Origin: Bacteriovoracaceae bacterium | GTDB lineage: Bacteria > Bdellovibrionota > Bacteriovoracia > Bacteriovoracales > Bacteriovoracaceae | Length of the DNA: 52,253 nt | Assembly: GCA_021732585.1 (NCBI GenBank) | Contig: JAKFUR010000038.1 | Location: 1-52,253 of the forward strand | Direction of reading: 5' to 3' | In this document: positions 1-52,253 of the stretch, one piece after another | How the letters are laid out: every line of letters begins with the position of its first letter | Numbering within the stretch: the first letter of the stretch is position 1 | Made by a program: the position numbers and the translations under genes | Notes under the pieces: generated by a model | Seen by the model: the letters and a program-made list of their open reading frames with translations, nothing else | What the model was told of the DNA's origin: nothing | Database searches by the model: none

Positions 1-774
1 ACGACGCTCGATCTTACCGGCGGCGCGCCCGAGCTCCATCCGCAGTTCAAAGAAATCGTCACCCGCTCGCACGCGCTGGGGAAAAAAACCATAGTGTGGC
101 ACAACCTCACGGTGAGCTACGATCCGCATCCCGTGACCAACGAGAAAATGCTATGGGTACAAGAGTTCCTCGCTGCCCATCTGGTGGAGGTCGTCTCCTC
201 GCTGCCGTACTACCGCGAGTTCCTGACGGACCGTCAGCGCGGCCAGGGCGTATTTAAAAAATCTATCATGGGACTCCAAGCTCTAAATCAGCTCGGCTAT
301 GGGAAGGCGGGTACAGGTCTTGTGTTGAACCTCGTTTACAATCCCGTGGGCCACTACCTGCCGCCGGAGCAGGCGGCGCTCGAGAAAGAGTACAAGACCG
401 AACTCGCCGCGAAGTTCGGCATCGAGTTCAACCAACTCTTCACGATCACAAACATGCCGATCAAGCGCTTTCGAGAAGATCTCGAGCGCGCTGAAAAATA
501 CGAGGAGTACATGGAAACCTTGCACGCGGCGTTCAATTCACAGGCCGCTCAATCTGTGATGTGTCGGAGCATGCTGTCGGTAGGTTGGGACGGCTCTGTC
601 TACGACTGCGATTTTAATCAAATGCTCGAACTGCCCGCACGAGCCGAGGGCCAGCGCGTGACACTTGAAAACTTTGACGTGAAAACCTTCATGAAGCGCA
701 GTATCGTCTGGGGAGACCACTGCTTTGGCTGCACGGCCGGTTCCGGTTCAAGCTGCGGTGGAACAACGACTTAA
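1..774 (+). CDS. arsS: Arsenosugar-biosynthesis radical SAM protein ArsS (radical SAM/Cys-rich domain family), 5'-truncated by the window edge
   Basis: Frame 1 is open from base 1 (TTLDLTGGAPELHPQFKEIV...), so the listed Met at 94 is internal. The Cys-rich C-terminus (MCRSMLSVGWDGSVYDCDFNQ ... GDHCFGCTAGSGSSCGG) is typical of this family. The neighbours are arsM, an AhpD-like protein and a TIGR04283-like transferase. Confidence 0.8.
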   Translation, partial: TTLDLTGGAPELHPQFKEIVTRSHALGKKTIVWHNLTVSYDPHPVTNEKMLWVQEFLAAHLVEVVSSLPYYREFLTDRQRGQGVFKKSIMGLQALNQLGYGKAGTGLVLNLVYNPVGHYLPPEQAALEKEYKTELAAKFGIEFNQLFTITNMPIKRFREDLERAEKYEEYMETLHAAFNSQAAQSVMCRSMLSVGWDGSVYDCDFNQMLELPARAEGQRVTLENFDVKTFMKRSIVWGDHCFGCTAGSGSSCGGTTT

Positions 775-784
775 GGAGAAACAC

Positions 785-1123
785 ATGTCGTATTACGAAG
801 CCTCGGATCTTAAAAAATTTCCCAAGATCGCAGATCTGTCACCAGAACTCGCGAAAAAATTCTTTTCCTGGTACGGCGACGTCACGGGGACGGAGGGCGC
901 GCTTACTGTGCGGGAAAAAACGCTCATTGCACTCGCAGTGTCGCACGCCTTGAAATGTCCTTACTGCATCGATGCTTACACCGTCACGTCCCTAGAGAAA
1001 GGCCTTGATCCCGAGCAGATGATGGAAGCCGTGCACATCGCCGCCGCCATGTCGGCCGGTGTGACGTTGGTGCACAGTGTGCAAATGCAAAACCACCTTC
1101 GGGACAAAGGCGTCATCGACTAG
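785..1123 (+). CDS. Arsenosugar biosynthesis-associated peroxidase-like protein (AhpD/carboxymuconolactone decarboxylase fold)
   Basis: ATG at 785 lies 6 nt after a strong AAGGAGA ribosome-binding site. The protein has the CxxC motif of the CMD/AhpD family (ALKCPYCIDAYT) and sits immediately downstream of arsS. Confidence 0.75.
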   Translation: MSYYEASDLKKFPKIADLSPELAKKFFSWYGDVTGTEGALTVREKTLIALAVSHALKCPYCIDAYTVTSLEKGLDPEQMMEAVHIAAAMSAGVTLVHSVQMQNHLRDKGVID

Positions 1124-2121
1124 CTTTTTTTTCTTTTCCAAATATGTTGGTCTAAGAAAAAGTGCTGCCCCACGATGCCAAAGTAGAGCACGTAGGCGAC
1201 CTGCGACCACAGCGCGTGGTTCAAGGCAACGTCGAAGAGGCGAACTTCACCACGGGCCCAGAAAATCGGAGTGAATATGAGCGCTCCGAAGAAAAAGCAA
1301 GCGATGGTTTTTTTCTGTAGCTCAGCAATGTTGTCGCGCTTGGCGCGCCAGACGGTGATCGCCAGATACTGGATGTTGTGAAACGATGAATTGAGTACAG
1401 TCACGATGAGAAACCCTTCAGCTGCTCCCATGGGGCCAGGGAAAAAGGGCTCAGCGTAGGCCACGACGTGAAACAGTAGGTAGTAGTAAGCCCCGACAAG
1501 GGCCAGGTAGGTGAGCGGTAGCAACGAGCGTGAGTGGAGCTTCACGACAAGGCCGATAAACACCAAAATCGCAGCGACAGTGGCGCTGAGTTGCAGAGAG
1601 CTCCAGGGAATGAAAGCTGAGAGGGCAGGGTAAGCCGAGTTTAGTTTAAAGTTGAATAAGAGCTACGCCATGAATGCGTAGCAGATGATGTAGGTTCCCC
1701 AGCGCAGCAGAGTCAGTTCATTCTCGGGGAGATTTTTTTGTCTGGCCCACAGTGCGATGAAGCCGTAGTGCTGGCGTGTGTTGTGATAAAGCGACCACAG
1801 AAAAATCAAGAAGCCCCACGTACCAGTGGCGCTCGTCGTAGCAAACGTAGCATCATAAGAGACGGCGAGAAGGGGAATCCCGAAGAACGCGAAACTGGTG
1901 AAAAGAAGGGTTTTGTTTTTCTGAAAGAAGTTGGCGTCACCGAAAGTGCGAACCCAAGTGATAGCGAAGTGTGGACCCTCGAGAAGCATGACCCATCCCC
2001 AAAAGATGAGGGAGACGAGGGAAGCCTCGACGGAGGCGACGAGCGCCAAAGTCATCGAAATGAAAGCCCCTCCCATGATGAGGGTCGTGTCGAAGCGGCG
2101 TGATTGGATCCAGGTTTGCAT
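1120..2121 (-). pseudogene. Polytopic membrane protein with His-rich motifs, interrupted by one in-frame TAG at 1663-1665
   Basis: ORFs 1663..2121 and 1120..1566 are in the same frame (2121-1566 = 555). The 96 nt between them translate without stops as hydrophobic sequence (LLFNFKLNSAYPALSAFIPWSSLQLSATVAAI). The 'Met' at 1566 is a TTG codon and the next ATG is far downstream. His motifs present: LYHNTRQHYGF, SFHNIQY, QHFFLDQHIW. Confidence 0.6.
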
Positions 2122-2188
2122 GAATGTGTCCTTGTTGTTACTATGTTAACATTATTTTCCAGGCGATTCGTTCGTCAAGAGGATTGGC

Positions 2189-3250
2189 ATGAGCAGCATT
2201 AAAACAGAGGTTCAAAAGTACTACGGCGAGACCCTTAAAACTTCGCAGGACCTCAAGACCTCCGCGTGCTGCACGCCGGATGCGATGCCGGGCTGGATAA
2301 AAAAAATTCTTTCACAAATTCACGACGAACCCATGGCCAAGTACTACGGATGTGGTCTCGTCGTCCCGCATAGCCTTGAAGGCGCCAAGGTTCTCGACCT
2401 CGGCTGCGGAGCCGGTCGCGACGTGTTCATCATCTCCAAGCTCGTCGGTGAAAAGGGCGAAGTGGTGGGCGTTGATTTCACGAATGAGCAGCTCGCCTCG
2501 GCCCGGAAGCACCAAGACTGGCACCGAGAAAAATTCGGCCACACCCGCTTGAACACCCAGTTCCTCAACGGCGATATCCAGGACTTGCTCGCACTCAAAC
2601 TCAAGCCTAACGACTTCGACGTGGTCGTTTCGAACTGTGTGGTGAATCTCGTTGAAGACAAGCTCAAGGTATTGAAAGACGTCTTCGCTCTCCTGAAAGA
2701 AGGCGGAGAATTTTATTTTTCTGACGTCTATGCCTCTCGTCGCATTAGCGAAGAGCTGCAGCACGATCCCGTCGCTCGTGGAGAGTGTCTCTCAGGAGCG
2801 CTGTACTGGAACGACTTTCACCAACTCGCCAAAGCGGCGGGCTTTCGTGATCCACGCATCGTCGAGTCGCGCCAGCTCACCATCGGTGATGAAGCGCTCG
2901 CGCAGAAGTTGGCGGGCATTGAATTTTTCTCCGTCACTTACCGGCTCTTCAAACTCCCGAAGCTCGAGGCGGCCTGCGAAGATTACGGCCAGGCCGTCAT
3001 CTATAACGGTGGAATTCCGCAATCGCCGGCGGCGTACCTGTTGGATGGGCATCATCTCTTCGAGAAAGGAAAGGTCGTTTCCGTTTGTGGCAACACTTGG
3101 ATGATGCTTGCGGACACTCGCTTCAAGGAACACTTCACTTTCATCGGGAATTTTGAAAAACACTTCGGGATTTTCCCGGGATGTGGCACCGACATTCCTT
3201 ACGAACGATCCGTCGGAGGGTCTTCAGCGGCTGGCGCCTGCTGTCCCTGA
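2189..3250 (+). CDS. arsM: Arsenite S-adenosylmethionine methyltransferase
   Basis: N-terminal KYYG...TSACC Cys pair, SAM-binding motif VLDLGCGAGRDVF, further conserved Cys (SNCVVNL, CGN), and a C-terminal Cys pair (GACCP). Located in an ars-type cluster. Confidence 0.85.
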   Translation: MSSIKTEVQKYYGETLKTSQDLKTSACCTPDAMPGWIKKILSQIHDEPMAKYYGCGLVVPHSLEGAKVLDLGCGAGRDVFIISKLVGEKGEVVGVDFTNEQLASARKHQDWHREKFGHTRLNTQFLNGDIQDLLALKLKPNDFDVVVSNCVVNLVEDKLKVLKDVFALLKEGGEFYFSDVYASRRISEELQHDPVARGECLSGALYWNDFHQLAKAAGFRDPRIVESRQLTIGDEALAQKLAGIEFFSVTYRLFKLPKLEAACEDYGQAVIYNGGIPQSPAAYLLDGHHLFEKGKVVSVCGNTWMMLADTRFKEHFTFIGNFEKHFGIFPGCGTDIPYERSVGGSSAAGACCP

Positions 3251-3957
3251 AGCGGCGTGCTGCCGTTGAGCTCAAGTCCGCGCTCGTAGTCTTGGTTTAT
3301 ATGTGAGTTATCGTAGTTTAAGTAGAACTTAAATTTTGCGATTTGGTTTAAGAGGACTTGCTTGGCAACTCCGTTTTTCTCGAAACGCAGCGACGACGTG
3401 ACCGTGGTTTCTAATAATCGCACGGGCCTCCAAGATGGCAGGAGCCTCTGGCAGAAGAGGGTGTCTTCGAAAATGGCGTCGTGGGGGAAACCTCCGACAC
3501 GCATCAGAGAGTCCCGTCGTGCCCACAGGACGTGGTCGAGATAAAAAATACCCCGCCGATCGCCGCGGACATGATTCGACCACCATGAAGTAAATCGAAG
3601 AACAGGATGGCGAGAATCGAAGCTATGAGTGAAAGCCCCCCACGCATGCGACAGTGGCAAATGCTCGCCACGCGTAACTACGTCATCAGAGAGAAGTGTC
3701 CGCGGATGCACGAAGACCACGTCGCGGGAGACACAGGCACGGAGCCCCTCATCATAGCGTCTGCCGCGCGTACTGCCTGGAAGCGAGAGGACGGGGACGC
3801 GCATCTCCAGCAGACGTTGAAGAGTCTGATGAGAGCTACCTCCGTCGACGACAATGAACGATTGCTCTCGCTGCTGCAAGAGAGCGAGGTTCTTCCAAAA
3901 GTAGTCATTAGCTTCTTCGTTGTAGATGGAAAAAATCCAACAGACATGACGACTCAT
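3199..3957 (-). CDS. GT2-like transferase of the rSAM/selenodomain-associated (TIGR04283-like, arsenosugar-associated) type
   Basis: Motifs FIVVDGGSSHQT, GAFTHSF, IFEDTLF and TSSLRFEKNG follow the order I recall for this family. Its 3' end overlaps arsM by 52 nt in convergent orientation. Confidence 0.65.
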   Translation of the reverse strand: MSRHVCWIFSIYNEEANDYFWKNLALLQQREQSFIVVDGGSSHQTLQRLLEMRVPVLSLPGSTRGRRYDEGLRACVSRDVVFVHPRTLLSDDVVTRGEHLPLSHAWGAFTHSFDSRHPVLRFTSWWSNHVRGDRRGIFYLDHVLWARRDSLMRVGGFPHDAIFEDTLFCQRLLPSWRPVRLLETTVTSSLRFEKNGVAKQVLLNQIAKFKFYLNYDNSHINQDYERGLELNGSTPLQGQQAPAAEDPPTDRS

Positions 3958-4025
3958 GGGTCCTACTATAAACCGAAACGACTGAACCGTGAATAAACTT
4001 CTCCATCAATCACTGCGAGTGCTGT

Positions 4026-5345
4026 ATGCAGAATAAAACTAGGCTTTTCATTCAGGCGAAGATTGATGCCGAGAACATGAAAGCGGAGGTGTTCGCCTCC
4101 TACGCACAGGTTATGTTTTTGGTCCTCATCATGGCGGTCTACCTGCTGTCACCGAAGGGATTCACGGGTACCTTTTTTGAACCGGTGAAGGTCGCGTTCT
4201 GGTTTTACTTGCCCGTCATCTGTATCCGCTGGTACCTCGCCAGTCGATCTCGCTTAAAACAGTGGCAGATCTATGTGTTCTTAGTGCTCGACGTAGCCAT
4301 CCTCGCCGCACTCATCTGGTCGTACCACATTCAGTATCAAGCGCCATTCACACTGTCCCTTCGTTCGCCGACCTTCTTGTACTTCTTCGTGTTCTTGTCC
4401 CTTCGTGCTTTGAGTTTTCGGGTCGCCCACGTGTTCGTTTATACGGGAGGCTTTCTCCTCGCTTGGGGGGTCATGATCGGGCTTGCTCGTGGCGACGGGT
4501 CACTGCGAGTGACTCGATTGTTCAAGGACTACCTAGAGCCGAACACCTTCATCCTAGGCGTCGAGATCGACAAGATGCTTGCTGTCTGCTTAATGGGCAT
4601 CATCGTCGCATTTTCGATTTATCGAAAGCGGTTGCTACTCTCTCGTCTCGCCGAACAGTTCGTGAAAGAAGAGGCGATGCAGAGTTTACTGGGGAAGGGA
4701 GCGTTGACGACGTTTAACCTTCTGGAAAATGAACTCGTTCCCGGTCAAGTAAGAACGAAAGTCGGGGCGACACTAATAGTAGATCTCCGTGGGTTCAGTC
4801 GCCTTTCCTATGTGATTTCTTCGGAGCAGCTCCTCAAGCTTTTGGGTGAATATCAGCAAATCGTTGCCCAACGAGTCTTCGACTGTGGTGGAGTGGTGGA
4901 CAAGTATTTGGGAGATGGAGTCCTCGCACACTTCGGGATTGCCAATGAGCTTCCGAATTTTGCTTCCAGTGCTGTGCGTGCAGCGGAACTCATCGAGAGC
5001 GACCTTCACTCTTGGGTCCAACGGTGCAAGGGCGATGGGCTCGAGATAGGCTTCGGCGTTGCTGTTGCTCATGGCCCGGTGGCTTTTGGAGTGATCGGAC
5101 ATCCGGAGAGGATGGAGATCACCGTGCTAGGAGAATCGGTGAACTTCGCGGCGAAGCTAGAGAAGCACACAAAGGTCCTGGGGCATACCGTGCTTATGGA
5201 TGCGACAACTTATCAGGCCGCGCGAGACGAGGGTCACGAATCCAGTCACAACGCTGTGAGCTTCGAGCAGGTTTCAATTTCGGGGATACCGACGCCGCAG
5301 AACTTAGTCGCACTCACGAGGGATCGTGCAGCGGCCTCTGAGTAG
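4026..5345 (+). CDS. Membrane-anchored class III adenylate/guanylate cyclase
   Basis: About six N-terminal hydrophobic helices, then a cyclase homology domain (ATLIVDLRGFSRLS, DKYLGDGVLAHFG, GVAHGPVAFGVIG, ITVLGESVNFAAKLE). Confidence 0.85.
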   Translation: MQNKTRLFIQAKIDAENMKAEVFASYAQVMFLVLIMAVYLLSPKGFTGTFFEPVKVAFWFYLPVICIRWYLASRSRLKQWQIYVFLVLDVAILAALIWSYHIQYQAPFTLSLRSPTFLYFFVFLSLRALSFRVAHVFVYTGGFLLAWGVMIGLARGDGSLRVTRLFKDYLEPNTFILGVEIDKMLAVCLMGIIVAFSIYRKRLLLSRLAEQFVKEEAMQSLLGKGALTTFNLLENELVPGQVRTKVGATLIVDLRGFSRLSYVISSEQLLKLLGEYQQIVAQRVFDCGGVVDKYLGDGVLAHFGIANELPNFASSAVRAAELIESDLHSWVQRCKGDGLEIGFGVAVAHGPVAFGVIGHPERMEITVLGESVNFAAKLEKHTKVLGHTVLMDATTYQAARDEGHESSHNAVSFEQVSISGIPTPQNLVALTRDRAAASE

Positions 5346-5420
5346 GATGGTTTAAAGAAAGACTCTGTAAAAATTTCATGGATTGTAATCTCAACTAGAA
5401 ATTGAGGTACAAATTTGCCC

Positions 5421-5924
5421 ATGAAAAATACAACACTTGTTCTCATGCTTGTATCTCTCTCTTTGCTCGCCGCTTGCGGCAAGAGCAATAAAAGTGGGAA
5501 ATCCTCTTCTCGCAGTAGCAATCCCGTGGTGATTGAGGACGACGTTGTCGCAGCAAGCTCAAAGCAATCCGTGCTCCAGCAACTCAATAAGTATCGCAAA
5601 GCTTCGGGTGCCGCAGAGTTACGCTACGATAGCACTTTGGATAACTACGCTCAAGGGCACGCCGACAACATCAGCGATGGTCGCAGTCCTTTAAGTTCCC
5701 GTCAGTGCTCTCTCCGCAACAACGCCACAGGCATCAATTCAACCTGCGCAGAGTTCGTTCTTCGCGGGCAATACTTATCTCAGAATGTGGTTCAGCAGTT
5801 AATCGATTCTGCTCGCAATCAAAGCCGCTTGCAAGATCCACAACTCAAGCGTGTGGGCATTGGCGCAGCTTCTGATCGTCAAGGCCGTGCTGTGTGGGTA
5901 CTTTTGATGATTGGGACGCATTAA
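5421..5924 (+). CDS. Lipoprotein with CAP/SCP (PR-1-like) domain
   Basis: ATG at 5421 (position 5415 is a TTG). Lipobox LLAAC. CAP-like segment LNKYRKASGAAELRYDSTLDNYAQGHA. Confidence 0.6.
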   Translation: MKNTTLVLMLVSLSLLAACGKSNKSGKSSSRSSNPVVIEDDVVAASSKQSVLQQLNKYRKASGAAELRYDSTLDNYAQGHADNISDGRSPLSSRQCSLRNNATGINSTCAEFVLRGQYLSQNVVQQLIDSARNQSRLQDPQLKRVGIGAASDRQGRAVWVLLMIGTH

Positions 5925-5994
5925 ATAAATTTTTGGCTAAAAAAATGACATTCAGCTGACATGGTGTTTGTGCTCTGAGGTAAGATAGCAGAGC

Positions 5995-7485
5995 ATGAGA
6001 ACCTATCTCTCGCTGATTATTACTGCCATTTTGCTTTCGTTTCTGACGGCTTATTTTGCTTTGAATTTGCAGCGCGAACAATTCGCCGAGCCCCACGACC
6101 TCGTGAGACTGCAAAAACTCAGCTTCAAATTCCAATTAAAAACTCGGCCTTTGATGGAACTTGATCTGAGTGCCATGTATCCCACCCGTGGGTATTTTCA
6201 GCTAATCCAATCCATTCCGACTCCCTTTAGCCAAGCTCCACGTTTTTCAAAAAGATGCGGTCAGCGCGCCAATCGCATGACAAAAAGTCTTACGGACAAA
6301 GTCGAAATTTGGGAAACTTTTCGCTGCCAAGAAATCCGTGAGCTACCGGAGTACTTCTTCGAGTTTCCTCCTTTCATTCATGATAGTGGTGAAAGCTATG
6401 CGTACTTGGCCTATACCTCGGGGATGGCCCCCTTCAATGACTCAAGTTGGATCAAGAAGAACTTAAACTTTTTCCACATCTCCGAGTTGCGCCTGCTGCC
6501 AGTCGATAGCTTAGATGAGCGTTTCAAAATTCTCGCGGGACTAGATAATGCTCACTTTGAAGGAATTATTAGCGGTAATACGGCCCTACTGACGAATGAA
6601 TTCTACCTGGTGAAAAAGCAGCAAAAAGCTGGCCACTTCTATAGCGTCTATCGCCGCATGGAGTTTGAGCGGTTTCTCAACTCGTATTCCTACTACCCAA
6701 AAGAGTTTAAACTCGGTGAGGCCTGCTTCTACCAAGAAGGGGGAGTTTGCTGGCAGAGGAACTCAAACAACATTCTGCAGAAATTACGGCCATCTTCGAC
6801 GATCATTTTTGCATCGTCAGTTCTTATTCTAGTGTTGGTGTCTTTGAGTCTTTATTCGCGGATTAAAATGCAAAACAAAGAAGAGGAGCGCAAGCGCCAT
6901 GCTTTGCGAGTACTCACTCATGAGCTGCGTACACCTGTGGCGAACCTTCTTTTACAGATCGAAGAGATCAATAAAAAGTCCCATGACCGAGACCCCGCCT
7001 TGCAAGAAGAGCTGCTCAAAATGGAAGGGGAGATCTATCGTCTCAAACGTTTGGCGGAAAAAAGTTCAAGTTATTTGAATTCTGCGCAGGACAAAGGGCT
7101 CATCACTTTTGATATGAAGGAAGTGCCTTCATTTAATGAACTCATGGAAAGTCTCTTGGAAAGCTATCAAGGGATTCAGCTGCAGAAATTAGAGGCAGAT
7201 CAGCGTGTGGTGGTCGATGTGTATTGGTTTAGCATCTGTCTTAAGAATTTAGTAGAGAATGCCATCGCTCACGGAGCGCGTCCAATTCAAGTTCAATGTA
7301 CTGCCGATGGCAGCTATGTGCGTATTGATGTCATCGACCAGGGTACCATCAAAGCCATTTCAGACTCCGCCGGGCTTGGAATGGGACTGAGCATTGTGGA
7401 AAATATTATCGAAGAGATGAAAGGCAAGCTCACTCAAGGGACGTCGCCCACTCGGTTCTCGCTCTATTTGAAGGCAAATGTATGA
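5995..7485 (+). CDS. Sensor histidine kinase with a large periplasmic domain
   Basis: H-box LTHELRTPVANL, N-box NLVENAIAHG and a G-box-like GLGMGLSIV. Two transmembrane segments flank a roughly 250-aa periplasmic region. The stop overlaps the response-regulator start (ATGA). Confidence 0.85.
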   Translation: MRTYLSLIITAILLSFLTAYFALNLQREQFAEPHDLVRLQKLSFKFQLKTRPLMELDLSAMYPTRGYFQLIQSIPTPFSQAPRFSKRCGQRANRMTKSLTDKVEIWETFRCQEIRELPEYFFEFPPFIHDSGESYAYLAYTSGMAPFNDSSWIKKNLNFFHISELRLLPVDSLDERFKILAGLDNAHFEGIISGNTALLTNEFYLVKKQQKAGHFYSVYRRMEFERFLNSYSYYPKEFKLGEACFYQEGGVCWQRNSNNILQKLRPSSTIIFASSVLILVLVSLSLYSRIKMQNKEEERKRHALRVLTHELRTPVANLLLQIEEINKKSHDRDPALQEELLKMEGEIYRLKRLAEKSSSYLNSAQDKGLITFDMKEVPSFNELMESLLESYQGIQLQKLEADQRVVVDVYWFSICLKNLVENAIAHGARPIQVQCTADGSYVRIDVIDQGTIKAISDSAGLGMGLSIVENIIEEMKGKLTQGTSPTRFSLYLKANV

Positions 7486-8156
7486 AACAGGTTCTGATTG
7501 TAGAAGACGATGTGAATCTTGGTCAGTCTCTCAAAAAAATTTGTGAAGGTGAAGGCATGGTGGCCTATCTCGCCACCAGTTTGCATGAGGCGCGAGGAAT
7601 TATTTCGGACTCCTTGGATATTGTGTTGCTGGATTGGATGCTGCCCGATGGTCAGGGCATTGATTTTCTCAAGGAAGTTCGCCTCACACATAAAAGCATT
7701 CCGGTGATTATGCTCACGGCGCGCACGGAGCTGATTGATAAAGTCTTGGGACTTGAATCAGGTGCCAATGACTACATGACTAAACCTTTTGAATCTCGCG
7801 AACTCATCGCGCGTATCCGTGTCCAGTTGCGTGAAAAGCATGACAATAGTGATAAAGCTGAGCGTTTGGTTTTTGGCCGCTTAGTGATCAACACGAAAAA
7901 TAGAGATGTGTTGTTTGATGGTGAACGCGTGACCATGACCAAGATGGAGTATGAGCTCATTAAGATCTTGGCCGAGAACCCGCAGCAGACTTTTTCCCGA
8001 GAGAACCTGTTAGATAAGGTGTGGGGCTATGATAATTACCCTACGACACGCACCGTCGATAATCATGTGCTGCAGATTCGTCAGAAAACTAGCGATGAAG
8101 TCATCGAAACCATTCGAGGTCTTGGTTATCGCCTGGGAATTGTCAGCTCGAAATGA
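7482..8156 (+). CDS. OmpR/PhoB-family response regulator
   Basis: Receiver domain (VLIVEDD, LLDWMLPDG, MLTAR) and a winged-helix output domain (LTKMEYELIKIL, RTVDNHVLQIRQK, GLGYRL). Confidence 0.9.
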   Translation: MKQVLIVEDDVNLGQSLKKICEGEGMVAYLATSLHEARGIISDSLDIVLLDWMLPDGQGIDFLKEVRLTHKSIPVIMLTARTELIDKVLGLESGANDYMTKPFESRELIARIRVQLREKHDNSDKAERLVFGRLVINTKNRDVLFDGERVTMTKMEYELIKILAENPQQTFSRENLLDKVWGYDNYPTTRTVDNHVLQIRQKTSDEVIETIRGLGYRLGIVSSK

Positions 8157-8241
8157 CCTCGATTTGACTTCGAAATGACTCCCTTATTTTGTCCTTTGTT
8201 ACGATCTGTTGGTGAGCGGAACGCAACCAACGGAGAACAAC

Positions 8242-9036
8242 ATGAAGTCAGGAATCTTATTCATAATCGCGGGATCACTGATCGCTGCGAGCTGCACCAC
8301 AGAAACTCAGTTTAGAAATCAAGTCGCCAAAGCGATCGCTAATGACCCGAGCATTATTGCTCAAGCGATTGAGAAAAACCCCGTTCAGATCCTTACCGCC
8401 CTTCAAAACGCTTCTAAGAATGCCCAAGAAGCGCTCGCCAAAGAGAAAGAAGCCCAGGACAGAAAGGCCCTCGAAGAAACCTTTGAGAAGCCTCTCATCA
8501 CAGCGATCCGTTCGGATGAATCCATCTTAGGGCCTAAGGATGCGCCCATCACGCTGGTTGAGTACTCAGATTTCGAGTGTCCTTTCTGTGCTCGTGGCTT
8601 CAGTACGGTTAAGGAGTTGATGACCAAGTACAAGGGCAAGATTCGTTTCGTGTACAAGCATTTACCGCTGAGCTTTCACCCCCAAGCTTTGATCTCAGCG
8701 AAGTACTATGAAGCGATTCGTTTGCAAGATGAAAAGAAAGCCTTCGCGTTTCATGATGAGATTTATAAGAATCAAAAGAAACTTGCTGGCGGCGTGACGT
8801 TTCTGGATGCCACTGCGAAGAGTATCGGAGCCGACTTGAGCCGTCTTAAAAAAGATGTGGAGTCTCCGGCCATCGCGAAACGCATTGATGATGATATCCG
8901 CGAAGCGGCAAGTCTAGGCATTGAAGGAACTCCCGGCTTTGTCATTAACGGTGTCCCTGTACGTGGGGCCTATCCGGCTGACCACTTTGTGGGCATTGTT
9001 GATGAGTTACAAAAACGCGGCAAACTTAAGATTTAA
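8242..9036 (+). CDS. DsbA-family thiol:disulfide oxidoreductase lipoprotein
   Basis: ATG at 8242, lipobox LIAASC, thioredoxin-fold CPFC active site (YSDFECPFCARG) and C-terminal GTPGFVING. Confidence 0.8.
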   Translation: MKSGILFIIAGSLIAASCTTETQFRNQVAKAIANDPSIIAQAIEKNPVQILTALQNASKNAQEALAKEKEAQDRKALEETFEKPLITAIRSDESILGPKDAPITLVEYSDFECPFCARGFSTVKELMTKYKGKIRFVYKHLPLSFHPQALISAKYYEAIRLQDEKKAFAFHDEIYKNQKKLAGGVTFLDATAKSIGADLSRLKKDVESPAIAKRIDDDIREAASLGIEGTPGFVINGVPVRGAYPADHFVGIVDELQKRGKLKI

Positions 9037-9056
9037 GACGTCTTTACCTGCATGGC

Positions 9057-9078
9057 GCCAGGAGCGAATGCTCCTGGC
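9057..9078 (+). terminator. Possible terminator hairpin downstream of the DsbA-like gene
   Basis: A 9-bp perfect stem with a 4-nt loop: GCCAGGAGC-gaat-GCTCCTGGC. No clean U-tract follows (atgatcgtt then an A run), so its function is uncertain. Confidence 0.35.
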
Positions 9079-9274
9079 ATGATCGTTAAAAAAATGCTCG
9101 AATATCTTTATGGAAAAAAAGCTTGGTTTTAATCTTCCGATTTGCAAGGGCCGGTTGACGCATGAGCAGCTGTCTTATTATGGGCATGAGAAAAGTGAAG
9201 CCGGTCTTCCTCTCAAGTGAAAATTTTACCACCTGAGCGCCACCTGGCTTGAATTCGTCTTAGTATCAAATGCT

Positions 9275-10222
9275 ATGGGTCTCAGGCTTTTCATTTTTAT
9301 TTTCTCAATGGGAATGAGCACGTTGTGTTCAGCAGCGATCTTTGGCGTTGATAATCGCGAAGCCATCAAAACCACCTCAGTTTCTTATCAACTGTCACGT
9401 GCCACGGCGATCTCTGTTCTCAGTAGTCTTCACAAACCCGCCGGCCCAGGAAGAATAAGTTTGTGGGTCGATCAACTGGAAAATCTGTGCCCGAATGAGC
9501 GCTTCGCTAAAGACCCTTCGCTCTCCTACGGTTGCAGTGGTTTTTTAGTCGCGCCCGATCTCATCGTCACGGCCGGGCATTGCATGGTGAACACAGGTGA
9601 GAGCCGCAACGAAACGGAGCACTACTGCAAGGCCTTTTCTTGGCTTTTTGATTACCATGTTGCTTTCGATGGTAAGATCAACACTGAGAGCATTCCTGCC
9701 GCCAATCTCTACAAGTGCAAACAGGTCATCTACGCCGTTAAAGACGAGCGAGCACCGTATCGCGACTATGCACTCGTGCAACTCGATCGTCCGGTGCTAG
9801 GAAGAACTCCTCTCAAGCTTGGCAGCACAGCTTTGCGAACAGGTGAGCAGGTTTCTATGATCGGCTACCCATTGGGGGTGCCTGCGAAGCGTTCGGCCCC
9901 GGCAGGTGTTCTGTTGAATAATCCTAGTCGAGAGAGCTTCATCACGAGTCTGGATGCGCTAGAAGGTAACAGTGGAAGTGCAGTCTTTAATGCCAAACAA
10001 GAAGTCGTAGGAATTCTCGTCGGTGGCACACCGTCTTTGAGTTTTGTACCGGCGCGCCAAAGGAACTGTGAGATTTACAATAAGTGCTCTGACGCAGGGA
10101 CAGGTTGTCTTCTACCAGACCAGGACACTTCAAAGTTTCCTGGCTACCAGCGTGTCGGTTCGGAGGTGCAGAGAATTGCACCGGTGATGAATCTTATTAA
10201 AGCTCTTTCTCGAAGGCGCTGA
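9275..10222 (+). CDS. Secreted trypsin-like (S1 family) serine protease
   Basis: Signal peptide, catalytic His context VTAGHC and catalytic Ser context EGNSGSAVF. Confidence 0.8.
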   Translation: MGLRLFIFIFSMGMSTLCSAAIFGVDNREAIKTTSVSYQLSRATAISVLSSLHKPAGPGRISLWVDQLENLCPNERFAKDPSLSYGCSGFLVAPDLIVTAGHCMVNTGESRNETEHYCKAFSWLFDYHVAFDGKINTESIPAANLYKCKQVIYAVKDERAPYRDYALVQLDRPVLGRTPLKLGSTALRTGEQVSMIGYPLGVPAKRSAPAGVLLNNPSRESFITSLDALEGNSGSAVFNAKQEVVGILVGGTPSLSFVPARQRNCEIYNKCSDAGTGCLLPDQDTSKFPGYQRVGSEVQRIAPVMNLIKALSRRR

Positions 10223-10808
10223 ACGCCTCTTTCGCCCAGTTCTCCGCAACTTCTTTTCCTCCTTGGAAATAGAAGTGAATGCCATCGCTGCCTGTGGCAG
10301 GGTAGGTCGTCACCGCAAAACTATCGAAGTAGGTGCAGAGATCACTTACCGCCTGACGGGTGAGGCGATCGATTTTTTCGTGTTTGGTCGCGAGCTTGCG
10401 ACTAGTGGGCATGCCAATCCAGAAACACTTCGCGCCCGTGGCGACAATATCACTCGCCATTTTTCGCATGTCTCGAACAATGAAATTTTCATCGGGGTAG
10501 TTGGCGTAGTTAGTCGCGAGAGCGACGATGACGTGACTTGGGCGATGTTGCGCCAGTAGTGTTGTGAAGCGTGGAACTGGCCCGGTGGTGCCACGACGGG
10601 TGGTCCCATCCACATCGCGCTCAAGATAGCCGCAGGTGGTGTTGGCCGTTTGATACCAGTTCGCCACGATGGTTCCGCAAGAAGTCGCCGTGGTGACCTT
10701 CGCATCTAAGGTTCGTAACTCCGCATCCAGTTTTTGCCCGAAAGGTCCCACGGAGTGAGAGTCACCAATAAAGAGCAAAGAGCCCAAAACCAATTCTGTA
10801 ATCATCAT
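10197..10808 (-). CDS. SGNH/GDSL-type hydrolase
   Basis: N-terminal block I motif FIGDSHSVG. The size and alpha/beta pattern fit the family, and the C-terminal DGIHF resembles the block V DxxH motif. Confidence 0.6.
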   Translation of the reverse strand: MMITELVLGSLLFIGDSHSVGPFGQKLDAELRTLDAKVTTATSCGTIVANWYQTANTTCGYLERDVDGTTRRGTTGPVPRFTTLLAQHRPSHVIVALATNYANYPDENFIVRDMRKMASDIVATGAKCFWIGMPTSRKLATKHEKIDRLTRQAVSDLCTYFDSFAVTTYPATGSDGIHFYFQGGKEVAENWAKEAFSAFEKEL

Positions 10809-10932
10809 AAGAGAGTCGTACCATAGGTTCGCAAACCCTGGGAATCTGTGAATTAGTCTGGGTTGAAAAGATTACAGGTCCCCAGGGTTCCATCCAAGTT
10901 GGTGTTACCATGGCAAGACTCCAGGAGGCCGG

Positions 10933-11550
10933 ATGCCTAATTTGTTGTTTGCCAGCTTGCTTCTCGTCGCTTCCATTTTAAGTGGTCAAGCGGCTGCACA
11001 AGAGGTTCCTTGGTCCGGTACTTGTGCTCGTCTCCATATTCTCACCACTGATCGCAAACTTATCACGCAAACTTCTCAGTATGGGTGGTTCGGTGATTGG
11101 GGTGAACTCGAGCAAGGTCTTGCGATTCTTGCCGGCAAACCTTCGGTTAAAATCAGTTTTGAATTCTTGCAGACTCGTTACGGCCACTTGGTGATAAGCG
11201 CAGCTGAATACGCACCCGACTGCCAGAGTTTTTCTGCCGACGACGCAGAGATTCGTATGCTGAAAGAAAAATCTCAAAACGGTACACTCAAGCAGGATGA
11301 CTTCAAGGGCGCACGCTGGTTGCACTTGGTGAAGGCGATCGATTCCGAAGAAGACCATTGTGTGAGCTATAACCGCGTGGCCGGAAGATGGTCAGGTTGT
11401 GGCGATATTTGGCAAGGTGGGATGACGGAAGACAAAGTCGTCTGCTTCAACAAACGCTCTTATCCGCTCTGCCAGGTCGAATGCATTAAGCGAATCTATC
11501 GTCGTGAGCTTGAAGTGAGACCAGGCTTTTGCCCAGAGGAGCGCCCATGA
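10933..11550 (+). CDS. Secreted Cys-rich hypothetical protein
   Basis: Signal peptide LLLVASILSGQAAA and about 9 Cys residues. RBS GGAGG lies upstream. No family recognised. Confidence 0.55.
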   Translation: MPNLLFASLLLVASILSGQAAAQEVPWSGTCARLHILTTDRKLITQTSQYGWFGDWGELEQGLAILAGKPSVKISFEFLQTRYGHLVISAAEYAPDCQSFSADDAEIRMLKEKSQNGTLKQDDFKGARWLHLVKAIDSEEDHCVSYNRVAGRWSGCGDIWQGGMTEDKVVCFNKRSYPLCQVECIKRIYRRELEVRPGFCPEERP

Positions 11551-12311
11551 AAGCTTTGGCCTTGGCCTTCGTCGCCCTTTCAACTCAAGCAGTATGGGCC
11601 GCTCCTGAAATCAAAAGCTGGATCAATCCAGCATGCGCGCGTGGTGCGTGCGAAGTAAAATCCGTGAAACTCATCCTCACTAAAACGCACACTGCCGACT
11701 ACGCAGGTCGAGCCCTTGTGGCAGAATTTGAAACCACCCAACCTGCTCAGTTAAAGAAGTACGCTTTCGTGCAGTACATCCGTGGTTGTCTCTATACGGC
11801 CGCAGCTGACGGCACGAAGCGAATGGGGACGCGTGAGTATCTCACTCGCTCGGGACAGCCCTTTAAGCATGTGGGTTGGGAAATCGATAGTGCATCAGAT
11901 GTAGACCCGATTTACTGGTCAACCAAGAATCCCGGTTGGGACGAGTTGCGCGGCTTTGAAATCACTCGCAACGCGAACTATTCATACACCGATCCTAACA
12001 ACGGCAAAGAACCTGAGAGATGGGCGGGAAAAACCAGCAACATCACGGGTCGCAATCGTATTTATGTCGCCGACACGCCCACACCGGGCATGACCGGAGG
12101 TAGCACCAACGGCAAGCCTAGTGTTACGAATTCAAGCCTTGAGTTTCGGATTTGCTTGCATGAGATCAGCAAAATTCCAAAGGTCTTGGAGACCCCTGGA
12201 ACTTTGGTAGCTGATCCAATTGTGTGCCTTGATTGGGCTTCTAACTTCGTCTATAACTTCACGACAAGACGCTTTCAAGAACGTCAGACCCTCGACCCTT
12301 ACTGCCTCTAG
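11547..12311 (+). CDS. Secreted hypothetical protein
   Basis: ATG at 11547 overlaps the upstream stop (ATGA). Signal peptide ALAFVALSTQAVWA. No family recognised. Confidence 0.55.
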   Translation: MKALALAFVALSTQAVWAAPEIKSWINPACARGACEVKSVKLILTKTHTADYAGRALVAEFETTQPAQLKKYAFVQYIRGCLYTAAADGTKRMGTREYLTRSGQPFKHVGWEIDSASDVDPIYWSTKNPGWDELRGFEITRNANYSYTDPNNGKEPERWAGKTSNITGRNRIYVADTPTPGMTGGSTNGKPSVTNSSLEFRICLHEISKIPKVLETPGTLVADPIVCLDWASNFVYNFTTRRFQERQTLDPYCL

Positions 12312-13144
12312 AGATTTTCTAGAAGCAGGATCTTGGCCTTGTTGAGCTTCGCGGTCTTCGCGCGGTAGTTTGGCAAATCGGCAGCTTTGCCGCTCTTTTC
12401 CACCTCTGCTACTTGCTTCAAAATCCACAAGTACATCGTGTTCGGGTCGTAGAGCTTCACTTCTAACGAGTTAGGAGTTGGCTCAGCAAGCTTCTTGCGG
12501 TTGCCGTAAATTGTGCCAAGACCGACCTTGAAAGTATCCGAGCCCAAGAGCTCGTTAGGTACATAGATAGTTTTTTCGAAGCGTTGGTTAAACTCTGGGT
12601 AATCGAGGTTCGCGTACTCAAAGAAACTCATGGCGTAGGCAGAACAGCCCGCACCTTCGCCGTTGAGTGGGCGCTTATCAACACCGCCGTAGATGATCGG
12701 CGTGCGCATTGAGTACTCGCGGTACCACTCTTTCATGCGCAAGCACTGGTCGTTTGCAATTTCCATTTTCATCACCGACATGCGGTTGCCCTTCGAAAGC
12801 TTTAGAATGTCTTTTTGAACTTCCTCAGTAAGCTGAAGGCGGCCAAGGTTATCTTGGATCAAAACACTCATGCCGTGTTTTTTCTTAAGAAGATTTGTGC
12901 GTGAACTAAAGCCCGGGCCGTTGGTCATGCCCGAGAGAACTTCGGCTTCACCATCACACTTAAATCCTACGAACACGTGTCCGATCTGATGGCTCGCACC
13001 GCCGATCGCGCCTCTGAGCGTGGTGGATATCAATGAGCGCGGAGTTGACCAGTTAAGCAACTTCGGGCTTTTTATAGCGTAAAGAGAGAACTCAGCAGCG
13101 TGCGCAGAGCTGACTGCCAAAAGCAGGGATACGAGTAATTTCAT
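12308..13144 (-). CDS. Secreted hypothetical protein
   Basis: ATG at 13144 gives the signal peptide MKLLVSLLLAVSSAHA; the longer ORF start lacks one. Contains His (SHQIGHVF) and Cys (GAGCSAYA) motifs of unknown meaning. Confidence 0.55.
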   Translation of the reverse strand: MKLLVSLLLAVSSAHAAEFSLYAIKSPKLLNWSTPRSLISTTLRGAIGGASHQIGHVFVGFKCDGEAEVLSGMTNGPGFSSRTNLLKKKHGMSVLIQDNLGRLQLTEEVQKDILKLSKGNRMSVMKMEIANDQCLRMKEWYREYSMRTPIIYGGVDKRPLNGEGAGCSAYAMSFFEYANLDYPEFNQRFEKTIYVPNELLGSDTFKVGLGTIYGNRKKLAEPTPNSLEVKLYDPNTMYLWILKQVAEVEKSGKAADLPNYRAKTAKLNKAKILLLENL

Positions 13145-13240
13145 GTAAGGGCTCCTTGTGTGGCTTAGATATGCTGGCCGACACAAGAGTCCAAATGGAT
13201 TGAACATTTTACAGGGGGTTTTTGAGGATTCAAGCTCGGT

Positions 13241-13828
13241 CTAAAGAGACTGCTCAATCTCTTGGGCAAGTTTCGCGAGCTGAACTAAAAATTCGTCACG
13301 GGCCTTGTCCTTAGCAATTCCTAAAAAGATTCCAGCTGGCGCCAGCGCTGGCTTCGCCACATGCGTAGTGTTTGTCAGAACAACTTTAAAACTATCATCA
13401 TTCACACGTGTCACTCTGAAGATCACATCCAGTTTACGCAAGTAGCCTGCTATGCCTGGAAGGCTGACTTGTTTTGAGCGAGCATCATAGGCGAGAGCGT
13501 CGCGACTATCAGTGGCGAGCTTCACCACATTGCGAAGCGTGCCGCCTTCGTGACGAACGGTGACATCAAACAGCACACCGGGAAGGCCCAAGCTGTGATC
13601 GGCCACTGGGCCTTCATGACGAGTAGTCACTTGGGCGAGAATTTTACTACGGAAATAACTCTCGACTTCGCGAAGATCGCCGCCGGTTTTCTTGACCGTG
13701 CAACTCGCCTCGAGAGTGCCCATGAACTTGCCTTCGCGCAACGCAGGCGGCGTGACCCAGCGCTCAGTGCCACAGCTGAAGGCCTGGGCAGACTGTGCAA
13801 AGAGACTCAAGACAATGGCGAGCAACAT
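13241..13828 (-). CDS. Secreted hypothetical protein
   Basis: Signal peptide MLLAIVLSLFAQSAQA. No family recognised. Confidence 0.5.
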   Translation of the reverse strand: MLLAIVLSLFAQSAQAFSCGTERWVTPPALREGKFMGTLEASCTVKKTGGDLREVESYFRSKILAQVTTRHEGPVADHSLGLPGVLFDVTVRHEGGTLRNVVKLATDSRDALAYDARSKQVSLPGIAGYLRKLDVIFRVTRVNDDSFKVVLTNTTHVAKPALAPAGIFLGIAKDKARDEFLVQLAKLAQEIEQSL

Positions 13829-13909
13829 AGGACCTCATTTGTGAGACAGAGCTATAACAGTTTTACAAAGACCCTGCTAGGCTGCGATAGTTTTTACATA
13901 GGAGTTCAC

Positions 13910-14986
13910 ATGTCTAAAAAACTTATGTGGTTAGGATTGGTTTTACTTTGGTCTGTGCAGTCACAGGCCGCCGTGAGTTTTGAACTCATTCATAAAATCA
14001 ATGACTCCATCTGGGGCATGGACTTCCTGCCAGATGGACGCATGATCTTTAGTGCCCGTGAAGGAAAGATGTTTCTGTTAGATTTGAAGACCAAGAAGAC
14101 GGTAGAAATTAAAGGTCTGCCTAAAATCTACGTCTCTGGCCAAGGTGGCTTGCTCGACGTCAGAGTTCATCCTGATTTTAACAAGAATAGTTACATCTAT
14201 TTTACCTATGCTGAACCGCAAGGTGATAATGCCACCACCGCTCTTATGCGTACGCAACTCGTGGGAACAGAATTCAAAAACTCACAAAGATTATTTTCTG
14301 GTCTGAGGGCCAATGACAACGACATTCATTTTGGCTCTCGGATTGAGTTTGATGGTGCTGGGCATGTGTTTGTTACGATGGGAGATCGCGATGAGCGCGC
14401 GAAGGCGCAGGATCTCAGCCACCATCAAGGAAAAGTGCTGCGCCTTAAAGAGGATGGTAGCATTCCTCAAGACAATCCATTCGTTGGGAAGAAAAGCGCC
14501 TTGCCGGAAATTTGGTCATTAGGTCATCGCAATCCTCAGGGCCTTGCTCGTCATCCGGTGACCGGTGAGATGTGGGAAGTTGAAATGGGCCCACGAGGCG
14601 GAGATGAAGTGAATCTTCTGAAAGCGAGCGCAAACTACGGCTGGCCGGTGATTACCTATGGCAAAGAGTACTGGGGGCCTGGTATTGGCAGTGAGAAAAA
14701 AGAGGGGATGGAGCAACCCATAGTTTATTGGGTTCCAAGTATTTCTCCCTCGGGCGCGACCTTTTATACCGGTGATAAATACCCTCAATGGAAACACCAT
14801 TTGTTTTTGGCCACCTTATCCGGCGAACATGTGCGTCGCCTGGAGATCAAAGACAACAAAGTCATTAAACAAGAGAAGTTGCTCGGAAAGCTAGAATACC
14901 GCTGGAGAAGTCTTCGTACTGGCCCTGACGGATATCTTTATTTAGGCAGTGACGAAGGGCGGATTGGCCGCCTCCTCGCACTCTAG
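13910..14986 (+). CDS. PQQ-dependent sugar (glucose/sorbosone) dehydrogenase, soluble beta-propeller type
   Basis: ATG at 13910 follows a GGAG site and gives the signal peptide MSKKLMWLGLVLLWSVQSQA. Motifs GGLLDVRVHPDF, HFGSRIEFD, HQGKVLRLKEDGSIPQDNPF, WSLGHRNPQGLA, GPRGGDEVN. Confidence 0.85.
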   Translation: MSKKLMWLGLVLLWSVQSQAAVSFELIHKINDSIWGMDFLPDGRMIFSAREGKMFLLDLKTKKTVEIKGLPKIYVSGQGGLLDVRVHPDFNKNSYIYFTYAEPQGDNATTALMRTQLVGTEFKNSQRLFSGLRANDNDIHFGSRIEFDGAGHVFVTMGDRDERAKAQDLSHHQGKVLRLKEDGSIPQDNPFVGKKSALPEIWSLGHRNPQGLARHPVTGEMWEVEMGPRGGDEVNLLKASANYGWPVITYGKEYWGPGIGSEKKEGMEQPIVYWVPSISPSGATFYTGDKYPQWKHHLFLATLSGEHVRRLEIKDNKVIKQEKLLGKLEYRWRSLRTGPDGYLYLGSDEGRIGRLLAL

Positions 14987-14992
14987 AGCAGA

Positions 14993-15760
14993 CTAGAATA
15001 AGGTGCTGTAGGCGCTATTTGCTTTCACTACATCTCCGGCCTGGAAATGAAGCGCCTCTTGGTACATAAGTGGAGTGAGTAAAGTTGCGCCGTCCGCGCC
15101 CACACGAGCATCCTGTGCTGGTTCATCGGCCCAATTCATGAAGGCGACTTCGTAATTTTCATTCGCAATGACGATATAACCCAACAGGCCTTTTGATTGC
15201 AGTCTGTTCTTCACAAAATCCAGGTGACGAGCAAGGCCTGTGAGAAAAGCATCGGCGGTGAGATTCGCTTTGCGTAAACCGATGTAGACCATTGTACGTC
15301 CCTTCGACCAATCGATTGGTTTTCCGATGACATCGTAAGAATGGTTGTGCGCAAGCTTTGTGGGTTTGTCCTGAGTGAAATTCACCATCGGATCTGCGCT
15401 CTTCGAATTGCTACGATCAAACACGTCCCAGTGGCGGGCGGAGTAGCGTTCCCCTTCAGGTGTAGCACGAATGGCCTGGTAAGCTTCTTTTGAACTCAAA
15501 GCCACCAAGGCAAATTCATCGGGCACAAAGCTTGGTTTGCCTGCGGGTGGAACGATCACAATATAGTTATTAAGGGCACGGCCTTGGTAGAGATCTACGG
15601 TTTCGCGCATAAACGGAGCGAGGTCGCGCAAGAACTGTTGTTCATTAAGCTGAGTGGCCTTGAAGCCCTGCCACGCCCTGAAATAGGTCGCCTCTTCCAC
15701 AGACTGCGCTGGGAGGCTAATGAAAATGAGTGTAAAAAATCCAGTAATAAACGAAAGCAT
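14993..15760 (-). CDS. Secreted hypothetical protein
   Basis: N-terminal signal/anchor MLSFITGFFTLIFISLPAQS. Divergent from the LysR gene. No family recognised. Confidence 0.5.
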   Translation of the reverse strand: MLSFITGFFTLIFISLPAQSVEEATYFRAWQGFKATQLNEQQFLRDLAPFMRETVDLYQGRALNNYIVIVPPAGKPSFVPDEFALVALSSKEAYQAIRATPEGERYSARHWDVFDRSNSKSADPMVNFTQDKPTKLAHNHSYDVIGKPIDWSKGRTMVYIGLRKANLTADAFLTGLARHLDFVKNRLQSKGLLGYIVIANENYEVAFMNWADEPAQDARVGADGATLLTPLMYQEALHFQAGDVVKANSAYSTLF

Positions 15761-15846
15761 AGAAGCTCCTTATGCCCTAAGGCGTTGGGTTAGGCGATTG
15801 GGGCGTGTTGTATATGAAAGACTTACTGGAGGTGAAATTAATCGTT

Positions 15847-15859
15847 TTGATATAATCAA
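15847..15859. promoter_or_regulatory. LysR-type T-N11-A palindrome (TTGATATAATCAA)
   Basis: A perfect TTGAT-ATA-ATCAA dyad lies 24 nt upstream of the LysR start, in the divergent intergenic region. Confidence 0.4.
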
Positions 15860-15882
15860 TCATTTCTGGTAATGATAAAAAG

Positions 15883-16791
15883 ATGAGACCTTTTCACCAC
15901 TTAGACCCCATGGCCCTCAAGGCCTTCTATTTTGCTGCTGAGGCCTTGCACTTTACTCGCGCCGCCGAGCTGGCGGGTCTCACGCAATCGGGCGTCAGCC
16001 AGTATATCGCTCGCCTCGAAGCCGAGTTAGGCGTGGATCTGTTTTTGCGCACGGGCCGACGTGTGAGCCTGACGGCCGCTGGCGTGGAGCTTAAGGCGTT
16101 TGCCGAGACCTATCTCGATCAAGTGGAGCGCTTACTGGAAACCATGGGAGGCGAGGGGCAAGAACTGCAAGGTGTGGTTCGCTACGCTATGCCCGCCTCA
16201 TGCCTTATGACTCCGCACTTTTCTCAACTCTTAGATGCCCGCCAAAAATTTCCAGGTGTGAATCTGCAGGTGCATATTTGTCATTCGGAAGAAGTGGTGG
16301 AGCTGTTATTGAATGGTGAAATTGATTTTGGTTTTGTCACGCGTGCTAGTCAGGCCAAAGATGTGGAGCATTTGGAGTTCGCTCGGGAAGAGTATGTGCT
16401 GGTAGGCGCAGGCCCGGGCGGTGAAGAGCGAGTGAAGGGCAGTGAGTTACTGGAACAGCCTTTTGTCATCTACCCCGGTATGGATGCACTGTTTGATATT
16501 TGGCATAGTGAGACTTTTTCTCAGAAGGTTATTCCTGCCTTGCGGGATTTGAAATGTGCCGGTGCCATTAATGATCTCGCTGCGGCCATCACGATGGTGA
16601 CCCATGGTTTGGGTCTAGCGGTATTCCCACGTCACTGCGTACAAGGTTTGATTGATAAGAAGAAGCTCACAGTCTATCGCGGAAGTCGTTCAGTAGGAAG
16701 CTATCCAATTTTTCTGATTCGAATGAAAGAAGCACGCTCAACGGCAAGAGTTGAGCGCGTGATTGAAGCCTTTCAAAAAATGAAAGGCTAG
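15883..16791 (+). CDS. LysR-family transcriptional regulator
   Basis: N-terminal helix-turn-helix (FTRAAELAGLTQSGVSQYIARLEAELGVDLF) and a LysR substrate-binding domain of typical length. Confidence 0.9.
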   Translation: MRPFHHLDPMALKAFYFAAEALHFTRAAELAGLTQSGVSQYIARLEAELGVDLFLRTGRRVSLTAAGVELKAFAETYLDQVERLLETMGGEGQELQGVVRYAMPASCLMTPHFSQLLDARQKFPGVNLQVHICHSEEVVELLLNGEIDFGFVTRASQAKDVEHLEFAREEYVLVGAGPGGEERVKGSELLEQPFVIYPGMDALFDIWHSETFSQKVIPALRDLKCAGAINDLAAAITMVTHGLGLAVFPRHCVQGLIDKKKLTVYRGSRSVGSYPIFLIRMKEARSTARVERVIEAFQKMKG

Positions 16792-17681
16792 CGTGGCAGA
16801 TGATTGAAGGTTTTCAGGAGGAAATCTTGCACACCTTGCAGACTGATTTTGAGATCATCTGCCGAACCGATAAAAGGATTGAACTCTACGAGGTCAATCG
16901 AACGTAAACGGCCTGTTTGCGCCAGCTCCTGACCCAAGCTCAGCATGTCCTGAGCATCGAGTCCACGAGAGACCAGGGTCCCTGTAGAAGGCATGGTCTC
17001 CGGGTCACAGGCATCTACATCAAAACTCAAATGCAGCGGAGAGGTTCCCTTAGGATCAATCTTTTTCAATGCGGCCTTGAGAAGATTCGCCATACCGTGT
17101 TCATGGATTTCATCTGTCGAATGGTAAGTGATATTCAGTTCGCGAATCAGGCGCTGTTCTTCAGGGTCAAGGGAGCGAGGCCCCAACAGTATCAATTTCT
17201 CAGGTCGTAGATGATTCTTCACCCAGCTAAAAGATTTATGTTGTCCTGCTTGGTTAAGTAAAAACGCCAGCGGCATCCCGTGGAAGTTTCCGGTCGGGGA
17301 TGCTGACGGAGGATTCATATCTCCGTGCGCATCGACCCACACCACAATCGTTTCGGGATTTTTGCTGAGCAGGCCATGAATGCTACCTAAGCTCAATCCA
17401 TGATCTCCGCCGACTACGAGTAACAGATCATTTGTAAGATCAAGCTTCTGAATAGTGCTGCTGATAGTTTCGCAACCAAAGGCCACTGTTTGCTCAAACC
17501 GAATGGAGGTGTCTTTTTCACTCATAAGCGTGAACGACATATCGCCCAGGTCCTCTACACGAACAACTTTTTCTAACTCTTGGATGAGGCCGATGCCACG
17601 AAAGAAGAGACTTGCAGCTGCGACGCCTTTATTGCTTTGTCCGTAATGAAAGGGAACGCCCAGCCATTTAACTTTTTGCAT
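16788..17681 (-). CDS. Arginase-family ureohydrolase (arginase-like)
   Basis: Mn-binding motifs GGDHGLSLGS, WVDAHGDMN and SFDVDACDP. ATG at 17681 (17690 is a GTG). Overlaps the upstream acyltransferase gene by 14 nt. Confidence 0.75.
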   Translation of the reverse strand: MQKVKWLGVPFHYGQSNKGVAAASLFFRGIGLIQELEKVVRVEDLGDMSFTLMSEKDTSIRFEQTVAFGCETISSTIQKLDLTNDLLLVVGGDHGLSLGSIHGLLSKNPETIVVWVDAHGDMNPPSASPTGNFHGMPLAFLLNQAGQHKSFSWVKNHLRPEKLILLGPRSLDPEEQRLIRELNITYHSTDEIHEHGMANLLKAALKKIDPKGTSPLHLSFDVDACDPETMPSTGTLVSRGLDAQDMLSLGQELAQTGRLRSIDLVEFNPFIGSADDLKISLQGVQDFLLKTFNHLPR

Positions 17682-18444
17682 AGGCCCCACTTATGAGGTC
17701 ATGGGACATGCGAGCGAGTCCTACACGATCGTGTTCTGGTGCCGGATGAATCGCGGGGATCTCAGTCACGTGAGCGACAACATTTTTTTGCTGGCAAAGT
17801 TTGAAAAGGTGATCGGGAAAAGTCATATCGCCGTACCAGCAGACAAGGTCTGCATTGGAGGGTGAGAATTTATCATCGTTGATCGAGACATACTTCAAGC
17901 ATAGCGGATAAAGCGGTACTTGGCAGTCGATGACTGTCTGAAAAAAGGGCGTTTTAAAGGGTAGAACACTTGAGCCATTTGAGCTGGTACCCTCTGGAAA
18001 CAAGAGGATACTGAATCCTTCCGAGAGGCGCTGCCTCATACTGCCCATTTCACGATTGATCGTCTGTGGGTCACGCTTGCGTAAACGACGCTCTACGAAG
18101 AAACAACCTGCGAGATCACATAGCTTTCCAAGGAGAAATGTTTCGCGAATTTCTACCGATGTAATGAAGAGTGATGGATAGTGACGGAACAGTACAAGTG
18201 CATCGAGGTACGATACGTGATTGCAAACGATGAATGATTTTGAAAGGTCAGTCTTTCCGTTCGGAAACTCAACTTTTACATTGAGAATTTTAAGCGCCCA
18301 GCCAGCGGTGCGAGCGATGCTGCGAAGAAAATAGCGCAGGCGTTTTTGCTCATCACGAATAATGAAATTGATCAGCGTGTGGTGAACCAGGTGGGTCATG
18401 ATGATCGCAAAGACACCTGCGAACTTCAAAACCGCGCGGATCAC
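17668..18444 (-). CDS. olsA: PlsC-type lysolipid O-acyltransferase (OlsA-like)
   Basis: HX4D motif CNHVSYLDA and a FPEGTSS block. A GTGA overlap joins it to the upstream OlsB-like gene, which is the classical olsB-olsA order. Confidence 0.6.
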   Translation of the reverse strand: MIRAVLKFAGVFAIIMTHLVHHTLINFIIRDEQKRLRYFLRSIARTAGWALKILNVKVEFPNGKTDLSKSFIVCNHVSYLDALVLFRHYPSLFITSVEIRETFLLGKLCDLAGCFFVERRLRKRDPQTINREMGSMRQRLSEGFSILLFPEGTSSNGSSVLPFKTPFFQTVIDCQVPLYPLCLKYVSINDDKFSPSNADLVCWYGDMTFPDHLFKLCQQKNVVAHVTEIPAIHPAPEHDRVGLARMSHDLISGAYAKS

Positions 18445-19319
18445 TTGCTCTGTCCATTGTCAAACCGGCGATCAAAGGCCGGATTCATGGCATTGAAATC
18501 TATTACTGTGAAGATATCGATGCAGTCCATCTCCGCATCATAGGCAAAGTCTTTGCCAACTTTCGCTCCCGCGAGGATGTACATATTCAAAAGTGAGTTG
18601 AGATGTTTTTTGTCGGTGGTGACCTCATTGGGATCAAAGCTCATGTCGACGTTGAGATCAGGAAAATGCTCAAGCGCAAAATCAGGCTGGGCTTTCACAT
18701 GATACTCTTCGAGAAATGCCTTGTTAGCATGGGTGGATTTCATCAAGCTGGGCATACTGCCAAAATCTTTGCGTCCTACGCTCGAGCAACCGAACATGTA
18801 CTTCGTTTGAGTAAGTGCAGCGTACTCACACAGTCCACGCCACAGCAAACGAACCACGATGCCTGAGCGGTGGTCTTTATGAACACAGGCACGACCCAGT
18901 TCAAGCTTGTTGCCGGGGATCTTTAGGAATTCATCGAGGTTAAATTCACCCTCAGTATAATAGCGCTCACCGCTCTTCATGCGTTGAGATGAAGTGAGAC
19001 GGTAACAGGCGATGATCTTGCCCGTTCTTTTCTCTTTGACGATGAGATGGTCACACGTGAAGTCGTTGCCATCGATGTCGTACGGCATCAGATACTTAGG
19101 CGGCTTGAAAGTGGCGAACTCATTGAAAAACACTTCAAAGCGCAAACGCAGGACCTGGTCGAGTTCATCCACGTGCTCGATGGTTTTGACTTCGTAGGTT
19201 TTGTTATCAAAGTGCAGCTTCACGGAAGCCGGACGGAAACGTCCGCCCTTCAGCTTCATGTAATGAGGCGATCGGACGACAAAATATTTAAGGGCCTGGG
19301 TCCAGTTGAGCGTTTCCAT
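18441..19319 (-). CDS. olsB: GNAT-like (hemolysin-like) N-acyl amino acid synthase (OlsB-like)
   Basis: Sequence pattern of the OlsB/Acetyltransf_5 family as I recall it (RLRFEVFFNEF...DHLIV...ACYRL...YYTEGEF...ELGRACVHKDHR). ATG at 19319 is preferred because 19391 is a TTG inside the upstream gene. Confidence 0.6.
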   Translation of the reverse strand: METLNWTQALKYFVVRSPHYMKLKGGRFRPASVKLHFDNKTYEVKTIEHVDELDQVLRLRFEVFFNEFATFKPPKYLMPYDIDGNDFTCDHLIVKEKRTGKIIACYRLTSSQRMKSGERYYTEGEFNLDEFLKIPGNKLELGRACVHKDHRSGIVVRLLWRGLCEYAALTQTKYMFGCSSVGRKDFGSMPSLMKSTHANKAFLEEYHVKAQPDFALEHFPDLNVDMSFDPNEVTTDKKHLNSLLNMYILAGAKVGKDFAYDAEMDCIDIFTVIDFNAMNPAFDRRFDNGQSK

Positions 19320-19330
19320 GAGGTCCAATC

Positions 19331-20164
19331 TTACTTCAATAAAAGGCGCAAAGATTCGATTGAATCGAGGATTGAAGTAGGTGATTTCCAAGGGATAAAA
19401 TGATTCATACCTTGAAGTATGTGGGCCCCTTTAATCAGTCCAGGTGAAAGTGTTTTTTGTAAGAAAGACACGTTTCCAACTGGAACCAGTGGGTCCTTAT
19501 CCCCGTGAATAATCATGACCGGTACTGTGATGAGACTCATTTTTGTGCGTAGTGTCTCTAAATGAGGTTTGAGAGCGTAAATTTCCTCGTTGCAGACGCG
19601 CAGGTCATTGGGCAGCAAAACACGGAAGGGCCACCAGGTGCCGACATGCTGGTACCACTTAATATCTTCGAGCTCTGGGTCTACCGAGCTTGCGACAAAG
19701 ACGAGTCCTGCGACTTTGCTGGGATGGTTCACTGCCATTTGTGCGATGACGGGACCACCGAAAGAATGGCCCACGAGAATCGCCGGCAATCCACTGGTGT
19801 TGAACTGCAAGGCTTCCACCACGTCATCGGCCTGTTGACTCACACTCAATTCAGCCTCGCCCTTTCCTGAACCGCCAAAACCAGGGCGGTCGATGGCGAT
19901 GAGATGGAATTCTTCGATGAGTTTTGGATTTTGTAAAAACTGTGCCCAGGCTTCCCATGATCCGGGCGAGCCGTGCACGAAAAGTAGCGGACGTTTTTGT
20001 GGGTTCCCGTTCCAGGCAAGTCGCATGGTACGTGCTTTGGTTTTGTACGTGATGAAGTGTGGAGGGCGAAGCGCCTCAAATTTCGCGATGTCGGTCTTGA
20101 TGGACTTCATAGGATTCTGCCAGGCGCACGAAGTGAGAAGGACGAGGGCCAAGAGGCGAGGCAT
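19331..20164 (-). CDS. Alpha/beta-hydrolase lipoprotein
   Basis: Lipobox LLTSC, nucleophile elbow GHSFGG, HGSPGS oxyanion region and C-terminal His (GMNHF). Confidence 0.75.
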   Translation of the reverse strand: MPRLLALVLLTSCAWQNPMKSIKTDIAKFEALRPPHFITYKTKARTMRLAWNGNPQKRPLLFVHGSPGSWEAWAQFLQNPKLIEEFHLIAIDRPGFGGSGKGEAELSVSQQADDVVEALQFNTSGLPAILVGHSFGGPVIAQMAVNHPSKVAGLVFVASSVDPELEDIKWYQHVGTWWPFRVLLPNDLRVCNEEIYALKPHLETLRTKMSLITVPVMIIHGDKDPLVPVGNVSFLQKTLSPGLIKGAHILQGMNHFIPWKSPTSILDSIESLRLLLK

Positions 20165-20835
20165 CAGTGAAAGCTCAGGGAAGTCTTCTGACTCCCGAGC
20201 CGCCCTTCAGCGTTGAGAAATTTAATCGGTGGAGTGAAGTCGCGGATCTCGTGGAGCGTCTTATCTTTTTTAAAGACGAAGATGATCTCTCCCGCCACCA
20301 TACGTACGAAGAAGTTCTCCGGCTTAAGTGTCCAGGTGACGAACTCGGCGTCCTCGGAGGTTCGGTGGAAGATGAATGAAAATGTTTCCATGCGGTCCGG
20401 CGCCAAGAGCTGGAACTGAAACGTTTTGAGTTCTTCTTTCTTCTTCCATTCCTGGGCGAGACCTGCGGCGATGATTGGCGGTACGAGGACGCGCGACTTC
20501 GAGGGAACTCGTAGCGTCTCTTTGTCGTCGTTGAGCTTGAGCTTCCACTTATCGCCCTGTCGAGTCATCGTGAAGCGCTGATTATTTTGGTGCTGGGTCC
20601 ATATATAGCTTTCGATCTGACCATCCTCGGCTAGAAGCACAGTCTCTTCTGAGAGTAAAACGCCATTCTCATCGCGAAACGTAGTGACATGTTTCATGGT
20701 TGTGTCGAGCGGGTTGAAAGCGTTTTCCATCGTAAAAAGTGAGACTCCAAGGGAGTTGAGATGAGAAGATTTTCCGATCAGCGTGGTCTGCGCCTGGGCA
20801 GCGTTAAGAAGAAAAAAAAACAAGAGAGTTTTCAT
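20164..20835 (-). CDS. Secreted hypothetical protein
   Basis: Signal peptide MKTLLFFFLLNAAQA. ATGA overlap with the upstream UbiA gene and a 1-nt overlap with the downstream hydrolase. No family recognised. Confidence 0.55.
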   Translation of the reverse strand: MKTLLFFFLLNAAQAQTTLIGKSSHLNSLGVSLFTMENAFNPLDTTMKHVTTFRDENGVLLSEETVLLAEDGQIESYIWTQHQNNQRFTMTRQGDKWKLKLNDDKETLRVPSKSRVLVPPIIAAGLAQEWKKKEELKTFQFQLLAPDRMETFSFIFHRTSEDAEFVTWTLKPENFFVRMVAGEIIFVFKKDKTLHEIRDFTPPIKFLNAEGRLGSQKTSLSFH

Positions 20836-21704
20836 GAGAATCTCCCTACGAGAAACATGCTGATAAATCCGACGCTCGATGTGAGCGTGAGAGTGTTCAG
20901 GCAGGAGGCGGCATTCTTATAGTTAGCTTCTGAGGGCGTTTTCCAAGAGGCGTGTGCCCAGCGCAAAAGTCTGATTCCGGCGGGAAGCTGAAGTAAAATG
21001 AACGCGAGCCAGCGAAGATCCACAGACAAGAGCAAAAGAGCACCAAGCGCGACAGAGAGACAACTAATGCTGAAAATAAAAGTTCCTCGGATACCAAAGA
21101 GTCGGCTGAGCGTAAGATCACCACGCTGGCGATCTTCGTCATGCTGATAGATTTGTGTGAGCGGATAGGCCGCCACCACCATAAAAAAGGAAACGACTAA
21201 TCCGAGGTTATCAAGAAACAGCGATGTTCCGTTGGCCGTCGTCTGGTTGACCAACCAGTAAATCACTGGCCCTTGGAATGTTGCTACGACGAGGAGGCTT
21301 ATCCATGGCATGGCCTTAAGTCTCACAGCGGGGTGACTGTAGAGTTTGCTGGCGATGCCATAGGCGATCAGAGCGATGGTAGGGATGGGACCAAAACAGA
21401 TGGCAGTCAAGGCAAGACCCAAGGTCTCTAGGCCTACTGCGATGGTGAGAAGTTGGGAGTCCACCATCGGAGGCTTTTCGAGCCCTCCGATACTTCCTTT
21501 GTCACGGTCATAGTAGCTGTTGAAACCGTGACTAGCTGGAAAGATGGCCACTGCGAGGATGAGAAATAATGCCAAGGCCGACACGAGGTTAGCTGAAGGA
21601 TTCTGTGCCAGCGCAAAAAAGAAGACTGGCGTCAGCGAGAACGAATGGAGAAATCGCAGATGCTTAATCGTACTACTGGTCGGCAGCCAATCCTGTGTAT
21701 CCAC
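20832..21704 (-). CDS. UbiA-family prenyltransferase (polytopic membrane protein)
   Basis: About 8 hydrophobic helices with two Asp-rich motifs (GFNSYYDRDKG and YQHDEDRQRGD) in the expected loops. GTG start. Confidence 0.6.
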   Translation of the reverse strand: MDTQDWLPTSSTIKHLRFLHSFSLTPVFFFALAQNPSANLVSALALFLILAVAIFPASHGFNSYYDRDKGSIGGLEKPPMVDSQLLTIAVGLETLGLALTAICFGPIPTIALIAYGIASKLYSHPAVRLKAMPWISLLVVATFQGPVIYWLVNQTTANGTSLFLDNLGLVVSFFMVVAAYPLTQIYQHDEDRQRGDLTLSRLFGIRGTFIFSISCLSVALGALLLLSVDLRWLAFILLQLPAGIRLLRWAHASWKTPSEANYKNAASCLNTLTLTSSVGFISMFLVGRFS

Positions 21705-21709
21705 CGAAA

Positions 21710-22402
21710 TCAGAAATCTCTCGTCACGCCAAGACTTGGAAGTAAGCTCTTGCGACGGAAGCGGTCATTGTTCTTCCTCAGCTTTTGAGTCGTGGTGTAT
21801 TCCGTGAAAGCAAAATTCGCGGCGAGCTTGAGACCCCAGCCGTTTCCTAGATTTCTGATCGCATAGAACTCTGAATTAAGAGATCCGCGATCATTTTCAC
21901 TGATGAGGAGAAGATTGAAGGGCGTTGGACGAGCTGAGACTTCATCAGGAAAAGATGCGTCATCTTTCTTGGGATTGTATTTCGCTTTCTGTTTTTTACC
22001 AAAGCTGCCACCAATGACATCGATATTTGTACCAAAGCCCCAGTTGGCGCTCCACTGATAGAGGAACTGCACCATGGCGTTGAGCGATGTCACTTGTGTC
22101 GTCGCCAATCTCAGATCATCAATATTTTCTTTCTTGTCCTCGAGAAAAATAACTTGCGGGCCTTCTTGCCCTGTTGTTAACAGCGCCGGCGCTGTTTTGT
22201 ATCCTTGGTCTGAGCCCCAAGTTGAAGTTCCACGAATACCGAATCCGATCCAGAGCTTCGTATTGGATACACGCCAGAAGCGAGTCGCATCGAGCGCCAG
22301 CTGTTGTTCGTTATTGCCAGCCGAGGAGCTCAGCGCGAGCCGATCGAATGCTAAAGCAGAGAACGGGAGAGTGAGTAAGAATAGGAAACTAAGTTGCTTC
22401 AT
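21710..22402 (-). CDS. Outer-membrane beta-barrel protein (hypothetical)
   Basis: Signal peptide, alternating amphipathic strands and a C-terminal aromatic residue (...GVTRDF) typical of outer-membrane proteins. Confidence 0.5.
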   Translation of the reverse strand: MKQLSFLFLLTLPFSALAFDRLALSSSAGNNEQQLALDATRFWRVSNTKLWIGFGIRGTSTWGSDQGYKTAPALLTTGQEGPQVIFLEDKKENIDDLRLATTQVTSLNAMVQFLYQWSANWGFGTNIDVIGGSFGKKQKAKYNPKKDDASFPDEVSARPTPFNLLLISENDRGSLNSEFYAIRNLGNGWGLKLAANFAFTEYTTTQKLRKNNDRFRRKSLLPSLGVTRDF

Positions 22403-23007
22403 TTGACGGCTCCTTCGATGTGTAGGCTGACTGGCAATTTGTTGCTTGCATCAATGAAAAGAAACTTCTTCACCGTGATATCAAAGTCGGAACGTTTCAT
22501 CATCCAGTCACCCTTCAGTGTGAACTGAGTTTTGTCGTCGTTCAGTGTGACGGTCACAGGAACGTTTTGCTCGCGGGCCACACCATGGATCGTCCAGAGA
22601 ATCCGCGCCGACTTATCACCTAAGGTGAACGGAGTGACGAGATGTGCGGTGATCGTAGTATGCACAGGCGAATTTTTTCCGGTGGCCGGCAAAACATCAT
22701 TTTGGCAGACGTGCTCTTTTGGAAAGTCCGACTGCTTATAGTCAAGAGTCAGGGAGGATTGCAGATGGCAGATAAAATTTTTGTCGTCGTTCTTGAGGTC
22801 TGTGACCGCAAGAACGAGGTCGGCTTCCAGGATCTGAGTTCGATCGTTGTTCCAGAAGACTTGACCGGTGAGCTTGCTGGCTTCGAGCTTGTGAGTACCG
22901 AAGGTGTAGGGCACCTTCAGCTCAATTTGAGATTTTGTAAATATGGAGTCGTTGGCATTCGCTCCCAACAAGAACACAAAACTGAGAACTGTGTAGATTA
23001 GTTTCAT
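22399..23007 (-). CDS. YceI-like (polyisoprenoid/lipid-binding) periplasmic protein, tentative
   Basis: ATG at 23007 gives a signal peptide. The size and pattern loosely match YceI (KVPYTFGTHKLEASKLTGQVFW ... KRSDFDITVKK ... VSLHIEG). Confidence 0.4.
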   Translation of the reverse strand: MKLIYTVLSFVFLLGANANDSIFTKSQIELKVPYTFGTHKLEASKLTGQVFWNNDRTQILEADLVLAVTDLKNDDKNFICHLQSSLTLDYKQSDFPKEHVCQNDVLPATGKNSPVHTTITAHLVTPFTLGDKSARILWTIHGVAREQNVPVTVTLNDDKTQFTLKGDWMMKRSDFDITVKKFLFIDASNKLPVSLHIEGAVK

Positions 23008-23020
23008 GGAGGACGTCACC

Positions 23021-24415
23021 TTAGTGATTGAGTTCTTCTGCCGCTTTCAGCAAATCTGCCAAAAATGGTTTCAGGATTTTTTCGTTTTGTTCAGGATGGG
23101 CTGTGATGAGACGAATGAACGAGTCATCTTTTCTCGTCGCCATGTTCACCATCGCCTGGCCTTTCTTCATGAGATGTTCGCGCAGCGAACGATGCCACTG
23201 AGAACTCGGCATCTGCTGAGGGCGTTTCACGCGAAAGCATACATTGAGGGATGTCGGTTCGCAAACAAGTTCAAGACCCGCCGTTTGTTTAATCAGTGTC
23301 GCGGCGGTTTGAGCGTTGGTGAAAAGTGTGTCGACGTAGTTCTCTAGGCCGTTATCCCCAAGGGCACGCCAGGCAAACCAGACTTTAATTCCATCGGCTT
23401 TGCGACCACATTGCAACGATGACGGTCCTAGATCCCAAGAGCCGGCATCTGACGCATGGAAAATATAATCAGCACCGCCGCCACCGTGAGATGAACGAAG
23501 GGCGTTGGCATGAGGAGTGAGAAAGAATGAACTCACCAATCCAGTGCCGAGCATTTTATGAGTGTCCCATCCCAGTGAGTCGGCGTTCTCAATACCTTTC
23601 ATGAGATGGCGATGCTTGCGCGAAACGAGCACGCTGCCACCCCAAGCACCATCTACGTGCAGCCAGATTTTTTCTTCCCGTGCGATAAGACTTAACTCAT
23701 CGATTGGATCGAATTCACCTAAGACAGTTGTTCCGGCCGTGGCGGCGATGAAGAAGGGACGCTCACCTTGAGAGCGGCTTTCTTGGATCGCGATCTTCAA
23801 AGCCTCCGGTGACATACGGCCTTGTTCATCAGCAGGTACAGCGCGAATATTATCCGTGCCCAGTCCCATGATGTTGGCAGCTTTACCGAAAGAGTAGTGG
23901 GCTTCTTCGCTGACGAAGGCGACGAGACGGGCCCCGTGCATTCCGGTTTTTTTATATTCAGGAAAAAGTTTATTGCGGGCCATGAGGAGACCCACGAGAT
24001 TGGCGTTGGAGCCACCGGTGACCATGATGCCATCACCATTTTTCCAACCCGCAAAACCGCATAAGTGTTGGACTAACTCACGTTCCATTAGGGTCGCCGC
24101 AGGCGAAGCCTCAAACGTGGCCATGGTGGTATTGGTCACAGCGGCGAGCATTTCACCGGCGAGTGCCCACGGCTGGAGGCCCGAGAAAAGTTGATTCATG
24201 AAATGGGGATCAAGCGTCGCCACGGCATGCTTCAAGTAATTATGGAGGTCTTGCTGCAGTTGATGATCGGTTTGAGGGCCGGCCGAAAGGGTGAGGTCTA
24301 GCTTTTCTTTGAGCTCAATCGGCGCGAGAGCTGGACCGACACCACGTTCACGGAGCTGACGAAGGTACTGTTCAATCGTCTTTTGTGTAAGTTGGAGAAC
24401 TTCAGAGTGATTCAT
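23021..24415 (-). CDS. Group II PLP-dependent amino-acid decarboxylase (cysteine sulfinate / glutamate decarboxylase-like)
   Basis: Motifs GGSNANL, HVDGAWGG and the PLP-lysine context SLGWDTHKMLG. Overlaps the cysteine dioxygenase gene by 14 nt. Confidence 0.8.
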   Translation of the reverse strand: MNHSEVLQLTQKTIEQYLRQLRERGVGPALAPIELKEKLDLTLSAGPQTDHQLQQDLHNYLKHAVATLDPHFMNQLFSGLQPWALAGEMLAAVTNTTMATFEASPAATLMERELVQHLCGFAGWKNGDGIMVTGGSNANLVGLLMARNKLFPEYKKTGMHGARLVAFVSEEAHYSFGKAANIMGLGTDNIRAVPADEQGRMSPEALKIAIQESRSQGERPFFIAATAGTTVLGEFDPIDELSLIAREEKIWLHVDGAWGGSVLVSRKHRHLMKGIENADSLGWDTHKMLGTGLVSSFFLTPHANALRSSHGGGGADYIFHASDAGSWDLGPSSLQCGRKADGIKVWFAWRALGDNGLENYVDTLFTNAQTAATLIKQTAGLELVCEPTSLNVCFRVKRPQQMPSSQWHRSLREHLMKKGQAMVNMATRKDDSFIRLITAHPEQNEKILKPFLADLLKAAEELNH

Positions 24416-24908
24416 TGGCCACTTTATCTACCCATTCATTGAGGGTTTCATCAAACACCTGCATGCTATGGAGTGGGCGGGCATAGAGATGTAAACTTAC
24501 GGCCCCGGTGTTCGATGAGAGCTTGTGAAAACAAGCCAAATCGTTAATGTGGGAGACACTGCCATCTGTGAGTTTGGCTTCATGGACAGGAATCGCTTCA
24601 TAAGGACGATAACGAGTTTCAATGAGCTCACCACTCAAAACATGCATGTAGCATTGGCTGCCGCCATGGCCATGAATGGGAGAGGAGCTTCCTATCCCCC
24701 AGGTCATAAGCACAAGCTCAAATTGGTCATTGTGAAACATGACCTGACGTGTGCGCTGGCCCGGTTGAGGAGCTGGCATCTGTGGACGCGCCGATATTTC
24801 TTTTAGCAAAAAGCGGGGATCGTTTTGAACCGAAGTTTGTTGGACCAGTTGGTGAACGAGAAAATTCACCTGATCGATAAAGCCATTTTTTTCTTCAGCT
24901 ATGTTCAT
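24402..24908 (-). CDS. Cysteine dioxygenase type I (cupin)
   Basis: Cupin metal-binding motif SSPIHGHGGSQCYMHVLSGEL and a later His (CFHKL). The size (168 aa) is typical of bacterial cysteine dioxygenases. Confidence 0.7.
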   Translation of the reverse strand: MNIAEEKNGFIDQVNFLVHQLVQQTSVQNDPRFLLKEISARPQMPAPQPGQRTRQVMFHNDQFELVLMTWGIGSSSPIHGHGGSQCYMHVLSGELIETRYRPYEAIPVHEAKLTDGSVSHINDLACFHKLSSNTGAVSLHLYARPLHSMQVFDETLNEWVDKVANESL

Positions 24909-24920
24909 AAGTTTTATTTT

Positions 24921-24939
24921 ATGTTAATATATAAACATT
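24921..24939. promoter_or_regulatory. Palindromic operator candidate, copy 1 (ATGTTAATATATAAACATT)
   Basis: Lies 13 nt upstream of the cysteine dioxygenase start and 21 nt upstream of the YHS gene start. It matches 27437-27455 at 18 of 19 positions. Imperfect dyad ATGTTAATA|TATAAACAT. Confidence 0.6.
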
Positions 24940-24959
24940 AAAAAACAAGGAGTCTCTTC

Positions 24960-25412
24960 ATGAACGTTTTAAAGTCCCTTTTTGTGACATTGAGCTTTTT
25001 AATTGGTTCTAGTCTATTGCAAGCCGCGGACATTCGTCCTTATAATCCTCAGGGGGGATACGGTGCAGCAGGGTATGATGTAATAAGTTATCAGACTGAG
25101 CAAAAAGCTCGTCCCGGTAAGAAAGAGTATAAAGCCGCTCACGATGGCGTGACCTATCTCTTCTCAAGCAATGAGAATCTCGCGATTTTCCAAGAGAATC
25201 CAGCTAAATACGTTCCAGCTTATGGCGGCTGGTGCGCTTACGCGATTGCCGATGCAGAAGAGGTCGAGATTGACCCAGAAACATTTAAAGTTATCGATGG
25301 CCGGGTTTATCTTTTCTATAATGGCATCTGGGGCAATACTCTTAAGAAGTGGAATAAAGATGAAGCTTCTTTAAAGAGTAAAGCTGACAAAGTATGGAAC
25401 TCGCGCCAATAG
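24960..25412 (+). CDS. Secreted YHS-domain protein
   Basis: Signal peptide, pattern GYDVISYQ...HDGVTYLFSSNENLAIFQENPAKYVPAYGGWCAYAIA, and RBS AAGGAG. Confidence 0.6.
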   Translation: MNVLKSLFVTLSFLIGSSLLQAADIRPYNPQGGYGAAGYDVISYQTEQKARPGKKEYKAAHDGVTYLFSSNENLAIFQENPAKYVPAYGGWCAYAIADAEEVEIDPETFKVIDGRVYLFYNGIWGNTLKKWNKDEASLKSKADKVWNSRQ

Positions 25413-25960
25413 ACTTTCACACTCTTTTTTCCGGGCTGCTCCAGCAGCCCGTGCTTTTATTTCTGAGCATAATCCTAGCGACATTTGTTTTAGAAGATCC
25501 TGCGACCATCGCGGTCGGGGTGCTCTTGGCCAAGGGTCTTGTTTCATGGCCTTTTGCCCTCATAGCGTTGGGTGCAGGTATCTTTCTTGGAGATGTGGGT
25601 CTCTATGGCCTTGGGCGGGGAGTTCGCGCGGGATTCTTTCGTCAGCGCTCGTGGAGCTATCGGCCTAACAAGTTTGATCTTATTCTAGCGCGCTTTGTCC
25701 CCGGCTTACGCACACTCACTTTTGGTGCCGCTGGTTTTTTTCATTTTCCGCTAGGGTTTTTCTTGTTGATCACTTTTCCCTCAACCATCGTCTGGACAGG
25801 CATTTTGCTAGCAGGCACGGATCATCTGGTGCGTGAGTTTAGTTTTGTGCCCTGGTGGGGATGGGCCTTAGTGGGTCTAAGCATAATGGGGCTCGGTCAT
25901 TGGGTGAAAGCGAAATTTACAGCAAGTCGCGGTGGCGATAGGCCTTCCACACCCGCATGA
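25394..25960 (+). CDS. DedA/SNARE-associated (VTT domain) membrane protein
   Basis: Four or more transmembrane segments and the motif FVLEDPATIAVGVL...GDVGLYGLGRG. Overlaps the YHS gene by 19 nt. Confidence 0.55.
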   Translation: MELAPIDFHTLFSGLLQQPVLLFLSIILATFVLEDPATIAVGVLLAKGLVSWPFALIALGAGIFLGDVGLYGLGRGVRAGFFRQRSWSYRPNKFDLILARFVPGLRTLTFGAAGFFHFPLGFFLLITFPSTIVWTGILLAGTDHLVREFSFVPWWGWALVGLSIMGLGHWVKAKFTASRGGDRPSTPA

Positions 25961-26921
25961 ATTCCCAAAAACCACCGGCATCTTTGCCTCGGCGAATATT
26001 TTGACCGTTAACTACGGCGAGCATCCACCAGTGATAAACGAGATCACGCCAGGCGCGCCAGAGTTTTTCCTGGGGATCATAGATGTGGCCAGGCTCAGAG
26101 AAAGCTCCGTTGAGTTCCATGATCTTCCAGCCTTCACCACGAGCAAAGGCCTCCAAGCTCGGGGCTTTCAAATCAAAGCGCCCAAAATAAAATCCGGGGA
26201 TCTCAGCGACAATGTTTTCAACAGTTCTCTGAACCGCGGCATTGCGCAGATGTTGTCCACCAATAAAAGTCGTGCCGCGTTTATGATTACCAATAGGCTC
26301 GAGCAATACCACTTCATCTTTAGCAGGAACACGAGTGCCGTCTAAGCCGAGAGATTGCAGACGCTGCCATTGAAAGCGAGCACGCGGCTGTGTCGCCACT
26401 AACTCAGCGATAGTGTGCCTGCCATCTCCTGTGACTTGTAGAAATCCTTTCGTCACAATTGAGGTGACGAGAACTTGATTGGTGTCGGGAAGTCGCACCA
26501 CCATCACACCCGCCTCGAAGGAGGAGGGGAGAAATTCTTGCACGATGAAAGGGCGCTTGAGTTTGAGGGCGTAGTTTTTGAGTTCACCTAAATCGCGAAC
26601 AATCGCCACATTGTCACCGCGTTCGCCCACATCAGGTTTGGCCACCACGGGCCAAGAGAATCGTAGTGGCTCACACTCTTCAACTTGAGAGATGAGTTTC
26701 CACTGGGGGAGATAGTCTTTTGGCAGCTGAGCGAGGATGCCACTTTTAGATTCTTCTAGGCATCCACCGAGAGGGATAAAAGGATTGGAGGCGGTAAAGA
26801 AAACCAGTGAACGGCCTTTGATCGCCATTATCGGCCAGGCAAACCAGACAGGCATGTATAAGGCCCAGAAGGGCCAGTACTCGAAGCGCCACAATCTGTG
26901 CCAGCGATCACTGAGCGTCAT
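25917..26921 (-). CDS. ATP-grasp family ligase with an N-terminal hydrophobic anchor
   Basis: N-terminus YWPFWALYMPVWFAWPIMAI. ATP-grasp blocks VVAKPDVGERGDNV, FIVQEFLP and the Mg-site-like KIMELNGAFSEPG. Its start overlaps the marR stop by 14 nt. Confidence 0.55.
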   Translation of the reverse strand: MTLSDRWHRLWRFEYWPFWALYMPVWFAWPIMAIKGRSLVFFTASNPFIPLGGCLEESKSGILAQLPKDYLPQWKLISQVEECEPLRFSWPVVAKPDVGERGDNVAIVRDLGELKNYALKLKRPFIVQEFLPSSFEAGVMVVRLPDTNQVLVTSIVTKGFLQVTGDGRHTIAELVATQPRARFQWQRLQSLGLDGTRVPAKDEVVLLEPIGNHKRGTTFIGGQHLRNAAVQRTVENIVAEIPGFYFGRFDLKAPSLEAFARGEGWKIMELNGAFSEPGHIYDPQEKLWRAWRDLVYHWWMLAVVNGQNIRRGKDAGGFWEFMRVWKAYRHRDLL

Positions 26922-27390
26922 AGAATTTATTGAGATGGGCGCGCATTTGCAGCCATTCTCCGCGTGAGTTCGGCGACATTTTAAGAGGCAGCGCTTTGAT
27001 ATTGGCGAAATGAAGATCCATTAACTCTTCGGCGTAACGAGTGCCCGTCGGCGAAAGGTAATACTTAGGTCTTCCTTTGGTTGAGATAAGCGGGCACGGA
27101 TAGATCAGACCATCGACTTCAAGTCGGCGAACAAAAGTGCTCATATTGCCACGTGACACTCTAAGACGATCTGCGAGTTGAGTGGCACTCAGAGGAGCAT
27201 CAAAAAAAAGTGCGAAGAGCAGACGAAAACGGGGATATGTACAGTTCTTCTCCGCAAGTTTTTTTTCTAGCTGACCGTAGACCAGCTCAACGGTCAGCAG
27301 CATCGAACGCCACAAAGCGATCTTGGACTCCTTAAGAGCTTTCTTGAGATGAATTCTTTTAGGAGTTAAAGGAAGATTAGATTCTGACAT
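26908..27390 (-). CDS. MarR-family transcriptional regulator
   Basis: Winged helix-turn-helix LSATQLADRLRVSRGNMSTFVRRLEVDGLI, about 160 aa. Confidence 0.8.
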   Translation of the reverse strand: MSESNLPLTPKRIHLKKALKESKIALWRSMLLTVELVYGQLEKKLAEKNCTYPRFRLLFALFFDAPLSATQLADRLRVSRGNMSTFVRRLEVDGLIYPCPLISTKGRPKYYLSPTGTRYAEELMDLHFANIKALPLKMSPNSRGEWLQMRAHLNKFYDAQ

Positions 27391-27436
27391 GGGTTAATTA
27401 TAAGTTTCCCTTGCCGTGCTCGCAAGTGTTTGCGTA

Positions 27437-27455
27437 ATGTTAATGTATAAACATT
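27437..27455. promoter_or_regulatory. Palindromic operator candidate, copy 2 (ATGTTAATGTATAAACATT)
   Basis: Lies in the marR/doxX divergent region, 47 nt upstream of marR and 11 nt upstream of doxX. Matches 24921-24939 at 18 of 19 positions. Confidence 0.6.
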
Positions 27456-27465
27456 CGAGGTTTTT

Positions 27466-27837
27466 ATGAAAAAGCTGCTGATTCTTTGCCAATGGGTGCC
27501 TGCGATTATTTTGCTGCAGACACTCTATTTCAAATTTACGGCTGCGCCGGAGTCCGTTTGGATTTTTTCTACTCTTGGCGCTGAGCCCTTTGGGCGCTGG
27601 GGGAGTGGACTCATTGAACTCATTGCAGCTGTTTTGATTCTCATGCCTACCACCAAAGTGTGGGGGGCTCTCCTGGTGATGGGCACTATGGCCGGTGCGA
27701 TTCTTTCGCACGTTTTCATTTTGGGAATTGAAGTACAAGGTGATGGTGGAACTTTATTTGCCCTTGCCTGTGTAGCTTTTGTAAGTGCAGCGATCGTTGG
27801 CCATTTTGATCGCGAACGCCTGCTTAAGTTGTTTTAA
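27466..27837 (+). CDS. DoxX-family small membrane protein
   Basis: 123 aa with four hydrophobic helices and a DoxX-like pattern (GSGLIELIAAVLIL...GAILSHVF). Confidence 0.55.
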   Translation: MKKLLILCQWVPAIILLQTLYFKFTAAPESVWIFSTLGAEPFGRWGSGLIELIAAVLILMPTTKVWGALLVMGTMAGAILSHVFILGIEVQGDGGTLFALACVAFVSAAIVGHFDRERLLKLF

Positions 27838-28849
27838 GGTTGAGACGATCACCCGCCAGGGTGAGCCCGTTCTCATTCAAAAGACATAAAGCCTTTTGGT
27901 AAAAACTGTCAGCAATGACGTACTGATTGCCGTAATCGTTTAACGAATAAACGACTTTCAACACAATCCACGACTCGTGAGTTTCAGACACCAAGGTCAA
28001 AGGCTTTGGTGTCTTGAGAATTTCGGGAGTTTCATCCACAGCGCGCAAGAGTACTTCACTGGCTTTCTCAAGAGAAGCATCAAAGGGAATGCGGAAGACA
28101 TGGCTCCGCAAGAAAGGTCTTTCCCGCGCTGAGAAATTCACAATCTGCGACATGGCGATGGTTTTGTTCGGCAGCACGATGGTTTCATCAGTAATCGCCT
28201 GCAACACCGTAGCGCGCCAGGAAAGTTCTTTCACCTGCCCACTGATCTTATCTGTACCGTTCCGAATCTCAATCCAATCATCCATCTCAAAGGGCTTATC
28301 TATCTGCAGAGAAATCGCGGCAAAAAGATTCCCTAGGGTATCTTGTAAAGCCAGACCGAGCACGATCGTGAGGACGGCCGACGTCGCAAGCACAGAGGAT
28401 ATCTGCACATCAAAAATGCCCGTCAGAATCCAGCTAAAGATAATCAATGAGAGGATCAGCTTGCAGATGTTAACCAGCAGAAGAGGTACGCCGGCCTTCA
28501 TGCTCTTAAAGAAGAAGTATTCGTTGGCGATGATCTCCATGCTTTTGACAAACATACTGGCGCCCCACAGGATACTCAGTAATCCAGAATAGGGGACAAC
28601 CATTTCTGCCATGGGCATGAACGACATGTACGAGCGAAGAATCAAATGGGTTCCGTAGATCAGAAAACCGATGAGTAGAGATGTCCAGAGCTCACGAAAA
28701 AGTCGATTGAAAATTTTATGGCGAATGGGCGAAAGCTTGTTGAGGGCCACCTTGTAAAAAACCCACGAACCTACGGCTAAAATCAGGATGAGAAGGGCGT
28801 ATTGAATACGGGCAGCGTAAATGATTTTTTCGGCAATGATTGGACTCAT
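27824..28849 (-). CDS. Mechanosensitive ion channel (MscS family)
   Basis: N-terminal transmembrane helices, pore-helix region LGLALQDTLGNLFAAISLQIDKPFEMDDWIEI, and a beta-domain. Confidence 0.85.
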   Translation of the reverse strand: MSPIIAEKIIYAARIQYALLILILAVGSWVFYKVALNKLSPIRHKIFNRLFRELWTSLLIGFLIYGTHLILRSYMSFMPMAEMVVPYSGLLSILWGASMFVKSMEIIANEYFFFKSMKAGVPLLLVNICKLILSLIIFSWILTGIFDVQISSVLATSAVLTIVLGLALQDTLGNLFAAISLQIDKPFEMDDWIEIRNGTDKISGQVKELSWRATVLQAITDETIVLPNKTIAMSQIVNFSARERPFLRSHVFRIPFDASLEKASEVLLRAVDETPEILKTPKPLTLVSETHESWIVLKVVYSLNDYGNQYVIADSFYQKALCLLNENGLTLAGDRLNLKTT

Positions 28850-28885
28850 GCCACTATTTTCAACAATGTGAAACGAGTCGTCGAG

Positions 28886-29125
28886 TTAAGGTGTAATCCA
28901 AATACACAAATAATCGTGGCATCCACAGGCGATGGCCTCGCCCCCTTTGGCGACGCAATCCACGGCGTATTGATCGCCCTCGGTGAACTCTGAGGTACAG
29001 ATATCTTCATCAGGCCGCATAGGGTGACAGGCGCGGGGAACGCCCTTGCTATCAAGGCCCGTGATGAGTTTTTCGGCGGCCGATGCCGTGCTGAGAAGCA
29101 AAAATGAACAAAGAATCCAACGCAT
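28886..29125 (-). CDS. Small secreted Cys-rich protein (hypothetical)
   Basis: ATG at 29125 gives the signal peptide MRWILCSFLLLSTASA. The roughly 60-aa mature part has 6 Cys. Confidence 0.4.
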   Translation of the reverse strand: MRWILCSFLLLSTASAAEKLITGLDSKGVPRACHPMRPDEDICTSEFTEGDQYAVDCVAKGGEAIACGCHDYLCIWITP

Positions 29126-29219
29126 GATGTTCTTATCGGTCAGAGTTGCTACGACAAAACTGAGTAAAACGCTTCTCTTGCTTCCATTCTTGCATGTGTA
29201 AAAGGCATAATAACGGTCT

Positions 29220-30641
29220 ATGAGAGACACGATTTTGCTGCACCTTAATGGTCAGCACCATGAATTAAATGGGGCAGAAGCCTTCATGACCCTGTCCGAT
29301 TTCCTACGCTATCAGCGGGGACTTACAGGAACGAAGGTGGTCTGCGCTGAAGGGGACTGCGGTGCTTGCACTGTACTCGTATCGCATGGAGATGAGCGCT
29401 ATCAATCCATCAATTCCTGTATCGCTTTCATGTGGCAGCTGGATCGCTCTCATGTGATCACGGTAGAGGGCCTCAAAAAAGACGGCGTCGTTCATCCGGT
29501 GCAAGAAAGCATGGTCTCCACTCATGGGGCGCAATGTGGTTATTGCACGCCAGGTTTTATTTGCGCGATGGCAGGAATGACGGAAGACGCGCGCATTGAA
29601 GGTTTCCCTCTCGAGGAAAAGCGCGTACGCAATTATCTCACGGGCAACCTGTGTCGCTGTACGGGCTACCAGGCCATCATCGAGGCCGGCTGCAAAACTG
29701 ATCTGAAAACTGTGCCTGATCTTAAGAAGCTTTATCCTGTGAAGACTGACAAGAATTCAGGCAGTGTGCATCTTACGCATCAAGGGCTAGAGATTTTTCT
29801 ACCTTCGAGCGTGAAAGAAGCCGTGGAGATTTTTAATCGTGAGAAAGTAAAGATTGTCTCCGGCGCCACAGACTTAGGTGTTTTATACAACAAGGGCAAG
29901 TGGGCGCCTGAGAAGATGATGAGTCTTGCGGCGATTAGTGAACTCAAAAAGATCACCGACGAGAAGGATACTTTGGTCGTCGGTGCGCGCGCGAGTCTCA
30001 CACAACTTGAAGCGGCCACCGTAAAAATCTTTCCTGAACTTTCTCGTATGCTTCATCTCTTTGCCTCACCCCAAATCAAAAACACTGGCACGCTCATTGG
30101 CAATATGATGAACGCGTCTCCAATTGCTGACACCATCCCGTTCTTGAAAGTCGCGGAAGCTGAAGTGGTACTGGTTGGGCCACAAGGCCAGCGCATCGTG
30201 AATGTGAATGAGTTCTTTCAGGCAGGTTATAAAAAAATGGATCTGCGCGCGGGCGAGCTTGTGACCCATGTGCGCATCCCTAAAACGCAGGATGCTTTCC
30301 GACTCTATAAAGTTTCCAAGCGCAAAGACATGGATATCTCCGCAGTCACCGCCGCCATTCGCTATCGTTTGGATAAAGACGTGTTTGCCAGCATCAGCAT
30401 CGCTTTTGGTGGAGTGGGTGCTAGTGTTTTACGGTTTCCTGATCTAGAAAAAATCGCGCGTGGGCAAAAAGTCACACCGGCGCTTATGCGGCAGTTAGGT
30501 GCGGAACTTGATAAGCAGATCACTCCGGTGAGCGATGTGCGTGGTAGCGATAAGTACCGCCGTCTCTTGTGCACGAACTTGTTGATGAAATTTGGTGATG
30601 AACTCACAAGAGCCTGGGCCCCTCGTGGGGTGAGTCTATGA
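29220..30641 (+). CDS. xdhA: Xanthine dehydrogenase small subunit (2Fe-2S + FAD-binding)
   Basis: Two [2Fe-2S] motifs (CAEGDCGACTV; GAQCGYCTPGF...CRCTGY) followed by an FAD-binding domain (GATDLGV). ATGA overlap with xdhB. Confidence 0.9.
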   Translation: MRDTILLHLNGQHHELNGAEAFMTLSDFLRYQRGLTGTKVVCAEGDCGACTVLVSHGDERYQSINSCIAFMWQLDRSHVITVEGLKKDGVVHPVQESMVSTHGAQCGYCTPGFICAMAGMTEDARIEGFPLEEKRVRNYLTGNLCRCTGYQAIIEAGCKTDLKTVPDLKKLYPVKTDKNSGSVHLTHQGLEIFLPSSVKEAVEIFNREKVKIVSGATDLGVLYNKGKWAPEKMMSLAAISELKKITDEKDTLVVGARASLTQLEAATVKIFPELSRMLHLFASPQIKNTGTLIGNMMNASPIADTIPFLKVAEAEVVLVGPQGQRIVNVNEFFQAGYKKMDLRAGELVTHVRIPKTQDAFRLYKVSKRKDMDISAVTAAIRYRLDKDVFASISIAFGGVGASVLRFPDLEKIARGQKVTPALMRQLGAELDKQITPVSDVRGSDKYRRLLCTNLLMKFGDELTRAWAPRGVSL

Positions 30642-32950
30642 TTGGTCAAAACGTTAAGCATGATTCAGGCTATGGCCATGTGACTGGCGAGAGTATCTTT
30701 ATTGATGATCGCCCGGAAGTCCGTGGCGAAGTACATGTGGGCATCGTGGGCAGTCCTATTGCTTGTGGTGAACTCGTCGAGATCAAAGCTGAGAAAGCGC
30801 TCGCTCATCCAGATTGTCTGGCTGTTTACACGGCCAAGGATCTCGTCGGAAAAAAATGGGGCACCATTGTTCATGATCAGCCCATTCTGGTTGAGAAAAA
30901 AATTGGTTATCGCGATGAAGCTGTCGCTCTCATTGTTTCCAGTAAACGTGAATCAGTAGAAGCCATTAAAAAATTGGTAGAGTGTGTGGTGGTACCCAAA
31001 GCCGGGCATTACACCATTCAAGAAGCCAAGGCCGCGGGTGATATCATCTATCGTGCGGCAAAGCCCTTTGCGCAGGGGGATGCTAACAAGGCCATGGCGT
31101 CAGCTCCTCATAAACTCAAAGGCACATTTATCGTAGGCGGCCAAGAGCATTTCTATATGGAATCTCAAGCTGTCATCGCGTACCCGTTAGAGCATGGCCA
31201 AGTGGAAGTTCACGCATCCAGCCAGCATCCCAGTGAAACCCAGCGTGTGGTCGCAGAAACTCTCGGCACTCCTCTTCATCACGTGGTGTGTGTGGTGAAG
31301 CGCATGGGCGGTGGCTTTGGTGGTAAAGAATCTCAAGGCGCACCTATTGCTGGTTATGCAGCTCTAGCGGCCACAAGACTTAATCGTGCAGCACGTTTGG
31401 TGATCACCAAAGATCAAGACATGATGCTCACGGGAAAACGTCACCCCTTTGAGAATGAGTGGGAAGTGGGCTTTGATGATAAAGGTCGTATTCTAAGTCT
31501 TAAGACAACGTTGCAGGCCGACGGCGGTGCTTACTCGGATCTCTCGAGCTCCATCCTTGAGCGTGCTATGTTTCATATCGATAGCGCTTACTTCTTAGAG
31601 AACTGTTGGATCGATGCTGTTTGCTACAGAACGAACAATCATTCTAACACCGCTTTTCGTGGCTTCGGTGGTCCGCAAGGCACTATGACTATCGAGAGCA
31701 TCGTGGAAGATATCGCTCGACACTTAAAAATTGATGCGGCTGATGTGCGAGCTGCCAATTTGTACCGCGGAAAAAATGTTCGGACACCTTACGGACAAGA
31801 TTTAGAAAATAATATGTTGCCGTCGATTTGGGATAAGCTTATCGCTACCAGTGATTACCGTCGCCGTCGTGCTGAGATCGAAAAGCATAATCAAAGTAAA
31901 ACGGGCACGATTCGTGGGATGTCACTGACGTCCACAAAGTTTGGTATCGCCTTCACGGCGCGCTTTTTGAACCAAGGCAATGCATTGGTGAATCTACACC
32001 TCGATGCCACCGTGCAAGTGAGTACCGGGGCCACCGAGATGGGCCAAGGCGTGAATACAAAAATCGCCCAGATTGTTGCCAGTGCTTTGGGCCTTGCCAT
32101 GAAAGATGTGCAAGTCATGCCCACATCCACAGAAAAAAACCACAACACGTCCGCCACCGCGGCCTCCAGTGGTGCCGATATCAATGGGGCCGCTGCTCTT
32201 GAAGCCGCCAATATGATCAGAGGGCGCTTGTGCGAACTCGCCAAAAAACATTTTGCGGGTGAAGAGGCCAATGCCATTAAAGAGCACGAAGTCCTTCACG
32301 GAAAAGTGGATGCGGATTTTGAGTTTGTGAATGGTAAAGTCACTCAGAAGTCTTCTGGTAAATCTATTGAGCTGAAAGCTTTGGTGGGAATTGCTTACTT
32401 CAACCGCATATCTCTGGGCGCCTATGCGCACTATAAAACCCCAGGGCTAGGGTTTGATAAAGAAAAAGTACAAGGCAAAGCATTTAACTACTTCACTCAA
32501 GGCATGGCGATCTCAGAAGTTGAAATCGATGAGTATACCGGTGATATGAAAGTGCTGCGGGCGGATATTTTGATGGATCTCGGTCGCCCCTTGAATCCCG
32601 GCATTGATCAAGGGCAAGTGGTGGGAGCTTACGTGCAAGGCATGGGGTGGGTGACCACGGAAGCTTTGTACTATGATAAAGACCGCAAGCTGGTGTCTCA
32701 TTCACCGACGACTTATAAAATTCCTAATATTCAGGACACACCTCGGGTGTTGAATATGAATTTCATCGAGAACCTGGAGAATCATGTGAACGTTCATGGT
32801 TCAAAAGCTGTGGGTGAGCCGCCGCTCTTGTTGGGCATCAGTGCTTGGACCGCGGTGAAGAATGCGCTCTCTTACCGAGGCAAAGGTGCAGGACTTACAT
32901 CACCAGCGACAGGCGAAGAAACACTTCGTGAATTAAGTGGGAAGTTTTAA
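30638..32950 (+). CDS. xdhB: Xanthine dehydrogenase molybdopterin-binding subunit
   Basis: Motifs GQEHFYMESQ, KRMGGGFGGKE, AFRGFGGPQG, GATEMGQG and SKAVGEPP. Confidence 0.9.
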   Translation: MIGQNVKHDSGYGHVTGESIFIDDRPEVRGEVHVGIVGSPIACGELVEIKAEKALAHPDCLAVYTAKDLVGKKWGTIVHDQPILVEKKIGYRDEAVALIVSSKRESVEAIKKLVECVVVPKAGHYTIQEAKAAGDIIYRAAKPFAQGDANKAMASAPHKLKGTFIVGGQEHFYMESQAVIAYPLEHGQVEVHASSQHPSETQRVVAETLGTPLHHVVCVVKRMGGGFGGKESQGAPIAGYAALAATRLNRAARLVITKDQDMMLTGKRHPFENEWEVGFDDKGRILSLKTTLQADGGAYSDLSSSILERAMFHIDSAYFLENCWIDAVCYRTNNHSNTAFRGFGGPQGTMTIESIVEDIARHLKIDAADVRAANLYRGKNVRTPYGQDLENNMLPSIWDKLIATSDYRRRRAEIEKHNQSKTGTIRGMSLTSTKFGIAFTARFLNQGNALVNLHLDATVQVSTGATEMGQGVNTKIAQIVASALGLAMKDVQVMPTSTEKNHNTSATAASSGADINGAAALEAANMIRGRLCELAKKHFAGEEANAIKEHEVLHGKVDADFEFVNGKVTQKSSGKSIELKALVGIAYFNRISLGAYAHYKTPGLGFDKEKVQGKAFNYFTQGMAISEVEIDEYTGDMKVLRADILMDLGRPLNPGIDQGQVVGAYVQGMGWVTTEALYYDKDRKLVSHSPTTYKIPNIQDTPRVLNMNFIENLENHVNVHGSKAVGEPPLLLGISAWTAVKNALSYRGKGAGLTSPATGEETLRELSGKF

Positions 32951-33711
32951 TGGAACAACGTTTGGATGAGTTTTGCGCTCAGTTCTTGAAGTATCAGTCT
33001 GAACAAACCTCCATGGTGATTGTGACCATGGTGGATTACAAAGGCAGCGCACCTCAAGATCCGGGCGCTCGCATGATCGTCGGCGAGAAGGGATTACTGT
33101 TCGGCACCGTCGGCGGCGGGAAGATTGAAAAAAAATGCCTAGATGTGGCTCTCGAGCAGTTTACCTCTAAGAAAAGAGTGACTCCTTTCAGTCAGACTTG
33201 GAATTTGCAAAGAGACATCGGTATGTCCTGCGGTGGTGAAGTCACCATGTTCTTTGAAGTACATCATCCGCGCGAAGCATGGAATGTGGCTGTCTTCGGC
33301 GCAGGCCATGTGAGCCAGGAACTCACGCGCTTGCTAGTGAAGCTCGACTGTCAGCTCACCGTGATTGACTCTCGTCAGGAGTGGCTGGATAAACTTCCTG
33401 CGACCAGTCCGCGCTTTAAGACTGTACGCACAGATGATCTCGCGGGTGTTTTAAAAACTCTGCCGCCCAAAACCTTCGTGGCGTTGATGACCATGGGGCA
33501 CTCACATGATCTGCCAATTCTTAAAGTCGCTTTGAATGAGCATGAGTTTCCCTTCGTCGGAGTGATTGGCTCTAAGGCGAAACGCAATCGCCTGGAAGCA
33601 GAGTTAGGAAAAACCAATTTTCATTGCCCACTCGGTGAAGATTTTGGCTCCAACGCTCCCGTGGAAATTGCTTTGAGTATGGTGGCGCAGCTGCTTAAAG
33701 AGCGTGATCGT

Positions 33712-33729
<18 letters not shown>
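32950..33729 (+). CDS. xdhC: XdhC-family xanthine dehydrogenase accessory/maturation protein
   Basis: XdhC_CoxI N-terminal block (TMVDYKGSAPQDPGARM...GTVGGG) and a Rossmann-like block (VAVFGAGHVS). Its start overlaps the xdhB stop. Confidence 0.8.
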
Positions 33730-36420
<2,691 letters not shown>

Positions 36421-36421
36421 A

Positions 36422-37039
36422 TTATTTTGTCTTTTTGCGTGGCGGGGCCAGCGCGCCTCGAAGAATCATCTTCACTTCTTTGATCAATCTTTCTGTGAGT
36501 TGCTCACGTTTGTGCTTGGGTAGGTCTAAAGCTTCTGCTCCGAGAGTAAAAGCCACGGCCACGATGGCTTCAGCGGCCAGCGCCGTATCCCGCAAAGGCT
36601 GATTCAATAGCTTGGCGCCACGCTCGAGATCTTCGGTGACTTCTTCTACGAAGCGATCGATCTCGGCAAAGAGTGCTTTTCTAAAAGCAGGCGAGGAGCC
36701 CATGCGTTCACCCTGCAACACACGGAAGAGATGGGCGTTCTCGGTGATGTAATCAATGAAAGCGTGAACCGATTTTTTTACGGCACTGCCTTCACCGGTG
36801 ATGGTGCGACGGGCCTCGCGCAGGAGCTGCCGCAGGCCGAGGCCGATTTCATCAACCAACACAAGGCCAAGCTCATCCATGTCGTGAAAGTGGCGATAGA
36901 AGCCCGCAGGAGTGATGCCTGCACCTTTGGCCACTTCACGGAGGCTGACCGAGGAAAAGCCTTGCTCAGCACTTAAGCGCAAAGCGGCCTCGACGAGCTT
37001 CCTGCGGGTGAGGTGTTTTTGTTCTAAACGTTCGGCCAT
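36422..37039 (-). CDS. fabR: TetR-family repressor, FabR-like
   Basis: Closely resembles E. coli FabR as I recall it: TRRKLVEAAL...SLREVAKGAGITPAGFYRHFHDMDELGLVLVDE.GL.LRQL. ACACGTGT-centred boxes lie in its promoter region. Confidence 0.7.
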   Translation of the reverse strand: MAERLEQKHLTRRKLVEAALRLSAEQGFSSVSLREVAKGAGITPAGFYRHFHDMDELGLVLVDEIGLGLRQLLREARRTITGEGSAVKKSVHAFIDYITENAHLFRVLQGERMGSSPAFRKALFAEIDRFVEEVTEDLERGAKLLNQPLRDTALAAEAIVAVAFTLGAEALDLPKHKREQLTERLIKEVKMILRGALAPPRKKTK

Positions 37040-37053
37040 GGCTCATAATACCA

Positions 37054-37121
37054 AGTAAACAGGTGTAGAGGAAGTCTTAGAGGCAAACTAGACCATCTAG
37101 ACTTTTGAGTAAACACGTGTA
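37054..37121. promoter_or_regulatory. Two FabR-like boxes: AGTAAACAGGTGTA (37054-37067) and AGTAAACACGTGTA (37108-37121)
   Basis: A 13/14 direct repeat lies in the fabR / hemolysin-III divergent region. The second copy contains the perfect palindrome ACACGTGT and overlaps a TATACT -10-like hexamer. Confidence 0.5.
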
Positions 37122-37131
37122 TACTGGATAA

Positions 37132-37761
37132 ATGACTTACTCAAAAGCCGAAGAAATCGCCAATAGCATCACCCACGGACTGGGAATTTTGTTCGCCGTC
37201 GGCGGACTTACAGCTTTGATGGTGCTGACAGCTTATTTCGGGACCACTTCTCATCTTATCAGTTATCTCGTCTACGGCATCTCCATGATCTTGCTCTACA
37301 CGGCTTCCACGCTTTATCACGCACTCCCTGGAGAGCGCGCTAAACGCTTTTTTAAGATATGCGATCACTCAGCAATCTATTTGTTGATAGCAGGTACCTA
37401 CACGCCTTTCTTGGTACTTAATCTCCAAGGTAAGATGGCGTGGATCGCGGTGGCGGTGATTTGGTCTATCGCTCTGGTGGGTGTGATTTTCAAATTGTTT
37501 TTCACGGGACGATTTAAAGGTCTTTCAACTTTGCTTTATATTGGCATGGGTTGGATGGTGGTGTTTCTCGCTGAGCCTTTAAGTGCAGCGATGAATCCTG
37601 AGGCGATGCATTGGCTGATTATTGGCGGAGTGACTTACACGGCGGGCACGATTTTCTACATGATGAAGAAAATGCCTTACGCTCATGCGGTTTGGCATAT
37701 GTTCGTACTCTTAGGCAGCATTTTTCATTTCACGGCCATCGTCTACGCGGCGAACTTTTAG
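37132..37761 (+). CDS. Hemolysin III / PAQR-family membrane protein
   Basis: Seven transmembrane segments with family motifs EEIANSITHG, STLYH, DHSAIYLLIAGTYTP and HAVWHMFVL. Confidence 0.85.
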   Translation: MTYSKAEEIANSITHGLGILFAVGGLTALMVLTAYFGTTSHLISYLVYGISMILLYTASTLYHALPGERAKRFFKICDHSAIYLLIAGTYTPFLVLNLQGKMAWIAVAVIWSIALVGVIFKLFFTGRFKGLSTLLYIGMGWMVVFLAEPLSAAMNPEAMHWLIIGGVTYTAGTIFYMMKKMPYAHAVWHMFVLLGSIFHFTAIVYAANF

Positions 37762-38483
37762 CGAATAAAGTCCGCTACAAAGTCATTGGCCGGCTTCGAG
37801 CGAATCTCGCCCGGAGTTCCACTCTGAACCACATCACCTTTATTTAAAATCACAATTTGATCTGACATAGTGAAGGCTTCGATTTGATCGTGAGTCACGT
37901 AGATGCAGGTGATTTTAAATTGCTGCTGAATTTGACGAATATCTACTCGCATTTTTTCGCGCAACTTCGCGTCTAGATTCGACAGTGGTTCATCCAGCAA
38001 AAGAACTTTCGGTTGCGCCACCAGACCGCGGGCCAGGGCCACACGTTGCTGCTGACCACCTGAAAGCATATTCGGCATGCGCTTTTCAAGACCACTCAAT
38101 TCGACGACTTTAAGAATCGCAGCGACGCGATCATTCACTTCACTGACCGCGACCTTCGCGACCCGCAACGGGTAGGCGACATTTTCAAAGACATTCATAT
38201 GGGGCCAGACCGCATAGCTTTGAAACACCATGCCCACCTGACGTTTTTCAGGGGCCAAATTGATATTTTGAGCAGGGTCATTTACGACCGTATCACCGAT
38301 GAGGAGGCGGCCTTCCGAGTTGGTTTCAAGACCGGCCACCATACGAAGACAGGTGGTTTTGCCACAACCTGATGGGCCCAAAAAAGAAACGAAATCGCCG
38401 TCTTTGATTTTAAGATCAAAGTCCTTGATGACTCGTACATCGCCGTAGCTCTTACCAATATGTTCAAAACTGACGGTGCTCAT
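37758..38483 (-). CDS. ABC transporter ATP-binding protein (Fe3+/polyamine-importer type), short form without a C-terminal regulatory domain
   Basis: ATG at 38483 (ATGA overlap with the permease). Walker A GPSGCGKTT, signature LSGGQQQRVALAR, Walker B LLLDEP. It is only about 241 aa. Confidence 0.85.
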   Translation of the reverse strand: MSTVSFEHIGKSYGDVRVIKDFDLKIKDGDFVSFLGPSGCGKTTCLRMVAGLETNSEGRLLIGDTVVNDPAQNINLAPEKRQVGMVFQSYAVWPHMNVFENVAYPLRVAKVAVSEVNDRVAAILKVVELSGLEKRMPNMLSGGQQQRVALARGLVAQPKVLLLDEPLSNLDAKLREKMRVDIRQIQQQFKITCIYVTHDQIEAFTMSDQIVILNKGDVVQSGTPGEIRSKPANDFVADFIR

Positions 38484-40150
38484 AGGCCGTATTTCCCTTG
38501 AGAAAGAAGTTTCACTAATCCATTCACGCTGATCACACCTGCGATCGTGCAAAGGGACAGCACCGCTGCGCCTCCGCCACTGGCATCCGAGTAATCCTGC
38601 ATTTGAAAAATCAACGTGCCCAAGGTTTCAAGTCCTGGGCCCGTGAGAAGAATGGTCATTGTGAGCTCGGTCATCGCTGGCATGAACACCAAGAACCAAG
38701 AAGCCACCAGCGCGGGTTTCATGAGCGGAAACCAAATGGTGCGCAAAGTGGTGAACCAACCTGCACCCGCCACTCGAGCCGCTTCAGCGAGCACGTCATC
38801 GACTTGTCCCAGGCCATCACTCATGGTGCGCATGGCGAAGTTTAAATAGTGAGCGGTGTAGGCCAGGCCGATCAAAGCTAAAGTGTTATATAGCGAAATA
38901 GGGAAGCCCAAAAATGACTGTGAGAACGTGAGAATCAAAGCAAACGCCAACACTGTGCCAGGAGTCGCGTAAGGAACGGCCGCGATAATTTCCAAGGCAC
39001 CTCGGCCTTTCATTTTGGTTTTCACGCGCAAGTAGGCGAGTAGCATGCCAAGAATCATGGTGGCGGTAGCAGCTCCCACGGCCAACTTGAATGAATTCAT
39101 AATCGCGCGAGGAGTCTCTTGGGTTTCAAAGAACACCCGACGGAAGTGCTGAAGCCCTAACTCACTCCAAGCGATTTTTCCTTGATAGGGAGAAAGCGCG
39201 CTGAGAGTGATGCTTGCCACGGGGAGCACGAAAAGTACGACGAACATGAAAACCACGAAGACAATGGCCCAAGGTTTTGCACGACCGAGATTCACGCGGC
39301 TCACACGTGATGATTTACCACCAATGGTACGCATGGCCTGGGTTGAGAAGTACTGATTCAGCAATAATCCCATAACGCCCATGATGAGTAAGAGCACTGA
39401 AAGCGCTCCGGCCAGATAGAGTCCGGAGAAGGAGCCTGTTTGTTGGAACGTATAAATCTTGGTGGTGACCACAAAGATGCGGGCCGGGCCGCCAATCAAA
39501 GCGGGAATACCGAATGAGGCCGCAGAAGCGAGAAAGACGAGCAGTATGCCCGACATCATGGCCGGTTTCACGATCGGCAATGTGATTTGAAAAAAGACTC
39601 GCAAAGGACTGGCCCCTGACAAACGAGCCGCTTCTTCAAGAGACGGGTCCGTGCGATCCATCGCCGTGAGCATTGATAAAAGCACAAACGTGTAAAAGAA
39701 AGACGACATAACCCACACCAATCCACCGTGGGTGTAGATGTTCAAAACTCCTTCGCCGTAGAGACCATTCAGATAGCCGTTAGTAGGGTTGGCGAGGGCC
39801 ACCCAAGCAATGGCTCCGATGTAGGGAGGAATCGCATAAGGAAGAAGAAAGAGTGTGCGCCAGCGACTTTGGCCAGGCAGATCAGAGCGCGATAAAAGCC
39901 ACGCCAGAGGAACGGCGATCAGCACAGAACCCAGCGCTGTAAGAGCGGAAATAAGTAAAGTGTTCTTTACAGCCACGAAAGTCGACTTCTTCGCCAGAAT
40001 TCCCATGAAGTATTTAAGCGAGAAAGAACCATCCGGCGGTGGGAATGCAATTTTGTGAACCAGCACGCTGTAGGGATAGAGGCACAAAATCAAAACGATG
40101 ATTAAAACGATACCGAGAATAAATAGCGGAGAGGTGAAAAGCTTTTTCAT
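38480..40150 (-). CDS. ABC importer permease, fused two-domain (FbpB/ThiP-like)
   Basis: About 12 transmembrane segments with two EAA-like loops (EEAARLSGASPLRVFFQITLP; AEAARVAGAGWFTTLRTIWFP). Confidence 0.8.
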   Translation of the reverse strand: MKKLFTSPLFILGIVLIIVLILCLYPYSVLVHKIAFPPPDGSFSLKYFMGILAKKSTFVAVKNTLLISALTALGSVLIAVPLAWLLSRSDLPGQSRWRTLFLLPYAIPPYIGAIAWVALANPTNGYLNGLYGEGVLNIYTHGGLVWVMSSFFYTFVLLSMLTAMDRTDPSLEEAARLSGASPLRVFFQITLPIVKPAMMSGILLVFLASAASFGIPALIGGPARIFVVTTKIYTFQQTGSFSGLYLAGALSVLLLIMGVMGLLLNQYFSTQAMRTIGGKSSRVSRVNLGRAKPWAIVFVVFMFVVLFVLPVASITLSALSPYQGKIAWSELGLQHFRRVFFETQETPRAIMNSFKLAVGAATATMILGMLLAYLRVKTKMKGRGALEIIAAVPYATPGTVLAFALILTFSQSFLGFPISLYNTLALIGLAYTAHYLNFAMRTMSDGLGQVDDVLAEAARVAGAGWFTTLRTIWFPLMKPALVASWFLVFMPAMTELTMTILLTGPGLETLGTLIFQMQDYSDASGGGAAVLSLCTIAGVISVNGLVKLLSQGKYGL

Positions 40151-41127
40151 TGGAACATAATCTCAGTGTATTCATCTTTAATATCAATTCTGTTCTCAGT
40201 GACATCATTGATGAAGTCCGCACTCCAGGGAAACGCTTTCAGTGATTTTAATTCTGGCGCGCCTTTAGGACTTGGATGGCCTTCCACCGGCGCATACATA
40301 TATGAGCGCAGCATCGCTTGTTGGCCGGCATCAGAGAGCATCCAGTCAGCGACTTTTTTCGCAAGAGCGCGATCCAGGGGGCGTTTGGCGATGCCCATAA
40401 CATTGGCATGAGTCACCACGCCGTCGGTTGGATAAATAATGCCTAAGCGGTCGTCTTTGCCTTGTAAGCGTAACAGATCTTCTAACAACACCCAACCCAC
40501 CGGGCGCTCGAGGGTTTGTACCCTGCGAATCACCGCTGAGTTACCACCTTGGGAGATCACTCCGTTGTCTTTGAGAGCTTTGAAGTACTCCCAGCCATAG
40601 TATTTTTTTAGCATGGCCATGGTGGTGAAGTTCGTTCCCGAGGAGAGCGGTGAGCCGGTGGTGAATTTACCTTTCCATTTGGACTCAACCATTTCTTTGT
40701 AAGATGTCGGTGGATTCGGCACGGCTTCTTTGTTGTAAGTCATGACCATAACGGGAATGGAAACTGCCGTATAAAAACCACCGGTATGTTTAAGGTGGTC
40801 AGGAACCTTATCCCAGTTCTGCGGGCGGTAGGCCTCGAGCATATTGGAGCGCGCCAGTTCTTCGTACCAAAAACGATCGGAAGAAATCATCAGATCAGCT
40901 CGAATGCCTCCGGCCATGATTTCGCCGTTAGCGCGTGCCGCGATCTCTTCACTGCCGGCCTGATACCAATGAATGGTCACGCCAGGAAAGGCTTTACCTA
41001 ATTCAACCGTGAGATCAGCGATCGTGTCTTTGTACATGGAGGTATAGATCCACAATTCTTTTTGTGGGTCTTGCGCCTTCTGACAAGAAGCCAAAAGAAG
41101 TGTGAGCGTAAGAATTTTCCAGATCAT
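40147..41127 (-). CDS. ABC importer periplasmic substrate-binding lipoprotein (Fe3+-type family 1)
   Basis: ATG at 41127 gives the lipobox LLLASC. Pattern typical of iron/thiamine/AEP binding proteins. Confidence 0.7.
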   Translation of the reverse strand: MIWKILTLTLLLASCQKAQDPQKELWIYTSMYKDTIADLTVELGKAFPGVTIHWYQAGSEEIAARANGEIMAGGIRADLMISSDRFWYEELARSNMLEAYRPQNWDKVPDHLKHTGGFYTAVSIPVMVMTYNKEAVPNPPTSYKEMVESKWKGKFTTGSPLSSGTNFTTMAMLKKYYGWEYFKALKDNGVISQGGNSAVIRRVQTLERPVGWVLLEDLLRLQGKDDRLGIIYPTDGVVTHANVMGIAKRPLDRALAKKVADWMLSDAGQQAMLRSYMYAPVEGHPSPKGAPELKSLKAFPWSADFINDVTENRIDIKDEYTEIMFQ

Positions 41128-41169
41128 GGAAAAAGTGTAGAGGCCGGGGCAGATCAAGACAAGAAAAGT

Positions 41170-41379
41170 TTAGGGACGCTGCTCGATAGTGGTGATGCGA
41201 TAGCCGTCATTCTCAATGGCCCGGCGAATTTTCTCTAGCGGAGCCTTAGATTCGATATGAACGAGCTTATCCGTGAGTTTGACCTCAACTCGCGCTTTAG
41301 CGTCTTGCGCCATAATAGCCGCCGTCACGTGTCTGACACAATTCTGACATGACATACCCTCGACACCTAAAACAAACAT
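41170..41379 (-). CDS. copZ: Copper chaperone (HMA domain)
   Basis: 69 aa with the GMSCQNC metal-binding motif. RBS GGGAGA. Confidence 0.85.
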   Translation of the reverse strand: MFVLGVEGMSCQNCVRHVTAAIMAQDAKARVEVKLTDKLVHIESKAPLEKIRRAIENDGYRITTIEQRP

Positions 41380-41389
41380 AAATTCTCCC

Positions 41390-41420
41390 TAGACCTTGCC
41401 ACGATGGGAAGGTTTATACT
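41390..41420 (+). promoter_or_regulatory. MerR/CueR-type promoter of copA: -35 TAGACC, 19-bp spacer with dyad ACCTTGCC-ACGAT-GGGAAGGT, -10 TATACT
   Basis: The architecture matches E. coli PcopA as I recall it (TTGACCTTCC...GGAAGGTTTAAC). The 19-bp spacer is the MerR-family hallmark, and cueR is encoded just after copA. Confidence 0.7.
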
Positions 41421-41427
41421 GTGGGGT

Positions 41428-43503
41428 ATGAACACTTCCTACAAAATTTCTGGAATGACCTGTGCCTCTTGTGTGGCCCGTGTAGAGCGGGCCCTGAAAG
41501 CCGTTGAAGGCGTTCAAGATGCACAGGTCAATTTAGCCACAGAGATCGCCAAAGTCGAGTGGCTTAAAAAATCAAACGATGCTCAAGTTCTAAAAGCCAT
41601 GGACAAAGCAGGTTATCAGGCCCAAGTAGCAGCGGGTGCGATGAAGACACCACCACCGCGGCTCTGGCCTGTGCTCTTAAGCCTCGCTCTTTCCTTGCCC
41701 TTAGTATTACCGATGTTATTAGGCCATTCCTTTATGCTGCCGGCCTTTTGGCAGTGGATTCTCGCGACCCCGGTGCAGTTTTACTTGGGCGCGCGTTTTT
41801 ATCGTTCGGGTTTTAAGGCGGCCATCAATCTTGCCGGCAATATGGATCTGCTGGTTTCAATCGGAACAAGTGCGGCCTACGGGCTAAGTCTGTATTTGTG
41901 GTGGCGCCACGGGGCCCATGCAGAACTCTACTTTGAAAGTAGTGCCGTCATTATCACGTTTGTGTTGCTCGGAAAGTATCTGGAGCAAAAGGCGAAACAA
42001 AAAACCACTGATGCCATTCGCTCTCTGGAAAAACTGCGTCCTTCAAAGGCGCGGGTTTTTCAAGATGGTGAATGGAGAGATATCTCCCTCGAACAAGTTC
42101 GAGTCAGTGATAGGGTTCGTGTGCTCCCTGGAGAAATCATTCCAGTTGATGGTGTGATTTCTGAAGGCCAGACGCGCGTGGATGAATCGCTCATTACCGG
42201 CGAATCCCGTCTTATCGCACGCGGACCAGGAGAAGTGGTCACGGGTGGCTCAGTGAATGCAGATGGGGTGATTGTGATCAGCACAAGAGCTGTTGGTGCC
42301 GAAACAACGTTGGCCCGAGTGATTCGCTTGGTGGAAGACGCGCAAGGCGAGAAGGCCCCCATTCAACGGATCGCCGACAGAGTAAGTGGGATTTTTGTTC
42401 CCGTAGTGTTTGTGATTGCGATGGTGACACTACTTGGCTGGGGGCTATTAGACGGAGATTGGGAAATCGCTCTCCTCCATGCGGCCAGTGTCCTGGTGAT
42501 TGCCTGTCCTTGCGCTCTTGGTTTAGCGACTCCTGCCGCATTGATGGTGGGAACAGGCCTTGCAGCGAAGCGAGGCATTCTGATCAAAAATGCAGAGGCG
42601 CTAGAGATTGCGCACAATCTAAAAGTGGTTGCGTTCGATAAGACCGGCACTCTGACCTTAGGTCACCCTATGATAAATGAAGCCAAGATCAACGGTGATG
42701 AAAAAGAAGTGTGGTCACTCCTGCGTGGGCTGCAAGAAGGCACCACTCATCCGCTCGCAAAAGCGGTGGTGAAGAGAGCTCAAGAGCTGGGTCACGAAGC
42801 CGCTTTGCTTGAAAACATCAAAGTTCTGCCGGGACTTGGAATTGAGGGCACGTACGATGGAAAAAAACTTCTCTTAGGAAGTGCTCGTCTGATGCCCATA
42901 AAGCTTGCCGGCGGTGCGAGTTATCTTTTAATTGATGGCAAACTTGCGGCGACACTGACATTTGTGGATGAGATTCGTCCGGAAGCAGTTCAGGCCATCG
43001 ATGAACTGAAGGCGATGGGGATTCGCACCATGATGCTGTCGGGTGACGGACAGGCCGTGGCCGAAGCCGTCGCCACAAAAATTGGCATTCAAGATGTGCG
43101 CGCCGGTATTCTTCCCGGAGAAAAGGCTAGCGAGATTCAACGACTGCGCGGCTTGAAGATAACCATCGCCATGGTGGGTGATGGCATCAACGACGCTCCT
43201 GCACTCGCGGCGGCCGATGTGGGGATTGCCATGGGTAGCGGCACAGATGTCGCCATGGAGTCGGCGGGTATCACACTCATGCGCGAAGATCTGCGGCTCA
43301 TTCCAGAAGCAATTTATATTTCTCGTCGGACTTATCGAAAAATTCGGCAGAATCTGTTCTGGGCCTTTGCCTTTAACGTCATTGGCATTCCTCTGGCCGC
43401 TATAGGCGAACTCAGTCCAATGGTGGCGGGAGCAGCGATGGCACTGAGTAGCGTTTCGGTGATTAGTAATGCCTTACTCTTGCGAGTCGGGAGAAAAGCA
43501 TGA
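41428..43503 (+). CDS. copA: Copper-translocating P1B-type ATPase
   Basis: N-terminal HMA GMTCASC, CPC motif (IACPCALGLATP), DKTGTLT, and GDGINDAP. The start at 41428 is preferred because 41404 lies inside the promoter spacer. Confidence 0.95.
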   Translation: MNTSYKISGMTCASCVARVERALKAVEGVQDAQVNLATEIAKVEWLKKSNDAQVLKAMDKAGYQAQVAAGAMKTPPPRLWPVLLSLALSLPLVLPMLLGHSFMLPAFWQWILATPVQFYLGARFYRSGFKAAINLAGNMDLLVSIGTSAAYGLSLYLWWRHGAHAELYFESSAVIITFVLLGKYLEQKAKQKTTDAIRSLEKLRPSKARVFQDGEWRDISLEQVRVSDRVRVLPGEIIPVDGVISEGQTRVDESLITGESRLIARGPGEVVTGGSVNADGVIVISTRAVGAETTLARVIRLVEDAQGEKAPIQRIADRVSGIFVPVVFVIAMVTLLGWGLLDGDWEIALLHAASVLVIACPCALGLATPAALMVGTGLAAKRGILIKNAEALEIAHNLKVVAFDKTGTLTLGHPMINEAKINGDEKEVWSLLRGLQEGTTHPLAKAVVKRAQELGHEAALLENIKVLPGLGIEGTYDGKKLLLGSARLMPIKLAGGASYLLIDGKLAATLTFVDEIRPEAVQAIDELKAMGIRTMMLSGDGQAVAEAVATKIGIQDVRAGILPGEKASEIQRLRGLKITIAMVGDGINDAPALAAADVGIAMGSGTDVAMESAGITLMREDLRLIPEAIYISRRTYRKIRQNLFWAFAFNVIGIPLAAIGELSPMVAGAAMALSSVSVISNALLLRVGRKA

Positions 43504-43886
43504 ATATCGGTGAAGTCGCCAAGGCCAGTGGCGTGAGTGCCAAGATGGTACGCCACTATGAAGAGATTGGAGTCATTCCTAAGAGTTCGCGAACTTTGTC
43601 AGGTTATCGGCAATACGGAGAGACAGATATTCATCTTTTGAGATTTATACGTCAGGCGCGCGAGTTGGGGTTCTCCATGTCAGAAGTAAAAATGCTCGTG
43701 GGATTGTGGCGTAATAAGCGTCGCAAGAGTGGGGAAGTTAAAAAACTGGCGCTGGAGCATGTGGAAAGGTTGGAAAGAAAAATTCAGCAGCTAAGTGGAA
43801 TGGCGAAAACGTTAAAGCATCTCGCTCATTGTTGTCATGGAGACGACCGGCCAGATTGCCCTATCCTAGAAGCGATTCAGGGCTAG
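43500..43886 (+). CDS. cueR: Cu(I)-responsive MerR-family regulator
   Basis: MerR helix-turn-helix (IGEVAKASGVSAKMVRHYEEIGV) and a C-terminal metal loop with a Cys pair (CCHGDDRPDCP). ATGA overlap with copA. Confidence 0.85.
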   Translation: MNIGEVAKASGVSAKMVRHYEEIGVIPKSSRTLSGYRQYGETDIHLLRFIRQARELGFSMSEVKMLVGLWRNKRRKSGEVKKLALEHVERLERKIQQLSGMAKTLKHLAHCCHGDDRPDCPILEAIQG

Positions 43887-46126
43887 GCGCGTGGCGCTTT
43901 TTTGAGAATAGAGATTTTGCTGCGATCACCTACGATCCACATCACATCTCCCTCTCTAAGGATCATGGATGAGTCGGGACTCAGCACCCGCTGGCCATCA
44001 CGCTCAAGACCTACAATAAGGCCTTGCACATCATCACGCAGACCACACTCACGAATGGACTTATTCACATACTGAGAAAGTGGGTTGAGTAGCAATGATT
44101 CCAAACCAAAGGCATCGGGGGTTAACGGTTCATGGATGACATCGGTGGCTTCGATCAATTTGCGAGCGTTCACTAACTGTTCTTCTTCACCAATCAAATG
44201 AAGCCGGTCAAAAGGCAGCAGGAGATCATCTCGCCCCGGGGCTAAGATTCTTTTTTCTCCACGCTGAATCATCGCGAGAGTGACGCCAAACTTTTCTTTC
44301 AACATTGATTCATGCAGCGGCTTCGCCACGATACTGGATGAAGGTGAGACAATAAATTCAGCAAGAGTGGCCTGCCATGGGGCCAGCTCAGGACTAGAAC
44401 TTCTTTTAGAAAGCTCTTCGATATCTTTTTCATTTAGATTTTTAATAAAACGCACTTCGATGGAGCGATAAAACGGTTCGGCGAACTTATTAAAGAAAAC
44501 ACCCACGGTGAGAAGGACAATAAAAATAATTCCGGAGGTGGTTTGCAGAGGAGCAAAGTGGCCTACCACAAAACTGATCAGCAGCATGCCGATGATCAGG
44601 CGGAGTGGGAAAAGACCAAACTGCAAACGACGCAATTGATTGACGGTATTGGGATCATAGTTTTGCAAGTGAGCAGGAGCTCCCACAACCACGGCCCATA
44701 AAAAAGGCGCACAGAGAAGCAAGGTCACGGCCCCACCCATGAACGTGAGCCATGGACCACTGAAGGCAAGTTGGGTAAACAGCCAAGGATAAACCAAGCG
44801 TGTCATCGTGAGCGTGATGCCGATAATCACCACTGAGTTCAGGATGATTTTCATGCTGTACTCTTCCCACAAGAGCTTCAGTATGTTCTGACCCGAGGTT
44901 TGCGATACCGTGCGCTGGTAGCGATTCACCCGCGCCAAAAGCTGCGCAGACATGCGACGTTCAATCCAAGCGTAAATCACGCCGGAATATTTAATTTGGT
45001 AAGGAGTCGAGAAAGTTGTGATCGCTGAGACGGCCACGGCGATCGGATAGAGAAAGTCACTGATCACGCCAAGGGACATGCCCAAGGTCGCGATGATGAA
45101 ACTGAATTCACCAATTTGAGCGAGAGAGAGGCCGGCCTGAACGGATGTTTTGAGACTTTGACCAGATACGAGAGCGCCCACTGCCGAGCTAAAGAATTTT
45201 CCAAAAATAGTCACAAATGTCAGCAGCATGATCACGCCGAAATGCTCCCACAAGATGTTGGGATCGATGAGCATGCCGACAGAAACGAAGAAGACCGCAG
45301 CAAAGAGATCACGCACGGGAATAAGTAGTTTTTCAATGCGGTGACCTTCACGGGTTTCGGCCAAAAGTGATCCCATCACGAAGGCGCCCAGGGCCGGAGA
45401 GAAGCCGACTTTTGTGGCCACCATCACCATCATCAGACAAAGACCGATGGAGATGATGAGGGCGGTTTCATCCGTTAAGAGTGTTTTTATTTTGCCCATG
45501 ATCATCGGCAAAACGTAAATTCCTACGAGGAACCACAGCGCCAAAAAGAATGCGAGTCTAACGGATGAAGTGAAGAGCTCCGGTCCGGAGAAGCTTGCGG
45601 TGGCACCGATAGTAGATAAAAGCACAAGCAGAAGGATTGCCACCAAGTCTTCCACGATTAACACGCCAAAGACCATGTTCACAAAGCTGCGGCCCTTGAG
45701 GCCGAGTTCTTCAAAGGCTCGCACAATAATGGTGGTTGATGAGATCGAGAGAATGCCACCCAAGAATAAGCTGTCCATATTCGACCAGCCAATAGCTCGG
45801 CCGGTGAGATAACCCGCAGCTAGCATGAAGACGACTTCAAAGAGTGCGATGATGGAGGCACTGCCTCCGACCTTCGCAAGCTTCTTAAAGCTGAATTCTA
45901 ATCCAAGGGAGAAGAGCAGGAAGATCACACCGATTTCGGCCCAAACCGTCACTCCGTCGGTGTCTGAAACAGTGTGAACAAACGGGAAGTGAGGGCCAAC
46001 TAAAAAACCGGCGATCAAATAACCGAGCACGACCGGTTGACGCAGTGATTTGCAAAGCAGTGTCACCACCGCAGCCGTCATAAGAATGTAGCCTAAATCT
46101 TGGATGAGTTCGGGGAGATGAGTCAC
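43883..46126 (-). CDS. CPA2-family monovalent cation:proton antiporter with C-terminal RCK_C/TrkA_C domains
   Basis: N-terminal Kef/YbaL-like transmembrane domain (PVVLGYLIAGFLVGP; GLEFS) followed by cytoplasmic tandem TrkA_C-like repeats. GTG start. Confidence 0.8.
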   Translation of the reverse strand: MTHLPELIQDLGYILMTAAVVTLLCKSLRQPVVLGYLIAGFLVGPHFPFVHTVSDTDGVTVWAEIGVIFLLFSLGLEFSFKKLAKVGGSASIIALFEVVFMLAAGYLTGRAIGWSNMDSLFLGGILSISSTTIIVRAFEELGLKGRSFVNMVFGVLIVEDLVAILLLVLLSTIGATASFSGPELFTSSVRLAFFLALWFLVGIYVLPMIMGKIKTLLTDETALIISIGLCLMMVMVATKVGFSPALGAFVMGSLLAETREGHRIEKLLIPVRDLFAAVFFVSVGMLIDPNILWEHFGVIMLLTFVTIFGKFFSSAVGALVSGQSLKTSVQAGLSLAQIGEFSFIIATLGMSLGVISDFLYPIAVAVSAITTFSTPYQIKYSGVIYAWIERRMSAQLLARVNRYQRTVSQTSGQNILKLLWEEYSMKIILNSVVIIGITLTMTRLVYPWLFTQLAFSGPWLTFMGGAVTLLLCAPFLWAVVVGAPAHLQNYDPNTVNQLRRLQFGLFPLRLIIGMLLISFVVGHFAPLQTTSGIIFIVLLTVGVFFNKFAEPFYRSIEVRFIKNLNEKDIEELSKRSSSPELAPWQATLAEFIVSPSSSIVAKPLHESMLKEKFGVTLAMIQRGEKRILAPGRDDLLLPFDRLHLIGEEEQLVNARKLIEATDVIHEPLTPDAFGLESLLLNPLSQYVNKSIRECGLRDDVQGLIVGLERDGQRVLSPDSSMILREGDVMWIVGDRSKISILKKAPRA

Positions 46127-46166
46127 AAGTTATCTTAGGCCATCAACCCAGTTTTAACAATGAAAA

Positions 46167-46859
46167 CTAAGGGGTTACGATGAGTGGATATTGATTAATC
46201 AGTGCGCACTGATCAGTTGTGAGACTGCCCGTTTTGCTATTGCGACCATCCATCGCCGACATCAAATTGCCATAGACCTCGATGTGGCCTACATCACCCA
46301 TCAAATGTACGAGTTCATGAGCGAATGTATCGTAAGTGGCATTCGCCCCCGGAACTCGACGGTAGTCCATGTGATGTTCGGTGATGTGAAAAGTCTCGCA
46401 TAGCGGTGTCGCGTCCACAGTATGGCTCGAAAGGCGACGAACGCTGGTGCGGTTGTAGGCGCTGGCCGTGCTCGGAACACTGTTAAGTCCGTAAAGGAAG
46501 CCGAGAGTTTTCAGTACAGGCGTCTGCACAGTTCTCATCAAAATGAGTTCATTCGGGCCGTCGTAAGGGCTGGCGTTTTCCATCTCAAGAAGAGTCTTCG
46601 GATTCCACACCACGGTTTGAATGTTCACTTCACCAATCACAACGCCACACTGGCGAAGAATGCGTGAGGTCTTATCGAGTTGAGTTTTGAGATTGGTCGC
46701 CTGACTCCACTTAGAGCCGGATTCGATGAGCAAATCCAGTGGTAGATGGCGGATACCGGCTTCACGGGCCGGGGCTGAGATGACTCTTTCGCCTACTACC
46801 TGCCAGTTAGCTGTGTCTTGGGCTTGGGCGAGGCTAAGGACGAAGAGTAAAATCATCAT
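46167..46859 (-). CDS. Secreted putative zinc metalloprotease (HExxH)
   Basis: ATG at 46859 gives the signal peptide MMILLFVLSLAQA. The motif FAHELVHLMGDVGH is metzincin-like, but the third His is one residue further out than the canonical HExxHxxGxxH. Confidence 0.45.
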   Translation of the reverse strand: MMILLFVLSLAQAQDTANWQVVGERVISAPAREAGIRHLPLDLLIESGSKWSQATNLKTQLDKTSRILRQCGVVIGEVNIQTVVWNPKTLLEMENASPYDGPNELILMRTVQTPVLKTLGFLYGLNSVPSTASAYNRTSVRRLSSHTVDATPLCETFHITEHHMDYRRVPGANATYDTFAHELVHLMGDVGHIEVYGNLMSAMDGRNSKTGSLTTDQCALINQYPLIVTP

Positions 46860-46956
46860 GGGGGGAGTATGGCGCGTAAAAATGCGTTGCGCAATCGAGT
46901 GAGAAAAGATTATCTTCCGGCCACTTATCGTAACCCCCAGTTTTTTGGAGTTTTCC

Positions 46957-48249
46957 ATGTTCGTGCTTTTGGCCGCAGCCACTGCTTTTGCTCAACCTGA
47001 CTGGAATGCCATTTCTCAGCAGCGAGCCGAGATTATTTCTCGTGGGCAAAACGATGAAAAACAGGCGCGGGAATTGGGGATGGCAGAGAAGTTTTTGGGG
47101 GTGGAGACTCTTGAAACATCCCTCGCCACTCTTGAGGCCCAGGGCCTCTCCACGGGGGCCTCGCGCGTGACCCCTTGGTCTGGGCACTTCTGGCCAAACT
47201 ATCAAGGCGGTGTCGCGGCTCGCTGGGCCGATCCGGCTTTCCCTCGTACCAACTGGGGAGCCGCTGAGAGCTACGTGAAAGATATGAGCTGGGATCGCAG
47301 CTATCGTGATCTGCTTTCTCCTGCAGAAAAATATGATCTTGTGACGGGCATGCTGCCTGATGAAGTGGGTTCACTCACGAAGCATCAGTGGAACCTAGGC
47401 CGCAACGAATACGTCACTACAGGCACGGTCGCGACTTGGCAGGGGATCTGTCACGGCTGGTCTCCGGCCAGTTTGTTCCTTCCCAATCCTGTGCGTCCGG
47501 TTTCAATCAGCAGTCCACAAGGGGAGATTCTCTTTTCCGTGGATGACATTAAAGCGCTGGGTGCTTTGTACTGGGCCAATGGCAACTACCGTACGGTGTA
47601 CGCGGGCTGGCGTTGCAATGAGAGTGAGCCGTCGACGGATGGTGATGGTCGGGTCCTCTCGCCAAAATGTTTTGATGTGAATCCGGCTGACTGGCACTTG
47701 GTGCTTTCTCACTTAGTGGGCGCTCGAGGAGAGTCGTTCATCATAGATGCTGAAAACGGCACGCAGGTTTGGAATAAGCCTGTCATCGATTTTCGCTTTG
47801 AGTTTTTTGATGTGGCCGATTACAACCGCAAATCTTCGCGCTTCAGAAATGTGATTCGTGAACGCTCGCGCTTAGGTCGTCTTCGTTATGCGAACTATCG
47901 CCCAGCAGAAACGGCCTATGTGGTCGGTGTACGCTCGATTGTAACTCTCGGAGATGGTCAACCGGCCGGCATTCATGCTCCTGATCGCAAAGTTCTCACT
48001 TATGTTTATGATCTCGAACTCGATGCGGATTTCCGTGTGCTCGGTGGAGAATGGCGCGAAGGCAAGCACCCCGACTTCTTGTGGCGTCCTGAAAACTCGA
48101 GTCGCCCTACATCGGACGGCGATCAAGTTGCGGTTGATGTTTCTCGCACCGGCACGACCATCTGGCGTCGGGCCGCTCAACGCAGCAACGTGAGGGGCGC
48201 TCCCCTGAAGGCGCTGATCGATCATCTCTACAGACAGTCTACTTATTAG
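46957..48249 (+). CDS. Secreted hypothetical protein with a possible Cys-nucleophile motif (GICHGWSPAS)
   Basis: GGAG RBS and ATG at 46957, with signal peptide MFVLLAAATAFAQ. The motif resembles transglutaminase-elicitor or papain-like active sites, but this is not verified. Confidence 0.4.
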   Translation: MFVLLAAATAFAQPDWNAISQQRAEIISRGQNDEKQARELGMAEKFLGVETLETSLATLEAQGLSTGASRVTPWSGHFWPNYQGGVAARWADPAFPRTNWGAAESYVKDMSWDRSYRDLLSPAEKYDLVTGMLPDEVGSLTKHQWNLGRNEYVTTGTVATWQGICHGWSPASLFLPNPVRPVSISSPQGEILFSVDDIKALGALYWANGNYRTVYAGWRCNESEPSTDGDGRVLSPKCFDVNPADWHLVLSHLVGARGESFIIDAENGTQVWNKPVIDFRFEFFDVADYNRKSSRFRNVIRERSRLGRLRYANYRPAETAYVVGVRSIVTLGDGQPAGIHAPDRKVLTYVYDLELDADFRVLGGEWREGKHPDFLWRPENSSRPTSDGDQVAVDVSRTGTTIWRRAAQRSNVRGAPLKALIDHLYRQSTY

Positions 48250-48649
48250 AATTTAGATAGGCTTCCCGCATGGACGCAGGAATTTCTATCGGTCGACCCG
48301 TCTTCATGTCGATGTAAACCCACAGCGTCTCTGCTGTCACCAAAACCTTCTCATCCTTGATTCGTCGAATCCGATAAGCGCGCTTGGAGCGAACCGCTTC
48401 CATGTCCTTGACCCACGTTTCCACTATCAGATCTTCATTCATGTACGCCGATGCGAGATATTCAATCTCATGGCGACGAACCACGAAGCAGGCACCGTCG
48501 CTCAAGAATTTTTCCAGGCCGTAGCCGAGCGAAACAGAGTGTGCGCTCGCGGCCTGTAGGAGCCAGCGCAGGTACACTTCGTTGTTCACGTGCTTGAGCG
48601 CGTCAATGTCACTGGCCTGTACTTTGAGAGGGTAAGAAAAGAACGTCAT
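48239..48649 (-). CDS. Hotdog-fold acyl-CoA thioesterase (4HBT/YbgC-like)
   Basis: ATG at 48649. N-terminal pattern YPLKVQASDIDALKHVNNEVYLRW is typical of the 4HBT family. Confidence 0.7.
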   Translation of the reverse strand: MTFFSYPLKVQASDIDALKHVNNEVYLRWLLQAASAHSVSLGYGLEKFLSDGACFVVRRHEIEYLASAYMNEDLIVETWVKDMEAVRSKRAYRIRRIKDEKVLVTAETLWVYIDMKTGRPIEIPASMREAYLNSNK

Positions 48650-48668
48650 AGTGCATACTCCTTGCGAG

Positions 48669-50534
48669 CTAAAAGAGAATGTCCCAGACATCATAAATGT
48701 TCCCTGTAAAAGGCCAATAGCTGTCTTCTCTCACCATGCGCTCTTCGCGCGTCCACCAGTACAAACTCGCCGATGGGTAGATGTAGCCGAACTGATAGCT
48801 GGTGGGGTTTGGCCACACATCCATCATGCCGAGATCGGCGTAGTTACGTAGATCGTTGCGCGACTCCAGAAGAAGCTTACTGGCCTGCTGGCGCAAGAGT
48901 TTGGAATTTTCCAAAGATTCGTTTCGTTTGTCATCATGGCGCATGGCCAAGCGGATCTGGATGGCCTGCTCAATACGCAGGCGTGTGATGAGCAGCAAGC
49001 GGATCAGGTCCGGTTCTTTGACCTGGGAGGTATCCGGCCACTCCATGGATGCGGCCGTGAGGAGTTTGATTTCTGCTTCACGGATTTTTTCATCGCCCGC
49101 CACTTCTTTGATGGTGTTGCGGTCGTGGATGCGATGAGTGGTGGAGAGTTCGTCTTGCAAATTTGCCGCAGAGATCATGGGGATCACGCCGGCGTCTTTA
49201 AAATGTTTTTTCTGATGGGCAAAGATTTTTTCCCAAGTCGCGCGATCTTCACCGATAAGAGTCAGCCCAATATAAGGATCAAATTTGAGCTCTTCATCGA
49301 TCAACAAGGCCTGGGTCCAGTCATAAAGCCAACCACCCAGCGCGTGGCCGGTGGAGAAGACCAGCTGACCGTCCATCTTGTTTTGCGCCAGCCACTGCAG
49401 GTCTTCAGCGCGAGTGCGCAGGTAGTCTGTGAGGAGGAGCGGAATGTCCGCGTCCATCGCCACCCAGTAACCCGTCTCGGGGTAATACCAAGAGGGGCGC
49501 TTCGGGGCTTCCGTTTCCATGAATTTCCGGATGCCGTGGAAATCTTTGTTGCCGTACATGGGAGCTTTCGGATCGAGCAGTCCGTAGAACATCACCGTGT
49601 GAGGGAGAACGCCGACACCGGGATTCGCAAAGGAAGGCAGGAAATTATAGTTGCCGTATTTTTTGTCATGCTGATTGCTCGACACGTGAACTTTGGTAAA
49701 CACTGCGCGGCCATGTTGGCGGGCAATCTCATCGGCGCGATTGAGCCACTTGATGGTGCGCTCAGGATCTGTAGCGGTGAATTCGCTGGTGCCGGCCTCA
49801 AGTACGATGAAGCTGGTGTCGATGGTTTTGAGCAGACGCACCAACTCTCGCTCGAGAGCCGCATCGGAGCCTATCCCGGTGATCGCCTGCCAGAGGCTCA
49901 ACAGCTTGTAGCTATTTTGCTGGTGAAGAGCGACGCCTAAGGAAACACCAGTGTGGACACCTAGATCACGTGCGAGTTGGTAGGGGTCTTTAAAGTTGGC
50001 GCGAAGTTTCTCTTGGGGGATCCGTAACAAACTCACATCGAGTAAGTTTTGTCCGTTGCGAGCACTCCAGCGCACGATGTCCAGAGCGACGTCCTGTCGA
50101 TCCATCAAGAATCCACGCACCCACTCGTTGGGGTGCAGGGTGTGCAAATGCAGACCGCGATGCTTGAGGGCCGGTTTCCAATTAAAGGTTTTCCCGCACT
50201 GAGTCTTGATGGCCGCTTCGGTAGGCGAAATCTGCCAGCGAGGATGGGGAAAGAGAAAACCAAGACCGCGTAAGCCGCGATAGAAAGTCGCCGATTTTTC
50301 AGCAGGCGTGGCAGTGATTTGCAAAGCCCATGGTTTTTTTTGGCAATTGAAGCGTGCCGTGTTGCTGGTGCCTTCTGCCCACGTGACACCTAGAAGGTCA
50401 GTGGGTAAGTGCGCTTCTTTGAGGATGAGAGCAAGATCACGGCGGACCACTTGTTCGTTGACGGCGAGGGGACGAAGTTGGGCGGGAGCTGCTGCTTGAG
50501 CCCCGAAACTTAAAAGGAGAGCTACAATAAACAA
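48669..50534 (-). CDS. Large secreted hypothetical protein (possibly glycoside-hydrolase-like)
   Basis: TTG start with a hydrophobic signal sequence. A KHRGLHLHTLHPNEW segment resembles TIM-barrel hexosaminidase-like proteins, but I cannot assign a family. Confidence 0.4.
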   Translation of the reverse strand: MFIVALLLSFGAQAAAPAQLRPLAVNEQVVRRDLALILKEAHLPTDLLGVTWAEGTSNTARFNCQKKPWALQITATPAEKSATFYRGLRGLGFLFPHPRWQISPTEAAIKTQCGKTFNWKPALKHRGLHLHTLHPNEWVRGFLMDRQDVALDIVRWSARNGQNLLDVSLLRIPQEKLRANFKDPYQLARDLGVHTGVSLGVALHQQNSYKLLSLWQAITGIGSDAALERELVRLLKTIDTSFIVLEAGTSEFTATDPERTIKWLNRADEIARQHGRAVFTKVHVSSNQHDKKYGNYNFLPSFANPGVGVLPHTVMFYGLLDPKAPMYGNKDFHGIRKFMETEAPKRPSWYYPETGYWVAMDADIPLLLTDYLRTRAEDLQWLAQNKMDGQLVFSTGHALGGWLYDWTQALLIDEELKFDPYIGLTLIGEDRATWEKIFAHQKKHFKDAGVIPMISAANLQDELSTTHRIHDRNTIKEVAGDEKIREAEIKLLTAASMEWPDTSQVKEPDLIRLLLITRLRIEQAIQIRLAMRHDDKRNESLENSKLLRQQASKLLLESRNDLRNYADLGMMDVWPNPTSYQFGYIYPSASLYWWTREERMVREDSYWPFTGNIYDVWDILF

Positions 50535-51172
50535 GGCGCACGCTCCGCTCGAAGTTGCATGAAGAGATCAAAGTATTTGTAGGCCGCTGGATCGTTGCCG
50601 CCGACTTTGTGGTCGGGTTTCAAGATGAGGCATTTCGTTTTAAGCAAAAGATCCCAGAGCCCAGGATTTTGATCGAGCTTGGCACGTAAAGCGCGGGTGA
50701 TGATGTCTAAGTGGAGAGCCGAGCCTGCCGCGTAATCTTTGTAATCAAAAAAGTGTGGTCCGTAAGAAACGTTTTTGAGTTTATATTTTTTGTAGATTTC
50801 ACCAGCAGCTGTTCCGGCATCTTTGGCGTCAAAACCATTCATCGCCATGACCTCGGCGCGGGTATGTGGCCATTCAGTGATAGCTAAACGCGGATCGTTT
50901 GGGTTTTGTGGGTCGGGATATTTCAGGGCCTGCCAGAGACCCTCGACCGAGGCGTAGGAAAGGCCATCGAGTTCAAAAGGGGTCGCGCCAAAATTGCTAA
51001 AAAATCCCAACTCGGTGCGTTTAGAGAGAATGACTTCACCTGGCAAGGCGTCTTGCGGGAGAATTTCCCAGCTCGCAGCGTCCTCACGGGGCACTGTTCG
51101 CCACCAGTCAGAGGGAAACTCTTGTGCGAAGGCCGAGAGTGAAATGAGGCAGCAGGTAATCCATATTTTCAT
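50522..51172 (-). CDS. NADAR (YbiA/DUF1768) domain protein with an N-terminal signal peptide
   Basis: Signal peptide MKIWITCCLISLSAFAQ, then the NADAR pattern GFFSNFGATPFELDGLSYASVEGLWQALKY. Confidence 0.65.
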   Translation of the reverse strand: MKIWITCCLISLSAFAQEFPSDWWRTVPREDAASWEILPQDALPGEVILSKRTELGFFSNFGATPFELDGLSYASVEGLWQALKYPDPQNPNDPRLAITEWPHTRAEVMAMNGFDAKDAGTAAGEIYKKYKLKNVSYGPHFFDYKDYAAGSALHLDIITRALRAKLDQNPGLWDLLLKTKCLILKPDHKVGGNDPAAYKYFDLFMQLRAERAPCLL

Positions 51173-51244
51173 ACCGCCACCGTAGCATAACCGTCAGTCA
51201 TCGTCGAATGGACGAAGAGTCTTTTTGGCCTTTAAAATAGGTTC

Positions 51245-52253
51245 ATGAAATTCAAATTGTTTACCGCTGTCATCTGTTCTCTTATGAGCATAAGTGCTTG
51301 GGCTGCCCGCTGCGACGTCTGGGAAGATGCCATGCGAATCCCGCACGTGCGCGTGGCCGACGAGGCCGGATTCACTTACTGCTTCGGCTATCTGCACGGC
51401 CGTGACCGCGCGTGGATGATGGATCATTTTCGCCGAACCGCCTTAGGAACGACGGCTGAGGTGCATGGTTTTTCTCATCTTAAAGGCGACATGATGATGC
51501 GTCTTTTGGGGATACCTGCGTGGGCGGATAAGCTGTGGGCACAACTTGCTCCTGCTGAGCGTGACATGCTGACGTCTTATGCCGCTGGCGTGAATCATGG
51601 TTTTCGGGTGGCTGGTCAGCATCCCACTAAAGAATTCGCGAATGGCTATCCCTTACCAGATGCATGGAAGCCGCAACACTCACTGATGGTTTTGTTACTG
51701 CAATCTTTTGATCAAACTCGCAAAACATTTTGGGTTGAGTATCAAGAATCGTTGGCGACAAAAAAGTGGAAAGAGAAAACAGCGCAGTTGTTTGATCCTG
51801 ATGGTGTGCCATGGGATACGACAGTTTTGAAGCCAGGTGAATATCCACTGAGCGAACGGGCGCGGACAACGTCTCATAAAGCAACGACAGTTTCTCCGGT
51901 CTGGGCCGCGTTTCCGACTCCATTTGGCGAAGAAAGTGGCTCGAATAATTGGGTGGTCGCTCCGTCGCGCAGTCGTCTGAATAAAGCGATTCTCGCCAAC
52001 GATCCGCATCTCGATTTAAAGACTCCTATGTTCTGGTATTGGATTCATGTGGAAGGGCCAACAACAGATGTGATCGGTGCTTCGCTACCAGGTGTGCCGT
52101 TGATTGTGAGTGGAACCAATCGTCGCGTGTCTTGGGGACTGACTAATGCGTATGTAAATACAGCGGATGCAGTTTTTCTTAACAAACAAGATGAAGCCGA
52201 GCTCGAAAGTTTTCGTCCACTTGTTTGGGTGAAGTGGGGATTCTTGAAGCTTC
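51245..52253 (+). CDS. Penicillin/AHL acylase family (Ntn hydrolase, S45), 3'-truncated by the window edge
   Basis: This ORF is absent from the track because it runs off the window. ATG at 51245 and signal peptide MKFKLFTAVICSLMSISAWA. Motifs GYLHGRDRAWMMD, the nucleophile context GSNNWVV, and NDPHL. Confidence 0.8.
   Translation, partial: MKFKLFTAVICSLMSISAWAARCDVWEDAMRIPHVRVADEAGFTYCFGYLHGRDRAWMMDHFRRTALGTTAEVHGFSHLKGDMMMRLLGIPAWADKLWAQLAPAERDMLTSYAAGVNHGFRVAGQHPTKEFANGYPLPDAWKPQHSLMVLLLQSFDQTRKTFWVEYQESLATKKWKEKTAQLFDPDGVPWDTTVLKPGEYPLSERARTTSHKATTVSPVWAAFPTPFGEESGSNNWVVAPSRSRLNKAILANDPHLDLKTPMFWYWIHVEGPTTDVIGASLPGVPLIVSGTNRRVSWGLTNAYVNTADAVFLNKQDEAELESFRPLVWVKWGFLKL

Follow-up and report, generated by a model that had tools for sequence, protein, structure and literature searches.

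Taurine-modified ornithine lipid is known chemically from Gluconobacter, and a 2026 review states that taurine transfer to ornithine lipid in Gluconobacter cerinus is ATP-dependent and that its gene is unknown (PMC12971839). The same review indicates that OlsB homologs have switched head-group substrate, to glutamine or lysine. Sulfur aminolipids that need an OlsA-like enzyme also exist (SalA; PMC8319176), although the roseobacter sulfur lipid reportedly does not use an OlsB homolog (PMC11631085). Literature searches found no aminolipid report for Bdellovibrionota. To compare these systems with a locus from a predatory bacterium of the Bacteriovoracia, we analyzed a 52,253-nt stretch of DNA from a Bacteriovoracaceae bacterium (assembly GCA_021732585.1, contig JAKFUR010000038.1), referred to here as the window. 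A first-pass annotation had described ten translationally coupled minus-strand genes, proposed that arginase supplies ornithine, that OlsB and OlsA build an ornithine-type lipid and that cysteine dioxygenase (CDO) plus a decarboxylase supply hypotaurine or taurine, and suggested the operon as a candidate for the Gluconobacter lipid or a related sulfinate/sulfonate aminolipid.

The ten minus-strand genes and all nine junctions were exactly as described. Ten consecutive minus-strand ORFs span positions 16788-24908, and the junctions, in order from CDO, were a 14-nt overlap (CDO/decarboxylase), a 13-nt gap (decarboxylase/YceI), an ATGA overlap (YceI/outer-membrane protein, OMP), a 5-nt gap (OMP/UbiA), an ATGA overlap (UbiA/unknown), a 1-nt overlap (unknown/hydrolase), an 11-nt gap (hydrolase/OlsB), a GTGA overlap (OlsB/OlsA) and a 14-nt overlap (OlsA/arginase). 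Three of these require an internal ATG rather than the longest ORF, namely YceI at 23007, OlsB at 19319 and arginase at 17681. Independent gene calls in homologous contigs (fetched loci are numbered with the prefix L) agreed for YceI (202 aa in L001) and OlsB (292 aa in L007 and L008), whereas arginase was called as 292 aa in L007 and 297 aa in L008, the latter matching the start at 17681.

To determine whether such packing is unusual, the neighboring genes were examined. Outside the region, 13 of 21 same-strand neighbor pairs also had gaps of 15 nt or less, indicating a compact genome in which tight junctions are weak evidence on their own; nine in a row would occur at roughly 0.62^9, about 1%. 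The ten-gene co-directional run is the longest in the window, and the next longest has six genes. Promoter and terminator scans did not exceed shuffled controls; the only notable site was a terminator-like hairpin with a 10-bp stem (6 GC pairs) and a T-rich tail at 16759-16733 on the minus strand, just after the last gene, which is only suggestive. The packing leaves room for an accidental juxtaposition, in which several unrelated small operons (hypotaurine synthesis, an isoprenoid/YceI cassette, a lipase and ornithine lipid synthesis) were placed head to tail and share no pathway. We consider this very unlikely, as the sulfur genes and the Ols genes recur together at decarboxylase identities from 91% down to 50%, in different orders and with a gene fusion, as described below.

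Profile searches confirmed eight of the ten family assignments. CDO (24402-24908, minus strand, 168 aa) matched Pfam CDO_I at 62 bits, and its best solved relatives were mammalian CDO1; the equivalents of His86, His88, His140, Cys93 and Ser153-His155-Tyr157 were conserved across the clade, while the Arg60 equivalent was ambiguous in the alignment. The PLP-dependent group II decarboxylase (23021-24415, minus strand, 464 aa) matched Pyridoxal_deC at 286 bits and is probably a cysteine sulfinate decarboxylase (CSAD), since its best solved relatives were mammalian cysteine sulfinic acid decarboxylases (6zek, 330 bits), ahead of GADL1 (301 bits) and GAD (283 bits). At the three positions reported to be F/S/Y in mammalian CSAD (Agnello et al. 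2013), however, the enzyme has F/T/A. The two genes together represent a eukaryote-like pathway from cysteine to hypotaurine.

The Ols genes lie at the other end of the run. The OlsB-family N-acyltransferase (18441-19319, minus strand, 292 aa) matched Acetyltransf_5 at 88.5 bits, and its best NCBIfam hits were the two OlsB equivalogs at 107 and 104.5 bits, far below their cut-offs of 320 and 350; of its 538 homologs, the named ones are Bacteriovoracia or Bdellovibrionota. The OlsA-type, PlsC-family O-acyltransferase (17668-18444, minus strand, 258 aa) matched the Acyltransferase family at 73 bits, its best NCBIfam hits being OlsA equivalogs at 88 and 86 bits, far below the cut-off of 300, and carries NHVSYLD (HX4D) and FPEGT motifs. 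The arginase (16788-17681, minus strand, 297 aa) matched Pfam Arginase at 177 bits and TIGR01229 rocF at 220.5 bits against a cut-off of 227.6; all 43 PDB hits were arginases, with which GGDH, DAHGD, GNFHG, SFDVDACDP and EFNP align. A LysR-family regulator (15883-16791, plus strand; Pfam HTH_1 and LysR_substrate) is convergent with arginase with a 4-nt overlap, and a LysR gene flanks the Ols trio in L002, L005, L007 and L008.

Between the two sets lie an alpha/beta-hydrolase and a four-gene cassette. The hydrolase (19331-20164, minus strand, 277 aa; Abhydrolase_1, 86 bits) carries a lipoprotein-type signal (LLTSC), and homologs lie beside the CDO-CSAD module in L007, L008, L010, L011, L171 and L172. 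The cassette begins with a YceI-like periplasmic protein (22399-23007, minus strand, 202 aa), which scored 26.6 bits, just above the cut-off of 23.7, and contains a UbiA-family prenyltransferase (20832-21704, minus strand, 290 aa; UbiA, 58 bits) with the Asp-rich motifs NSYYDRD and HDEDRQRGD; UbiA homologs lie near ATP-grasp homologs in L093 and L111. The remaining two cassette proteins matched no Pfam or NCBIfam family, and their labels rest only on signal-peptide-like N-termini and, for the putative small outer-membrane barrel (21710-22402, minus strand, 230 aa), a C-terminal Phe. Homologs of the putative barrel at 34-45% identity lie near ATP-grasp homologs in 12 of the 83 ATP-grasp loci analyzed (L007 plus Bacteroidota-like contigs), whereas a homolog of the secreted protein of unknown function (20164-20835, minus strand, 223 aa) was found only in L007, and its single-sequence structure model was unusable (pLDDT 41.9).

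To determine whether the ten genes are a conserved unit, a condition that had been set beforehand as one that could count against the proposal, homologous loci were compared. They are not one unit but a composite of olsB-olsA-arginase, CDO-CSAD, the YceI-OMP-UbiA-unknown cassette and the lipoprotein hydrolase. The olsB-olsA-arginase trio stands alone in many Bacteriovoracia, recurring in unrelated contexts in L002, L003/4 and L005, which supports arginase as the ornithine supplier; arginase follows OlsA in L002, L003 and L005, and follows OlsB directly in L171. The cassette is present in L007 but absent from L008, L090 and L010, sibling strains with about 87% identical neighbors, an OlsB 92% identical to that of the window sits in a different upstream context, and L009 lacks the arginase; the variable cassette and the differing OlsB context also speak for an accidental juxtaposition.

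Nothing inside 16788-24908 can form the amide bond between ornithine lipid and taurine or hypotaurine. The only plausible candidate, which the first-pass annotation did not include, is a predicted ATP-grasp carboxylate-amine ligase upstream at 25917-26921 (minus strand, 334 aa). NCBIfam ATP-grasp hits were weak, but the AF2 model was confident (pLDDT 90.4), Foldseek matched it to GshF, cyanophycin synthetase, Ddl and LysX at probability 1.00, and the motifs KPDVGERG, QE, GRFDLK and MELNG, including nucleotide and Mg motifs, were conserved. Its aromatic-rich N-terminus is hydrophobic but below a classical transmembrane score (Kyte-Doolittle 19-residue window, 1.16). A MarR-family regulator (26908-27390, minus strand; Pfam MarR) overlaps the ligase gene by 14 nt and is conserved upstream of it in L007-L010; a promoter-like site at 27425-27397 was not above chance. 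Three plus-strand genes accompany them: a secreted YHS-domain protein (24960-25412; YHS_seleno_dom, 120.6 bits against a cut-off of 70), divergent from CDO with a 51-nt spacer; a DedA/VTT-domain membrane protein (25394-25960; VTT_dom, 27 bits, below the cut-off); and a DoxX_2-like membrane protein (27466-27837; DoxX_2, 24.6 bits, just below the cut-off), divergent from MarR. DoxX_2 is a frequent neighbor of ATP-grasp homologs (28 of the 83 loci analyzed) and is fused to YHS in L092 and L170-L172.

Twelve CDO-CSAD loci were fetched, of which 11 were distinct (the window, L007, L008/L090, L010, L009, L011, L091, L092, L170, L171 and L172), and in all 11 the pair was flanked by the ATP-grasp gene, YHS(/DoxX) and DedA. 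In addition, about 20 decarboxylase and ATP-grasp hits shared a longest contig of identical size. Of the 80 genome loci fetched with the decarboxylase alignment, only two (L010 and L011) had an adjacent CDO, and both also carried the ATP-grasp gene; a third, L061, had a 31%-identical CDO-like ORF about 3 kb away. The association is therefore specific and not a property of the decarboxylase family, which again argues against an accidental arrangement.

The sulfur module and the Ols genes occurred together in at least four different arrangements: that of the window and L007; that of L008, L090 and L010, without the cassette; the interleaved order CDO-OlsB-CSAD-OlsA in L009; and ATPgrasp-CDO-CSAD-DoxX::YHS-DedA::OlsA-MsrA followed by OlsB-arginase in L171, with the same DedA::OlsA reading frame in L091. 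The DedA::OlsA fusion (429 aa in L171) ties the module physically to an aminolipid acyltransferase. The arrangement in L009, with no arginase and the most divergent OlsB (39-42% identity), could instead suggest direct N-acylation, in which OlsB transfers a 3-hydroxyacyl chain onto the hypotaurine amine and OlsA adds the second chain, giving N-(acyloxyacyl)hypotaurine analogous to the roseobacter sulfur aminolipid or Tetrahymena taurolipids, with arginase and the ligase serving other purposes; the substrate switches of OlsB homologs and the existence of SalA count in its favor. We regard this as unlikely, because it leaves the most tightly linked partner of CDO-CSAD, the ATP-grasp ligase, without a role, the OlsB of the window is closer to OlsBs of arginase-linked trios lacking CDO-CSAD (48-56% identity) than to that of L009 (42%), arginase stays coupled to OlsB or OlsA in the window clade and in L171, and the roseobacter lipid reportedly proceeds without an OlsB homolog.

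Four module loci (L011, L092, L170 and L172) showed no OlsB or OlsA within the DNA fetched, up to 10 kb on each side. These loci raise the main alternative, that the ATP-grasp/CDO/CSAD/DoxX-YHS/DedA module makes a hypotaurine conjugate that is not an Ols lipid, for example an amino-acyl- or gamma-glutamyl-hypotaurine or another membrane-associated sulfinate serving as an oxidative- or envelope-stress protectant, while olsBA-arginase makes plain ornithine lipid and both lie together only because they belong to an envelope-stress regulon. Hypotaurine is a radical scavenger, and the module sits among redox-stress genes, with MsrA inside the operon in L171, thioredoxin, pirin, AhpC, GST and OYE nearby, and an ECF sigma factor with a multi-TM anti-sigma-like protein adjacent. 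The ATP-grasp family is, moreover, much larger in Bacteroidota-like contigs, where it has neither CDO-CSAD nor Ols genes nearby (an OlsB-like gene appeared in only two loci) and sits instead with DinB-like, TANGO2, LysE, DoxX, YHS and YceI genes; its carboxylate substrate need not be a lipid, and the LysE-type exporter points to a small soluble product. This reading is possible but less likely than a shared product, as the interleaved order in L009 and the DedA::OlsA fusion inside the CDO-CSAD operon in L171 and L091 are hard to explain by co-regulation alone, and every other protein of the module is membrane or envelope associated.

Taken together, the interpretation given in the first-pass annotation was supported in part: the family assignments held, and the ornithine and hypotaurine sources and a functional link between the sulfur and Ols genes were supported, whereas a conserved ten-gene unit was not, and envelope lipid handling and export by the remaining genes stays a proposal. 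Our preferred but tentative reading is that the locus, really about 15 genes (15883-27837), encodes an ornithine-type acyloxyacyl aminolipid whose head group is extended with hypotaurine. In this view, arginase would convert arginine to ornithine, OlsB would N-acylate it with a 3-hydroxyacyl chain and OlsA would O-acylate it to give ornithine lipid, while CDO would oxidize cysteine to cysteine sulfinate and CSAD would decarboxylate it to free hypotaurine, which must precede any conjugation because a PLP decarboxylase needs a free alpha-amino acid. The putatively membrane-associated ligase would then activate the free alpha-carboxylate of ornithine lipid as an acyl phosphate and couple it to the hypotaurine amine, or alternatively act on ornithine before N-acylation; oxidation of the sulfinate would give the taurine form, and DedA would be the likely flippase partner. 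The hydrolase, YHS/DoxX and the strain-variable cassette would be accessory envelope components without an assigned role. What the analysis shows is gene content, order and recurrence; every step of the pathway is inferred by comparative genomics rather than from an observed lipid, the steps up to free hypotaurine being well supported by homology and gene context, and the coupling, oxidation and flipping resting on gene context only.

Compared with the described systems, the proposed product would be a cerilipin-like sulfinate or sulfonate lipid, and the ATP dependence stated for taurine transfer in G. cerinus fits the chemistry of an ATP-grasp enzyme. The joining of ornithine-lipid genes to a cysteine-to-hypotaurine pathway and an ATP-grasp ligase makes this locus a testable candidate for the long-unassigned enzyme system that adds a taurine-type group to ornithine lipid.

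To determine whether the ten-gene run on the minus strand (16788-24908) was correctly delimited, the ORFs were called again and the junctions were measured. Ten consecutive minus-strand ORFs were found, and with internal ATG starts at 23007, 19319 and 17681 for the YceI-like, OlsB-like and arginase genes, respectively, the nine junctions were a 14-nt overlap, a 13-nt gap, an ATGA overlap, a 5-nt gap, an ATGA overlap, a 1-nt overlap, an 11-nt gap, a GTGA overlap and a 14-nt overlap, exactly as the first-pass annotation had listed them. The observation made there is confirmed. Independent gene calls on homologous contigs agreed for YceI (202 aa) and OlsB (292 aa), while the arginase calls on those contigs were 292 and 297 aa, the latter matching the start chosen here. 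The genome is compact, and outside the region 13 of 21 same-strand pairs also had gaps of 15 nt or less; the junctions alone therefore say little, although the ten-gene run is the longest in the window. Scans for promoters and terminators returned 10 and 13 sites against 9.9 and 12.2 in shuffled sequences, with no internal signal exceeding the controls, and say nothing about operon structure. The G+C content of the window was about 50%, and the named relatives of the OlsB-like, decarboxylase and upstream proteins were MAGs of Bacteriovoracia, Bacteriovoracaceae or Bdellovibrionota, a predatory-bacterium lineage. Elsewhere in the window, a cluster of xanthine-dehydrogenase type (Fer2/FAD-binding subunit, molybdopterin subunit and XdhC) at 29220-33729 lies a few kb upstream and is syntenic in L007 and L008, two homologous contigs described below, and a 100-nt tRNA-Ile(aat) called by ARAGORN at 48936-49035 lies inside overlapping long ORFs and is probably a false positive.

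Profile searches against Pfam and NCBIfam confirmed eight of the ten family labels. The matches were CDO_I (62 bits), Pyridoxal_deC (286 bits), YceI (26.6 bits, marginal), UbiA (58 bits), Abhydrolase_1 (86 bits), Acetyltransf_5 (PF13444, 88.5 bits against a cut-off of 22.4), the PlsC-type Acyltransferase (PF01553, 73 bits) and Arginase (PF00491, 177 bits), whereas the proteins labelled as an outer-membrane barrel and a secreted unknown matched no family. For the OlsB-like protein the best NCBIfam hits were the OlsB equivalogs, at 106.9 and 104.5 bits against cut-offs of 320 and 350, making it a member of the family whose use of ornithine is inferred only from the conserved downstream arginase. 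For the OlsA-like protein the best hits were likewise the OlsA equivalogs, at 88 and 86 bits, below the cut-off of 300; the motifs NHVSYLD (HX4D) and FPEGT were present in the translation, and the gene overlaps olsB by 4 nt. The arginase scored 220.5 bits with TIGR01229 rocF, narrowly below the cut-off of 227.6, while agmatinase scored only 70.6. All 43 of its PDB hits were arginases, and the motifs GGDH, DAHGD, GNFHG, SFDVDACDP and EFNP, which include the Mn-ligand and substrate-loop motifs, aligned with them.

The closest solved relatives of the decarboxylase were mammalian cysteine sulfinic acid decarboxylases (CSAD; 6zek at 330 bits and 2jis at 328), ahead of GADL1 (301), GAD65/67 (283 and below), bacterial DABA-type enzymes and aromatic decarboxylases. 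At the three selectivity positions reported to be F/S/Y in mammalian CSAD (Agnello et al., 2013), the aligned residues were F/T/A, and the same T-x-A was near-invariant in the bacterial family, including paralogs without a cysteine dioxygenase (CDO). The CDO (24402-24908) was closer to mammalian CDO1 than to Bacillus CDO. In an alignment of eight clade members with a rat sequence that was entered by hand and is consistent with the PDB alignment, the equivalents of the iron ligands His86, His88 and His140 and of the Ser153-His155-Tyr157 triad were conserved in all eight members except for one Ser-to-Thr change. The equivalent of Cys93, which forms the Cys-Tyr cross-link in mammalian CDO, was also conserved, whereas bacterial CDOs usually have Gly at this position. 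Arg60 binds the cysteine carboxylate and distinguishes CDO from 3-mercaptopropionate dioxygenase; a probable equivalent, an invariant Arg, was found 9 residues before the conserved strand (10 in rat), but the alignment is ambiguous, as MAFFT placed it 4 columns away from Arg60. Conversion of arginine to ornithine, and of cysteine to cysteine sulfinate and then to hypotaurine, are therefore well-founded inferences.

To determine whether the ten genes form a conserved unit, contigs around homologs of these proteins were fetched and compared, conservation of gene order having been set beforehand as a test. The ten-gene order was not conserved, but the sub-blocks were. Only contig L007 (decarboxylase 91% identical) carried all ten genes, with an additional class III nucleotidyl cyclase between the hydrolase and OlsB. 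Loci L008, L090 and L010 (86-87% identical) carried CDO-CSAD-hydrolase-OlsB-OlsA-arginase and lacked the YceI-OMP-UbiA-unknown block, and locus L009 (62% identical; GCA_019752535.1) had the interleaved order CDO-OlsB-CSAD-OlsA-cyclase with no arginase. The cyclase, a class III adenylate/guanylate cyclase of about 450-490 aa, recurred beside the hydrolase or OlsA genes at L007:15096-16559, L009:11968-13329 and L171:5454-6914 (L171 being a more distant locus described below), with 68% identity between L007 and L171; it is absent from the window, where the hydrolase and OlsB are 11 nt apart. An olsB-olsA-arginase trio occurred alone, in otherwise unrelated neighborhoods, in several Bacteriovoracia MAGs (L002:10001-12502; L003:10001-12571, with L004; and L005:10001-12589), implying a dedicated arginine-to-ornithine supply for lipid synthesis, while a further contig, L006, had OlsB-OlsA only. 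An OlsB 92% identical to that of the window lay on a contig with different upstream genes. The hydrolase (19331-20164) carries a lipoprotein-type signal (LLTSC), and because the O-acyltransferase OlsI of the OlsHI pathway is also an alpha/beta-hydrolase (PMC12971839), a transacylase or remodeling role is conceivable.

Nothing within 16788-24908 could join taurine or hypotaurine to a carboxylate. Upstream on the same strand, beyond a divergent YHS-DedA pair, a MarR gene overlaps a 334-aa ORF (25917-26921) that the first-pass annotation had not included. This ORF had no Pfam hit, although some of its homologs carry PF08443, and NCBIfam gave weak but coherent ATP-grasp matches (CPS-like, archaeal Ddl-like, cyanophycin synthetase and RimK). 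In an alignment of 34 homologs the nucleotide-Mg motifs KPDVGERG, QE, RFDLK and MELNG (E-x-N) were invariant or nearly so. The AlphaFold model was confident (pLDDT 90.4), and Foldseek matched it at probability 1.00 to the ATP-grasp domains of GshF, cyanophycin synthetases, D-Ala-D-Ala ligases and LysX/ArgX. The N-terminal 50 or so residues form a conserved, Trp/Phe/Tyr-rich hydrophobic segment with a Kyte-Doolittle score of 1.16, below a classical transmembrane helix, and we read it, by inference, as an interfacial membrane anchor. A relationship to OlsH, the ATP-dependent N-acyl-ornithine synthase, was considered and rejected, since OlsH is GH3-like and adenylate-forming.

The ATP-grasp gene was tightly linked to CDO-CSAD. 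In all 11 distinct CDO-CSAD loci recovered (12 fetched, L008 and L090 duplicating one place), namely the window, L007, L008/L090, L010, L009, L011, L091, L092, L170, L171 and L172, the ATP-grasp gene, a YHS protein and a DedA protein lay alongside. About 20 further decarboxylase and ATP-grasp hits in the two protein searches shared a longest assembled sequence of identical size. The DoxX_2 and YHS domains, encoded separately in the window (27466-27837 and 24960-25412), were fused in one protein at L092:8222-9010, L170:11096-11902, L171:11368-12165 and L172:3713-4522, and the two therefore probably work together. By contrast, when GTDB genomes were scanned with the decarboxylase alignment, 77 of the 80 loci fetched were paralogs at 38-51% identity with no CDO, Ols or ATP-grasp neighbor, and one more (L061) had only a 31%-identical CDO-like ORF about 3 kb away. 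These loci do not inform on the cluster, and the association is specific to one clade.

The module was also found with the aminolipid genes outside the window clade and L009. In L171 (GCA_038322885.1; decarboxylase 50% identical), the cyclase and hydrolase lay on the opposite strand, followed by ATP-grasp-CDO-CSAD-DoxX::YHS, a 429-aa DedA::OlsA fusion (12144-13433), MsrA and an unknown, then by an ECF sigma gene, and then by OlsB-arginase. The fusion was confirmed by BLAST and Pfam, residues 11-152 being 49% identical to the DedA of the window and residues 161-409 being 38% identical to its OlsA, and locus L091 (7307-8341) showed the same in-frame arrangement before the contig ended. The fusion is a Rosetta-stone link between a DedA family member and aminolipid synthesis. 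There are thus at least four distinct architectures, one interleaved and one with a fusion protein, at decarboxylase identities from 91% down to 50%, which we regard as good comparative evidence that the hypotaurine module and the Ols enzymes act on a common product. Given these rearranged recurrences, mere juxtaposition of unrelated genes is unlikely. Against a common product, loci L011, L092, L170 and L172 showed the module with no Ols gene within the DNA fetched, up to 10 kb on each side.

In the Bacteriovoracia loci the module sits with MsrA, thioredoxin, AhpC, GST and an ECF sigma/anti-sigma-like pair. A multi-TM protein of about 208 aa with conserved cysteines was paired with a convergent ECF sigma factor just downstream of DedA (L092:9802-10942; L170:12429-13584; L171:13987-15181; L172:5049-6179), and in L171 MsrA lies inside the operon, suggesting control by oxidative or envelope stress. 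The 208-aa protein looks like an anti-sigma partner and is not homologous to the 223-aa unknown of the window. The ATP-grasp family (865 hits) is dominated by Bacteroidota-like sequences (loci L093-L169), and among the 83 loci analyzed its neighbors were a DinB-like protein (45), LysE (36), DoxX_2 (28), TANGO2/NRDE (25), YHS, YceI, Crp and a homolog of the 230-aa putative barrel of the window (12). CDO, CSAD and Ols genes were not among these neighbors, and a custom OlsB HMM found an OlsB-like gene in only 2 loci, L119 and L168, so that no general linkage between the ATP-grasp gene and aminolipid synthases was visible there. One of these loci, L111 (4037-14961), additionally carried a type III PKS-methyltransferase-FAD oxidoreductase-UbiA set upstream. 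A stress-protective hypotaurine conjugate unrelated to ornithine lipid is therefore a serious rival, although we consider it less likely than a modified lipid. Because YceI, the putative barrel and UbiA have homologs near ATP-grasp genes in the Bacteroidota-like contigs, the four-gene cassette probably belongs functionally with the ATP-grasp/DoxX/YHS system rather than with OlsBA, and it is dispensable in sibling strains. A single-sequence structure model of its 223-aa protein was unusable (pLDDT 41.9).

The first-pass annotation had proposed that the ten genes may build a taurine-amidated ornithine lipid or a related sulfinate or sulfonate aminolipid, and this interpretation is partly supported. 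It is improved by moving the boundaries to about 15883-27837 and by adding the ATP-grasp ligase, DedA and YHS/DoxX. The gene calls, family assignments and gene neighborhoods come directly from the sequence comparisons, whereas co-transcription, the substrates and catalytic steps of every enzyme, and the lipid product itself are inferred, everything resting on comparative genomics. A PLP decarboxylase needs a free alpha-amino acid, so hypotaurine must be made free, and a route in which an N-acyl-cysteine lipid is oxidized and decarboxylated after N-acylation was rejected for this reason. The only nucleophile of hypotaurine is its amine, and the ATP-grasp enzyme class, the partner most tightly linked to CDO-CSAD, couples carboxylates to amines through an acyl phosphate. 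In the simplest synthesis, arginase, OlsB and OlsA would make ornithine lipid, CDO and CSAD would make hypotaurine, the ATP-grasp enzyme would amidate the free carboxylate of the lipid, DedA would probably translocate the product, and later oxidation would give the taurine form. We favor this reading only tentatively, holding it somewhat short of an even chance. Direct N-acylation of hypotaurine by OlsB fits L009, but it leaves the ATP-grasp ligase and the arginase unexplained and is unlikely.

Taurine-modified ornithine lipid has been known chemically since 1976, and its ATP-dependent synthesis was shown in extracts, but a March 2026 review still lists the enzyme and gene as unknown (PMC12971839). 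Literature searches found no description of an Ols-CDO-CSAD cluster, an olsBA-arginase operon, aminolipids in Bdellovibrionota or a cerilipin gene, and no paper linking CDO or CSAD with ornithine-lipid genes apart from a roseobacter preprint that mentions both terms. The locus offers a concrete candidate set, OlsB, OlsA, arginase, CDO, CSAD, the ATP-grasp ligase and DedA, that fits into a single expression construct. If confirmed, it would add a new sulfur-containing head group in bacterial membrane lipids, the first aminolipid pathway in predatory Bdellovibrionota, a function for an uncharacterized ATP-grasp family with hundreds of members, and a lipid-linked role for a DedA protein, suggested by its fusion to OlsA. 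If the main reading fails, the olsBA-arginase trio would still be a neat example of a dedicated precursor-supply gene. A broader and more doubtful possibility is that the ATP-grasp protein founds a family of membrane-associated aminolipid head-group ligases, which in Bacteriovoracia would make a hypotaurine-amidated ornithine lipid, a sulfinate-bearing, sacrificially oxidizable envelope lipid, and would give the first genetic handle on the cerilipin-type modification. The abundant Bacteroidota homologs could then attach other amines to acidic lipids, for example the serine of serine-glycine lipids.

Compared with known systems, the region is a putative aminolipid biosynthetic locus with a predicted new head-group modification and a candidate for an orphan enzyme activity. 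The ATP-grasp protein matches the fold and the nucleotide/Mg motifs of amide ligases such as GshF/glutathione synthetase, cyanophycin synthetase, D-Ala-D-Ala ligase and RimK/LysX, but identity is only 11-22%, there is no Pfam hit at threshold, and the usual N-domain is replaced by the conserved aromatic-rich hydrophobic segment. As in the OlsB/OlsA pathway of the Sinorhizobium meliloti type, an Acetyltransf_5 N-acyltransferase is followed by an overlapping PlsC-type O-acyltransferase with HX4D and FPEGT motifs; here, however, scores are about a third of the equivalog cut-offs, Bdellovibrionota is not listed among the OlsB-containing orders in the 2026 review, and the pair is translationally coupled to an arginase and, in this clade, to hypotaurine-synthesis genes. 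Cerilipin, the taurine-amidated ornithine lipid of Gluconobacter cerinus, for which only the chemistry is known, combines ornithine lipid with a C2 amino-sulfur compound, as the product predicted here would, through a step reviewed as ATP-dependent, and this ATP requirement is the only feature that matches the chemistry of the ATP-grasp class; the direct product expected here would be the sulfinate (hypotaurine), not the sulfonate. The CDO plus CSAD pathway to taurine and hypotaurine occurs in animals and is reported in some bacteria (Agnello et al., 2013); the adjacent CDO and group II decarboxylase here have mammalian CDO1 and CSAD as their closest solved relatives, but the pair is embedded in a membrane-protein and lipid gene neighborhood rather than standing alone. 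The roseobacter sulfur-containing aminolipid (SAL), with a cysteinolic-acid head group, is likewise a sulfur-bearing acyloxyacyl-type aminolipid that needs an OlsA-like O-acyltransferase, SalA (PMC8319176), but no CDO, CSAD or ATP-grasp gene is involved, its head group is N-acylated directly and reportedly not by an OlsB homolog, and SalA has HX5D where the OlsA of the window has HX4D.
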